DNA of 63,765 nt, counting the filler, from Collodictyon triciliatum (lineage: Eukaryota): the NCBI GenBank assembly GCA_043381765.1. It is 7 parts of 7 records of this genome, joined end to end, with 100 filler letters (N's around TTAATTAATTAA, not from the genome) between each part and the next. Parts side by side here need not be neighbours in the genome. Positions count along the whole stretch, not along the records: positions 45,536 to 54,722 come from JBHJMP010000821.1; 6 more parts are not named here. One strand, 5' to 3'. Positions 1 to 63,765 of the stretch are shown one piece after another. Within the stretch, counting starts at the first letter, position 1. Every line of letters begins with the position of its first letter. Under the pieces are notes generated by a model that was not told the origin of the DNA, did not search any database, and worked only from the letters and a program-made list of their open reading frames with translations. The position numbers were made by a program, and so were the translations under genes.

Positions 1-30
1 AAAAGAAAAAAAGAAAAAAAAAAGGAGAGA

Positions 31-38
<8 letters not shown>

Positions 39-80
<42 letters not shown>
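39..80. repeat. (AG)n microsatellite
   Basis: Direct dinucleotide run in an intron. Confidence 0.95.
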
Positions 81-81
<1 letters not shown>

Positions 82-115
82 AATCAGAAGATCAATTTTC
101 GATTCAAAAGTCAAC

Positions 116-3026
116 CTGTCTATGTTTACGAATAAAGTCTTCGGGAGAATCAGCCCAGGCTGGAAGCTCTACATTATCAATAGTTCCGCCCTTTTGCCTC
201 ACCCCCAAGTCAAACTGGTTCATATTACTGAGAAATTCCGGCATATAGTAAAACTCTGGTATAAGCTCCTATAATTATAATTATTCCAACATTTGTTACG
301 ATAGTTCGTCTGACTGGGTTAAACACAATTATTAGTGATTCATCCGATTGATAGACTTCAACGGGGTGGACATCTAGGGACAAACCTTAAAATCTGACCC
401 GGACTCGTTTACATTTCTCCACGCCATTGGGATGGAAAAAAATAATCTGTCTGCAAGGTCGAATTTCCCGCCTAGTTACACGTAAGTTGTAAGTGAAACG
501 TACATAAAATACAGCACCCTGTATATTTATCGAAAATAGATTAGAATAGGTAGATAATCACAGAATGACGGTCAATTTCTAAGGTGTAATAGTTATAGAG
601 CACTTACCTTGGAAATCGAGAAAGTAAGATGTGAATGGCTCTAATCGAATAAGATAATACAATGTGATTCCTATGGATGAGTAATGTGTGCCATAAAGAA
701 ACTTTGGAACTTCCGGGTCATCAAAACTAATATTTGTCGAATAAACATATTAGTTTAGGAATTTGTAATCATATGAGTATGATACGATGTATTTTTAGTT
801 GATTACTCTTTATATCTCTTGATTAAGTTAGAGAGTCTTTCATGATTCAGAGCACCAATAGGGCGAGATAAATCCCGGAAGGTTTCAGATTTGTTCAAAT
901 CCAAGGTTTTACTTGTGTAGTCAGCAATTACTAATTGTTTTAATATGAATATGTTACGAACCCAACTAACATAGCAAGTACACACATCATATGAATTCAA
1001 GTGCTAAATTGTCGAATTGCTGGAATGTACATCCCACTATATAAACTAGGAACCAAGACACTTTCGAGAGTAATGGTAAAAGTATTGATAAATCAAACCC
1101 CAAGGAAAAACAGGGTACTGATTCATATCATTGTAACTTCTCCCTAATTTATTATTATTATTATCAATACAATGCAGCAGTTAGAATGCTTTATTTCTAT
1201 ATAGGGGGATTTTAATACCTGCAACTATATTCAGTTTCATGAGGTAGTCAAAGTTTGAAAGCATTCCTTTCTGCCATAGTGACGTCCACTTTGTGATCGA
1301 TGAATGCTCTTGAACGATATTGGGACATATTTTCAACAAAGATGAATAAACCTACGCGCACACATTATGAGTTCAAGTAAATTAATTGATTGCTAAAACA
1401 CAAGGGTTGATTCACAAATCGCACCCTTCTGCTTTTTATCTATTTTGAGTAAATTTTACTTTGTTTGCTAGAGTTCTATTTGGGAAGCTGAAGAAGTAAC
1501 CGCGTCTGTTGTCCATGAATATTTCAAGAGCACAGTTTCGAAGCTTGTACCTCCGATAAAGAACCTGTTGGATAGTGACAGTTATTTGTAGAGGCCATGA
1601 TTCTCTTAATAAACTCTGAAAAAGTAACATTTTGACTGCTACTATTGATAAGGTCAAAACAACAATATCAGTAATAGTAATCACCTCCACAACAGAATTC
1701 ACTGTCCAAACCACCTTCTTCAATTTCGGTGCAGAGGAACTATATTTTCATTTTTAGCAGTATCCAAAATTGAGTTCAGTGATATTTTATGCAATATATT
1801 TTCAACGTCCATGCCATCGACACTTTCTTTCGAATGCAATATGAAAATTGAATGATACGAGTTGAGTGAATCCATGGAAGGTTTCTCAGAAAATAGCAGA
1901 TGTGTCGCAGATATTTCCATTCTACATAAAAGATATGATCAGAAATTATTATTCAGATTCTGTAACATAAGAATATGCATGAGTTGAAGTACAATACTTA
2001 TATAAAAATACAACAATACAACAATACAACAATACAACAATACAACAATACAACAATACAACAATACAACAATACAACAATACAACAATACAACAATACA
2101 ACAATACAACAATACAACAAAAACAAAAAAATAAGAGAGCGTGAATAATCTCTTGGATATTCATACTTTCCACAATAGACTTTGATGGGAGACACAAAAT
2201 CGCAGTTCGTTCGGAGGCTAGAGGTCACATAGAAAAAAATAAAAGGAGTACTATTTAGATATCTGATTCATTTGCTATGGATTGACATCTCCAAGTATGT
2301 TTGAGAGAGAGGAATATTTCTCTATTTCTTTTATTGTTAATTTTTTACAGGTAGGAATAAATTGTCTTACTGTATTTTGGCCTCAGGGGACAATAGATGC
2401 GTATTAGTTTCTTCATCACCAATAGTCGTATAAGCTAGTTCATCTAATTGATTACATTATTGTTATTATTATCATTTTATTTTATTTTTTTTTAAAAAAA
2501 AGCGGATAGATGGGTACTTCTAAATTTATTCCCAAGATAGAAAAAAGACACTATATTTCTATGATTCAATGGTAAGCTATAAATCCTAAAGAGACATATT
2601 AAAATAATTGTATGTGCGTTTTACTCGGAGGAAGTCCGGGCACGTGATGGATTCGGGCTGATACTGGGGTCCCCATCTATTTCATGCACGCAATAAAATT
2701 AGTAAGGAACATATAGATGTAGATATATAAATGTAATTATTACATTTTAAAATAATACAAATGCTCAGGATAAATAAAAACCTGCTCCTTTTCGCTCACC
2801 AGCTCCTCAATAGACATCTTTTTTGCTTTCGCACTAGCCTCGATATGATTATCAAATGCATAATTCGGCTTTAATTTTCTCCGGCATCGAGAAGAGTCCT
2901 CTGTTTTGTCCAGTTTCCAATGAACTAAATTTACAGTTTGTAATTTCACGCCTTCATTAATTTATCTATTCGACTTATGGAGACATATATTTTGGTATGT
3001 GCTGGAATGCAAGAAAATGTAAAGAA

Positions 3027-3065
<39 letters not shown>

Positions 3066-6000
3066 AGGGCGGGGCCTAGAATTCCCATATGATTACCCTC
3101 CGTAAAATTTTCTACCCTCCCCCAAGGCCCTCTCTCAGATGTCAACCGCTTCAAGGCTCTCCTCCAGTTTTGCTATTTATTTTTTAGGGGGTTTTTTTTT
3201 TTTAGCTATTTTTAAGTTACTGATACGATAATATATTCTAAATGAACTATTTTAAAAAGCAGAAATATGGTATCATCTGGATTGATGATGAAGCTCACCA
3301 CAGCAACTTGATACTGATACTCCAAAGATTGGCGGTGTTGCATATACTTATAGTCCCAATCTGTCTCCAGAGAAACTTTTTTATTGATGATCAGCAGCGT
3401 CAGTTTTTCTACTGCATGAGGCATTTTCTATAAAGTGATATATAAAAATTATTAGGTACAGTCATATTATACTCATCCATAAATAGTACATCGGCAAGGA
3501 TAGATTTAAACTGATAAATAATAACTTGATCGAGATTTTGTATTCTTTCATTTCTAAGCTTCATTTGCTCTTCAGATACATTCGTCCAACGCTTTGCAAC
3601 TCGGAAATTCTCGTTAACCTTTTTATATTATGTTCATATATTTATACTTAACACTGGAACAAGAAATGAATCCAAAAAAGTCTTTATTTTCCGAAATACG
3701 TAATATTAAGTTATGCGATTATCTTTCCTAAAGTTACTGATATCGTATGACTGATTGTGTACATGATAACCACATTGGTATATATTGCTTCAATTGATAG
3801 CTTACTTGTCCTTCAATTTGGCGCTCGACCCAGCCTCTGAGATCTGAGGATAGCTTTCTACCTTGGTCTCCTGAAACCTGGCATTTCATTTAATAATTAA
3901 GCTTGTTCGGCGTCTTTTTCTTTCTTTTTTTTAAAAAAGAAAAATTAGTATAAGGAATGCAGCTAAAATTGTAATGACTATTGACAATTTGGGAGTGTAT
4001 TTCTGGGAAAGAATGCCACAAACAATTATTGAGGTGAATTCAGATATCCCTTGGGTGAATGCCATCAGGGATGTGACTATTCTCCGTATCATGACTTCGT
4101 TTTCTTCCAAGAAGTTGGCTGGTTTTTGAATAAACCTAATCACAACATATCATTTTTACTGTTGCTGTCTTTCTTTTCTTTTTTAAAATAAATAATTATG
4201 TGTATCACACCAATACATACAAGATAACAAAAAGATGGGCAATCGCCATCGCGCAAGCATCAGATTTTATTTTTTCCTTGTTGCTGCTCCTGTCGTGGCA
4301 ATAAATAGGGGAAAAGTGACTAAATCATTTTGCACATTGTTTGATGATACATTACCGCAAATCATTGATAGAAAAAAATAAAGTGATAAACCTACTGTGT
4401 CCTGAAATATGATGGATCAATTTAGTCAAAATCATACGCATTTAAGAAAGGAATCAAGGTGTCATAAACGTTCCATGCATCGTCCAAAACAAAAATGGAC
4501 AGCGATTTGACATAGTAGTACAGGCATAAGTGCATTGCACTTTTGCGTGATACTTGAATCTGCAGAATAAAGGTGCATTTCTGTTATTAATTTATTTATT
4601 TATTTTTACGTAAAATTGAAACGCTGTTAAAGTCAGTTCGGAAGAACTCGGGTAGTGCATATAATTGGAAAGTATATAAAATACTTGATTAATTTATCAT
4701 TAATATTTGAGTAGACTACGTGCCTTCGTATTGGTAAACTTCCTTTCGAAATATGAACATGTCATACATAGTAACAGACATAATTGGGCATATTCGGCCT
4801 GTATCTTACTCAAGTCTTCGGAAGACTCTTCGACAGCTATGGAAAGCTTTTATGGCAGGCATTTTTTAAATAAGAATAATTTATTATGAGTTTATAATAT
4901 CAATACGTAAATTAACATAATTTTAAAAAGGAATCCAATATGTATTATTTGCCTCCTACCACTACAGGTAAATTCGACAAGAAAGAATCTATAATATTAA
5001 ACAGCTTCTCCATATTTTCAATAATCATGGGACCAAGATGCTCCTATTAGAAGATTATGAAAGAAATTGAGCTTTTATTTATTTATTTATTGAGCACATT
5101 GTTTTTGCAAAGAGCAATATACAATAACCATATGATATAAATAATAGTATCCAAAAGTGCATATGTGTATTTAAAAGGAAACAATCTACATCTTTTGTTT
5201 CATCGAGTGCTCCTCTGACTGTTATCAGTATTTTGGAGAGTAAATTCAGAGCGAACAGAGACTTGATGGTAGCCTTTTGGAATAAGAAATGATAGTGAAT
5301 CAGCTATGAAAGATATTTTTATTTATAGTCAAAACTGGATATTAAATTTTTGCAGCAGTTATATAAGAGAATATAGTTTGCATCATATGAGATTAGAAAC
5401 GGGTATTAAATTTCCATCATAGTGAGTTAGGCTATAACAAAGTATATGGATGATTTACCGAGCTCACTGATTCAGTTATGCAAACCAGGAGCCTAACTAC
5501 AACCTTGATGGCTTGCTTATCATTCACCATAAAGTGAAGAACAGTGTAGCGTATAATCTCTGAAATTATATTTCCCGTGGCTACATATATTCAGTTTGTT
5601 TGTTATATCTATAGTAAAATAGTTTTGAAAAATGATCGGTTGACGTGTAGTTGTGGTGCATTACTTGAATCAGAAATATTGTTGACATGAATGAGCTGGT
5701 CTATCCAATCTTCTACATCTGCCAGTTCAAGGTAATTTCGATTGCTGTTTGAATTTTGATTACTAATAATACTTTGCATTACAGTTTGAGATGGGGAAGA
5801 GGGCATAGGAGTACATATTTACATTCTTTTAGGATGCGCAGATTTTGGTCCAGGTTTTTTTTTTTACACATACAAAAGGAAAATCAAATGCCATACATCT
5901 TGTAGACGAATGAATAATCTTAGGTCATCAATCCACTTACTTGTGTTTGAAGAGAACAAGCATGTCATAAAAGAACAGCCTTTTATTCTCCACAGGGGCA

Positions 6001-9000
6001 TTTTGAAGAAATGTGAACAAAAGAACCCAACAATACTTGTTTTTTAACAGTAAATCTCCATCAGGGTCTGCAGGTAAGAAATCCTCCTGTAACAAAGACG
6101 AAGTCATCATGATGAAATAAAGTAAAGCCTCCCACAGCGCATGGTAATAGCAAGTATGATTCAATAAATCAGAAAAATGGGACATACATATATTCATAGA
6201 GAAGTAAAGTAAAATAAAATAAAATAAAATAAAATAAAATAAAATAAAATAAAATAAAATAAAATAAAATAAAATAAAATAAAATAAAATAAAATAAAAT
6301 AAAATAAAATAAAGGAAAGGAAAATACAAACTTTGGCGTAAGGGGGCCCCAGGATTGCATTTCGCAGGACAAAGTATACTTCTTTTGATGACGATAATTT
6401 TTCCATGTAGAGTTTCACATATTCTATTTCCACTTCAATATCTTTAGTTCTTTTCCTCTGAGCAGACTCTAATTGGTCTTGAATCAAATTGTACATATAT
6501 AAACACTCCCGGAAAACCTGAAATGTGTGATGAACAAATGAAAAGAGAGTTAAATATTAGTAACATCAGTTGTTGTGTGCAATTATCGCATTATCTATAC
6601 ATAGTTCAGTAATTAATGCATTTTTGGATGAACAAAGCCGTTGAAGTATTATTTATGAGAGGAAAAAGAAAAGGCTCTCATACATCTAATGAACCAAGTG
6701 TACTCAAGTAAAGCAACAGTGGAACCAAATCTACGGAGGAAATTTGTTCTATCGAAGTTGGCGAAAGGGTCTGCAGGTGCTTCATGATGAAAGAAAGGAC
6801 ATCCCTTATCTGTAACATGTCTGTGCAACAATTCATAAAGCTTATCATATCGCGCAAATCCTCCGTGAATTCTGTCAGAGGCAGTGACAAAAAATAGTTG
6901 CCTATGATTGCATCTAGAATTTTCCTGCGAATGATGCACATATTTTCGTTCGTGGGGCGGCGTCCGAGGACTTTTTTAGTTACTGGATGAATAAAATTGA
7001 GAGAAGCTTCACTATCTACATCAGACTCATACCAGAAGTATATGTAAAGAAGATAGAGCAACTTCGAAGTAGGCATGTTTTGACGAAAAATTCGAATATT
7101 CTCCTTGCATAAGTACGATAATTCAGAGCATAAACATAGCTGTGTTTCATAGTCTGCAAAAATCCAGAGGCGGAAATCCATCAACAAGTTGAAGAGGAGA
7201 TCATTGCCAAGTGGAGTCTCAACCAAACTTTGATAGATCGCCACAAATTTTTTAACAACGATTGGAGTCAGATGTCCTGGAGAACATTTGCGGAGTAATA
7301 GCGAAACGATTGAAAATCCACCTTGCTCACTAAAGTTTGATTGAGTGATTGGGTGATCTCGAAGAACTTCAGTCAGAAGCTCAAGGATGCGTCTAAGTGT
7401 AGAGGATTCTGATTCTTGACCATATTCTATCTCTTCTCCTTTTGATGGCTTCACTGGATGGTCGAGCTGGGAGAAAAGAGGTAGCAAGGCCTACAATGAG
7501 TATGAGTGATTAAAGGGATAAAATATTTTTTAAAAAATTGGTTCATATACTGATACATTATTTTATAAATTATTTTCCAAGGTTTTTCTGATTTATATAT
7601 ATTTGTACAACCTCGAAATAAAGTTTCATTATTTTTTTTGTGACATACTCTATTATTGTAATTGAAGCGTTTACCTCGACACCGCCCAGACAAATGATTG
7701 TATCACGCAGAGACCAGGTTATACAAGGAGACAGGTCCCTCATTTTAGCGCGAAATGGGAAATTCCCTGATATATCCATACAAAATCCCTCCACCCAGCA
7801 TTTCCCACAATAAGCAAACAGTAACGTCGCTCTCAGGTGCCCGTCGAATGCATTTAATTGTGATTGTTGTTTAGCAGTAAGCTGCTGTTCCAGAAACTCG
7901 TTGCGATAAAAAGCTGACATATATGAAGGACCGAGCAAGTAATGTGATTTTATGCTCGAAGAATTCAATATATCCCCAAACATGTAAATGACACTGATTT
8001 GTCCAAATAACGAATTCGATCGGTATCTTTTATAGCCTATGACCATAGTTCAGTCGATAGTTGAGAAATGTATGTATGTATGTATGTATGTATGTATGTA
8101 TGTATGTATGTATGTATGTATGTATGTATGTATGTATGTATGTATGTATGTATGTATGTATGTATGTATAGAACTACCAGCGCTATGAATTAAAGCATTT
8201 GAGCCGATTTGACAGTTATTCAGCATTTCATCATGGTGCGGGTATTTGCAAGGGACATTAAAAACATATTCTCCATTCACAAAGAGCGTGACCTAGTTGT
8301 TACATATGCTTTTACTATTTGAGATTATTAGATATTCCTAAAGTCACGTAAGATGAAGAAACAGACAGAAATAAATTGAAAGTCGCGTTTTAAAACCTCT
8401 TGTCCAGAGAACAGCCCTCTAGAATTTGAATGAATCACGTGTATACATGTCCAAACATTTGGCTTTATCACTTGGTGAATGTGTGGGATAAGACAAACGG
8501 TTTGGTGTCCCGATTTTGTGGATACCCACAAATAGAGAAAACCATTGTTCTAAATGAGTTTTTTTTTTTTTTTNNNNNNNNNNNNNNNNNNNNNNNNNNN
8601 NNNNNNNNNNNNNNNNNNNNNNNNNNNNNNNNNNNNNNNNNNNNNNNNNNNNNNNNNNNNNNNNNNNNNNNNNNNNNNNNNNNNNNNNNNNNNNNNNNNN
8701 NNNNNNNNNNNNNNNNNNNNNNNNNNNNNNNNNNNNNNNNNNNNNNNNNNNNNNNNNNNNNNNNTGAATTTTTTGTAATATTAATAATTAAAAAAAATTT
8801 TTTTTTAAAATAATTTTTTTTTTTTTTTTTTAAAAAAAAAAAGAAGCTATATACTTGTAAACACATATACATAGTAGTCAATGAACTATAGGGTGCGAGG
8901 CAACGACGATGCATCGGATTTAATTGCTTTAAAGAAATGGCTCAAATAAACATTTATCTTAGAGGAATAACGAAAAAAAACCTTAAAAAATAATTCTAAT

Positions 9001-9544
9001 CCTTCTCCAGAATCGTTTAGAAAGCTAATCATTCATATTGTGTTTCAAAAAAAAAATAGAGGAAGAGGAGGAAAAGAGTTTTAGTGAAGAAAGATGGAAA
9101 ATCGTATGAAATAACGTGCATATATAATTATCATACAACCTCACAATACGAGGCTCATAATTTGGTTGGCAGACAGGGTCATGAAATGATTCGATGCATA
9201 GCCAGACTGCTATTGTGTATCCATTTTGAGATGGTATGCGCCCCATATTCGGCAGTATTAGAGCCTACCATAAGTCAAGATAGAAAATATTAAACGCAAT
9301 GATTAAGGTTATCTGATTGTGATCCTTAATTTTTGTACAGTCAGCATTTGGGTAGAATATGTATCATATTGTGATTGAGAGTACAGAGTTTCTTCCATCA
9401 AAGTCCAAGTATGACTCAGGCCCATCTTTTCTACACATAACTTCCATAATATGGAGAGCTAGATCGTAGTGGCGGGGCTATAAAAGAAAAATTCGATAAA
9501 TCATAAATAATCATATCTAATTTTCGATTCAGTGTAAGCGTGCA

Positions 9545-9582
<38 letters not shown>

Positions 9583-9600
9583 TTTTAAAAAAAATAAAAG

Positions 9601-9632
<32 letters not shown>

Positions 9633-10826
9633 ATTTAACAAAAATGAAGGGCGATAGTTTATACAAAGGCTTATGTAAATTATTTTTTTTCAAAATACGG
9701 TAACAAACCCTAAAATTCCCAGCTTCACTTTGCAATAGACTTATTATCAGCTTTAACTCAGATACACTGATACTGTGGGAACCAATTAGCTTGACTAATT
9801 GAAGAATCCAACCTAATAGTCCATTTTGTTAATCGGAGGAAAATCATACAATTCTTTAAATTTATGTAAACTACTGGTTAGGGCTATGCATTCGTAATGT
9901 CCAACCTTGAGTTTCATAATCGCTAATTTGTTGGAAACAATTGTAACATATTTGAATCATCCCCAATGATGAGCAACAAGCACGATTAACTGTGCTAACT
10001 TTCAATGCCTCACACATATTCTGAATTATATATATTTGAACATCCTTCGGAAAGTATGTAAACAATTTGAATAAAAGGACAATGGCCTCCTTGTCCTGGA
10101 AGGTAAATTGGCTTTCGATTTGGAAACTTCCTTCAACAATCTAAATTCCGTTAAATATAAGGTTCACAGCGCAATCAAATTTGCACCATTATTTAAGATA
10201 GTTTATGACAAAAAAAAAAAAAAAAGAATTAAGAGGTACAAATTTTTTTTCAGTATTTATCGACTTACCATGTCAAACAGAATATTAGCTGTCTCGATTT
10301 TAGGCTCTTTCTTCCAAACGAGCAGGATTAACTTGTGAAGCTCGACGTATAGATATCTTGAGGAAAAGTACGCCTAAATGTATGCATTGAAGCTTATTAA
10401 TAAATCGCAGAATTTTTTCCTGGAGTTGTTATTCAGATACTGATGAGAAACTGTTCCCTCTTTTAAAGCGAGGCAGAGATAGTGGAAAGGCACAAACGGA
10501 TATTATTTCACCTTCATATCAGCGGACCCAGAGAGAAGATAGTTGATTGTTTTGATACAATCGATGACTATGGAGGGCTCTTGATTCGCATACGCGACTT
10601 GAAATATATTCTGAAATGCTTCACATTTCTTAAATGTTTTTTTGTGGAGTGGCTGCTGCTCACAAACAATTCTTATACACGAAAGCAATCCACACAAGAT
10701 ATTTCTCTGATTTGAGATTATGATTTTTCGTTGAAATCTACATATATAAATTTTTGTATAGTATTAGATGCGTTTCCGCCATTTAATTCAAGGACGATTA
10801 GAGATTCAAGACGAGATTAAATTATG

Positions 10827-10895
<69 letters not shown>

Positions 10896-13800
10896 TGCTG
10901 TTGTAAAAGTAACAATACCTTGTCAACGTCTCGATGAATTTCATAAAAAGCACTTTAGTTGACTTTTCTTTGATAGGTGATATGGACATTAAACTAGATA
11001 GATGGCCAATTATGAACGATTGGATTTCTTGGTCCAGTAACCCGTCAAGCAACGTCTGCATCGCTGTTGTTTTCTTAAGGGTAGCCCGCTTAATTTCGAT
11101 ATTGTGTAAAAAAGAATCCTAGATATTTCATGCGTTAAGGTGAGTTATCAGTGAAAGAGGCATGACAAAAAGCATGTTTTCAAATATCCGACCTCGACTT
11201 TACTGTAATAAGTATTAAGATATACTAAAGAATTCTGATTTAAATTTAATTTTTTTTTAAAAAAAAAAAATCGAATCTCTAGATATTACCAGTATTGCAA
11301 AAACCATGAATCTGGCCGACCGAAATAGTTCATACTCTTGAGCAGCGACCTCTTGAGACTCATGAGGAACATACCTCCATCTTCAAAAAAAAAAGTGTTA
11401 ATTTGTACGTTATTTTGTTATTCAAGAATACATTGATATGGAGAAAATCATAGGATTGCATTAGTATGTATTTTGTCAGATTAGATTATATTCATGGCAT
11501 TTCAAACTGAAAATAGTTTTTTTTTTTTTAACCTCTCTTCCAATTTTGAATGGAACTGAATCATGTTGCAGAACAAAAATAAAGACTCTAGACTTTCTAA
11601 AGACTTTTGGGTCTCTCTGAGATTGTGATTAAACATCACTAATAAACACTGTCCGACATCGATGACGCATTGAAAATTCTTGTAATTCAGCTCCAAAACA
11701 CGCTGGAGTTAAAGTTAAAAGTTTTAAATGATATTCAGTGCGCTTGGAATCCGCTATAAAAAAAAAACTGCAAAGAAAGAAAACAAAAGAGAAATTCACA
11801 TACTTGAAAAATAAATAACATTAAGGATAAACGAAATATATAACAAAATGAAGCAAAATAATGTGAAAGTAAAGCAAAAATAAACCACAATAAGAATAAT
11901 TATTTGACAAACGATTAATGCCCGGCATTCGTGTATATTGGGAACTCCTTCATGTGGCAATGTTAGTTCTTCGGTCAGGTTGGAACCAAGTTGATCCTTT
12001 GTATTGATCAGCTTCTCGGACATGCCATTAGTAATACCCATATATTGGACGAACTTCAAAACGAGTTTTCTCAAACTATGAAATACACCAACTGCCAAGC
12101 TGTCGCGCTGTGCCTCTTTCTGTGGTATATTAAGTTATTTTGAAAGTTAATTCAATCATATGCGGAAAAAATGCATTATGCAATATCACATATTTACATA
12201 ATCCTAAATTATTCAAGCACTTTGTAACAATACTGTAATAGAAAAAAATTCTGAGAATATGAATGTGATATGTCTGACTAAACGAACTTTGAATGGTTTT
12301 GAAAAGTAGAAGAAGTTTCCAAACAGAGCTGTATACACCGCAGAAATTTCATCCGGAATCAGAAATGCGATATTGATTTGAGTCTTGTGACAATCGTTGA
12401 TGGCGTCATTTCCTTGTCGAATGTACTCAATCAAAGTTGAAATGAATGCCACCTAAGTATCATTTTAAATTCATACTCTGCTAATATTCATATCAAAACA
12501 ATATATTCACTTCAATAAAATGATGGCTTTTTTTTTATTTATGAAAAAAAAATTACTGAAAAAGAAAAGAAAACCGAAACCTGTATGTTGGGGTGGCCTT
12601 GTTGTAACCTCTCTCTACTTTGTTTGTTTTCAGGTGTATTTCGAATTTCTTCATTAAATAGATCAAGCCACAGTTTCAGGAATGGGTTGAAATCAACAAA
12701 TTCACCTTGTTTTTTTTTTATTTTTCGAATTTTAGGCAAACCAAGATGTTATCCATAAATGAGATATACAATGATTTGGACAAGTGCAAAAAAAAAAAAA
12801 ATCACCCTTGCATAGTCTCGTCCGGAGTTGATAAGACTGAGCCATAATTTGGATAATCCGAAACACCTCCAGAAGATTGTCAGATACTCTAAAATGCGTC
12901 TCAGTTCTGGGCGACTCAACATATTTATACCCCACTGATGGATATATTTTGAAAAATCGACTTTGCAATTCGCTGGCCGTGAATGATGGTGGAATTTTTA
13001 CTATCAAGAGTCATCGTTAGCATAGGTTTACTCTCATGGTATTATATAAATCAAAATCTAACGATGAAAAGAAAAATTCGAACCCATATATTGAGAAAAG
13101 TCTATAGACTGTTGATCGATCTGGTAAGCGTCACTTATCCAAAATATAACATCAATCAATTTTTCATATCCACCGATTTTAAAGAAATCCTTGATGGAAC
13201 CAGGTGTTTGTCTACATCAGATGGTACTAAAATTAAGATGTGATAACCCATAGAAGCTAGAGGAAAGAGAGGAAAGAGAGGAAAGAGAGGAAAGAGAGGA
13301 AAGAGAGGAAAGAGAGGAAAAAGAGGAAAGAGAGGAAAGAGAGGAAAGAGAGGAAAGAGAGGAAAGAGAGGAAAGAAAAGAAAAGAAAAGAAAAGAAAAG
13401 AAAAGAAAAGAAAAGAAAAGAAAAGAAAAGAAAAGAAAAGAAAAGAAAAGAAAAGAAAAGAAAGGAAAGGAAAAAGGAAAGGAAAAAGGAAAGGAAAAAG
13501 GAAAGGAAAAAGGAAAGAAAAGGAAAGAAAGAAACAGACTAAATTACAGGAAATGTTGATTTTTTCCTTTATTCGATTCAAAGACAGAAAATATTGATAA
13601 AATTACAGTAGTATGGCCAAAAGTTTCAATGTTAAGATTTGAGCTTCCCAAAGTAGTCCACGTATTTGAGTGTCCCTATATGATTGATTTTTTTTTTATT
13701 GCTATGATTTTTTTCGACATATGTAATTAAGACCAAGATTTTATGATTGAATTCAGAGGTAAAACTATTAAAATAAGAGGGGAAGTGTGAGGCATAAAAG

Positions 13801-14205
13801 TCAACCTTATAAAGTCATCTGATGGTCGGTACAGTAGAAATTGTAGAGTGAAGAAGACATTCTCATTCATTAGCTTCTTGCATTCAGTTTGCCTTAAAAT
13901 TTATTATATTTATATTGAAAAAATCACTCAAAAGAGTTATTTTGAAATTCACTTTGGGTTCTCAAAATCAAAAAAAAAATGAGCAGAAAAAAGCGTGATC
14001 TTACGATATGACTTTCTCTGTATAAAATGTGAAAAAAAAACAAACAAAAAAACAAACGAAATAAGTTTTATGAGAGTCCCAGAAAACTTCAGTGATAGGA
14101 TATCCAGTCGGAGTTGATCTTGGCTAGAAATCCAATCTCTTGACATGGGAACTTCCTTGGTCAGCCTCATATGGACTTGCATATAGCGATGTAATTTAGT
14201 CAGTG

Positions 14206-14236
<31 letters not shown>

Positions 14237-14486
14237 TGTATGTATGTATGTATGTATGTATGTATGTATGTATGTATGTATGTATGTATGTATGTATGTA
14301 TGTATGTNNNNNNNNNNNNNNNNNNNNNNNNNNNNNNNNNNNNNNNNNNNNNNNNNNNNNNNNNNNNNNNNNNNNNNNNNNNNNNNNNNNNNNNNNNNNN
14401 NNNNNNNATGTATGTATGTATGTATGTATGTATGTATGTATGTATGTATGTATGTATGTATGTATGTATGTATGTATGTATGTATG

Positions 14487-14519
<33 letters not shown>

Positions 14520-16297
14520 TCGTGATTTGGCCAAACAGAAAGAGGTTCTGGTGCAAAAAAAAATCATAAAAATCAACAAAGTATTGGCATTTTATTTCCA
14601 TGAGTAAAATTATAGAAAACTACTTAGAATTGTGCTCAATAACTCGAAAGCATGGGCCTCAGGTATGAAATACATCAGGTCGGGAGGATCTGCTCCTTCT
14701 AAATACTCTGGGACATCTGTGTAAGCTCCATCAATCCAGTCATCCTATCCATTTGATATTAATCGTGTTTATGGTTCTGCAAAAAAAAAAAAAATCATTT
14801 ATTCAATTCGAGAATGGTGTAATGAAAATTGAAAAATAAAACAGTAAACGTGCTATGAATTGAGCGAAGGGCAGTGAGGTTTAGCTATTCACATAAGGAA
14901 TTTAAAGTTACACTTGATCTGGGGCCAAATATCATCAAATGGAAACCGCTTCGCCAAATGAAATTTGGATCTGTAATTTTGGAAAGGACAACAATGGATA
15001 TGTAACCAATTCTGTGAAATAATCTAGTTAGTGTGTCTTTCAGACTGCTCCCTATTGTCAGGAAGATTGGGGATGACCAACAATCGATAATCTAGGATGA
15101 ATGTTAGATTGTTAGTGCCGACGAATGCAAACCATCTCGATAGATTACCATAATTTTATGAATGAAAAAAATGAATTGAAAGAAGATGTGATAACGACTA
15201 GGGAAGTTATCTTGTCGAAGACAATACCCTGCTGTAAATAGACATTATTGGTCTGAAGGTGTGGTGGTGTCTTATCATCTCGAGGTTTTCACCGCATCTT
15301 GTAAGAATTTCAATGATCTGGATGATATCTGATGCTATTTCTAATTCTTCCATCGGCCGTTCATCATCATTTGAATCTGTCTCAATATCACCCGAGTTTT
15401 CTTGCAGGATTTTGGCTGACATATGCCCAATATAATGTTGATAAATAAACAGACATTTAATTCAATGCGCATGAGAAAAGATGAAAAGATGAAGATATGC
15501 CATATTTAATGGAAGTAAAAGAGAGGGACTTTTATACTGAGTGAGGAAGCAAATAACTCTATGGAACGCACCATTTTTTCTGAAAAGAAATGCAAATTTC
15601 GTCATTTCATGGCAGATGGTCATGGGATGACCCTGGATTGCATTACTAGTTAAGCTCTCCGGTGGCTGCCAATTTTCAAAAGATCGTAGGAATTCTCTGG
15701 AGAAGATTCGGAATGAAGCAATTTTCTGGAGCAAGATTATTGTGTTTAAAATTTTGTATTGCTATTTTAACAAAATGTAAGGGGAATAAACCTTCAATCA
15801 ATAGAAACCCTTTATCAATACTAAGAGAAAAACACTTGGCAATACTTGTATTTATTATCACAAACTTCATCCCATGGCCGGGACTCTGCAAAGTGGCTGA
15901 ATGATTCGTACAGTCCTCTACGATCCGAACTATTTTGAATTGAAAATGATAATTATCGTCATGGAATGGTAACGTTGGAAGAACCATATTTGGTAATGAA
16001 TAGCATAACTTATTATTTAGCTTTCCTTTGTTTATCAACGCGACTTATTGATATATATATATATTGACCACGCGAGTTAGTTATTTATTAGGCACCAATA
16101 GAAACGAAATAGTGAACAAATAATCGGGAAGGAATTGGCTTAACCCACGGATAAAGGAACATTCGAAGAGTTGCGCAGTGCTCGCAGAATGAAAACTCTC
16201 CGAGATGGACTCCTTTTGGAGGGTCGCTCTCTGCCATTGGCACGCTCGTCAATTGTTGCGAGCCGAACTTGGATATTGCCTTCCGAAAGAGATTCAT
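116..16297 (-). CDS. BEACH-domain protein (neurobeachin/LRBA/NBEAL-like), multi-exon, 3'-partial (WD40 region would lie left of the window)
   Basis: Spliced GT-AG exons give classic BEACH motifs: [65 protein letters not shown] and VELPAWA. Also present are a PH-like [29 protein letters not shown], a ConA-like [14 protein letters not shown] and [13 protein letters not shown]. The start is probably [11 protein letters not shown] at 16297. Confidence 0.93.
2009..2118. repeat. (ACAAT)n microsatellite
   Basis: Tandem pentamer in an intron; source of the spurious CCIVVLLY ORFs. Confidence 0.95.
6211..6312. repeat. (AAAAT)n microsatellite
   Basis: Tandem pentamer in an intron. Confidence 0.95.
8068..8168. 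repeat. (TATG)n microsatellite
   Basis: Tandem tetramer in an intron. Confidence 0.95.
10827..10894. repeat. (TTA)n microsatellite
   Basis: Tandem trimer in an intron. Confidence 0.95.
13259..13530. repeat. Compound polypurine satellite (AGAGGAAAG)n-(AAAAG)n-(GGAAAGGAAAAA)n
   Basis: Three adjacent purine-only repeat units in an intron. Confidence 0.92.
14207..14515. repeat. (TATG)n microsatellite spanning a 100-N gap
   Basis: Tandem tetramer on both sides of the gap. Confidence 0.95.
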
Positions 16298-16876
16298 ATC
16301 CTACACTGCATGTGTGATTATTCAACGATTGTGCAAATGAGAGAAAGGTAACATAGCGAAAATGTAAAGGATACAGATATCTTTGAGTCGAATAATGAGG
16401 GGGAAATGAGGGTTTGTATGTGCGCAGGCATACAAGAAGAAAGAAAGACAATAAGTGAGGGATTAACGAATGCTGTAAATTTAAATAAGCCAGAAATTAG
16501 TCATGAATTAGTTCTGAAACCCGACCATTATCAAACCGTGAAAAGACCCAATAATTAATTATATTACATCCTAGGATATAGTGTGCCTTCATTTTTCACA
16601 GAAGTAAAAGCAATCCCTTCAATTATTGTATTTTTGTTGCTAGATCACAAAAACACAGACAAATGATTAAGCCAAAATGCAGACAGTTATAAGGCAAACA
16701 CGTTTGGTTGCAAACAAAACCAAAAAAGAAAAGAAAAAGTATTTGGCAACCAAGCCATAACCGTAGTTACAGTGTTCGCATTTTTGTGAAGGTGACCTGC
16801 TAGCAAAATAGTGTGGCTGAGCGCACGACAAATGGTTTTGAGGAATTGTGGTACGCTGTCGCGATGCAGATATACT

Positions 16877-17225
16877 GAAATAAAGAGGAAATAAAGAGGA
16901 AATAAAGAGGAAATAAAGAGGAAATAGAGAGGAAATAGAGAGGAAATAGAGAGGAAATAGAGAGGAAATAAAAAGGGCATATAGAGAAAGATGAGGAAGC
17001 AAAGAGAAAATGAAGAGAAAATGAAGAGAAAATGAAGAGAAAATGAAGAGGAAATAAAAAGGGCATATAGAGAAAGATGAGGAAGCAAAGAGAAAATGAA
17101 GAGAAAATGAAGAGAAAATGAAGAGAAAATGAAGAGAAAATGAAGAGAAAAAATAGAGGAAATGAAGAGGAAATGAAGAGGAAATGAAGAGGAAATGAAG
17201 AGGAAATGAAGAGGAAATGAAGAGA
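16877..17225. repeat. Compound 11-mer purine minisatellite with an internal block duplication
   Basis: GAAATAAAGAG/GAAATAGAGAG/GAAAATGAAGA units. The block GAGGAAATAAAAAGGGCATATAGAGAAAGATGAGGAAGCAAAGAG occurs twice. Confidence 0.9.
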
Positions 17226-17809
17226 CAGAGAGAACAGAGAGAAGACAAGAGAGGGAAAAGGAAGCGAGCACGGGAATAGGGAAAAAGAACGAGTTACAGC
17301 AAACGCCTCTGATCGAAGGGCTCTGATTTCGCTGATCTCTGTGTTCGTTGTTCTTCAAAAGCTGGGCGAGCGGAAGAAAACCAAAAGCAGTTCATGATGA
17401 CATATAAAGTGTTAATTCACAGAAAATCTTACATTCGTTTCCCAATCCAACTATACAATTGTGGAATTTACTGCGACCGAGTGACCAAACTCGAAAGTGG
17501 CTTTGTTCAGGTTTGCAACGAGAAGGAACATCGAAGAGAAGACCTTTGTCCAACAAAGAGTGCATCAGGAGTTGAGGAACCCGACTCTTCAAGTTGCTCT
17601 CCACAAGCAATCAGAAAGGACATTGTGCATAAAATCTGTATCCACTGCAAAGGAGACGAAATACATAAAAGAGAGAGAGAGGGGAAAAAATGTCAATAAT
17701 ACAAAGACTAGAAGGTGGAGCAGAAAGAACTGAACAGAAAGTACACCACCGCACTCAAATCGTACTTGTTTATGACTAATATGGTACTTTGCGGACTCGT
17801 GGTCCATAG

Positions 17810-20800
17810 ATGCGTGTCAAAGTGGAAGTTTCCCCTCATCTGCCTCTCCATGCCGAGCAGCAGAAGATATGGCTTTTGGTTCCCGATCATCTGAAGGTAT
17901 TTGTCCTTGACCAGCAAAGATTTCTACCAAGCTTAAGCTTATTTACTATCCATCTATACATGCGCGCTGCCGATTGCCGTTGTCTTTCTGTGGATATTAT
18001 GGCTGATTTCACTTATTCTTTTGCAATATGCCTAACGATATTAATGATAGCCTGATGTGTTGTGCTATATATTCGGAAGCGTTGTTCTGGGGAAGCTGTG
18101 ATATGTCTCAATATGTACAATCACAAACAAACTCATTCTCTTCTCTGCATCTCCATTAGCTCATCGGAGATTTGGCCCATATGATAACAGAAATAGTCGG
18201 ACTTCAGGATATGTGCCCCTTTGGCGTTGTTCTAACTGTTGATGGATTTGTTATTCCACACGCACAACCCATCGAAATCATCCGAGAAAACGATACAATT
18301 ATGTACAGAGTTCGTTAATTTATGTTATATATGAAATGATACTATATATGAAACATAAACTCTTTTATTTTATTATGTGTTTTATTCTCATCTCCTCTTC
18401 TGTGGTAAATAAAAAAAATCCGAAATGATGATAATTGGATGATAATTCTCTCGTCTTTCAAATACCTCAATATTTTGTTTGCAATTATGACTTTGATAGT
18501 GTGTCAAGACGCGTAGACGGGACCTTTACGCCTGAATCAGGCAAGAAAAGAAAACACGCTGCTCAAAAGGACTCCCGTAAGATTATATGTAATTAATGCA
18601 GTTTACATGACTAAGGATCACAAATTAAAAGTGAATGGCTTTCAACTATATCAATTATGCTGAATACCTGTCCCTTTTACTTCTACACAAACGTTTAGCG
18701 ACCCATCTTCTTTTTCTCTCCTTTTTTTCTTCATCCAGAAGCAGAAATCTCTTCTGCCCAAGTAATAACAACAACGCCACTTCAGAGTTCTGTGGAAAAG
18801 AAAAAGAAGAAGAAGACTCCAAAGGAAGATAATACATCAAATACCCCTTCCAATCCGACATTTCCTTCTCCAGTGGCCATGAAAGCTTCAGTTTCAAAGC
18901 CTGTGACTCCAGCTGTTACTGCAACGCCAGTTTCTCAGTCGAAGCACGATGTTGATGAGTCTGAAAGTGAATCGGATGGCAGCCCCCCAACGATAATGAA
19001 GTCTAATATCCCTGATTGTGATGATATGGACACTTCTCTCCAAAAACTCACCCGAAGACAAAAAAAGAACTTGGCGAAGAAAATCAAGAAAGGTGTCATA
19101 GATACACCAACAACAGTAGAAAAGACTGCCCGTGCCGAACCAAAAGCCCCCGCAACTGAAACCCCCAAAGCTATCCCCACAAATGCCGATAAGAAAGGAC
19201 CTCAAGAGATAAAGGAGAATGTAATGATTATTTTATCACAACAAATGTTGATTTATTTGCAATTCAGAATAGTTCGTGCACTATATATTTTAATTTAATT
19301 TTAGGATACAATTCATGTGAGTTATAATGGAAGGTTTTGTGATGTTTATAATACCCACATCGAAGTGTTCTCTTTTCTGGGGTGTATTACCTAATTTCAA
19401 AAATACATCTCCATATATATGTAATTAGTCGTCAACTCCTGTAATAAAGGAGGCCAAAAAAGCCTCTTCTGCAGCTCAAAAGAAGGAAGCTGATGTATCC
19501 CAACATAAACCAGTCCAAAAAAATGATGGTATACACAGTTAATTATTCGCAATTCAAAAATAAGTAAAATATCATAGCTGAGATACACTCCCCATAGCTT
19601 CTGAGATCACGTCTCATTAATCAATAATTTTTTTCCTTCATTTGATTCAAGGGAAGGAAGAGCTTTTAGATCATTAATCAAAATCTTAAATTCCAAAGCA
19701 AACAAGATAAATTTGGACAATGGAAAATTCGATCAGAAACCGAAGTCGTCTCCTAACCTTGTTCAGAAAGCACAAAACAGTGCAGCACAGGTAACTTGCT
19801 GAAGATATTCTGCATATAGTTGCATTTAATGGCTAATACGCATCAAATCTACTTGATTGTTTCTCCACAAATCCCTTGCACAATAATACCGAATACTGGG
19901 TGGATATTTTCATTAGCTTCCCCACAATAGGGAATAGTATCAACATTATCATAATTTCATTATCATACTGTTTGAAGCACACTTCTTTTTTTTTAAAAAA
20001 TCTAAGCCTCTTTCTTTTGAAGGAGGGGGGTTTATTCTTTAAACAAAAAAAGAAACACATTTCCCTATTGTAAAACGTGATTCCCAATAGGCCCCACGAA
20101 GCATTCCAGCGAAACATCAGCGCTACATAGGAGGGGATGACGACCAATTGGACAATCTCTCTTTCTTCTATGGGCCGTGTCCCAGGAACTATTCTAATTT
20201 CTCAGCGCTGTCTGAAGATCCAAAGGTATTTTTATACATTTGGATGTGGATGTAATATCATAGGTGTACACTTCATCCATCCATATATGAACAAAATCGT
20301 ACAAGAATTTCATAATTCTATATACGATTTCGTCGACTTTGATATACATACGTTGGTGGTTTGTTGTACTCAAAAAGAAAAATAATGGTGATGGTGACAA
20401 TCAGGCTGGTGATTTGATCGCTTACAAAATTGTGGAGCTAACAGCCGCAAAATGTCCTGAAGTATCATCATACAAGGTAAAGATTGCATGCTTATTTTCT
20501 TCATCTTACGAACCCTTCTTTTGATCATATCCCTGAATTTACACTACCTTACATATACGCTGCTTTATAGGAGGCTATTGTCACGCTCTTTGATAGCCGA
20601 ACAAGGACTATTACTTTGGAACCAAAGGGCTCTTGGAATCCTCGACCACCTACAGACGAAGAGCTATTCGAAGTGAGTGTCGAGAATAGACTCTTTTTTT
20701 ATTATTATTTCATAGGCCTCTCTTTCTGGTTGTTTAATTGCATTTTTTTTTTCAATTTTCGATTTAAATTTTTTTCCACATTCTCTACCGGACTGACCCC

Positions 20801-20971
20801 TTTAAACCACACAAACAAATTGTCAAGCGAGAAGGAAGCAACAATTCAAGTAACTATGTATTCCTTATTATTATTTAGTTTCTATCTTTCTTCGGAACGA
20901 ACCCGTCTACCCAATCTACGCTCGCTTTCGACGACATGATTGACGTCCTTCTGCTCGAAAGAGCGCAATAA
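17810..20971 (+). CDS. COIL: Coilin (Cajal body scaffold), multi-exon
   Basis: The spliced N-terminus MRVKVEV...KIWLLVP..|LIGDLAHMI...PFGVVLTVDGFVIP...IEIIRENDTI resembles the coilin N-terminal domain. A K/S/P-rich linker follows. The C-terminal Tudor-like region reads NYSNFSALSEDPK|AGDLIAYKIVELTAAKCPEVSSYK|EAIV, and the gene ends ...DMIDVLLLERAQ-TAA. Confidence 0.85.
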
Positions 20972-21624
20972 ATCGCTCCCCAACAGCCTGGCTGAGAGAG
21001 AGCCGCCCGCCAAAGGCGCCGAATGAATTTCCATATCTGGATAATATGTTGTTTACACCTTTTGAGGTTAAATTACTCTATATTACGTCATTATATAAGG
21101 CAAAGAATGTCTATAATTATTCATCCACATTTTTAGATTCCACCCACAAGCATTGCGCTAAGTTGTAGCAACGGCTTCTTTTTGTGGACGCTCCATTTTC
21201 TGGTTCACCGCTTTCACAATGCAAATCAAGCACGTCGGTCTGTTTGTATTTCCGCCAGGGTAACGGAATCGCGGCGATGCATCAGAAATCCAAAACAGAA
21301 CTGGCAAACCAAAAGTGATGAAAAGAAAAACAAGAAATAAATAATTAAAAAGAAAAAAAGAAAAAGAAAAAAAGAAAAAGAAAAAAAGAAAAAGAAAAAA
21401 AGAAAAAGAAAAAAAGAAATAGAAAAAAAGAAAAAGAAAAAGAAAAAGAAAAAAAGAAAAAGAAAAAGAAAAAAAGGGCAAGGATAATGACAAAACACAC
21501 CATTTTATCACACTCAGCGCAAAGGTCACGCGCGAGACGATCCAACCATAACTTTAAAGCAAGAGAAGTCGCACACCTTCGCAGTGAACTTGCTCAGTAG
21601 CCACTAGAGAAAGATTTTTGAGCC

Positions 21625-23089
21625 ATGTTTAGAAACACCTTTCAGTCAGGATTCTTGTCTATCCTGTACAGCATCGGGTATGATGTTCTATATGCGCCTT
21701 TCTCTCTTCTTCAGGGATATATAAGTGACTCATGCTTCGCCAGCAAGTTTTTTTTTTTTTTTAATAAAATGGATATTACCATCAGGAGCAAGCCTCTTCA
21801 GATCTGGGATAAGCAAGGTAACGCGAGGGAAACAGCCCCATGAAACTTCTATTCCATTAGATAGCTTATGAGTAATTGGGGAAAGATATGTGCATCCTTT
21901 TCTTTATTTTCATTATTCCTTTTATTCTGCGCATACATATATATGATTTTATTTACATCTAAAGCATCTATTTATACTGGATTGTTTTTGTGCATAAATC
22001 TACAGTGCGTAATGGCCATATCAAACGTATCACGGATCCTGATATCCAGTCCAGTGTTTTGGAGATCGCTGGAGCGAACGTTAGCACAAACTTCATAACG
22101 TGTCCTGCAGATCCGCAAAAAACTTTGGGGATTAAACTGCCTTTTCTCGTCATGATTATTAAAAACGTGAGTTTTATTCCCTCTCATTTCAATCCCGTCG
22201 TATTTCCCTTCGCATATTATTTGTAGACTTGGTCGTTATTTACATGTTGATAATATCTTTATGTTTATGCAACACGAGGAAGCAGTGAAGCTGAGATTTA
22301 TTTTCTTCCTTGGCAAATAAGAATATACATCCATTAAACAGTTAAAGAAATATTTCACCTTTGAAATCCAAGTCTTGGATGACAAGAATGTTCGAAGACG
22401 CTTCCGCGCATCTAACTATCAGGTTACACATAATTCATGAACATGAATGGGGGAAAACAAACACTTTATTTCAGCCATGAATAACTACCTCATCGTCCCC
22501 TCTGATATCAAATAATTACTTCAAATTTTAACAATAAAATGATTTCCCATCCTTCATTTACTTTCTTTCCTCTCGCATCATCCATGCTTCTTCAACAATA
22601 GCCTGTGAATTGGATTTTACTAACATATTCATACTTTACATCCCATGCATTTATTTGCACCAAAGTCCACAACAAGAGTGAAGCCCTTCATTTGTACCAT
22701 GCCCATGCGATTGGACGAGGGATGGAATCAAATTCAATTCAACCTTAGTGACTTTACCCGCCGTGCGTACGGGACAAACTACATCGAGACATTACGAGTA
22801 CAAATCCATGCAAACTGCCGCATTCGCCGCATTTACTTTTCTGATAGACTCTACTCTGAAGAGGAACTTCCCCCAGAGTTCAAGCTTTTCCTTCCGATAC
22901 AGGTGAAAATATCTCTTTCTTTTCTATTAGTAACACTAGTATGAAATAACATGTCGATAGCATCAGTTCGATATTATTATAGGTCTTATTTTGCTCACCA
23001 GATAGTCTTAAATACTTTTCTATGATCTAATTAGTAAATCATGTCTATTCTTATCTCATGTAATTCATTTGACATCACAGAAACAATAA
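21625..23089 (+). CDS. CFAP20: Cilia- and flagella-associated protein 20 (BUG22/GTL3), 6 exons
   Basis: [39 protein letters not shown]...[68 protein letters not shown]...[10 protein letters not shown], a near-invariant family sequence. Confidence 0.97.
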
Positions 23090-23862
23090 GGCGTGTCGCG
23101 CAGGCCGAGCCCGGAGACTCTTTTTCTTGTTATTCTTCGATTTTTCACACCGCTAGATTTTTGAAAAGTCCTACGAAGCAGTGCATCGAGAAATAAAGGA
23201 ACACCACGTCTCATTTTTTTTTTTTTTTTTTTGCGTTGCGATTATAAATATTGTTTCTCTGGTGATTATAATTAATTATTTTTTTTCTAAAAAAAAAAGA
23301 AGTAGAATTAAGTACTGGTACTGTACTTACCATTATGACGGAAATATACGTGAATTGTGACCGTGGGCTTAAAGAGGCGTGGGAAAGTTTCGTGGGTTAT
23401 CTCCCGTCACGTATTCACTCCTCCTTGGATACGCAGTTAATGAATAAGTCGGGTCGCCTGACCAAATCGCCATCACCGTTTATTCCTGTGGAGCCCCCGC
23501 TTCCCGCTAACAAATCTCATCTGATCCCTAACACGGACAGTTCACCCGCCACTTTATGGCTGTGCCTTCTACATATCGAATCAAAGGAAAAAAGAAAAGA
23601 AGAAAAAAGCGAGAGAAAACAAAGAGAGACGGTTGCGATGACATCTTATTCCGTTGGAGCAGTCTTCATGGCAGGAGAGTAAAAATGGGACTAAAAAAAA
23701 AAAAAAAAAGACTGGCAATTATTTTGTGCGTTTGGTTTGTAGAAAACCCGTGGTTAAATGAATAAAAAGAAAAACTTTCTGTGATTTATTTTTTTAACTA
23801 TAATGCGAGGGGGAAAAAAAAAGAGCCTTGGTTGACGACAAGGACACGCTCTAGTACATGCC

Positions 23863-24785
23863 TTAGGAATGCAGCGACCTTGCTTGTTGGTCTGCCTTTG
23901 TTTTCACCAAGGATTTGAGAATGGGAGGCAAGCTCTGGAATGTAGGCTTGTCGATCACTGCATAAGGAAAAGAGAAGAATTGAAGAGGAAATGCGCGATT
24001 CAGGATTTAGAGCGAAAGATATATACATATTTGATAAATGGATATCACACAAACCAGTGTCGTATTGGCCCAGAATGAATAGAAGACAAAACTCTGATAG
24101 TTGGTTTGCTTGTTGTAAATGGCTCGCCTAACCAGAAAGAATTAGCCACACAGTTATGGTAAGGACGAGAAAAACTATCCATACCACTGATAGAGTTATA
24201 TTTTTCTTGAAGAACTGGTAAATTGGTAAGCATATAATCTACCAGAAGCGAATAAAGGAATCTCTCTTCTTTTTTTTTTTAAAAAAAAAAACTCACGTAG
24301 AATATATCCGAAACGGATTCTTCTGTAATAAATTTAATAATAGCTCCTTCCACAAACTCTTTGAGCCTAGGGACTTTAAATCGGTGAGATGCTGCCAGCA
24401 AATCCAGCAGATCTCTTAGGTTCATATCGTCAATCTTAATAGAATCGCAGTACTATATATGTGGTAAATGAATATAAGAATCCTCCCATAGTGTAGGGTT
24501 GTCATAAAGACATGGTTCATCGACCGAGGGTTGGTCAGTTAGTCAATCTTAATACAAGGGCAATAAACGCTAAAAGCATATTCATACAAACCAGATATTC
24601 CATTAGAAACGTCATGATGTTGTAGCGGACGTTTTCAACAATAACCTCTTGAAGAGGTAAGAGCGCAGGATTGGCGCTGGAAGGACGTCGAGTTGTTACA
24701 GGACTAGATGCAGTGTTTGCAAGGCCCAATAAATCCTCGCATCTCGATTGAAGAATGATGCGGTGGACGTTGATTTTTCGTCCCT
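23863..24785 (-). CDS. BTB/POZ-BACK domain protein, C-terminal exons (5' part lost at scaffold end)
   Basis: EGRKINVHRIILQSRC...IMTFLMEYL|YCD...DLLAASHRFKVPRLKEFVEGAI...|ASHLQQANQLSEFCLLFI|...FQSLP is a typical BTB plus BACK pattern. Confidence 0.82.
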
Positions 24786-24897
24786 CTTTGTTTACGAGGA
24801 AAGGAAAGGAAAGGAAAGGAAAGGAAAGGAAAGGAAAGGAAAGGAAAGGAAAGGAAAGGAAAGGAAAGGAAAGGAAAGGAAAGGAAAGGAAAAGAAA

Positions 24898-24997
24898 NNN
24901 NNNNNNNNNNNNNNNNNNNNNNNNNNNNNNNNNNNNNNNNNTTAATTAATTAANNNNNNNNNNNNNNNNNNNNNNNNNNNNNNNNNNNNNNNNNNNN
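24898..24997. other. Artificial scaffold-joining spacer
   Basis: N44-TTAATTAATTAA-N44 (all-frame stop linker), identical at six sites. Confidence 0.97.
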
Positions 24998-25577
24998 CCC
25001 CACCTCCATCCAATCAATATCACCCGTCCCTTTTTTTTTTCATGCTCGCGGGACACTATCACGCGTCCCCAAAAGAAACCCATGCGTCTCTTATCAAGCC
25101 TCAAGGACCTCTCTTTTCCTTTTTTTTTTTCCATTTATCTTTATCCCTGTTTTTCTTTTTCTATCTCCCACACATCCCCATCTACTTTGGAACTACTTGC
25201 CTGATGGTTGAATGAAAAATTGTTGAGACGGGCTCAACAGCTAATGTTAAGATTAAAAAATATTTCCAAAAACAACCTTTTTCAAGCGAATAAGGTTAAA
25301 AATTCAAATAATTACATATATCGCTTTAATTTTTTATGTAAATATAAGATTTTGTGAGGCTCTTAAGAGTAATCTTGATGGAATTCTATAGAAGCCTTGA
25401 ATTCTGCATTTTCAATTACATATTCTAATAAATTCAAAACTAGTAGAGTACCAATTGGGTTTGTAAAGTGAAAAAATTACAGTTAACGAAAGGTTTAAAA
25501 AAATAAATGGACTCTCTAAATATTGTATCTTTTTTTAAAAGCAACCACATTTTTTTTTATTTCTCCAGTATCCCTGA

Positions 25578-28500
25578 TTAGTTCAACAATGGGTCGTAAT
25601 GAAAGCTCCTCATCTTGGTTAAATTCTTGATATCTATTAATCCCTGTTTGATTTCACGACTTCTGATCAGAGGAATCACGAAAGCGATTGATGTAAAATA
25701 AAGCAGCCATATAGAGTTCATTCCGATCAATAAAATTGTAATCCACGTTTGTGAGTCAAAAAGAGTCGTCATGAGTGAAAGGAAGAAAGATAAAAGAATG
25801 ATGTAGAGACTGGACAGCTCCATTTGATTTTCAATTTTCGAGTTGTAAGGCTTGTGTTGTTTTTGCATCCAAATGGAGCCCTAATTATGAAATAATTCAT
25901 TGAAGAATTATATATTCAAAAATTTCAATATGTCATCACAGTGATAAATATTAGTTTTACCTGAATTATTAAAACAAGAAGTAGAAAAAAAACTGCTGGA
26001 CGTGTGTATGGAACGACACTCAGCACGAAAGAAAGAGCAAAGCGACGTGCGATAATGATAAATTCCCAATATTTGAATCTCTAAATAATATTTAATTCCA
26101 TAAGAAATATTTCACCATTGGTTACGAAAAATTAAAAGGATAGATTTATGTACCCCTTTGTATGGCAAGTAAAGGAATCCATATCGAGCTCCTGGTTCAT
26201 ATCCATATCTTTTAGTCATAACTGTCAATTTCCACAGAACAAAAGTAGGCAATCCAACCAAGAAAAAAACGAAAACTGGGACAGATACTGCTAGCAGTTT
26301 TTGATATTCATCTGAAGCTGGGCTGCATTGTACCCAAGGCTTGAAATTCAGATACCATTTACTCACACCTTCATCATATATAGTGCATCCGAAAATACCA
26401 AATACTTCTCTTGCGACCGAGTAGTATATAAAAAACAGAAGATTCAAGGTAATAAACACAGCCTGTTTGAAGGTATATTTATGTGTTTTTAACATATCTA
26501 GTTTAAATAAGAATGAATAGCTTATCCCCTCGGTCCTGCACAAAAGTTGAAAGGAAGAATAAAGAAAAAAAAAAGAATGAAAAGCTTATATGCGCAGCTA
26601 ATATATTTTATCCTTACTTTGTTCTGCTTGTGACCATGCCCCAAAAAGTAAACGACTAAGCCAATCGTGATTAATATTGGTGCTCTTGCAAAACTGAAAA
26701 TCAGGGAAACTAACACATCGTCTGTTCCAAGAACACAGGAAAGGTTGGGAAACTGTATTGAACCGATTGACGATGATATATCAACGAAGCTGTTTGTGTC
26801 TTCTGAAAGAGCAAGTCCAGCGGAGACAATCGACAGTGTTTGCATGTGGAACATTATTATCCGAAGTTTTGCTAAATAAAACATTATTAATGGTCAAATA
26901 ATGAAGAAAATAGAGAATTATGTTTACCTGATTTTGATGTCTCTGTGAAATACAGATAGCAAATGAACATAAAAAATCCAATGGAACCGAGGATTAGGGT
27001 TGAATAAATTTTTCCTTCATCGCATCCCACACAAGACCTTCCTTGATTTCCGTAGCCATTCTGGCATCTAGAGCATGCATACCCTTCGTAGCCTTCTCTA
27101 CATAATTCTGTTATTTTGACCGTGGTACTTGAATTCGAATTTTTCTCTGAAATGGATGCATCACACGAATATGTTCGTGGACATGGCAATATTGATTTCA
27201 CTGAAGTAATGTTTGGTGAGGCATAGCAGTATTTCAGTGATGTTCCATCAAGACACTCACATTGTCTTGGGCATGGGACACAATCATTTCCAAATCCAAA
27301 GTAACCAGGCAAGCATTTGCAAAGTTCAAAGTCATAATATTCGGGATTCAAGTCAACATTCAATTCAATAAGACCATATCTCGAAATAATAGAGGGGCAC
27401 AAGTAACGCTTCGTTTCATCTTGTAAATTGAAGGACCTCGTAAAATTCATGAAATTTGGAAGAAAATTAGCTGATCCGTGATTCATAGATGTAATATTCA
27501 ATCCCAAATACTCAAGCTTTGAAAATCCTATGTATGATTCAGGTATGCTACCGACAATCGGATTTCCAGAGAGGTCGATGGAAGTCCACTTCAATAGATT
27601 TGTAAGTTCATCTAGCTTAGTAATTTTATTATTTTTAAGACTTAATGTTTTTATATTCAGAACATATTCGAATATCCTCCAATTTAGTTCCCCGTACAGC
27701 TGATTATCATCAAGAAAAATATTTTCATAGAAAAAATTATAATTTCCTGAATCAGGTCCGATGAAAATACCAACATCCCCAGAAAATGAGTTGTTTCTCA
27801 AATCAATTGTGACTAAATTTGGCAGATTCCAGAATAAGTCGGGCATACTACCACAGAATTGATTGTGGGATAAAACGATTGACTTTAACCCTAATAATTC
27901 CTGAAAATAGGTTGGGACTGTCCCATTCATTTTGTTCCTAGATAAGTCGATATAATGAACTGAGGGTATGTTCCATTTTTGTGATATCGAGCCACTTATA
28001 TTGTTTTCGCTAACATCCAGCCTCGTGAGATTTATCAGGTTGAACTCCGGCAGTGTGCCTGACAATTTGTTTCGGAACAACACTATTTCCTTGATGCTTA
28101 AACAATCATTGAAATCTGGGACTTCTCCCTCTAACTGATTTTCATAAACAGAAAACACCTGCAGTTTCCTCATTGAGAAGTTCGGAATTGTGCCTAAAAG
28201 TATTAACTATAACTATGTAAACCATGGATAAATAAATAAGAAAAGTACATAAGATCTTACCATTTAATTTATTCCTATCAAGATAAATTTTTCTAACGTT
28301 CAAAAAACTATTAAAGTTTGGTACGGTTCCTACAATTTCAAAATCAGTATTATATACACAAAGACATTAATATGCAATAAATTACCTGTCAAATAATTGC
28401 TCGAGAGAGAAATCCCTACAATTCTGGAAATATTATCGAAATTTGGGATCGTACCTGTTATGTAAAATTAGTTTTGCATCAAAGTAGGATAAACTAATGA

Positions 28501-30104
28501 TAAATTGCACCAGTGAGCTGATTGATGAAGAGAGAAACTATTTCAACATTCGGAATTCCGCTGAAGTTTGGAACCGTTCCTGTGACTTAAATGTCAATAC
28601 TTTTTCCAAATTTGTGAAAAATCATCACAAATCTTACCATGAAATTGATTGTTGTAAATATAAATCTGCATAGCATTCGGAATGCCGCTGAAGTTTGGAA
28701 CCGTTCCTGAAATACACAAATGTTAAAATTTAAACCAATTATAATTTTCTTAACAGAAAAACAAACCAAGAATTTTGCAGTTATAAATTCCAAGAATCTG
28801 AATATTTGGTAACCCCGAGAAATCAGGGAGCGTTCCTAAAAAGAGAAAAAAAAAAAAAAAAAAAGGGGGGGGGGGGGGGGGTTAATTTTTTTTTTTTTTA
28901 TTTTTAAATATTTTTTTTTTATTGTTTNNNNNNNNNNNNNNNNNNNNNNNNNNNNNNNNNNNNNNNNNNNNNNNNNNNNNNNNNNNNNNNNNNNNNNNNN
29001 NNNNNNNNNNNNNNNNNNNNNNNNNNNGGGGGGGGGGTCAATATAGTTCTTTTTTCAATTAAAAACGATTAGTAGAACAAGATATCGATTACCTGTGAGC
29101 TTATCACTTATTCCAACATTTATTATGGTTAACTTAGACATTCCAGAAAAATCAGGTAGTGTTCCTTCTAATTCATTCCCATCAATATATATCTCTTCAA
29201 TATTTGGCATCCTTTGGAAGTCTGGAATGATCCCGTTAATTTGATTCACATAAAGGCTCAAGTAGGTTAAACTTGGAAAAGCAAAGTCTCGAAGATTCCC
29301 ATAAATTGAGTTGAAGCTGAAGTCTAGGTTATTCAAGAATGAAAATCTCTCTAAAATTGTAGAGGCAGCTTCAAGGTCACCGAAAATATTATTGCTTGGC
29401 ATCTGGATTTCGAAGATGGGGCAAGTGTTGTTCTATAAGAAAATAAGATAAAAATGAAATCAACTTTAAAGGAAAATTCATGACATCTTTGGAAATCACC
29501 TTGTATTCCTCATCCAGGCAACTCTGATGGCAGGATATTCCGTACCAATCACAAATTGGAATATTTTCATTTTTCCATCTTGTATTATCGAACCAATTAT
29601 CACCGTCGAGTAATTCGTATAGTTGAATAAGGAGGTCATATTGAGTTTCAGTATAATCATCTACCATACTTCGGTTTTTTTCATTCATCTGACCATTTGG
29701 AATTTCTCTGGTTTTCAATGAATTATTTTTTCCATAAAATTCTTTATTTAGAGTAAAAGTTTTTCTTTTATAATCCCATTCATACATTCGCTCCTTTTTG
29801 TATAAATATCTTATGCTATCCCTATTATTTATATCTTTCAAAGAAGTATCCTCATTTTCCTCATATATAGGACATGTTTCATCATAGTGGTTAAACAGAA
29901 TTTGGAAGGCGTCTTCGACTTTCATTGAAAGTAGCTCGTCTCTCGAATACCGGCATCTGATTTAGTATATTGATTCAAAAACGCAAATGAATTGCCTTTT
30001 TTTTGAATGAAATCATACCTTTGAGGAGGATTGAAGGAGTTTGCTGATGTGACCATGTAAGCGATGGAGACAAATGCAAATAGCAGCTTTGTATTTCTGG
30101 GCAT
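25578..30104 (-). CDS. Signal-peptide, extracellular LRR, Cys-rich, multipass membrane receptor-like protein
   Basis: Signal peptide MPRNTKLLFAFVSIAYMVTSA, an LRR N-cap (NW..NTRW...PICDWYGISC) and many GxxP-type LRRs. Then a Cys-rich region (CKCLPGYFG...CREGYEGYACSRCQNGY) and about 9 hydrophobic helices with YGFLYLPYK|..KYWEFIIIARR and HKPY...ENQME. Confidence 0.88.
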
Positions 30105-32466
30105 GTATATATTAATGCCGCATAAACTTACAATGTGTTTATATAAGTATATTAAAATTATAACATATTTTTGGATGTTTCGAAAAACCTCTTCAGTCCA
30201 AAAAAGCTATCACGCTTTAGAAATCTGCTATTCTTATCTAGCTTTAATATTTTTTGCCTATTTTATTTAATTCATGAATTATTACGCGAATTAAATTAAG
30301 TTTCATTGATGAAAAAAACTTACAAGCTACAGATAAAATCAGCTAACATCATTTCAAAAATTCTGGATGTCCGATAAATTAGAGCCCAAATCGAAACTAT
30401 TATTAAATATTGATAATTAGTTTTTAAATATTTAAGGGATTTTTTTGTGTGTATGAGAAAATAAGATTTTATTCTTAAAAAAATGATTTTAGTATTTATA
30501 TCACAACGAGGGTAAAAATAATGCTATTTAATATACGAGGAATTCACAAATCTAAATAAGGTGTTTTAAAATCATAATACTTCCGACACATACACTCCCA
30601 TCACCGCCCCTTCCCCCTATCTCGCATACCATCTCATTTACAAATAAATTAAACCACCCTGAGATACATAGGCATAAAATAAATAATAATGTATTTATTT
30701 CCATTAATCTAGGCTTTGGGATGCCTCAAATTTTTCGGTATTATCTTTTCGATGATGATATTACAGAAAAGAAAAAAATTGAATATTTAGCTGGATCATC
30801 ATATGAAGCTTGCGACTAGAGATATAAGGTTAATAATATATCGTTATTAGGATTGAATAATTCTTGTATGGTATCAAAAATATTAGATTGTTATTATTTT
30901 CACAATCATGTGTTGAGTTTTTATGTACGCAAAATTGATTGATATTTATATTTAAGAATACATAGTAATGCATAACTTCTTGGTTTTCATCAGGTAATTG
31001 ATATTGAGATAAATTCAATGCGGAAATACTTTCAAAAACTTGGCAAGGGAAATTATAATAATAAAACTATCGTCTCAAATAATTTACCAAAATTGAGATA
31101 ACAAACTATAATAACATCATAAAAATTAAGACTCATCTAAACGGACATACAGAGCATTTCAATATTGATGAATACTAAAGTGATTATTTTAGAGATCGAA
31201 GAAAAATCTCTGGAATAAAGATCCTGCCCACCTTATCCTTCTTAAATTATTCGAGCGATTTATTCATCTAGTGTATTTTGAGTGTTAGTGAATGATACAC
31301 CTCCGAAAAATCTTCTTGTAAACAAAAAGTAAATTAAAAATTAGCTGAATATGAATAACTTAATGCTGAATTCATTGAATCTTTCGAATGAATATTTAAG
31401 TATCGTAGAAATTTCAAACATTCATTTTTAATGATTATTAATATAACCATATTATGCGGAAATATTGACGCGATTAATACAAAAAAAAACTTGTCTAAAA
31501 TACCTGAAGAGTAATAAAAAAAAATCCGAATAAATACTTTATCATTATTCGGACCACATTCATGGTCATACAGGAATGCTTCTTGGTGGTCAAATTACTT
31601 TTTCCTCATTTTGAATAAAATTTTGATTTTGGTAAGCAACTATGATTATTTTTAAGTTAAAAACAACCACGGCTCGTAAATTAGACATTTGAAATACATC
31701 GTGACATCGTATAATTTAAATTAATTATAGATACAGCAATGGTATAGATACTTAGTGATTGTATTATTTTCGAAATAATTGTAGAATAATAATTTCATAA
31801 ACCCCTCCCCCACCTTTTCTCGATGCAGATCAGGTTTATACATCACCAATTAGAATTAGAGTGTACTATTTATAGATTTGAGTAGATATAAAGAAAGTCT
31901 GAACAAGAAGGAAAATCAATATTAATTACAGATATCTTGATTGACATCTCAATTTAACATTAATATTTTCACAGTTATGCAGGTAGTGACATCCTTTACT
32001 TTTTTGAGATAAGTATGTATTAAACTTCGTGAAAGAAAAGAAAATTCTAGAATTACATCTCTTCATGGGGTGTGTGTATCCTCAGCTCTCTTTAGTGGAT
32101 AGAAATGAGCCACGAATTCGGTTTTCGTAACATGTTGACCTGCACCAGAATCCGAGTCGTATCACTGTTTCAACCAAGGTGTAACTACGTCGGACGGTTG
32201 GAAAATTCAAAAAACACCATCTCTTGAGTGTAATAAAATAAAAAAAATGGTGATGTTTTATATCGAAAAATTCTATTAGAACTTCACAAAGAAGAGAAGA
32301 AATATGCAACTATTTAAATATTATGCTTCGATTATCATTTAATTATTTTTCATACTTACAACTTTCTCTCTCTCTTCTCTCTTCTCTCTTCTCTCTTCTC
32401 TCTTCTCTCTTCTCTCTTCTCTCTTCTCTCTTCTCTCTTCTCTCTTCTCTCTTCTCTCTTCTCTCT

Positions 32467-32566
32467 NNNNNNNNNNNNNNNNNNNNNNNNNNNNNNNNNN
32501 NNNNNNNNNNTTAATTAATTAANNNNNNNNNNNNNNNNNNNNNNNNNNNNNNNNNNNNNNNNNNNN
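32467..32566. other. Artificial scaffold-joining spacer
   Basis: N44-TTAATTAATTAA-N44 flanked by microsatellites. Confidence 0.97.
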
Positions 32567-32809
32567 AAAGAAAAAAGAAAAAAGAAAAAAGAAAAAAGAA
32601 AAAAGAAAAAAGAAAAAAGAAAAAAGAAAAAAAGAAAAGAAAAGAAAAGAAAAGAAAAGAAAAGAAAAAGAAAAAGAAAAAGAAAAAGATTAGATGGAGA
32701 TAAAAGAGGAAAGGTTTGGGAGGGAAAGTAACATATTTTAGCACGATTTTTAAAATATCGGAGAGAAAAACACATTCGTGAAGTGTAAATTATCGTGTGC
32801 GTGGGATAC

Positions 32810-35800
32810 GATGGCTAGCGAACCAAAGCCAACATCTTCACCATCCTGCACAAAATTGAAAGGAAGAATAAGAAAAAAAAAAATCGTGTGCGTGGGATTA
32901 CCGATTCATTCACAAGATTGGCAGATATGGTACGATAAACTTTCTCTTTGTCCAGCGACAAGCAAATATGCCTGATGACTGTGCTACCTCTTGTAAGAAG
33001 CCATTTGCGTTCCCTCCTGTGAATTTTTTTTGTTGCCACATGGTTAGATAGGATGTGTCGTTTAGTTTGTTGTTTGTACATATAGCATCCAAATTATTAT
33101 TGTCTGGTCTTCTAGCAATCAATTTGAAGCGAAGAAAACAGGGGGAAACGGAGAATATATACTCTAACTTTGCTCAATAGTCACATCATTTTAGGATTCA
33201 GCAAAGCCTTGTGATGGTACCCTCAAAGGTCAAAAAGGAATTATTGTTTTTATTATTTTTTGGTAAAGTCACAAACTTGAAGAAATCCAGCAATTTCGTG
33301 ATGAACTGTGTGAAGTAGCGATCAATCGACGCAAGTCGGGATAAAACCTTCAGGTCAGAACGAAGCACCTGAAAATATAATGCTCTAAGAAAATACCAAG
33401 AAATCATTTCTACTGGTTTTTTTTTAAATAAAGATAAAAGTAATGTAGATGGTATAACTATGAACCGATATGGATTTAAGAGCTATATTAGTATGTAATC
33501 AATAGGTTTATTAAAAAAAATTATGAAGGTCACTTCATCAGATTCATCCCCAAGTGTGGATATCAAAGCTGGAAAGAGGCGGTCAATTAAGCGATCAATA
33601 TTTTCAGGAGACTACCGTGAATTATTAGAAAATTGCGTCGGTCAGTACGGTGAGAACGGGTTGATTACCATGAAAAATAAAGCTAATGGGTGAAAAATAC
33701 AGTCTAGCTATCACTACAGATTCTAGAAACGAAATACAGTGAATGTAACTTAGTGAAACTGAAAACACATGGGATATTAGTGATTTAGTTATCTTATGTT
33801 TAGACAAGATACGTTTGTGTTTATAAATAGAAAAAAAAACCTTGGAATGTAACATCAAAATCCAATTCAAGACTGTAAGTCTGGTGGGAACCCATTTATC
33901 AGTCAACTATGGATATATAACATCGCGTTTGTTAAATATGTAAACAAGGCATCATTCATACACACAGAGGAAACTAAGGTGACAAAAAATAATGAATATA
34001 AAATTCAAATAATGGGAGCGAAACCTGATTCAATAACACGTCGATAATTGGCTCAAATTCGTAACGCTCTTTGGTCTCCTCGAGAAGCTTGAGAAGACTT
34101 TCATTCGCCAACTGTGAGGCATTGCTTATTTCTATGACGTAAAGGCATTTAATCATCAAACGAACTCTAATAAATTTGAAAAAAATATAAACTAAGTTTT
34201 CGTGATCGATGTTGATTTTATAACTACTTTTCTTTGTCAAAGTTTGAATATTAGAGCAGGATACCTTGTTCATTGAATGAAAGAGAGGACAAAACAGCAC
34301 TGAGGATTTCAGAGGCATCCAACAGGATATTTTCCGCTCCAATAGTTATGAAATCATTGCACCATTGAATGGCGGTAACTCGGGTGAATATATCTAAGAC
34401 CATATGCGAAGTTAAACAAACTCAAAAATCTTCTTTTGGTCAAGGAATACCTTTTTTTTTTCTTTCATTTTTTTGTTAAAGGAAGACTGAAACGTATGAA
34501 GTGAACAATTGAGAAATCAAAGATTTCACCCGAACTTGGAGGTAATTAGATCATGCACAGCAAGGCCGACAAACAATAAATTGTCAAAGGAAAAAAAATA
34601 CAGGAAAAAATACAGGAAAAAAATACAGGAAAAAACCTTTTGATGTGCAGTGAGATATCAGGATCTTCATAATCTTACGAAACTCAACGTTTCCTTCTTT
34701 CCTCACATTTTTTAGAAACTCAGATAAAGTCTCGTCAGCCTGTCGTCTGAGCTCCTTGGAAGGATCGGACAGCATAACAAAGATTCCATCCAAGAAATCT
34801 TTTTGGAGAGAAGTGTGAGTATTTCTTTTTCTTTTTAATAAAACATAAATATGAAAAAAAGTGTAGCATAATGTACTTGATACGACGCAATTATTAATAT
34901 CATTATAAATATTAATTATGTCTGATTTGGTTTGTCCTTAACCTGGAAGATATTCCAGCATATTGATTTCGGGGGAGGAATCNNNNNNNNNNNNNNNNNN
35001 NNNNNNNNNNNNNNNNNNNNNNNNNNNNNNNNNNNNNNNNNNNNNNNNNNNNNNNNNNNNNNNNNNNNNNNNNNNNNNNNNNNNNNNNNNNNNNNNNNNN
35101 NNNNNNNNNNNNNNNNNNNNNNNNNNNNNNNNNNNNNNNNNNNNNNNNNNNNNNNNNNNNNNNNNNNNNNNNNNNNNNNNNNNNNNNNNNNNNNNNNNNN
35201 NNNNNNNNNNNNNNNNNNNNNNNNNNNNNNNNNNNNNNNNNNNNNNNNNNNNNNNNNNNNNNNNNNNNNNNNNNNNNNNNNNNNNNNNNNNNNNNNNNNN
35301 NNNNNNNNNNNNNNNNNNNNNNNNNNNNNNNNNNNNNNNNNNNNNNNNNNNNNNNNNNNNNNNNNNNNNNNNNNNNNNNNNNNNNNNNNNNNNNNNNNNN
35401 NNNNNNNNNNNNNNNNNNNNNNNNNNNNNNNNNNNNNNNNNNNNNNNNNNNNNNNNNNNNNNNNNNNNNNNNNNNNNNNNNNNNNNNNNNNNNNNNNNNN
35501 NNNNNNNNNNNNNNNNNNNNNNNNNNNNNNNNNNNNNNNNNNNNNNNNNNNNNNNNNNNNNNNNNNNNNNNNNNNNNNNNNNNNNNNNNNNNNNNNNNNN
35601 NNNNNNNNNNNNNNNNNNNNNNNNNNNNNNNNNNNNNNNNNNNNNNNNNNNNNNNNNNNNNNNNNNNNNNNNNNNNNNNNNNNNNNNNNNNNNNNNNNNN
35701 NNNNNNNNNNNNNNNNNNNNNNNNNNNNNNNNNNNNNNNNNNNNNNNNGAAAAATAAAAAATATTTGGACTGCAATGAATCCCATGTCTTCATATCTGCA

Positions 35801-36695
35801 CTACACCTTTGCATCGACATCATTCATGCATTTCAGCATGGGCCCAATCAAATCTTGCAGATAATCATTCAAATTGATCTCGAATAGAATAAGCAAGGTA
35901 GAGGCGTGAGCGTCATTATTAAGAAACCATACATGTGCATTAATGTTATTTGTATGTGGCCTTTTTTTTTGGATAAAAATATGTCAATAGTAAATGAAGA
36001 GCAATGTGCACGGGTGAAAGAGAAATTACTTGCCCAAGAGCAACAGAACAGCCGGCCAGAGCCAATAAACCGCCTTTTCGGGCTTGTGCGTTGGTCGACG
36101 CCACAAACTGTGTGTTCAGTACATCGATCAATCTTCGCACCTCCTCTTTGTCCTCTCTGTTGGGCAGTGCTTCGTCAAGTTCATACTCACAAGCATGGAA
36201 AAGAGAGAAAAAGAAAAAGAAAAAGAAAAAGAAAAAGAAAAAGAAAAAGAAAAAGAAAAAGAAAAAGAAAAAGAAAAAGAAAAAGAAAAAGAAAAAGAAA
36301 ANNNNNNNNNNNNNNNNNNNNNNNNNNNNNNNNNNNNNNNNNNNNNNNNNNNNNNNNNNNNNNNNNNNNNNNNNNNNNNNNNNNNNNNNNNNNNNNNNNN
36401 NAAAGAAAAAGAAAAAGAAAAAGAAAAAGAAAAAGAAAAAGAAAAAGAAAAGAAAAAGAAAAAGAAAAAGAAAAAGAAAAAGAAAAAGAAAAAGAAAAAG
36501 AAAAGAAAATAGAAGAGTCTCAAGTGGCAGATCGTACCGCTGAGCGAGTGATCTCATGATGGCCTCGACTTCTGCGGCTGCGCCTTTGCGTTTTTCATAG
36601 ATCTTGTCACTCAGATTGCGCGTTGTGGTGACGGGCAAAACAGACGAGCCTGCAGAAGACCCGGAGTGCCCGACGCTCTGGTATTCTGCTGCCAT
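32810..36695 (-). CDS. VAC14: VAC14 homolog (PIKfyve/Fab1-FIG4 scaffold), multi-exon, internal gap and 3'-truncated
   Basis: RNLSDKIYEKRKGAAAEVE, ARKGGLLALA, DGIFVMLSDPSKELRRQADETLSEFL, TRLTVLNWILMLH, and RGSTVIRHICLSLDKEKVYRTI. Confidence 0.93.
36207..36508. repeat. (GAAAAA)n microsatellite spanning a gap
   Basis: Tandem hexamer in the first VAC14 intron. Confidence 0.93.
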
Positions 36696-36726
36696 TACTC
36701 CTGCGCGCTGGCTCGGAGACTTCAGA

Positions 36727-36762
36727 GTTTGTTTTGTTTTGTTTTGTTTTTGTTTTGTTTTG

Positions 36763-36793
<31 letters not shown>

Positions 36794-36915
36794 TGTTTTT
36801 GTTTTTGCTTTTGTTTTGTTTTGTTTTGTTTCTTGTTTTGTTTGTTTTGTTTGTTTTGTGTGTTTTGTTTGTTTTGTTTGTTTTGTTTGTTTTGTTTGTT
36901 TTGTTTGTTTTGTTT
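36727..36915. repeat. G/T-only satellite (GTTTT/GTTTTT/GTTTGTTTT)n
   Basis: Tandem repeats immediately upstream of VAC14. Confidence 0.9.
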
Positions 36916-37034
36916 ATTCACTTTTTATTTATTTATTTTTTGTTTTTATTTTAAGGTTGAATCGTATGTTTGGATGACAGAAGGGATTGAATAGTGACAA
37001 AAGTGATGACAGCGACGGCGGTGTTGTGATAATG

Positions 37035-38981
37035 TCATCGGAACTCTTCCACTTTGACGTTTTCGACTATGAACAGGACGCGGTTGGGGTTTTTCACATA
37101 GCTACAAAAGAATCGAAGAGTAAAAATGGCAATGGAAAAAGCAGAGTTTGATAGCGTGATTCGCGACGACACGGGATTCAATCCACCGAACTGGATAAGA
37201 TGGTCCCTTTGGAATGTGTCGCCTATGTTGAGTTTACATAGCACTGCAGCCATAAGCATCCAGACGGTACCAACGATGACAAAGTGAGATGTCTTTCTTG
37301 CTTTGATGTGAAAAGTATCAACCATGATTGACCAATTGAAAGCCAATCCAGCAAACAGCCAAGCTATCATTCGCAAGTCCCACATGCATAGAAAGCCAGA
37401 TGTCACCAAGACTTTGAAAATAAGAAACATAACAAAGCAGTAGTCGAAAGAATACAACAAGTATCTGGCCATGAAGAAGTCGCAAGTCACTGTCATTTGC
37501 ACACTGATAAATAGAATACCCACAGACACCATCCCTATCTCGAAATAGAAGAACGTCTCACCAAAATCGAGACCGATAGCCAACGAGAATGAAAGAAACA
37601 AAGATGAGACACTAAAGACCATTCCGGTAATATTGTAGTACTTGGACTTCAAAAGTACCGATAACATAGGAAAACGATCTTTAATGTAAATATGATGTAT
37701 CGTGAGATTGGGACTGTATTCCAAAAGCTTATCTTCTAGAATTCCTAATCTTGCTTGGCATGTCTCCCGGTTGGAGTTTGGGTGTATGTTAGCCAAGTTT
37801 ATTTGGGGAGATGGTGGATTACTCATCTTGTTTGCTTTATCACTACGACTGCTTTCTGCGATTGGGGTGGCACCAAGGCGAGGTCGGGCACTCTGAGCTG
37901 GTATTACAGATATTGTAGATACGCCTTTATTAGATGTGCTAGCTTGCTCATCTTCACTTCTTACAATATGTCGGGTTGTAAGATGTATTTCGGATTGACG
38001 GATGTTTGGTCTTTGTACTTGAATCTCGTAAAAGCTGAATAAAAAGGTCAAGTAAGAAGACCTGCCCGTAATAACATGTATGTAAATTATTCGGAGAAGA
38101 TATATCATCAATGTTCCCATATTGTCCAAAGCCTGAAGCCTGACATCTATGATTTCCAGCTCGCTAGACTTGTGATAGAGCTTTTCATTTGAAAGCGGAA
38201 CTAAGCTAAAAAGAAGAGAGATGATGACAGGGATGTAAGATGTGAATCCTATGATTGATGCTACCTTCATAACCTTAGCATTCTTCCCTGCATGCGCTTC
38301 GTAAAATATCATAAGAATACAGCTGTAAAGCGAGTGTAGCATCGCACAAAATGTATTTATTTTCAGGCTTAACAAAAGGATGGCGCACACATGAAATGAG
38401 AAAATGTTCCAGATTGTATATCAGAAGCTGAAGGCTTTGACCAGTTCCCTGGCAATTTCAACTCGGATAAATATCGAGTGGTAAACGAAATAGTTCACTG
38501 CGTTAAATGTCACAATAATCAAAAACATATAAGGGGGTATTAAAGGCGCCCCATAAATGATCAAAATAGAGTTAATATTGCATACAAGCCACATGAGCGT
38601 GATGATAACCATCGTCACATTTCTTCTGTAGAACCAAACAATAGTTTTGTATAATTCCTGATTGCCAACAAACAAAGTCAGTAGTGTTTTCCTCTTGTCA
38701 ATCAACTTTGTTGTTTTCTTTACGACAAGTTTGATTGTACTGCTTTGAGCCTCTTGGTTCTTGTTAAAGTCAATGTCTTTTTCATTCGGGCGGGTATCGT
38801 GTATTTCAGGCTGCTTCAGAACGACCGTGTCTGCTTTGCTCATACACTTTAGATTCGAGTTGGAATCGGGTCTGGATTTTTGTTCAGCAGGGTTACTCTC
38901 GTTGCTGCACACATCCCAAGAGTGCCTCTTCAAAGATTCTAACCGGTCCAATCCGACATCATCCAGGATGTCAATGCGCAT
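37035..38981 (-). pseudogene. Intronless multipass membrane protein with two homologous TM modules, interrupted by one in-frame TGA (pseudogene, recoding or sequence error)
   Basis: ORFs 38421-38981 and 37035-38390 are in the same frame, separated only by TGA (38421-38423) and 10 sense codons. Two hydrophobic modules align: ARELVKAFSF*YTIWNIF versus ARYLLYSFDYCFVMFLIF. Confidence 0.65.
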
Positions 38982-39235
38982 TTAATCTAGATGACATCGG
39001 GTCGATAAGCACGATATATTTTGCTTCTTTAAAAAAACTATTTAGGGTTTTGTATATAATACATCGCACACAACTCGAAACAGAACCAAAATAACAAAAA
39101 CAAAAAAATAACCAAAAACAAACCAAAAACAAACCAACCCAAAAACAAAACAAAACAAACAAACAAACAAACAAACAAACAAACAAACAAACAAACAAAC
39201 AAACAAACAAACAAACAAACAAACAAACAAAAAAA

Positions 39236-39335
39236 NNNNNNNNNNNNNNNNNNNNNNNNNNNNNNNNNNNNNNNNNNNNTTAATTAATTAANNNNNNNNN
39301 NNNNNNNNNNNNNNNNNNNNNNNNNNNNNNNNNNN
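39236..39335. other. Artificial scaffold-joining spacer
   Basis: N44-TTAATTAATTAA-N44 between (AAAC)n and (GTTATTATTGTT)n repeats. Confidence 0.97.
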
Positions 39336-39454
39336 GTTATTATTGTTGTTATTATTGTTGTTATTATTGTTGTTATTATTGTTGTTATTATTGTTGTTAT
39401 TATTGTTGTTATTATTGTTGTTATTATTGTTGTTGCACATAGTTGTGGAACATC

Positions 39455-40211
39455 CTACGATGTGGATGTGAAGAAAAGGACTTTAGGAATCAGCTCTTCT
39501 GGAAGGCCATCCTTGGCGCTGACAGATACCGGCAGAGAAATCCCAGTCTTTTCGCAGAATGACACGACTTCGGAATCCTTCGGATGGCCGATACATTGTC
39601 ATCAAAGCAAATTAGGCCAAATGAAAGGTGTGAGATGGGTGTAACGACAACATCCAAGTGTTGGTCTTCATGGAAAGTGCGACTAGCAGCAAAATCAATC
39701 TAAGGGAAAAGGGGCAGAGAAGAATGATAGAAATAAAGTGACGGGGTGGCATATTAATCCTACCAATGCACTGGACCCTAGGTCACTCTTTGTTCTAAGA
39801 ATAAGAGACAGTCCACACGATCTCTTTGCCAGTAAAGCTGATTGGGCAACTATACCAAATAGATTCAAGTTTATCGAATACTAATACTAATCATAATCCC
39901 ATGATAATAGCACCAATACATTCAAGGGCTATGTCTTTTGGTAATAAACAGTATTGTGACACGAGTATTTTGTGTAGACCGCCAAGATGTTGTGTGACAA
40001 GTATGCGAGAATTTTTGGTGTCCGACAAATAGTTTTATGCATAATATGTAGGTAATACCTTCTTCAAATGGGCCCACAGTAGGGTCGTACAACACAAAGG
40101 CGAAGTCTGCCTCATGTGGCTGAGTATTGAACGCCTCTTGCGCCTCTTCAAACGACATTTCCTTTAACTACATAAAGAGTTTGAAGGGGAGAAGAAAAAG
40201 AAAAGACGAAG

Positions 40212-40288
<77 letters not shown>

Positions 40289-43200
40289 TGATTAGCTTCA
40301 AAACTTTATATTTTTAAAAATACTTAAAAATATCATGTGGATATAGCGAATATGGTAGCTTAGTAGCGATGGTTTGCTCTAGAGCAAGAGTATTTTGTCA
40401 ACCAGAAGAAAAAAAGAGAGGAATACCAAAACAGAGAATTCCTCGTCCTTTTTGAAGGAAGTGAATTTGTTTATAACACTTCTATTCTTTTTCTTTGGCA
40501 GAGTCGCAGAAAAGGGTTTTCCTTGCACGTGGGACAGAATGGAACTCTTTCCAGAGCCTAGGCCACCGATCACATACCCAACCACAACGCGTCGTGTGAA
40601 AGTGTTTGATACAAATTCGCCCACTCGTGTCCTGAATCAGATTTAACAGATATCAACTTTTGTATTAAACAATAAATCATGTGTGTGTCGTTCCAAGTAT
40701 GATAAAGTCTCGCGGTTGTACTTTAACAGGCCAGAGATATAGATTATATGTGATATACAGTGTACCATGGAGAGAACGTATAACGTCGACAAATGACTAT
40801 ACAAGCAGACAAACAAATATGGATAATAGTCTATCTGTATCGATCATGGACACGATTTAAATATGTACTTTGTTGCCTGGATGTACTCCGCCAGCTGAGA
40901 CGGTCGGGTGCCGAGATATGATAAGGCAAGAACGGTCTTTTCGTAATTCTCGTGGAGGCACCATTTCCACAATAAACCCCACTCGGATTGGGACAGGTAG
41001 TCTTTTGAAGATGGAACGATTTGCAAGTATGTAGAAGGCCAGGGCGTGAAGATTTCAATATCGGTGAACACTTTCTGCATATCTGCACGAAATTAAATCA
41101 TGAGGCGGGGATAAGAACAAATAAAAGCTGGGTATACATATGATTAAAATAAAAGTAAAAAGAAAGACAAGCTAGGCTGGATTGTTTATTTTGACATTTT
41201 AAGAGGGAATTTTGGAACCTCGAATGGAAAGACCAAGCTCAGGGTGAGTACAGTGATGGGAATATATTTGCTCCAGGTATACAACACCGGTCGGTGTGAA
41301 TTCATAGTTTTGGCCATCTGCTAACGGTAGGCTTTGAGTGGCAAATGCGTTGATTCAGTATGATAAACAGGAAAACACAATGATTGCGTTGGCAAGATAG
41401 TATGACCACATCAAAACATAAATAATCAAAGCAATTATATTGAACTTTACACGCCAACTTTCGAAGCCTCCAGGGACAGATCCAAGTCAAAATTCAATCT
41501 CAGAAATCCATCGAAAATCTGCTCTGAATGATTCTGTCGGATGATATCCATATGGGTATACAAGAGAGCCGAAAAAGTAAATCCATCGACTGTGACTGCG
41601 TGAGGAATATGCTCTTTGATGCGCGCCTTTAATTGAACGAGATCAGCCTCTCCGATCGGCATACCAAAGAAGAACATCTAGCGATGGACGAGCACCGTTA
41701 GCCATGATAAGTTTACATGTAAATAAATAATGCGGTTTATATCAGGCTCATCAAATGATTTTATTATTTGCAGGTGAAAAGATTTAGTTACGTTGTATTG
41801 GCTAACTTCTTCGTTTGTAAGGTATCCTCGTCTATTTTCATCCAGAAGGTTGAATGAACGCTTCAAAGCAGCTCTGAATTTAGCAGTAGGCTCTTTCTAG
41901 ATTCATTCGTTTTTGTAAAGAAGAAAAGGCATGTTTTAATCACTATTGAGGAATCTTGAAAAAAAAGTATAGAAAATATTTAATTTTAATATCCTTAAAT
42001 GATTATGCGGTTCTAATTTACCATTAATATTACCGTGCACCAAAGTCAAGGAGGTACTTACAGGATTTTCAATGTTAACAAGATTTTGAATTGGGTAGGC
42101 AGACATCCTGAGCACTTGAATAAGAAAAGACTGGAGAGTTTTCACGTCCAAGTTTGAGACTGCAACATGATTCAGAATGTTCTGTATAAATTGTGATCGA
42201 GAAAGGCTCCTCTTAGTGTGCAGTTAATAAATCTGCGAGAATGAAAGGCCAAAAGTGCAAAGAGTCTATCAATTGTGTGCATCAAGACTTTCTCTTACCT
42301 TGTAGATATCGGTAGCTTCACGAATGAGTTTGACCATTGCATTTGGATCGACAGGCTTCAGGTCAGCCTTGTTGGTTACCAAGAGAATCGGCACCTAATC
42401 ATCCAGGAAGCAATTTATGTCAGCAAGACTTGATAGTCATAAAATCCTAATAACGGCGAAGCGTTACTTGTCTTCTGCTATATATATTTGATAGGGAAAA
42501 TAAAATGACGATATACTTTCTCTGCTCTGACGTGAATGCAAATTGATAAGATACCGTCTTATTTTCCTTGAGGAATTCTGGAATCCAAAAGTTGACAGCT
42601 TTGTCGAGACTCTTTGGGTTGTCGGGTGTAAACATGATTACAAGAAGGTCTGCGATTTTGGCCTTCTCAAGGACAGCAACAGGCTCGGATGCTACGTTGA
42701 GAAAATGGCTATCATTATTCCTTTTTCTATATTATGGTTTCTTGTATCTTATTTCGAAAGCTACATGAGAGCTAAATATTAATTGCGTTAGTAACACGCA
42801 ATAATTAAGATATCTGATTTCTCTATTAGAGTATTTTATTGAATTCGAAGAAGCCGTATGAGGCTTTGTATTGTTTGGAACATGAAGAGAAAATGCTAAA
42901 GACAATACCATCAGTGTCATGGAGATAGACAACGCAATGCGGGATATTAGTAACACTGGGCGGAAAGGAAATGGTCGGGCAAGTTTTGGGAACCTATTGC
43001 ATGTAAGTGTGATATTGTAACATTAACAAGCAGAAATAAGTGGCTTAGTGTGATTTTGGGTATCACTCATGTGAGCTTTTTGCCAAAACATTATCGAGCG
43101 GCAACCAGATATATCCATAGTTCTATGTTGCGTTGGGGGTTTTTCTTTTGGTTTTTTTGTTTGTTTTTTTTTTTTTGTTGCTGTTTTAATTAAGAGTAAG

Positions 43201-43612
43201 CACAATTATGCAGTAGATATGTAATCTTGTGGTGTTTGATTATTCCTTTAGCTGATTACGTTCGGTGTATCTATTTCTCTCATGCTTGGGATTGGTTTTG
43301 TATGTATTGAGGAATTTAAAGCGAAACACAGATCGCACAATGGCCTGAATAGATCAGAGAAGTAGAGTAGAGAATAAAAGTGATCCCCCACTCACACCAG
43401 TTTGCTCGTCATCCTGGCTCAAAAGTTTCCACAGTAGCGTCGATTTTCCGACATTTGCTAGAAACAGCAAAATAAAGAAAAGGTTAAAGTCTTCTTCACG
43501 TGTCTCTGGCACGAAGGGTAGTACACTCAACAATCGGTAGGTAGCATATATGAGCTGGTTGGCTTCTCTTACTTTCCCCCACTACAATCACGTGGCGCTG
43601 TAGAACGCTCAT
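39455..43612 (-). CDS. Divergent mitochondrial Rho (Miro/Gem1)-like GTPase, multi-exon; TM tail not seen
   Basis: GTPase 1: VIVVGE|TNVGKSTL, VPKTCPTISFPPSV, FWIPE, VPILLVTNKADL. EF-hand: AALKRSFNLLDENRRGYLTNEEV. Also LSQSEWGLLW. GTPase 2: YVIGGLGSGKSSIL, ADFAFVLYD, LILRTKSDL. Confidence 0.8.
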
Positions 43613-44201
43613 TTTCTGTCTTTAACTACATAGGAAGAAGACGTGTTTAGGACAGCTAATGTCTAAGTTTGGAGTAGCTGTTAAATAACACAAAATAGAA
43701 GAGACTATAATTCCTCTCAACAACCAGACAGTCAATGGTGTAAGTTATATGAATGGCAAAGTAAAATACAAGGGAGCCTCCATCTTTTAACCTTTGCGCA
43801 ACCACATACATAGTCTTCCAGAAGAAGAAAAAAAAGAGGAAGTTGTCTGCAAACTAAGCTTGATTTAATATTCTCTTTACTCTTCTCTATTCCGACGCGA
43901 TAGTGGGGGGGNNNNNNNNNNNNNNNNNNNNNNNNNNNNNNNNNNNNNNNNNNNNNNNNNNNNNNNNNNNNNNNNNNNNNNNNNNNNNNNNNNNNNNNNN
44001 NNNNNNNNNNNCCTGCCAATTGCTGGCTAAGGACACGATACTTTCCGATATATTGTTCTTGGTTGAAAACCTGGTAGTCGAGCTCTTGAGAGGGTTTTTC
44101 TTCAGGAGCGGTCAGGGTCGCAGATCGAGTAAGAACTCTCTCTCTCTTTCTCTCTTGGATTAGGTAGTGTTAGCTACTTGATCGGTTTTAACAACTTTTG
44201 A

Positions 44202-45164
44202 ACAGGAACAAATAATATAGCAGGACAGTTGAATCTTACAACAGCAGGATCTGCTGGAGCCCCTGCTCTGTTATTTAACGACACAACAACACCCAGCGGC
44301 ATTTGGGGCACGGACAACAATATATTTATTGGTACAGGTGGGGCACAACGAGTGAACATTCGTGACAATGGTGTCTCAATAACAGGTCAAAGTAATAGAA
44401 CACAGGGAATGTTAGATATAACAGATAGTAATAGTTCAGTTCTTTCTCCTAGTATAAAAATAAATGGTAGTGGCCAGGACACAGGCTTTTATTCAGCGTC
44501 CAATAACGCACTTAATGTAGCTGTAAACGGCGTTCAAAATTTTGCTTGGGGTCCCGTGTATAATCAAAATTTCAATGTACTACAATTAAGTGACCATTTA
44601 CGTCTGGACACCGCTAAAGAAATACAATTTGGCACAAATACGTTTGACACAAATGCAATTAAAGGCACTTATGACCCGGTTGTTAACGATAACAATGAAA
44701 TTTTATTTACTATAGGAGGCCTGCAACACGTTCAGTTTAAGAGGAGTCAAGTCAACTTTCTTTTTAATGTATTCTATGGGCAATGTCCCATATATGATTT
44801 TACTTAATATAGCACCGCAGGTGCAGAATTACAAATCGGTACAAATACGCCCCCGGTTACATTTTTCAGCCCAGCCGCGCAAAACAATAGCACTACTACA
44901 GTTACTTTTCCAACGTGTGAAAGTTTACCAGCGGGCTGGCAGGTCCGCATCATATTCCACAATATGAACGATACCTGGATTAATAACGAAGGCCGTTTAA
45001 GGTTTGGCACACAAACAATTAATCTGTTTCGCACGGGAGTATCGTCCTGGACGGCGGGTAGTTATAATCCGCTAGTAAATGGGACGGTTGTTGATGTAAT
45101 TAATTACCGAAGAACAGTTTCAGCAGACAGTCGCTGGTATGTGTGTGGCGTTGTCTCTCCATAA
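44202..45164 (+). pseudogene. Virus/phage-like fibre (tail-fibre/spike) gene remnant, intronless, 5'-truncated, one internal TAA
   Basis: About 320 codons in a single frame, broken only by TAA at 44805-44807. It has repeated GSAGAPALLF...SGIWG..NNIFIGTGGAQRVNI / SSVLSPSIKI...DTGFYSASNNALNVAVNG units and a C-terminal TVTFP....AGWQVRI...WYV head-like domain. It is G/N/T-rich, with no introns or microsatellites. Confidence 0.6.
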
Positions 45165-45212
45165 ACAATTCTTATAAATACTAACAATTGTTTAAAAATT
45201 GCGCGATTTATT

Positions 45213-45434
45213 TTAATAAATAGCCTGTGACAGGTTTTTAATAGGCGTTCCAAAGACTCGCTCTGTGATAGGCCCGTAAGATTTGCGTCCAAATGCACCA
45301 GAGGATATAAAGAACTGTGCATCCCTTGCTGAGCCAAATGCGCGCTTCTGGCCCCCGCCGTAGACGACGTAATTGAGCCCCTCTCGTCGGATGTTGTAAT
45401 TTGATTGGCCCGGAATAATGATGGTACCGAGGTC
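45213..45434 (-). CDS. C-terminal end of an unknown intronless ORF convergent with the fibre-like gene (cut by scaffold end)
   Basis: Open frame from the scaffold edge, DLGTIIIPGQSNYNIRREGLNYVVYGGGQKRAFGSARDAQFFISSG...LSQAIY-TAA, with AATAAA immediately after the stop; 48 nt from the opposing stop. Confidence 0.45.
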   Translation of the reverse strand, partial: DLGTIIIPGQSNYNIRREGLNYVVYGGGQKRAFGSARDAQFFISSGAFGRKSYGPITERVFGTPIKNLSQAIY

Positions 45435-45435
45435 A

Positions 45436-45535
45436 NNNNNNNNNNNNNNNNNNNNNNNNNNNNNNNNNNNNNNNNNNNNTTAATTAATTAANNNNNNNNN
45501 NNNNNNNNNNNNNNNNNNNNNNNNNNNNNNNNNNN
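45436..45535. other. Artificial scaffold-joining spacer
   Basis: N44-TTAATTAATTAA-N44. Confidence 0.97.
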
Positions 45536-45789
45536 TTTTTGTTTTTTGTTTTTTGTTTTTTGTTTTTTGTTTTTTGTTTTTTGTTTTTTGTTTTTTGTTT
45601 TTTTGTTTTTTTGTGGTTTCTTATTGCTTCTGAGACGAATTCTGTCTGGCCGGTAGCGGCCCGTGACCCAGTGATCAACAGGGTGGAGCCGAATGTGCTG
45701 TGTGATAAGGGGAAATGACAGAATAAATCGCGTGCGGGACGGGTTCTTGTTGGGTGTTTTCGTGGCGCTAAAAGAGCTTAGACTCGTTA

Positions 45790-46130
45790 TCAACTCACAA
45801 AGTGTCCTCTAAACGCGTTGCAAACGCGTATCTAGTGTTGTGGGAAAGGGATACGGTGTGCTGATACATGTCTTATTTTGGACTTTGGTAAGAGCGTGCT
45901 TTCACCATATTTGTATTTTATTTGTGGAAAATAAGTTAAGAGGCTTATTTACCCTTGTCATACCTCACTATGTGTTTTTTTGTATATAATGATTGTATAA
46001 TATAATAGCTATACCAATCTAAAGATTAGTAAACCTGGTGCGCTAGTATCGAGGGTCTCTCTACTTTTTTCACAAAGATTGTGCAGTGGTGAAGGCTGCC
46101 TGAAAAAACCCAACAGCATATTTTTTTAGA
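45790..46130 (-). ncRNA. Candidate Fanzor omegaRNA region / element right end (boundaries unknown)
   Basis: Lies at and just 3' of the Fanzor ORF end, where the omegaRNA is encoded in characterized Fanzors. Contains stems TTCAC...GTGAA, AATAAG-N8-CTTATT and ACGCGTT-GCA-AACGCGT. Confidence 0.35.
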
Positions 46131-48006
46131 GGAAGATGAATGCTTTTTTTTTGAAGAATTGAAAGGACTTTGTTGAGTATATTATTAGCGCTGTTAAAGT
46201 CCCTGTCAATAATACACTTTGTTTGCTTTCCGAGCGATTACATTCTTTACATATGAGACATCTATATGCCTTTTTTTTGAATTTCCTTTCGGTCTCATAT
46301 ATTCCAGTTCTTTTTCGCAGTTGCAGCACACCTTGGAGGTTCTAAATTCATCTACACTAACTGTTTCAAAACGTTTGGATACTATTTTTCTTAATCTTCT
46401 TTCGATTGTGGCATAAAATGTTTCATCTGAGATTTTCTGCTCCAGTCTCCATACCCCAGTACAACATCCTTGCCAAATACCTTTTCGATTCCGTCCATAA
46501 ATAATTCTTCACCTCTTTTTGTATTAACATACTGTCCCCATATCATCTTTAGAAAAGTTACTTTTTCATAAAATCTGGATAACTCTATCTGGTATCTTGA
46601 TTTCATAGATACATAATTTCGAATTTTTCATAATCGACCGTGCATGAACTGTGTTTACTCAGTCCTGTCTCTAAATCGATTAAATATGCTCTTGGAGTCT
46701 CAAACCGCTGGTTCTCTTCAAAATTCATGTGACCAAAAGAAACATCAGTTTGTAAACCTGTTGCGATGTATATCCCTGAAGCATTGTACTTTTTTTTCTC
46801 GCGCAAGAGTATTTTGTGATTTTTAAGAGATTTGGTATCATGTCTTCTTTGGTGTGCAGTGTAACGTAATTTCTTAACTGTCTCATCCACCATATAAACC
46901 AAATCAAACTTGCATGCGTCCACTACGACCATTTTTTTCGCTAATAAAGGTAACTGCTCTTCGGAAAGTTCATCTGTATAAACATATTCTTGATTTTTTT
47001 GATTGTATTTGTATTCTGAATTTTGAAATACCTTTCTTTCAAACAATAATGACACCGCCAAGCCGTTTGTTTGTATCATGTATTTAAAATTGTAGTCTGT
47101 TTGATGGAAGACCCTCTTCTTCATTTCAAAGAAATTATCCCGTGGTTTCTCTTTGCATTCTGATATATTCTCCAGTAATAATTTTTTTTTCAGTTGATAC
47201 TAATATATCTATCAAACATACAGTATGTAGGGTAATATGACATGGTATATTGTTTGTTCTTAAAGGGATTGGTTGAAACAGTTTGGTTTCAACGTCCTCA
47301 AAAAAGCGGTTCATGTAAATCAGACATGGAATGCACCTATTATGATTGACTTTGACATCACATTCGATACCATTTACAATATCGCTGGGAATGATATGAT
47401 TCAAATGGATTCTAGCCCATTATTTATATTGTTCCGGTATTTCGAGATTCTTGAAGATGGCTTCTTTTTAAGTTTCGTAACTCTGACTTTCTTAATAGCT
47501 TCCGTAATATTCTCATCTTTAGGAACTGTTTGATTTATAAAGTGCAGTAACCTCTTTACAAAATGTTCTTTAATGTTGTTATGATAAGCTGTTAACATTT
47601 GCTTCGCCAAGTACGGTAATACATGAGACAGTCCAACCAACGGAAAGCGTTCTCGGGACAAAAGGAATCGAAAATGATTGAGATAAAAAGCCATCATGTC
47701 TTTGCTAATTTCTGGTTTTTTTTATTAATCACGTGGGTCTATCTTGTGAAACTGTTCCGACTGTCTTAAAAGTGTACAAAAAAAAAACATTTCATGGATT
47801 GTTGGGAGTTGTTGTGATTTCAATATGTAACACCTTGCAAACAGATAAGTGTCGGTAACCAAATAATGGCGCAATAAAACCGTATCGTTGATTTTGTAAT
47901 AGCCATCCGCATTCTTTACAATCGACTTTAGAGATGTTTTCATATTTCGATAGTCTGGTTTTACAGACTTTAGATTCTTAAACTCAAGACGTTTCCTTTT
48001 CTTCAT
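46070..48006 (-). mobile_element. Fanzor (Fanzor1-like, TnpB-family RuvC endonuclease), frameshifted/degenerate copy
   Basis: Collinear fragments: N-terminal KTSLKSIVK..INDTV..LVTDTYLF..YIL; MLTAYHNNIKEHFVKRLLHFIN; KLFQPIPLRTNNIPCHITL; FKYMIQTNGLAVSLLF; RuvC-I VVVDACKFDLVYMVD; VVLGYGDWSRKSQMKHFMP; RuvC-II VSVDEFRTSKVCCNC; zinc finger LICKEC; RuvC-III IDRDFNSANNIL. Confidence 0.88.
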
Positions 48007-48052
48007 GTGAAAGTCTTTGTTCTACTTTTTCCTTTAGAAAACTACCGAGTTT

Positions 48053-48060
48053 TCAATTTT
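48053..48060 (-). promoter_or_regulatory. AAAATTGA motif (Mimiviridae early-promoter-like) about 50 nt upstream of the Fanzor ATG
   Basis: The plus strand reads TCAATTTT at 48053-48060. The same 8-mer also occurs by chance elsewhere in this AT-rich DNA. Confidence 0.25.
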
Positions 48061-48789
48061 AACAATACTTAAGTCAGTCAAGTCAATCTATTAAAAAAAA
48101 ATGCACAAAATCAGGTCAGGTAAAATTAAGCATCTACCAAGACTCTCAAAATGTGCGCATTGTGGCAAACAAACAGAGTTTTTTTTTTAACAAGTGATTT
48201 GAGACAAAGCGCTGAGAGCCGATTCGGCGAGTTCGAAAAGACGGCCGTATAGCCATTGTGACTGAAAGTCAACATATCGGCCCCAAGCAACATGATTATA
48301 GTTGAAAGTGTGGATAGTATGCTTTTTTGGAATACAAGTTTGGTGGCAGGTTTATAGGGTGGGTTCTGTCTGGGCCAAGACAACGGCTTTTGTAATCTTT
48401 GGATTTTAATGATAATATTACATAAATGAAAAATAAAATATAAATTGATAATAGGAATAAAATGATATATTAAGTATTTTTAATCGTATTATGTTCTTAT
48501 CATGCTATTATATTATTCAGGTTGCTTCTTGGATTCATCAAAGCTCCTGCTTTCGTCAATCCAGAATTAATTCTGATGGTTGTCTGTGCAATAAACTGCT
48601 GTGTATATGTGTACACTTTCGTTGTATAAATAGTATTGTGCCTTGAAAGGGATAAAACCAAGTTCGTCACAACCTTTGTAATAAAGTTTATCCATTTACA
48701 GGCTGAATGAGACCGAAGATGAAGAAAAAAGAATATAAAAATGAATCAGAACAACCAATACTGGGCACTATATTCATATTGACATTGTT

Positions 48790-49710
48790 ACCCGTGGGTC
48801 GGTGGCTTGAGCTCGATCGGTCTTTTTTATTCCTCTTTATTATTATTATGATTATTATGATTATTATGATTATTATGATTATTATGATTATTATGANNNN
48901 NNNNNNNNNNNNNNNNNNNNNNNNNNNNNNNNNNNNNNNNNNNNNNNNNNNNNNNNNNNNNNNNNNNNNNNNNNNNNNNNNNNNNNNNNNNNNNNNNNNN
49001 NNNNNNNNNNNNNNNNNNNNNNNNNNNNNNNNNNNNNNNNNNNNNNNNNNNNNNNNNNNNNNNNNNNNNNNNNNNNNNNNNNNNNNNNNNNNNNNNNNNN
49101 NNNNNNNNNNNNNNNNNNNNNNNNNNNNNNNNNNNNNNNNNNNNNNNNNNNNNNNNNNNNNNNNNNNNNNNNNNNNNNNNNNNNNNNNNNNNNNNNNNNN
49201 NNNNNNNNNNNNNNNNNNNNNNNNNNNNNNNNNNNNNNNNNNNNNNNCTAACATCCATGACAGAAGAATTCATGACATAAACACATCTATAAAATCGAAG
49301 CTGACAAGACATTTATAAGGTAGAAAGATTGGGAGAATAGTCGGTATTGATTTATGTATTGCTAGTGACTCTCGCTAAAATTTATCGAATAGTAAACAGT
49401 TGTTAAGGAAAGTTGATAAAGTGACCCAGGGCAAAGGGAGCATACCATTTAGGATCTCCTGGCCATCTTTTCGTAAGCGATGTTGTCTTGATTTCATATC
49501 TGCCGAGCAGTGTGTCAAATCCAATAGAATCCTCGTCGTAACACTAGATATTTGAAATATTTGCGTCGTTTGAGGCAATATTAAAATGGTGTTCGTCTAC
49601 TTGAATAGCTAGAAACATTAGGGGACATACAAGTACGGACACATTCGGCGCAAGGGTCAAAGGCTCCGGCAAGTCCATTTCGATATTCAAAACTTCATAC
49701 CTACAGTTAA

Positions 49711-49746
<36 letters not shown>

Positions 49747-49953
49747 TTTAAAAAAATATTAAAAAAAAAAAATTTTTTGTTAAATTTAATTTATTTAAAT
49801 TTGAAANNNNNNNNNNNNNNNNNNNNNNNNNNNNNNNNNNNNNNNNNNNNNNNNNNNNNNNNNNNNNNNNNNNNNNNNNNNNNNNNNNNNNNNNNNNNNN
49901 NNNNNNAAAAACTACAAAAAAAAAAATAAAAAAATAAAAAAATAAAACAAAAA

Positions 49954-49989
<36 letters not shown>

Positions 49990-52633
49990 GGAAAATAATT
50001 TTTTTTATTTATATTGAATGGGTATATATTAATGGTAATAGTAATACAAACCAGGCCGGATAAAGTGTCATTTTCTTAACAGATGTCTTTTTATAGAACG
50101 GACCACATCTGATTATGCAGTAAGGATCTGAGAAACCATTTAAATTGGCTGTGGGTAAAGCCCGCCCCTGAGATGGAGAAAAATATTGGTCATTACAAAT
50201 AAGCGAAGCAATTTGAATTGTACTTATGAAATTTTGTATCGAATGAAGGGTAAAAGAAAAATACATTTATATATATATATATATAAAGAAACCGTTCATA
50301 TGAGTAACTATGGATAGGATTTTAGGCTGAGTTTTGTTAGGTAGCGGTGTTAATGATCAAAAAAGTACTTGATAAATGTTTGCTCGCAGGTTATATTTAC
50401 GAAGATTCGGTTTAGGCAACAATGCTCTTTCCTTTGGAAAACTGGAGGTATAGGCAACATCTAGTCTGAAAGGAGTATTACAGTTACCAGATGTTCATCT
50501 GCTTCTTGCATAGTGGTTTCGTTGAATATGTGTTTTTTTTTCTATTATTGTTCTAAAGTATGCTTTATGAACGAAAGGTTAGTTCCTTCTTTTATTGGTT
50601 TTATTGCTATTGTTATTACATTTATTATTTCTTTCAGTTTGTGCAATATGGTTGAAAGGTTTATTGCTCAGCAAAAATAAAATAATAATACGATAAAATA
50701 AAATAAAAAGAACATACTGAAACAATATGAATCCAGCTGGTCTATCCTTTTCATATAATGCAGATGTCTGGTCTGCTATTAGACTCTCCCAACGTGGACT
50801 GACGGTGAAAGAAGAAAAAATGGATGAAATGATTTCCCTTTACTTTTTTCTTTTTGTTATTTATTATGGTTTATTTTTAGGATAACATTCATAATTTAAC
50901 TTAAAAATTGAAAAATCATTTTGGCGTTCGAGTCACCTGTGATTGGTTCCGTAGACATCAGAAGCCTGACATTTTTAAATAATTAATTCAATATTAGAAG
51001 GTAGATTCGCAGTTTAAGTGTAATATTTTGTTTGTGCGATGATTATGCCTATAATCCGATTATAGGTCACCTTATATTTTAAGAATCCGATTCGGGAACG
51101 ACCAAAAACTTTACTATCAGAGTATCTGAATACAAAAATTTAGAAATTTTCTAAAAATTTTAAATACAATAAAAAAAATTTTAAAAATAGGAAATACTTA
51201 CACATTTATAATTATGTCTGGGAACATGGATATGTCCTCTGGGTAATTTAAGTTGATGTAATTGAACGCTTGATACCAAGTAACCACTCCATTCTATTAT
51301 CAAAAGCGGAATAAATCAGTTAAGGTTAAAAAGGTATGAGAATCATGGTCACCCATACCTTTCCTTTTAACTTGTGAGACTCATAATCTTTATCCCCAAT
51401 ACTTATCTCAACGACATAATCTGTATTTTTTTTAATTAGTACAGTTATGGAGAATAAATAAAGTAAAGCTAAAATTTTGAATCAACAATTTGCACACTCC
51501 AGAGGGCCAAGATTTGTACAGCACAATCTAGGATACAAACATAAACAAAAAACAAAAAAACAAAAAAACAAAAAACAAAAAACAAAAAACAAAAAACAAA
51601 AACGAAAACGAAAACATAAACGAAAGAAGGGAAACCTGATATTAGAGCTGGTGCTAGCTCAGCCGCTTCATATAGATCGAATCGCACGGTGTATGGTATG
51701 ATGGGAGGTTCATTGCAAGCTGATGTTTTCCTTTGTTGTGGCTATATTTCGTTCCATTTGTACAAAAAAAAAAAAACCTAATTGTGATGGATGAATAATT
51801 CGGATTTGTTATTTCTTTTGGAATGAGAACCTGAGGGTCATCTTGTTTGACAACATCGGCAGACAAGAGAATTCGACCCATATAATCGGTAAGCTGTTCG
51901 ACTGACCAAGTACCTGTGTGTTTATTTACATTATTAGGACATTTGTCTACATAATAGCTTCGGGAATTTACATTTTTGTATAGTGTCTTGACTAATTACC
52001 TTGCATAGTTGAGTTTAACTTATCCCTGATTTAACCAATCATTATAAATATATGCTCTTGTTAATGAACGACAACAATGTAGATAATAATAATTGAAGAA
52101 ACAAAATTGGCATTACATATAACTTCAAGATAAGGCCTGAATGAATTTTTTTGACTTTCTATATTTATTTTGTACAATACCTAACAGATGTTCCACGGGT
52201 TCCGTACATATTTATCCAGGTGGGTGGGATTGGCTTCTTCATAATCTCACTAAAGCGGAAGTGCATGGTAGAAATCTTGTCATTTGATCCAGTCTAGGAG
52301 GAAGAGTGCCAGGTATTAAGTTATGAAGGGAGTCTTAAAAGGATATTTTTAGAACTAAAATATGATAATTTTGCTAGAATAATATGGTGTAATAAAGAGA
52401 AAAAGAGCCGCCTTCGTCTCTTCGATATTTAAATGGAAAATTTATTTTGACAATATAAAAAGTATTCATATTGAAGCAAAAAGTTACCAAATCCCAGTCA
52501 TAAACAATAACTTCTATCAGGTCACTCATCGTGGGTATGTAAACTGGAATGCAAAGCTCTTCATTCCAAACGGGATTGTATGTCCTTTTTATTACCTAAA
52601 AGTGAAAATGGAAACAACAATTATTTTTCCTAA

Positions 52634-52676
<43 letters not shown>

Positions 52677-54570
52677 AAAAATAAATAAAAAAAGTACTGA
52701 TAATTTAATGTATTTTTTAAAATATACATCTACTACTTTACATATATATTATCTATAAATAAACGCTAACCTGAGTTGCTATGGGTTTGTTTCCAGCAAA
52801 TTTGATTTCGACATAGCCATCACACTTTCCTACTATTTTTTGATTTTTTAATTTTTTTTGTTTTGATGCTTGCATTTTTAACACATAAAAAAGGAAGGGA
52901 CATTTTTTTTATTGTGTTCTGTTTTTTTCCCTTTTATTTGTTTCGCCTTCTGATTGATATTTTTGTTTCTTCTGTTTTGCTTGCTTGTTTGTTTGTTTAT
53001 TTAAAAAAACAGAAAGAATGATGTCTATAGTTAAAAACAGGAGATTGAGACAACACAAAACATACAAAAATCTGTTTTTGGAAGCCCTTCTGCTTTAAAA
53101 ATTCTGAAGCACAGAAGATATCCTGTTAGTTGCATCTCAGGAGGGAGGAGAACCTAACACAAAGAAAAGATATTCCTGAATGGACTACTTTAATCAACAA
53201 CCACATATCCACCATACAGGATAATCATATTACAGCTTCTCGCAATAGTATGCAACGAATATATAAATAAGTAAATAGACATGCAGGTAGAGAGGAACAT
53301 GATATTTAATTCACAGAGGAGTAATATTTGAATGTTTTCTTGTTACCATGGATTGTAGGTCAGTTCCAGTTTCATCATCCTCGTCTTCCTTTTCGTCGTG
53401 CGTGGGAAATGTTTCTCCGGGCCCGGTGATTGAAATACTGACTTTCAAATATCCCTGGAGTTATTGAATACGTTTATTTGAACAGAAAGGGAGGTAGATA
53501 GAGGAGAAACCCCCTAATTGCACACATATAAAAGAGTGATAAGAGGAATTATCGACTATTTTCAACCGAGCTGCAAATAAAAGATATTCCACGTTTACTA
53601 GAGCGAGCAGCTCGCAAGTTTGTAAGCTTTTTTTCTCTTTTATTCTTCCTTTCAATTTGCAAGCTTTTCTTTAAATAATAATGAAAAAATGTGATGCGAT
53701 TGGTATACGTTGAAATTACCTGGATTCCTTTCTCTCGCTCGGTTGCTGTCAATGCAAGCCAAGTGCGATATATCTCCCGCTGAGGTTTGTTGTATATGAA
53801 CGCTACTTCAAACTCGTACCGGCCTGTTAAGATAGATGTTGTAAATGTAAACATATGTGGTTACGATAGAAAAAGGGAGAGATGATGTTGGTACAATAAC
53901 TAAAGTACAGAAAAGAATGATCATTTATTCTCACACAAGATTCCAAGCTAGATGAACTATAACATCAGCGACTTACCGATTATAACATTACGAAAAAATG
54001 TGTTTGCATCAAACACGTTCACTTGAATCTTTGCTGACTCCAAGGCCGTTTGTGTCCACCTTGATAAGAAGCGAATAATCATTGTGTTTATTAAATGTTT
54101 TCTAACATTGTAAAAAAAAAAAATTAACAACAAAAAAAGAAAAGAAGGCAACTTGAATGACGCCCTGCATCGCGAACCCATATTCAGATGTAAACAACTC
54201 CAATTATCTATCACTAGAGCGAAACACAAAGGCGAATGATATACAAACAACAATGCTATCATCTTTTCACGGGCAAACTCACTTGAAATTGAAAAAGAAG
54301 AGATGGTCAAATGTACAGCTGAGTGTATTTTTGTGGATCTCGGTATTCTGCTTGACCGAATCGATGGTTACGGAGGCCATTGGATCAGACATTCCGCCAG
54401 AGTCACTTTGTGAAGGCATACGGCACAAAATGCAGGGAAGAGTCAGCAAATAAAGACATTATCGCTGGCATGTTTATTGGGGCCAACGCCGAAAAATAAA
54501 CAGACCGTCCCTTAAGATCTCGTGCTTCGATCACATGTACGCGAATCTGGTATTCCTGTTCTTTGCTCAT
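48790..54570 (-). CDS. Ferlin-family multi-C2 protein (four C2 domains seen; 3' end uncertain, no TM anchor found)
   Basis: MSKEQEYQIRVHVIEARDLKGR|DSGGMSDP; VFDANTFFRNVIIG|RYEF; GYLKVSISITGPG; FKAEGLPKTD; TYNPVWNEELCIPVYIPTMSDLIEVIVYDWD; PTWINMYG; YMGRILLS; LRANIYQ|GRALP...GFSDPY; LAPNVSVL|CYDED. Confidence 0.83.
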
Positions 54571-54722
54571 CCTTGCAATAAAATAGAACGGTGTTTTTTT
54601 TTGTTTTTTTGTTTTTTGTTTTTTGTTTTTTTGTTTTTTTGTTTTTTTGTTTTTTTGTTTTTTTGTTTTTTTGTTTTTTTGTTTTTTTGTTTTTTTGTTT
54701 TTTTGTTTTTTTGTTTTTTTGT

Positions 54723-54822
54723 NNNNNNNNNNNNNNNNNNNNNNNNNNNNNNNNNNNNNNNNNNNNTTAATTAATTAANNNNNNNNNNNNNNNNNNNNNN
54801 NNNNNNNNNNNNNNNNNNNNNN
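54723..54822. other. Artificial scaffold-joining spacer
   Basis: N44-TTAATTAATTAA-N44. Confidence 0.97.
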
Positions 54823-54823
54823 A

Positions 54824-54918
<95 letters not shown>

Positions 54919-54943
54919 TATTATTATTATTGACTAGCACAAG

Positions 54944-56336
54944 ATGTCTGACAAAGCTGGAAACACCGCGCCAAATCAGCCTTCAGTCAGTTCAGACCTG
55001 GTTGAATTCCCTATGAGTACCACAAGACTGGTCATTTGGGACGCAGAGCATCCCTCGATACCTCCTTCTGTCTTCCTGTTGACGAAATTACAGGACCTGT
55101 ATATTTATGGCTCGACGTACCGACATATTCCAGAGAATATTTCTAACCTGTTGCGACTGCGGACGTTTCAGGCTAATTTTAGGCTGATGAGCTCCTTGTG
55201 TGATGGCCTGCACACGCTAACAAAACTGAAAGCACTGGACTTGTCCAACAACAAGCTTTCTGCGCTGCACGACCATTTGACTGCACTGTGGAACATCACA
55301 CGCCTCAACTTAGCATGCAATTCCTTCTCTTCCTTCCCCGCCGCAATCGTGGGGCTCACGAATCTTATCCAGCTTGAGTTTCGAAACAATTGTCTTCGTT
55401 CTCTTGTACCTGGAGCAACTGTGCTTGAGCAGATGCAGGAACTGAGTCTGAGCGATAACCGAATGTTGACGTTCCCTACAGAAATCCTATCCTTGACCCG
55501 GCTCAAGACACTCAAGATTCGGCGGAATTCTTTTTCGTACTTGCCATCTGAGCTTTCTCTCTTGAAGAGCCTCACCCAACTCAAGATGGACTCCGACTTC
55601 GTCCAAGATGTTCCGCATGTGTTGCGTTTTGCTTTGCTGCAAGGAATTTGTACGGATTATCAGCCGTCTAATGACTGTATTCGTGGATGTTCTCGTCTTG
55701 TGATCAATGATAATTACACACTTGATTTCGTGCCGGTCGCTGTCTTTGACTGTGCGAATCTGAGAGTGTTCAACATGCGAAGAAGTAATTTATCAAGGCT
55801 CCCTGCTCGACTCTTTGAAATGACCTCACTCGTTGCACTGCAGCTGTACTTGAATCAGATCACAGAGCTGCCTGATGCAATCGGAGCGCTTGTGGAGCTT
55901 CAGTTTTTGAATGTCTCGTGTAATTCTATTTCGGTGATTCCGGCTGCAATATCATCTCTGACGAAGCTGACATCGTTGAGTCTTTATGGGAACCCTGTAT
56001 TTTGATGATTTATCCGTCTAATATTTACTGTATTTTAAGATATTTTAAATGACTTAGTTACATACTCATCCATTTACAGATCTATTCATTCATTCACTAA
56101 GTTGTAAACCGGGGTATTCCACGGTGCTATATGTGCAGATTGAATGTCTCCCGCCACAAATCACCGCGTTGAGGGCTCTGTATGGATTGTTTATAGAGAG
56201 CTGTGGTGAAGTTTATGTGAAGCAGGCGCCGCAAGGAATTACAAATTTGCCATGCTGGATGGCTCAGGAAAGGCCCTTCCAATCTATGAACATGTCTGTG
56301 GGGAATGCTCTCAGATGTCTCGAGCTATATGTTCCG
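54944..56336 (+). CDS. Cytosolic leucine-rich repeat protein (typical LxxLxLxxNxLxxLP repeats), 3' end lost at gap
   Basis: A long first exon holds more than 10 LRRs (e.g. LTKLKALDLSNNKLSAL, LYLNQITELPDAIG). It splices at YGNP|gt to IECLPPQITAL. There is no signal peptide. Confidence 0.82.
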
Positions 56337-56477
56337 GTTTGTTCTATATATCCTATGGCCAATACTACGAACCAATACTGTATCATTATTATACGTTTTA
56401 ATTTTTCCAAAATAAAAAAATAACTAGAAAAATTCAAAGTGATTCTGTTTTGGCATCTTTCCCATTAATTATCGTTG

Positions 56478-56566
<89 letters not shown>

Positions 56567-56589
56567 GTTGTTGTTGTTGNNNNNNNNNN

Positions 56590-58536
56590 GAAATGTTGTC
56601 TACATTCTATGATAACCTCATAACAGCCTTCTGTGAACCCATCATGGAAAATTCAGAAGGTACCCCAATTTATAAGCAAGTTTATTTTCCACTATTCTGG
56701 CTATGTGCCCCGATAGGAAGTGTCTGTTGTCTCCATTTTTGCAATAGATTTTGTTTGACCCCAATTTTTTCTGTAGTTGGACCAGAAGTAGGCTTCGACC
56801 CTCGAGGTCAACTGAAAAATATTGTATGCGACCTTTTGTGCTTCTTTCTCCAAAACCACACATATCGAATCAAATATCATATTCTCAGAGCGGGGGTTAC
56901 CCAAAAAATCATGCAGCTTGCATATCATAAGGAAAAATACCTCGTATTATGTAAGTTTCGTGAATCATCAACAAATCTATGGACCTCAATTCCGTATTTA
57001 ATAAACCTACAAGCTAAGTCAGTCTGTTCATTGTCTCATAACCAGTGGTTTCTTGCATCCAGCTGCAATTCGCTTCTTCAAGGCCTTGATTACTACGAAG
57101 GACGATTTTTACTTCCGTTCCATCATCAAGCTAAATCTCTTCAATATCATATTCGAAGTATTTCTCAAGAACGGGTCCAAGTTCAATCTCATCAATTCTG
57201 CCATATTGGAGCTTTTTGAGATAATACGGAAGGTAAAGCTAATAGGACAGTAATGTCATTGTTATTATTCTTATTGTAATAAAAAAAAATCCAAACCGCA
57301 ATCATTACGGTACGATAATAAGGTAATGACTTTGTTTCGGATGCATACTATCTATTTTAAAGGAACACTCTTGACACAGTTTCCATCAAAACATTTGATT
57401 CGCATGACAGGAGAACATCAAGTCCCTCATCAACCACATCGTGGAGAATCATGAGGCATCCTTCGATGGAGCAACATACGTGGAAACATTTAAGATGTTG
57501 AAGCTGCGTTATGAACAGAATGGAGAGCACAGAACCCGGCCCGAGCCACGAAAGTACATCAAAAATACATTTCTTTTATTCAGTTCTTGTAAATTAATGT
57601 GAGAAGAGAAACAAAATGATGCACCCCTCCCTTCTTTTTATCAGCCCTTATGTGTTATTTTCGTTCTAGTCAATGTCTACCAACTTTTGGACAATGTTGC
57701 ATTAGAACGGTCATTATCCCCACGCTGCAATCCTATTTCAAGGATGAAGAAGAGGAGGATAAAGCGGCAGGCAAACATCAAGGCGGTGTTGGTTATCAGA
57801 AAGGTGATGAGGATGAGGTGATTTTTTTATCATCATTCTTTCATCGTCATTTTGTAGAATTTCCTTCAGAATTCAAAGACTAATAAAGAAATACAATTTT
57901 ATTTTAGTCTAAAGATGGGCGTACGGCCTCTCTGATTGAACAAGGTACCCAGTTCTCTGAATGCAGGAATAGAGAAAATGAATAGATATGTGATTTTTCT
58001 AAAAAAAATAATAATTCGAATATGATCATGTTTGGCGTTTTTGAATTAAGATTTGACACATCCAGCCACAAACAACCCTCCAGAAGGCACGATTGTGCAA
58101 ATGAAGCAACCGTCCTTGGTAACCGGCCTTACTCATATCATATCGATATCATTAATTTCCTCTTACTCAATTTTATTCCACTTACATTTTGTAATTGTGC
58201 GTTAAACTTCATCTTTTCTTTCTTTTTCTTTTTTCTTTTTTCTTTTTTCTTTTTTCTTTTTTCTTTTTTCTTTTTTCTTTTTTCTTTTTTCTTTTTTCTT
58301 TTTTCAAAATAATAATTTATTTATACAGCCCTCGCCAAGAAATCAACAAATTCAAAAATACCGAATGATCCGACTGTATCACTCTGAGGATTCTGATGGA
58401 AATGAGCCACCAGGAAGCAAGCAAGGTACTTTTTACTCATTATTCATATTGTTTGAAGCATTTTTCCCCTTGACAAGTGATGATTATAGTTGAGCGCTTA
58501 GAATTTTACCAACAAAATCAGAACTTCAAAAACTAG
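56590..58536 (+). CDS. PPP4R3: Protein phosphatase 4 regulatory subunit 3 (SMEK/Psy2), C-terminal portion
   Basis: CDLLCFFLQNHTYRIKYHIL, EKYLVL|SAIRFFK, DDFYFRSII, NGSKFNLINSAILELFEIIRK|ENIKSLINHIVE, YVETFKMLKLRYEQ, and an acidic SYFKDEEEED tail. The last exons are uncertain. Confidence 0.88.
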
Positions 58537-58787
58537 ATGGAAACCATGTTTTAACTGTGAATCAAAGTCTAAAGTGTGTTACTGATTCTAGAGTTCAAGA
58601 ATGCGATGTGAGTTTTCAGTAAATATCTTCTTATTCAATCGATCTTTTATCGGTTTATCTTTTCTCTTTTCGTCATCAAACTGAGTAGTACTCAATCACG
58701 ACATAAAACTTGAATTTATAGGCAAAGAAATCCGCTCTGAATAGTGATGAAGCCATAAAAGAATCTCATGAAAGCGAAAACATCGAA

Positions 58788-61700
58788 ATGAACACACAAG
58801 TGGATGCATGTATTGCTGGTGCATTGTGCGCGTTGTGCTTTGCCCAGTTCAAGGATTCATTCATTCTTTCCTGTCATCATATCTTCTGCATCGATTGCAT
58901 TAAATCATATTTTATAGAGTCACCCATACAGTTTCCAAAGAAATGCCCCTTTTGCAACGCAGTTGTGAATTCGAATGATTTTACTGTGGAAAAACTTCAA
59001 CCTTTCAATCATGATGTATCATTTGGGACTAGCAAATACCAGCATTCTGAGGGAAAGACTGACTCAAGCGAAATCATCTGTATGGGTGAAGAATGCACTG
59101 AAGTGGCCCGCTTCTCTTGCAAAAAATGTGGAGACGATGGTGCATTCTGCAAAATTCACGCCGAAATCCACAAGAAATCTATTCGAAGCCATACAATTGA
59201 GTAATCGCTATGCTCTAATATTTTCTATTTTGAAACTAATGTAAAAAAAAACATAATAATTTGTACCCTTTAGACTCTATTCGTTGGCATATTACTGTCT
59301 TCTAATTCCCAAAAAAAAATACATGATTACAATTAATATTTTTGATTTTTTTTAAATTAAAAGGGAGATACAAGTTGGCAAGTCCGATTCTACTCCACAC
59401 AAAATAGTGGAGAATTGTCAGAAACACACAGGCAACCAAGTCAGATTTTACTGCCGCTTGTGTCTCACTTCACCCTTCAAGTGTGCGGAATGTGCTTTGG
59501 AAGATCGGCAACACTTTGAACACCATAGAAAAATTGAACGACTAGACACCTTCATGGCCAGTGTACGCGATCAGAAAATATTTGAACTTTCTCTCTCCGA
59601 GAAGATGCACCTGGAGAACTCCAATCTCCTCAGAAAAAAAATTATGCAGGTAATTAAGCAATTCTTTCTTTTCAAACTATTACAATCAAGGAAATTTATT
59701 AAACTTACAGACTACCCAATTTAATTCAGATGAAAGCTAGACATAAAACAGAATCAGAAGAACTTAGCAGCTTCATCCAAGAGCTGGAAAGTCAACTCAA
59801 TTCACTGAAAGATCTTTCGAAAGAGCGAGTATGGAAATATTCCCACAAATAAATCACAACATAATGACTTTTTTTTTAAAAAAAAAACTTTTCCTTGCGA
59901 TACATGTTATCGATGTACGATTATAATATTTTATCTTATACAGCTCGAAATCAACACCAAGTTTGTCGTTGAAATGGAAAATACTCAGAAAGCTCTACTT
60001 TCTGATACGCTTCGTGTGCAAATTGCCAAAAAGTCTCTAATGAAGTTATTGCATAACGCAAACCAAGACAGTTCTTTGAGTCAGCTTGGAAACATTCTCC
60101 GCTTCTCCAGTTATACTCTGGCATCTAAATTTGAATGCGCCTACCAGGAGGAGCCTCCAACTATGACTCCCATCGTACAAACACATGTAATTGACGAACT
60201 CAGAAATATGAATAAACTCCTTTTTGACAGTACAGTAAAGAATGCAAAGGTATTTATTTTGGACTTAATTGTTATCTCATTCTTGACTATATAGAATTTG
60301 GTTTGTTGGGCGGGATGAAAAATTACTTAAATAATACTCAAATAGGATCATATCCCACCACATTATTTTTTAAAAAAAAAAACAACCTAAAACACAGGAG
60401 CAGCTATCACCATTGCCTAGTTCGGCCAAGGTCCACCAAAAACATGGTATGTCGAGTGTATAATGCATTATGACGAAGCCAAAATCATTATATTGAGAAA
60501 GTACTCTTGCATTTTTAAAGTAGGAGCACAAAAAAAAAAGGGGACATATTGTTTGTTGAATTAAATAAAGACCCAAGAGGTGACAGTTCTTTTAACAAAG
60601 ATGTATCACCTATTTTAGGGTTTTCCGTAGGGTCAAGAACATCATCGAGACGGGTTTGAGTAACTCCAACTGACCAGCTCGATTATTTTATTTATAACAA
60701 TACCTCAATTTTCACAAATACCCTACATAGGCCAAGTTAATAAGTAGTGGCATAAGACAAAAAGTAATCCATCCTATTTATCATATTACACTTTGGTTCA
60801 TCGTTGATATGATTATTAGTGGACATTTTTCATGTCCCATACAATACTCTACTGTTTCATTTTGAATGTATAAATTAAATTTCCTTGTATTTCCGTTTTT
60901 TAAAAGTTTATTTATTGTCAAGATGAAGGAAGAAACGCCAAAACCTGTTGCCCCTCTGGGAAACACACCTGCAAGAGAAGATGAGATTCTTTCCATGACT
61001 TTTTTGACTTCAGCATCTTCTGTAGAAAAGCTGGAGGACAACCCCAAAATTTCAAAGGACGATGGACACAATACATCGCGTAGAGAAACTTTCGGTTCAC
61101 CCACAGAGTTGCGTAAGTTTATTACAATACATATCCGATGCACAAACACACTAATTTTAATATCGAACTTTTCCAAAATTTTGATATCATATTGAACTTA
61201 ACAAAGTCTCTTAAAGAATCATGAGATACGATACCATATCGCTTTCCATTTTTAAAAAGTTTTTTATAAAAATATTGACTTACGGAAAGTTTTTTCTTCA
61301 ACAATCCATTTCTAGAATCATCATGCCATTCAAAGAGCGAAAAATCAGCAGGTAATGTATTTGGAATATTCGAATAGCTATAACTTTTCTATTTAAAAAG
61401 AAAAAGAGTGAAAGAGCGAGAAAAAATAATTTAACATCATACCATGCTGACAGTAGAAACCGAAATCTCCTTTCATCCGCCATCAACAGGGTAAGTATCG
61501 CATTCTAATATTACAAATTAAGTGAAATTATTTCAAAGACGCTGAATTATGTGCATTTCAACCATTCTTCTTTGGCTGTGATAAATGAACAAATTACATA
61601 ACAATAGAAATACACTTATGTTTGCGAATGCAAACGACATAATAAAAATTAACTCCTTGAGACAAGAGGATACAACTTCTCATGGAGTAAATGTTGGAGG

Positions 61701-61900
61701 TAATATTCTCATCACCACTTTTTTTTTAATGATTCATCAATTAGATGCCTCATTTAACCACCTATATCACTCTACTATACTCTATCTTCAATATTATTAT
61801 GCCACTAGATTCGAAAACTGGCAACCTTAAGTCTGTTGACGACGCGCTGAAGGGTGGTTCAATAACCAGAGAATATAATGAACAAATTTCCAGAGCGTGG
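58788..61900 (+). CDS. RING - B-box1 - B-box2 - coiled-coil (TRIM/RBCC-like) protein, multi-exon, 3' end uncertain
   Basis: RING-HC CALC..LSCHHIFCIDC...CPFC; B-box CMGEEC..CKKC...FCKIH..IH...H; B-box CQKH...FYCRLC...CAEC...H..H; helical heptad region; low-complexity tail. Confidence 0.8.
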
Positions 61901-62064
61901 TCAGTTTCTTGTCTCTCATATTCTCCTATAGCTCAATGTATTTCTTTTCCTCTAAAAATAAAGATATATTCTCATTTTGTACAGTAACTCAAAACATTAG
62001 TATATTAGCTAATAACATATAAATACCATTATTTACTTGCTCTGATTGCATTAAAAAAATCCTT

Positions 62065-62165
62065 TCTCTTCTTCTTCTTCTTCTTCTTCTTCTTCTTCTT
62101 CTTCTTCTTCTTCTTCTTCTTCTTCTTCTTCTTCTTCTTCTTCTTCTTCTTCTTCTTCTTCTTCT
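62065..62165. repeat. (CTT)n microsatellite at scaffold end
   Basis: Tandem trimer. Confidence 0.95.
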
Positions 62166-62265
62166 NNNNNNNNNNNNNNNNNNNNNNNNNNNNNNNNNNN
62201 NNNNNNNNNTTAATTAATTAANNNNNNNNNNNNNNNNNNNNNNNNNNNNNNNNNNNNNNNNNNNN
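62166..62265. other. Artificial scaffold-joining spacer
   Basis: N44-TTAATTAATTAA-N44. Confidence 0.97.
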
Positions 62266-62664
62266 CATGTGTGAAACGAAGATGTAAGCACAATGTGGCC
62301 AAACAACCAAGCAAACAGGCTGCCTCAATCCGTCCGGTCTTCCGAAACAGTGTCCTCAGGCGGGCTGTGGCGCAAAGCCCAATCAAGCGTTTGAAACACG
62401 AGCCAGAAAGACCTGCTGGATCCTAAAAAAAAAAAAAAAAAAAAAAAAACCAAGAAACGTCAAAAAAGAAATAAAGGAGAATCAAAATAAACAATCGACT
62501 CCGAAAGCGACACCAGGCAAGAACTCGACAAAGGAACAAGACATCTGCAGCGTCTAACCATCGCCAACGCCATCTTGCTTGCCTAGCGCCTCTTTATTTG
62601 TCACTGCTCCGCAGCCTCCTTCCCGCCTGGGATTACAACGCCTCTCGAAACAACTCCACTCGCT

Positions 62665-63663
62665 ATGGACCCCACCTTCCGATCACACACAAACGCCGCG
62701 TCCCCAGCACACTTGAATCCCGGCCCAAAGCGAGCAAGCGAATCTCTCCAACTGGGTGGCGTTGGTTTGTCTCAGCTGCCCAGTGTCGATCACCCAGAGC
62801 CAAGTGCAAAGCGGATACACGACATACCAGTCTTTCATATCGGCCAGCTGGACGCCTTCCAGCAACGATCGCAGCTCGGTGTGTTTCCGCACCCAGATTT
62901 GCAGCTGCAGAGCCAGACACAGATCCAGACGCAGGTGCAGGCTCGACACGGCCCAGACGGAACCAGCCAAAGAGAATCCAGTAGGATACTTCCGGCAACT
63001 ACACTCAGCGAGCACCGTCGACGAAACCGAGGGCGGTCTGTTTTCTGCGCATGGTCTCGCCTCTTCTTATTCTGCTTGCTCTTTTTTTTTTTTTTTTTTA
63101 AAAAAAAATCCATAGATTTTCCATCCAGCTATACTAATACTATATCAACCCAACACATTCGATTCGATCAGACCGTCCGATTTGTGTCATATCTTTTCAA
63201 ATGTCATTTTTTCTCTGCATTGCTGTTGTAATGATTAGAAACATAGATGGCGCTCACTCACACACTGGCCTCTCATTCTTTATGCCACTTTATTCTATTG
63301 TAGCCGACTGTATCACCATTTTCATTCATCACAAAGGTTTGGTTCATGACTATCATGAATATTAGTAGTGACTATGCTCCACAACATCGTCATTGATGGT
63401 TGACTGACTTAAAACGCACGATTTGCAGAGATCAAATGCATAGAGAGACACAACATGAACAGCAGCATTTAATGACCGGTTAAGACGCATGAATGAACAC
63501 AATACCCGCAAGTAGAGTCACTGGCCAGAATGGTGACATAGAAGCGTCAAGTTCACACCTTAATCACTCTACCAACCTGAGCTTAGTGAGGCTCCCACAA
63601 CACAAAATCTTTATCAAGTGATTGTTTTACGGATTTCACACTGGAATGGTCCCTTTCGAAGAC
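62665..63663 (+). CDS. 5' exons of an unidentified gene with a Q/P/S-rich N-terminus
   Basis: GC-richer ORF MDPTFRSH...LQLQSQTQIQTQVQ...RRRNRG followed by small AG/GT-bounded segments; no recognisable domain. Confidence 0.35.
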
Positions 63664-63765
63664 GTAAGTATACTGTCTGCCTCTATTTTATGACGCACCG
63701 CATCATCAATCCTTTCGTGTTGAAAAATAAAACTACTGCTCGAATGCATATTCATCACAAATTTA

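What the first reader, a model, noticed from the sequence alone, without database searches (positions are those of the whole stretch)
46070..48006. Endogenous Fanzor RNA-guided nuclease, decayed but with a complete RuvC and zinc-finger motif set
Seen: about 1.9 kb of collinear minus-strand fragments, broken by several frameshifts, retain RuvC-I D (VVVDACK), the glutamate in VDEFRTS just before CxxC, a second CxxC (CKEC) and RuvC-III D (RDFN). There is also an apparent insertion of about 35 aa (ASGIYIATG...PRAYL). Established: this layout, with the RuvC-II E moved next to the zinc finger, characterises Fanzors, which are omegaRNA-guided DNA endonucleases of eukaryotic transposons and giant viruses. 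Inference: this genome carries a Fanzor family, and intact copies could be new programmable nucleases. No transposase is visible beside it, so it may be non-autonomous or virus-derived.
Basis: partly seen in the sequence, partly recalled or inferred. Interest (0 to 1): 0.85.

Follow-up and report, generated by a model that had tools for sequence, protein, structure and literature searches.

The report
Decayed Fanzor1 nuclease gene copy
This stretch is a broken, non-functional copy of a Fanzor1 RNA-guided nuclease gene from a multi-copy mobile-element family whose closest intact relatives sit in giant-virus genomes; it is a real but ordinary member of a known kind.

Summary
On the minus strand, 48006 to 46070, nine collinear in-frame blocks cover almost the full length (positions 1-593 of 610) of a Fanzor1 profile. 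That profile matches the solved Fanzor1 structures of Spizellomyces, Parasitella and Guillardia at E 3e-103 to 7e-77. The RuvC-I Asp, the relocated RuvC-II Glu, both CxxC pairs and the RuvC-III Asp are all still encoded.

The copy is dead. It has at least 8 frameshifts and one in-path TGA, and 12 of 47 family-conserved residues are replaced.

An intact 648-aa relative (P0153) is 59% identical, carries the same roughly 33-36-aa insert and folds like SpuFz1 (TM 0.73-0.79). One small public run gives 385 diverged contigs on this stretch, so the family is multi-copy.

More distant intact relatives (35-48% identical) lie in giant-virus contigs. There they form TA-flanked TIR elements, either Fanzor-only or with a Tc1/mariner-type DDE transposase.

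No transposase, TIR or omegaRNA could be shown in the window. The window is seven scaffolds joined by linkers, so apparent neighbours across linkers are not real.

Verdict: new member of a known kind, low to moderate interest.

The parts
46070..48006 (-). Decayed Fanzor1 coding region, from ATG 48004-48006 to stop 46070-46072. It is read through nine in-frame blocks.
   Evidence: Eight stop-to-stop pieces hit the family profile at E 1.5e-42 to 0.011, collinear over profile positions 1-593 of 610. The copy is 373/627 identical to the intact relative P0153.
47785..48006 (-). Block A: basic N-terminus (MKKRKR...) and the first helices. It ends in the T10 run.
   Evidence: (profile 1-76, E 9.1e-13).
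47716..47787 (-). Block B: a short detour in another frame between a T10 run (plus strand A10, 47778-47787) and an A8 run (plus strand T8, 47716-47723). It holds the in-path TGA at 47729-47731. The TAA TAA at 47722-47727 is in the other frame and off the path.
   Evidence: tblastn with P0153; three-frame view; homopolymer list.
47431..47715 (-). Block C: helical N-terminal lobe. It ends at a frameshift near 47420-47432 that is not in a homopolymer.
   Evidence: (profile 91-178, E 2.5e-18).
47186..47419 (-). Block D (WARIHL...VSTEKK). It ends at a frameshift in an A9 run (plus strand T9, 47182-47190).
   Evidence: (profile 194-275, E 4.3e-21).
46615..47187 (-). Block E: RuvC-I segment with the catalytic Asp codon 46918-46920 (VVVDACK) and the RYTAHQRR motif. 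It ends at a frameshift near 46617-46623.
   Evidence: (profile 273-433, E 1.5e-42).
46690..46788 (-). Lineage-specific insert of 33 residues relative to the family profile.
   Evidence: insert states. The insert is shared with P0003-P0005, P0008 and P0022 and with intact P0153. It is the low-confidence region in the P0153 model: the three 10-residue blocks spanning 411-440 have mean pLDDT 57, 46 and 51, and residues 422-436 are below 50.
46415..46621 (-). Block F: helices up to GYGDWS. Gly codon 46448-46450 sits at the canonical RuvC-II position, where the usual Glu is absent. The block ends at a frameshift near 46408-46412.
   Evidence: profile 433-507, E 1.8e-20; G521 column kept. Passages of PMC10530073.
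46270..46412 (-). Block G: relocated RuvC-II Glu (codon 46347-46349, VDEFRTS) and the first CxxC (46326-46328, 46317-46319). It ends at a frameshift in an A8 run (plus strand T8, 46271-46278).
   Evidence: (profile 500-555, E 7.1e-14).
46205..46273 (-). Block H: second CxxC (CKEC; 46249-46251, 46240-46242). It ends at a frameshift near 46202-46207.
   Evidence: (profile 545-571).
46070..46210 (-). Block I: RuvC-III (RDFNSANNI; Asp codon 46199-46201) and the C-terminal tail to the stop.
   Evidence: (profile 565-593).
46003..46069 (-). 3' non-coding tail up to the repeat boundary. The family's right end lies between about 46003 and 46024. A motif resembling the viral right end is at 46010-46015.
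   Evidence: contig depth of run X4 is 0 for 45700-46002 and 20-33 for 46003-46204, and contigs reach at least 38 nt past 46062. In the viral relatives the right end lies 44-94 nt after the stop. The homology of this tail was not supported statistically.
48007..48896 (-). Upstream non-coding DNA that is also repeated in run X4. It has a variable AT-rich segment at about 48389-48505. The left end of the element was not found, because the contig stops at the gap 48897-49247.
   Evidence: depth 47-467 up to 48700; joints with replaced letters at 48378-48526. No Pfam hit for the 117-aa ORF 48129-48479. No transposase relic.
45436..45535 (.). Artificial linker (44 N, a 12-base six-frame-stop spacer, 44 N). 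It marks the start of the Fanzor-bearing scaffold 45536-54722.
   Evidence: There are six such linkers in the window, and the next is at 54723-54822.

Best explanation
The region is a dead copy (pseudogene) of a Fanzor1 gene. It belongs to a multi-copy, decaying family of small DNA-transposon-like elements in a eukaryotic nuclear genome.

How the intact state most likely works, by analogy with characterised Fanzor1 elements and with the giant-virus relatives examined here. This is inference, not shown for this lineage:
- The element is about 2.4 kb, with short terminal inverted repeats flanked by TA.
- It carries one intronless ORF of about 620-650 aa, with about 0.4 kb of upstream non-coding DNA.
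- Its 3' end, overlapping the end of the ORF and running to the right terminus, is transcribed into a structured omegaRNA whose guide is read from the flank.
- The Fanzor1-omegaRNA complex cuts DNA matching the guide next to a TAM. It uses a RuvC site made of the RuvC-I Asp, a Glu relocated next to the zinc finger, and the RuvC-III Asp.
- Movement itself is catalysed in trans by a Tc1/mariner-type DDE transposase encoded by longer relatives.

What is shown for this copy:
- It has the full Fanzor1 domain order and all catalytic and zinc-binding residues.
- Its reading frame is broken at least nine times, and a quarter of the family's conserved residues are replaced. It cannot make the protein.
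- No omegaRNA, TIR or transposase can be demonstrated beside it.

Most related contigs share three of its breaks. Part of the family therefore seems to have multiplied after the gene was already broken.
For: Family identity:
- phmmer with the 198-aa piece 46603-47199 found 215 proteins at E <= 0.001 (36 at <= 1e-10) among 1.84 billion.
- A profile of 33 full-length hits matches SpuFz1, PpFz1 and GtFz1 at 3.4e-103, 8.2e-101 and 6.8e-77. The next PDB hits, LaTranC and UnCas12m4a, score >= 1.5e-4.
- Eight window pieces match that profile collinearly.
- Single pieces on their own rank Fanzor1 chains first in the PDB: PpFz1 at E 0.011 and SpuFz1 at E 0.11.

Intact lineage member P0153 (648 aa):
- It is 373/627 identical to the window copy read with X at each break.
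- The model has pLDDT 88.4 and pTM 0.87.
- Foldseek ranks SpuFz, PpFz and GtFz at ranks 1-7 (E 1.9e-27 to 9e-23, TM 0.65-0.79). Cas12, TnpB and Fanzor2 chains reach only TM <= 0.33.

Decay:
- At least 8 frameshifts and one in-path TGA.
- The window keeps 35 of 47 strongly conserved family columns, against 46 of 47 for P0153.

Multi-copy family:
- Run X4 gives 385 contigs on 45700-48700: 43 at >= 99% likeness, 82 at 95-99%, 144 at 90-95% and 116 below 90%. Depth drops sharply to zero below 46003.
- The close protein relatives in public sets, other than P0153, are fragments of 68-291 aa. One of them, P0006, contains an out-of-frame stretch like the window's.

Host setting: the same scaffold carries minus-strand C2-domain exon pieces above the Pfam cut-off (26.9 and 23.0 bits against 22).

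Element architecture in relatives:
- 574 of 596 candidate stretches in IMG/VR encode relatives.
- 81 of 83 fetched loci have open frames of 602-640 aa. The other two are shorter (421 and 575 aa) and begin within about 500 bases of the start of their locus, so I take them to be cut.
- 2 of 2 searchable host records carry the NCLDV major capsid gene.
- 34 of 40 dereplicated loci have both TIRs. 23 of these elements are 2347-2426 bp and 11 are 2607-4846 bp.
- 6 of 6 tested 315-350-aa cargo ORFs are DDE_3 plus HTH transposases.
- The relatives have a conserved 3' RNA structure of 25 pairs, 13 of them with compensatory changes.

Literature: passages of PMC10530073, PMC10432273, PMC3627910 and bioRxiv 10.1101/2024.09.03.611062.
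Against: - Four of the 8 frameshifts sit in homopolymer runs of 8-10 bases. They could be assembly errors, and no read set of the source sample was found to check them.
- The covariance model of the viral 3' RNA does not find the window's 3' end. The whole-window best hit is 14.7 bits, E 0.27, at an unrelated place. Locally the score is 4.2 bits, E 0.32 in 802 nt.
- The 3' tail folds no better than shuffles (z +0.93).
- The viral TIR profile finds nothing at either presumed end.
- The best internal inverted repeats (16 nt at 45994-46009 / 48504-48519; 21 of 30 at 46010-46040 / 48381-48410) are not above shuffled controls.
- The repeat continues upstream past any candidate left end. The element's extent, and therefore its Tc1/mariner-like nature, are inferred from relatives that are only 35-48% identical.
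- The link between the Fanzor contig and the C2 gene crosses two scaffold gaps.
- Run X4 may be a different organism from the window's. Its kind (RNA or DNA) is only a guess by the tool.
Confidence: 0.88

Rival explanations
1. The gene is intact in the organism. The breaks are sequencing or assembly errors in a low-quality draft.
For: - Four of 8 frameshifts lie in A/T runs of 8-10 bases.
- The assembly is gap-rich, with 21 N runs.
- The long host ORFs contain no run of 8 or more, so accuracy at such runs cannot be judged from them.
Against: - Four frameshifts and the in-path TGA are not in homopolymers.
- 12 of 47 conserved residues are replaced, against 1 of 47 in the intact relative.
- At three break sites, most contigs of independent public runs agree with the window's state (table 4).
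- Related fragmentary or frameshifted products occur in other public data.
Confidence: 0.04
2. The copy is part of an integrated giant-virus genome (an endogenous viral element), or of viral contamination. It is not a cellular transposon copy.
For: - Apart from P0153, the nearest intact relatives are in giant-virus contigs.
- In the tree the window clade lies in a polytomy with clades that contain viral sequences.
- Fanzor1 elements are shared between endogenous giant viruses and host chromosomes in Chlamydomonas (passages of bioRxiv 10.1101/2024.09.03.611062).
- The Fanzor contig is bounded by gaps.
Against: - No viral gene lies on the 9.2-kb scaffold, which carries an intron-split C2-domain gene.
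- The GC of the element (33.8%) is like that of the scaffold (32.8%) and the window (35.1%).
- Hundreds of diverged contigs (85-99% alike) with shared breaks look like an old dispersed repeat family.
- Identity to the viral proteins is only 35-48%.
Confidence: 0.07
3. The scaffold comes from a contaminating organism, not from the genome being assembled.
For: - The window is a concatenation of unplaced scaffolds.
- No sequencing run of the source was found.
Against: - Composition, microsatellite content and gene style (intron-split eukaryotic genes) match the other six scaffolds.
- Pieces identical over 261-263 nt occur in two freshwater metagenome runs, including one that bridges the repeat boundary into the unique flank. 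This shows only that the locus exists in nature.
Confidence: 0.02

Closest known systems
SPu-1 / SpuFz1 of Spizellomyces punctatus (Fanzor1; PDB 8GKH, 9CEU-9CEZ)
   Same: - Same protein family and fold. The family profile scores E 3.4e-103, and the P0153 model aligns with TM 0.73-0.79 over the full length.
- A single intronless ORF of about 630 aa.
- D / relocated E / D catalytic set and a C4 zinc finger.
- According to passages of PMC3627910, the SPu-1 element is about 2.1 kb with 33-bp TIRs and putative TA duplications. It has 17 full-length copies, 9 of them with intact ORFs. That is a family mixing intact and decayed copies, as here.
   Different: - Only about 20% sequence identity in the structural alignment.
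- This lineage has a 33-36-aa insert after the RuvC-I segment.
- This copy is dead.
- TIRs, TA duplications and an omegaRNA could not be shown here.
Fanzor1 elements of giant viruses (IMG/VR giant-virus MAG contigs, loci L001-L080; compare PGv-1 / Mariner-type elements of Bao and Jurka 2013)
   Same: - After P0153, these are the nearest intact relatives of the window copy, at 35-48% identity per piece. They fall in the same half of the tree.
- Same ORF length and the same distance from the stop to the right end: 44-94 nt in the viral loci against 46-67 nt to the depth boundary here.
- A Fanzor-only form of 2.35-2.43 kb exists.
   Different: - They are intact and sit in viral genomes carrying the NCLDV capsid gene.
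- They have clear 28-30/30 TIRs, a covarying 3' RNA and, in the longer forms, a DDE_3 transposase, a methylase or endonuclease-like cargo.
- None of these features is detectable in the window.
- They lack the insert.
Fanzor1 families of the Chlamydomonas reinhardtii endogenous giant virus, and the host-chromosome fragment
   Same: Passages of bioRxiv 10.1101/2024.09.03.611062 describe Fanzor1 with a Tc1-Mariner transposase, Fanzor-only forms with a right-end guide, degraded non-autonomous copies, and a Fanzor fragment in a host chromosome. This is the same picture of virus-host sharing and decay.
   Different: In the window no viral context is present.
TnpB of IS200/IS605 (e.g. ISDra2) and Cas12f
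   Same: RuvC fold with an inserted zinc finger. RNA-guided DNA cleavage is the mechanism expected.
   Different: - Much smaller proteins with the canonical RuvC-II glutamate.
- Fold match only TM 0.19-0.33.
- Pfam's TNB model PF07282 hits the window piece below its cut-off (17.1 against 26.3 bits).
Fanzor2 (e.g. mimivirus ApmFz2, PDB 9B0L)
   Same: Eukaryotic or viral TnpB descendant with the relocated glutamate.
   Different: - Weak match only: phmmer E 0.48 and Foldseek TM 0.23-0.30.
- Fanzor2 is linked to IS607-type elements (passages of PMC10530073 and PMC3627910).

Membership tests
Fanzor1 | Full-length sequence homology to Fanzor1 proteins, closer than to TnpB, Cas12 or Fanzor2 | tested here: met
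   - The profile of relatives scores E 3.4e-103, 8.2e-101 and 6.8e-77 against SpuFz1, PpFz1 and GtFz1. All other PDB hits score >= 1.5e-4.
- The window pieces hit that profile at 1.5e-42 to 0.011, covering positions 1-593 of 610.
Fanzor1 | Fanzor1 fold (bilobed, with REC/WED and a RuvC domain holding a zinc-finger insertion) | tested here: met
   Tested on the intact lineage member P0153, not on the broken copy. The model has pLDDT 88.4. Foldseek ranks 1-7 are all Fanzor1 chains, with TM 0.65-0.79.
Fanzor1 | Motif D-X(125,275)-[TS][TS]-X-X-C4 zinc finger-X(5,50)-RD (Bao and Jurka 2013; passage seen) | tested here: met
   D (46918-46920), then TS in RTSK, then CCNC ... CKEC, then RD (46199-46204), all present in order. 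All seven conserved columns are kept (D364, T558, S559, C562, C565, C587, C590), as are R603 and D604. They are spread over four reading frames.
Fanzor1 | Canonical RuvC-II Glu replaced (by Gly or Pro) and an alternative conserved Glu downstream, next to the zinc finger | tested here: met
   GYGDWS has Gly at the conserved G521 column, and the Glu of VDEFRTS sits at the invariant E555 column. The rule itself comes from passages of PMC10530073. It also holds for some TnpBs, so it is not sufficient on its own.
Fanzor1 | Open reading frame able to give the protein | tested here: not met
   At least 8 frameshifts and one in-path TGA. 12 of 47 conserved residues are replaced. The copy is a pseudogene of the family, not a working member.
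Fanzor1 | Cognate omegaRNA encoded at the 3' end, running to the right end of the element | tested here: inconclusive
   - The model built from 35 giant-virus relatives (25 pairs, 13 compensatory) gives only 4.2 bits (E 0.32 in 802 nt) at 46061-46094, and nothing in the whole-window search.
- The fold z-score is +0.93.
- Rfam gives no match.
- The model comes from relatives only 35-48% identical, so absence is not shown.
Fanzor1 | RNA-guided, TAM-dependent DNA cleavage | not testable with these tools
   This needs biochemistry on an intact lineage member.
Tc1/mariner-type (TA-flanked TIR) Fanzor-carrying element | Terminal inverted repeats flanked by TA | tested here: inconclusive
   - They are clear in the viral relatives: 34 of 40 loci, with 28-30 of 30 positions identical between the ends.
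- In the window the viral TIR profile finds nothing.
- The internal candidates do not exceed shuffles: score 52 against mean 41.9, sd 5.6, max 64.
- The right boundary is placed only by contig depth, at 46003-46024.
Tc1/mariner-type (TA-flanked TIR) Fanzor-carrying element | DDE transposase in the element or elsewhere in the genome | tested here: not met
   - No match in the window to six viral DDE_3 transposases or to their profile (best E 0.34 and 1.4).
- The rest of the genome could not be searched.
- This fits a non-autonomous copy but does not show one.

The most novel reading that the evidence does not exclude
This is the relic of a distinct Fanzor1 lineage, marked by a 33-36-aa flexible insert after the RuvC-I segment. 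On this reading the lineage is, or recently was, highly active in a freshwater eukaryote and still has intact members such as P0153. Much of its expansion happened after the nuclease gene was already broken. Dead Fanzor carriers would then be copied in trans, and the nuclease would not be needed in cis for spread. Intact members would be new compact programmable nucleases from a lineage that sits among giant-virus Fanzors.
Probability: 0.3. Interest if true: 0.45.

Novelty: new member of a known kind. Interest (0 to 1): 0.28.

Why it matters
The copy itself cannot work, so its direct value is small. It does flag a Fanzor1 lineage with an intact 648-aa member and a lineage-specific insert, related to a large set of giant-virus Fanzor1 elements. 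That lineage could be mined for compact RNA-guided nucleases.

It also adds a case to the picture of selfish elements shared between giant viruses and eukaryotic hosts. Many related contigs share this copy's frame breaks, which hints that such elements can multiply after the nuclease gene has died. This bears on the open question of what Fanzor does for its transposon.

For annotation, the practical lesson is that this window is a chain of unrelated scaffolds. Gene neighbourhood across the linkers means nothing.

Tried and rejected
- **Pfam on the seven raw pieces.** Only a sub-threshold PF07282 hit (E 0.0061, 17.1 bits against a cut-off of 26.3) for 46206-46508. The other weak hits are noise.
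- **Word-based homologue search with the 100-aa zinc-finger piece, longer proteins.** Nothing.
- **PDB phmmer with piece 47135-47419.** Nothing.
- **Whole-genome search.** No genome is held for this window.
- **Earlier-findings tool.** Closed.
- **Rfam at gathering thresholds over the whole window.** No match.
- **Other copies inside the window.** None; the best non-self E is 0.33.
- **Sequencing runs.** No run holds more than 9% of the sampled words of 45700-48700, and no RNA holder is listed. Neither the frame breaks nor expression could be checked against source reads.
- **Metagenome scans for DNA-level copies.** The single-protein query gave 123 pattern matches, none confirmed. A four-row alignment gave 3 loci, all distant at 34% identity. 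The element ends could therefore not be defined from aligned copies.
- **TIR candidates.** The 16-nt inverted pair 45994-46009 / 48504-48519 and the 30-nt pair 46010-46040 / 48381-48410 are not above shuffles. The repeat continues past both left candidates. The viral TIR profile finds nothing at the ends.
- **omegaRNA.** The covariance model from the viral relatives gives no significant match. The 3' tail shows no unusual stability.
- **Intron reading of the insert.** Rejected. The insert is in frame in the window and is present in the intact 648-aa P0153 and in five fragmentary relatives. Those products were found as open frames, which biases the sample.
- **Alternative genetic code (TAA read as a residue) for the TAA TAA.** Rejected. 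The homology path leaves that frame around it, and the other breaks are frameshifts and a TGA.
- **The fibre-like ORF 44202-45164 as a viral neighbour.** Rejected as a neighbour, because it lies on another scaffold. It has no Pfam hit and no relative in IMG/VR.
- **Careful IQ-TREE run.** It did not finish in time, so a FastTree tree was used instead. Its backbone is unresolved, so no direction of transfer between virus and host can be given.
Full report
**1. What is in the sequence**

The minus strand from 48006 to 46070 was read in all three frames. It starts with ATG at 48004-48006 and a basic N-terminus, and ends with a stop at 46070-46072.

- VVVDACK, Asp codon 46918-46920.
- VDEFRTS, Glu codon 46347-46349, directly followed by CCNC.
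- CKEC, at 46240-46251.
- RDFN, Asp codon 46199-46201.

An extra stretch of 33 residues lies at about 46690-46788.

**2. Is it more than chance?**

Pfam alone barely sees the pieces. The only relevant hit is PF07282, E 0.0061, below its cut-off.

The largest piece (46603-47199, 198 aa) was scored by phmmer against 1.84 billion proteins. It found 215 at E <= 0.001 and 36 at E <= 1e-10. Many are full-length proteins of 580-760 aa that match it at their residues around 280-420.

I aligned 33 of these full-length proteins (A1). Their profile hits three solved Fanzor1 proteins:
- Spizellomyces punctatus, E 3.4e-103.
- Parasitella parasitica, E 8.2e-101.
- Guillardia theta, E 6.8e-77.

Nothing else scores better than 1.5e-4.

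The same profile was run against all 2500 six-frame stop-to-stop pieces of the window. It finds eight pieces at E 1.5e-42 to 0.011. All are on the minus strand inside 46073-48021, in order, covering profile positions 1-593 of 610. The ninth-best piece has E 0.034 and lies elsewhere (alignments).

Two pieces on their own already rank Fanzor1 chains first in the PDB: PpFz1 at E 0.011 and SpuFz1 at E 0.11.

**3. State of the gene**

A word-based search for longer relatives of the 198-aa piece returned one protein, P0153. It is 648 aa, from a 2610-nt contig, and open from end to end.

tblastn of P0153 on the window shows the true reading path. There are nine in-frame blocks separated by at least eight frameshifts:

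| Frameshift site | In a homopolymer run? |
|---|---|
| 47778-47787 | yes, T10 |
| 47716-47723 | yes, A8 |
| about 47420-47432 | no |
| 47182-47190 | yes, A9 |
| about 46617-46623 | no |
| about 46408-46412 | no |
| 46271-46278 | yes, A8 |
| about 46202-46207 | no |

There is also one TGA inside the path, at 47729-47731. The eye-catching TAA TAA at 47722-47727 is off the path.

So four of the eight frameshifts lie in homopolymer runs of 8-10 bases and could be assembly errors. The other four and the TGA do not.

The copy read with X at each break is 373/627 (59%) identical to P0153. At 47 columns where at least 85% of 65 relatives share one residue, the window keeps 35 and P0153 keeps 46. The window's losses include Y215C, D260H, W288R, D313N, P365A and R487L. 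The three catalytic residues and four Cys are kept.

This is the pattern of a pseudogene. The motifs survive because the copy is young enough, not because it still works.

**4. The family is Fanzor1**

P0153 was folded with an alignment of 65 relatives. The model has pLDDT 88.4 and pTM 0.87.

Foldseek against the PDB puts seven Fanzor1 chains first (SpuFz, PpFz, GtFz), at E 1.9e-27 to 9e-23 and TM 0.65-0.79 over the full length. Cas12, TnpB and Fanzor2 chains follow at TM <= 0.33.

The insert is the low-confidence part of the model. The three 10-residue blocks spanning 411-440 have mean pLDDT 57, 46 and 51, and residues 422-436 are below 50. It is probably a flexible loop. It is present in P0153 and in five fragmentary relatives, and absent from the 33 more distant ones. 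It is therefore a lineage-specific coding insert, not an intron.

There the canonical RuvC-II Glu is replaced by Pro or Gly, and a conserved alternative Glu lies about 45 residues away and is essential for cleavage. Bao and Jurka also note a conserved G500 and E536 in Fanzor1 (passages of PMC3627910). In the window the canonical site reads GYGDWS and the alternative Glu is in VDEFRTS. The same paper reports this rearrangement in a TnpB2 clade, so it is not diagnostic of Fanzor on its own.

**5. Context**

The window is not one piece of chromosome. Six linkers of 44 N, a 12-base six-frame-stop spacer and 44 N join seven scaffolds.

The Fanzor copy belongs to scaffold 45536-54722. Its own contig, 45536-48896, is bounded by a linker and a 351-N gap. 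Beyond two gaps, the same scaffold carries minus-strand pieces of an intron-split C2-domain gene. Their Pfam C2 scores are 26.9 and 23.0 bits against a cut-off of 22.

The GC of the element (33.8%) is like that of its scaffold (32.8%). The other scaffolds carry LRR, neurobeachin-type and RING genes. So the setting is an ordinary eukaryotic nuclear genome.

The ORF at 44202-45164, which looks like a neighbour, is on a different scaffold.

**6. Copy number and spread**

No whole genome is held, and the window has one copy. No public run holds more than 9% of the sampled words of 45700-48700.

I laid four runs at 85% likeness or more. One small run (X4, 51 million letters, kind only guessed) gave 385 contigs on the stretch:
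- 43 at >= 99% likeness.
- 82 at 95-99%.
- 144 at 90-95%.
- 116 below 90%.

Summed contig depth is 0 for 45700-46002, 20-33 for 46003-46204, and 47-467 from 46205 to the end of the laid stretch at 48700.

From this I read the following:
- The element is a diverged multi-copy repeat.
- Its ORF-side end lies at about 46003-46024, which is 46-67 nt past the stop.
- The other end lies beyond 48700 and is lost in the gap.

At three of the window's break sites, only a minority of the depth differs from the window in length: about 38%, 33% and 29% (table 4). Most related contigs, including diverged ones, therefore share those breaks. This suggests that part of the family multiplied after the gene was broken.

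Two freshwater metagenome runs hold pieces identical to the window over 261-263 nt. One of them bridges the repeat boundary into the unique flank.

Apart from P0153, the public protein sets hold only fragments of this lineage, 68-291 aa and 50-70% identical. One of them, P0006, includes an out-of-frame stretch like one in the window.

**7. Relatives in giant viruses, and what they say about the element**

A scan of IMG/VR with the family alignment found 596 candidate stretches, of which 574 encode relatives. The best 80 were fetched.

- With three metagenome loci added, 81 of 83 loci have open frames of 602-640 aa. The other two are shorter (421 and 575 aa) and begin within about 500 bases of the start of their locus, so I take them to be cut.
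- Of five host records asked for, two were searchable. Both (173 kb and 289 kb) carry NCLDV major capsid genes at E about 1e-55.
- The window pieces are 35-48% identical to these viral proteins.
- In a FastTree tree of 75 rows, the window copy groups with P0001 and P0005 (support 99). This clade lies in an unresolved polytomy with clades that contain the viral sequences. No direction of transfer can be read from it.

The viral elements are well defined:
- 34 of 40 dereplicated loci have both terminal inverted repeats, with 28-30 of the first 30 positions identical. Each begins with TA followed by CACC.
- 23 elements are 2347-2426 bp and carry only the Fanzor gene. The left end lies 407-462 nt before the ATG and the right end 51-89 nt after the stop.
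- 11 elements are 2607-4846 bp.
- In the longer ones, 6 of 6 tested ORFs of 315-350 aa are DDE_3 plus helix-turn-helix transposases of the Tc1/mariner/IS630 kind. Other cargo includes a DNA methylase and a CoiA_N/DUF5710 protein.
- Their last 160 nt form a conserved RNA structure of 25 pairs, 13 with compensatory changes. It ends exactly at the right terminus. This is the expected place and shape of an omegaRNA.

This architecture matches published descriptions: SPu-1 and the Mariner-type Fanzor1 elements of algal viruses (passages of PMC3627910), and the endogenous giant virus of Chlamydomonas (passages of bioRxiv 10.1101/2024.09.03.611062).

**8. What could not be shown in the window**

- The covariance model of the viral 3' RNA (R1) gives no significant match. 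The whole-window best hit is 14.7 bits, E 0.27, at an unrelated site. In 45900-46300 the best is 4.2 bits, E 0.32, at 46061-46094.
- The 3' tail folds no better than shuffles (z +0.93).
- The viral TIR profile finds nothing at the presumed ends.
- Internal inverted repeats do not exceed shuffled controls.
- Six viral transposases and their profile find no relic in the window (best E 0.34 and 1.4).

The Tc1/mariner-like, non-autonomous reading therefore rests on three things: relatives at 35-48% identity, the matching ORF-to-end distance, and the absence of a transposase.

**9. Verdict**

This is a decayed Fanzor1 gene copy in a eukaryotic scaffold (confidence about 0.88). Its lineage has at least one intact member and is related to abundant giant-virus Fanzor1 elements. 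It is a new member of a known kind.

The most interesting open points are two. One is whether intact copies exist in this genome. The other is whether the family really expanded after the nuclease gene died.

Noticed in passing
window 24898-24997, 32467-32566, 39236-39335, 45436-45535, 54723-54822, 62166-62265: Six identical linkers (44 N, a 12-base spacer with stops in all six frames, 44 N) show that the window is seven scaffolds joined artificially. Gene order across them is meaningless.
   Followed up: yes
window 44202-45164 (+), contig 44012-45435: A 320-codon frame with one in-frame TAA encodes a Gly/Asn/Thr-rich, fibre-like protein. Its small contig has GC 42%, against 35% for the window. 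It has no Pfam family and no relative in IMG/VR. Its origin is unexplained.
   Followed up: partly
loci L007-L077 (alignment A6), last 160 nt before the right end of each viral Fanzor1 element: The giant-virus Fanzor1 elements share a structured 3' RNA of four helices, 25 pairs, 13 with compensatory changes. The last helix pairs the region just after the stop codon with the terminal inverted repeat. It is a likely omegaRNA scaffold for this viral clade. Whether it is already described was not checked.
   Followed up: partly
loci L033, L034, L044, L027, L043, L019, L054, L001, L003: The longer viral elements (2.6-4.8 kb) carry a divergent DDE_3/HTH transposase. Some also carry a DNA N6/N4 methylase (L034) or a 444-448-aa CoiA_N/DUF5710 protein (L033, L044), between the same TIRs as the Fanzor gene.
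   Followed up: partly
window 48389-48505: In related contigs this AT-rich segment upstream of the ORF is replaced by other letters of different length, while both sides stay similar (tables 5 and 5c). It is a hypervariable spot inside the repeat.
   Followed up: no
window 62266-63765: The last scaffold piece has GC 45.9%, well above the 32-39% of the other six.
   Followed up: no
window 45540-45620, 48837-48890, 13156-14619, 36100-36990 and others: Microsatellites and short tandem repeats are very dense, and many sit next to assembly gaps. Examples are the hexamer run at 45540-45620 and the 9-mer array at 48837-48890. The window has 105 A/T runs of 8 or more.
   Followed up: no
window 49907-54722 (-): An intron-split gene with at least two C2-domain pieces (52377-52595 and 50012-50266) lies on the same scaffold as the Fanzor copy. 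The Fanzor copy lies downstream of it on the same strand. Whether it sits within the gene was not resolved.
   Followed up: partly
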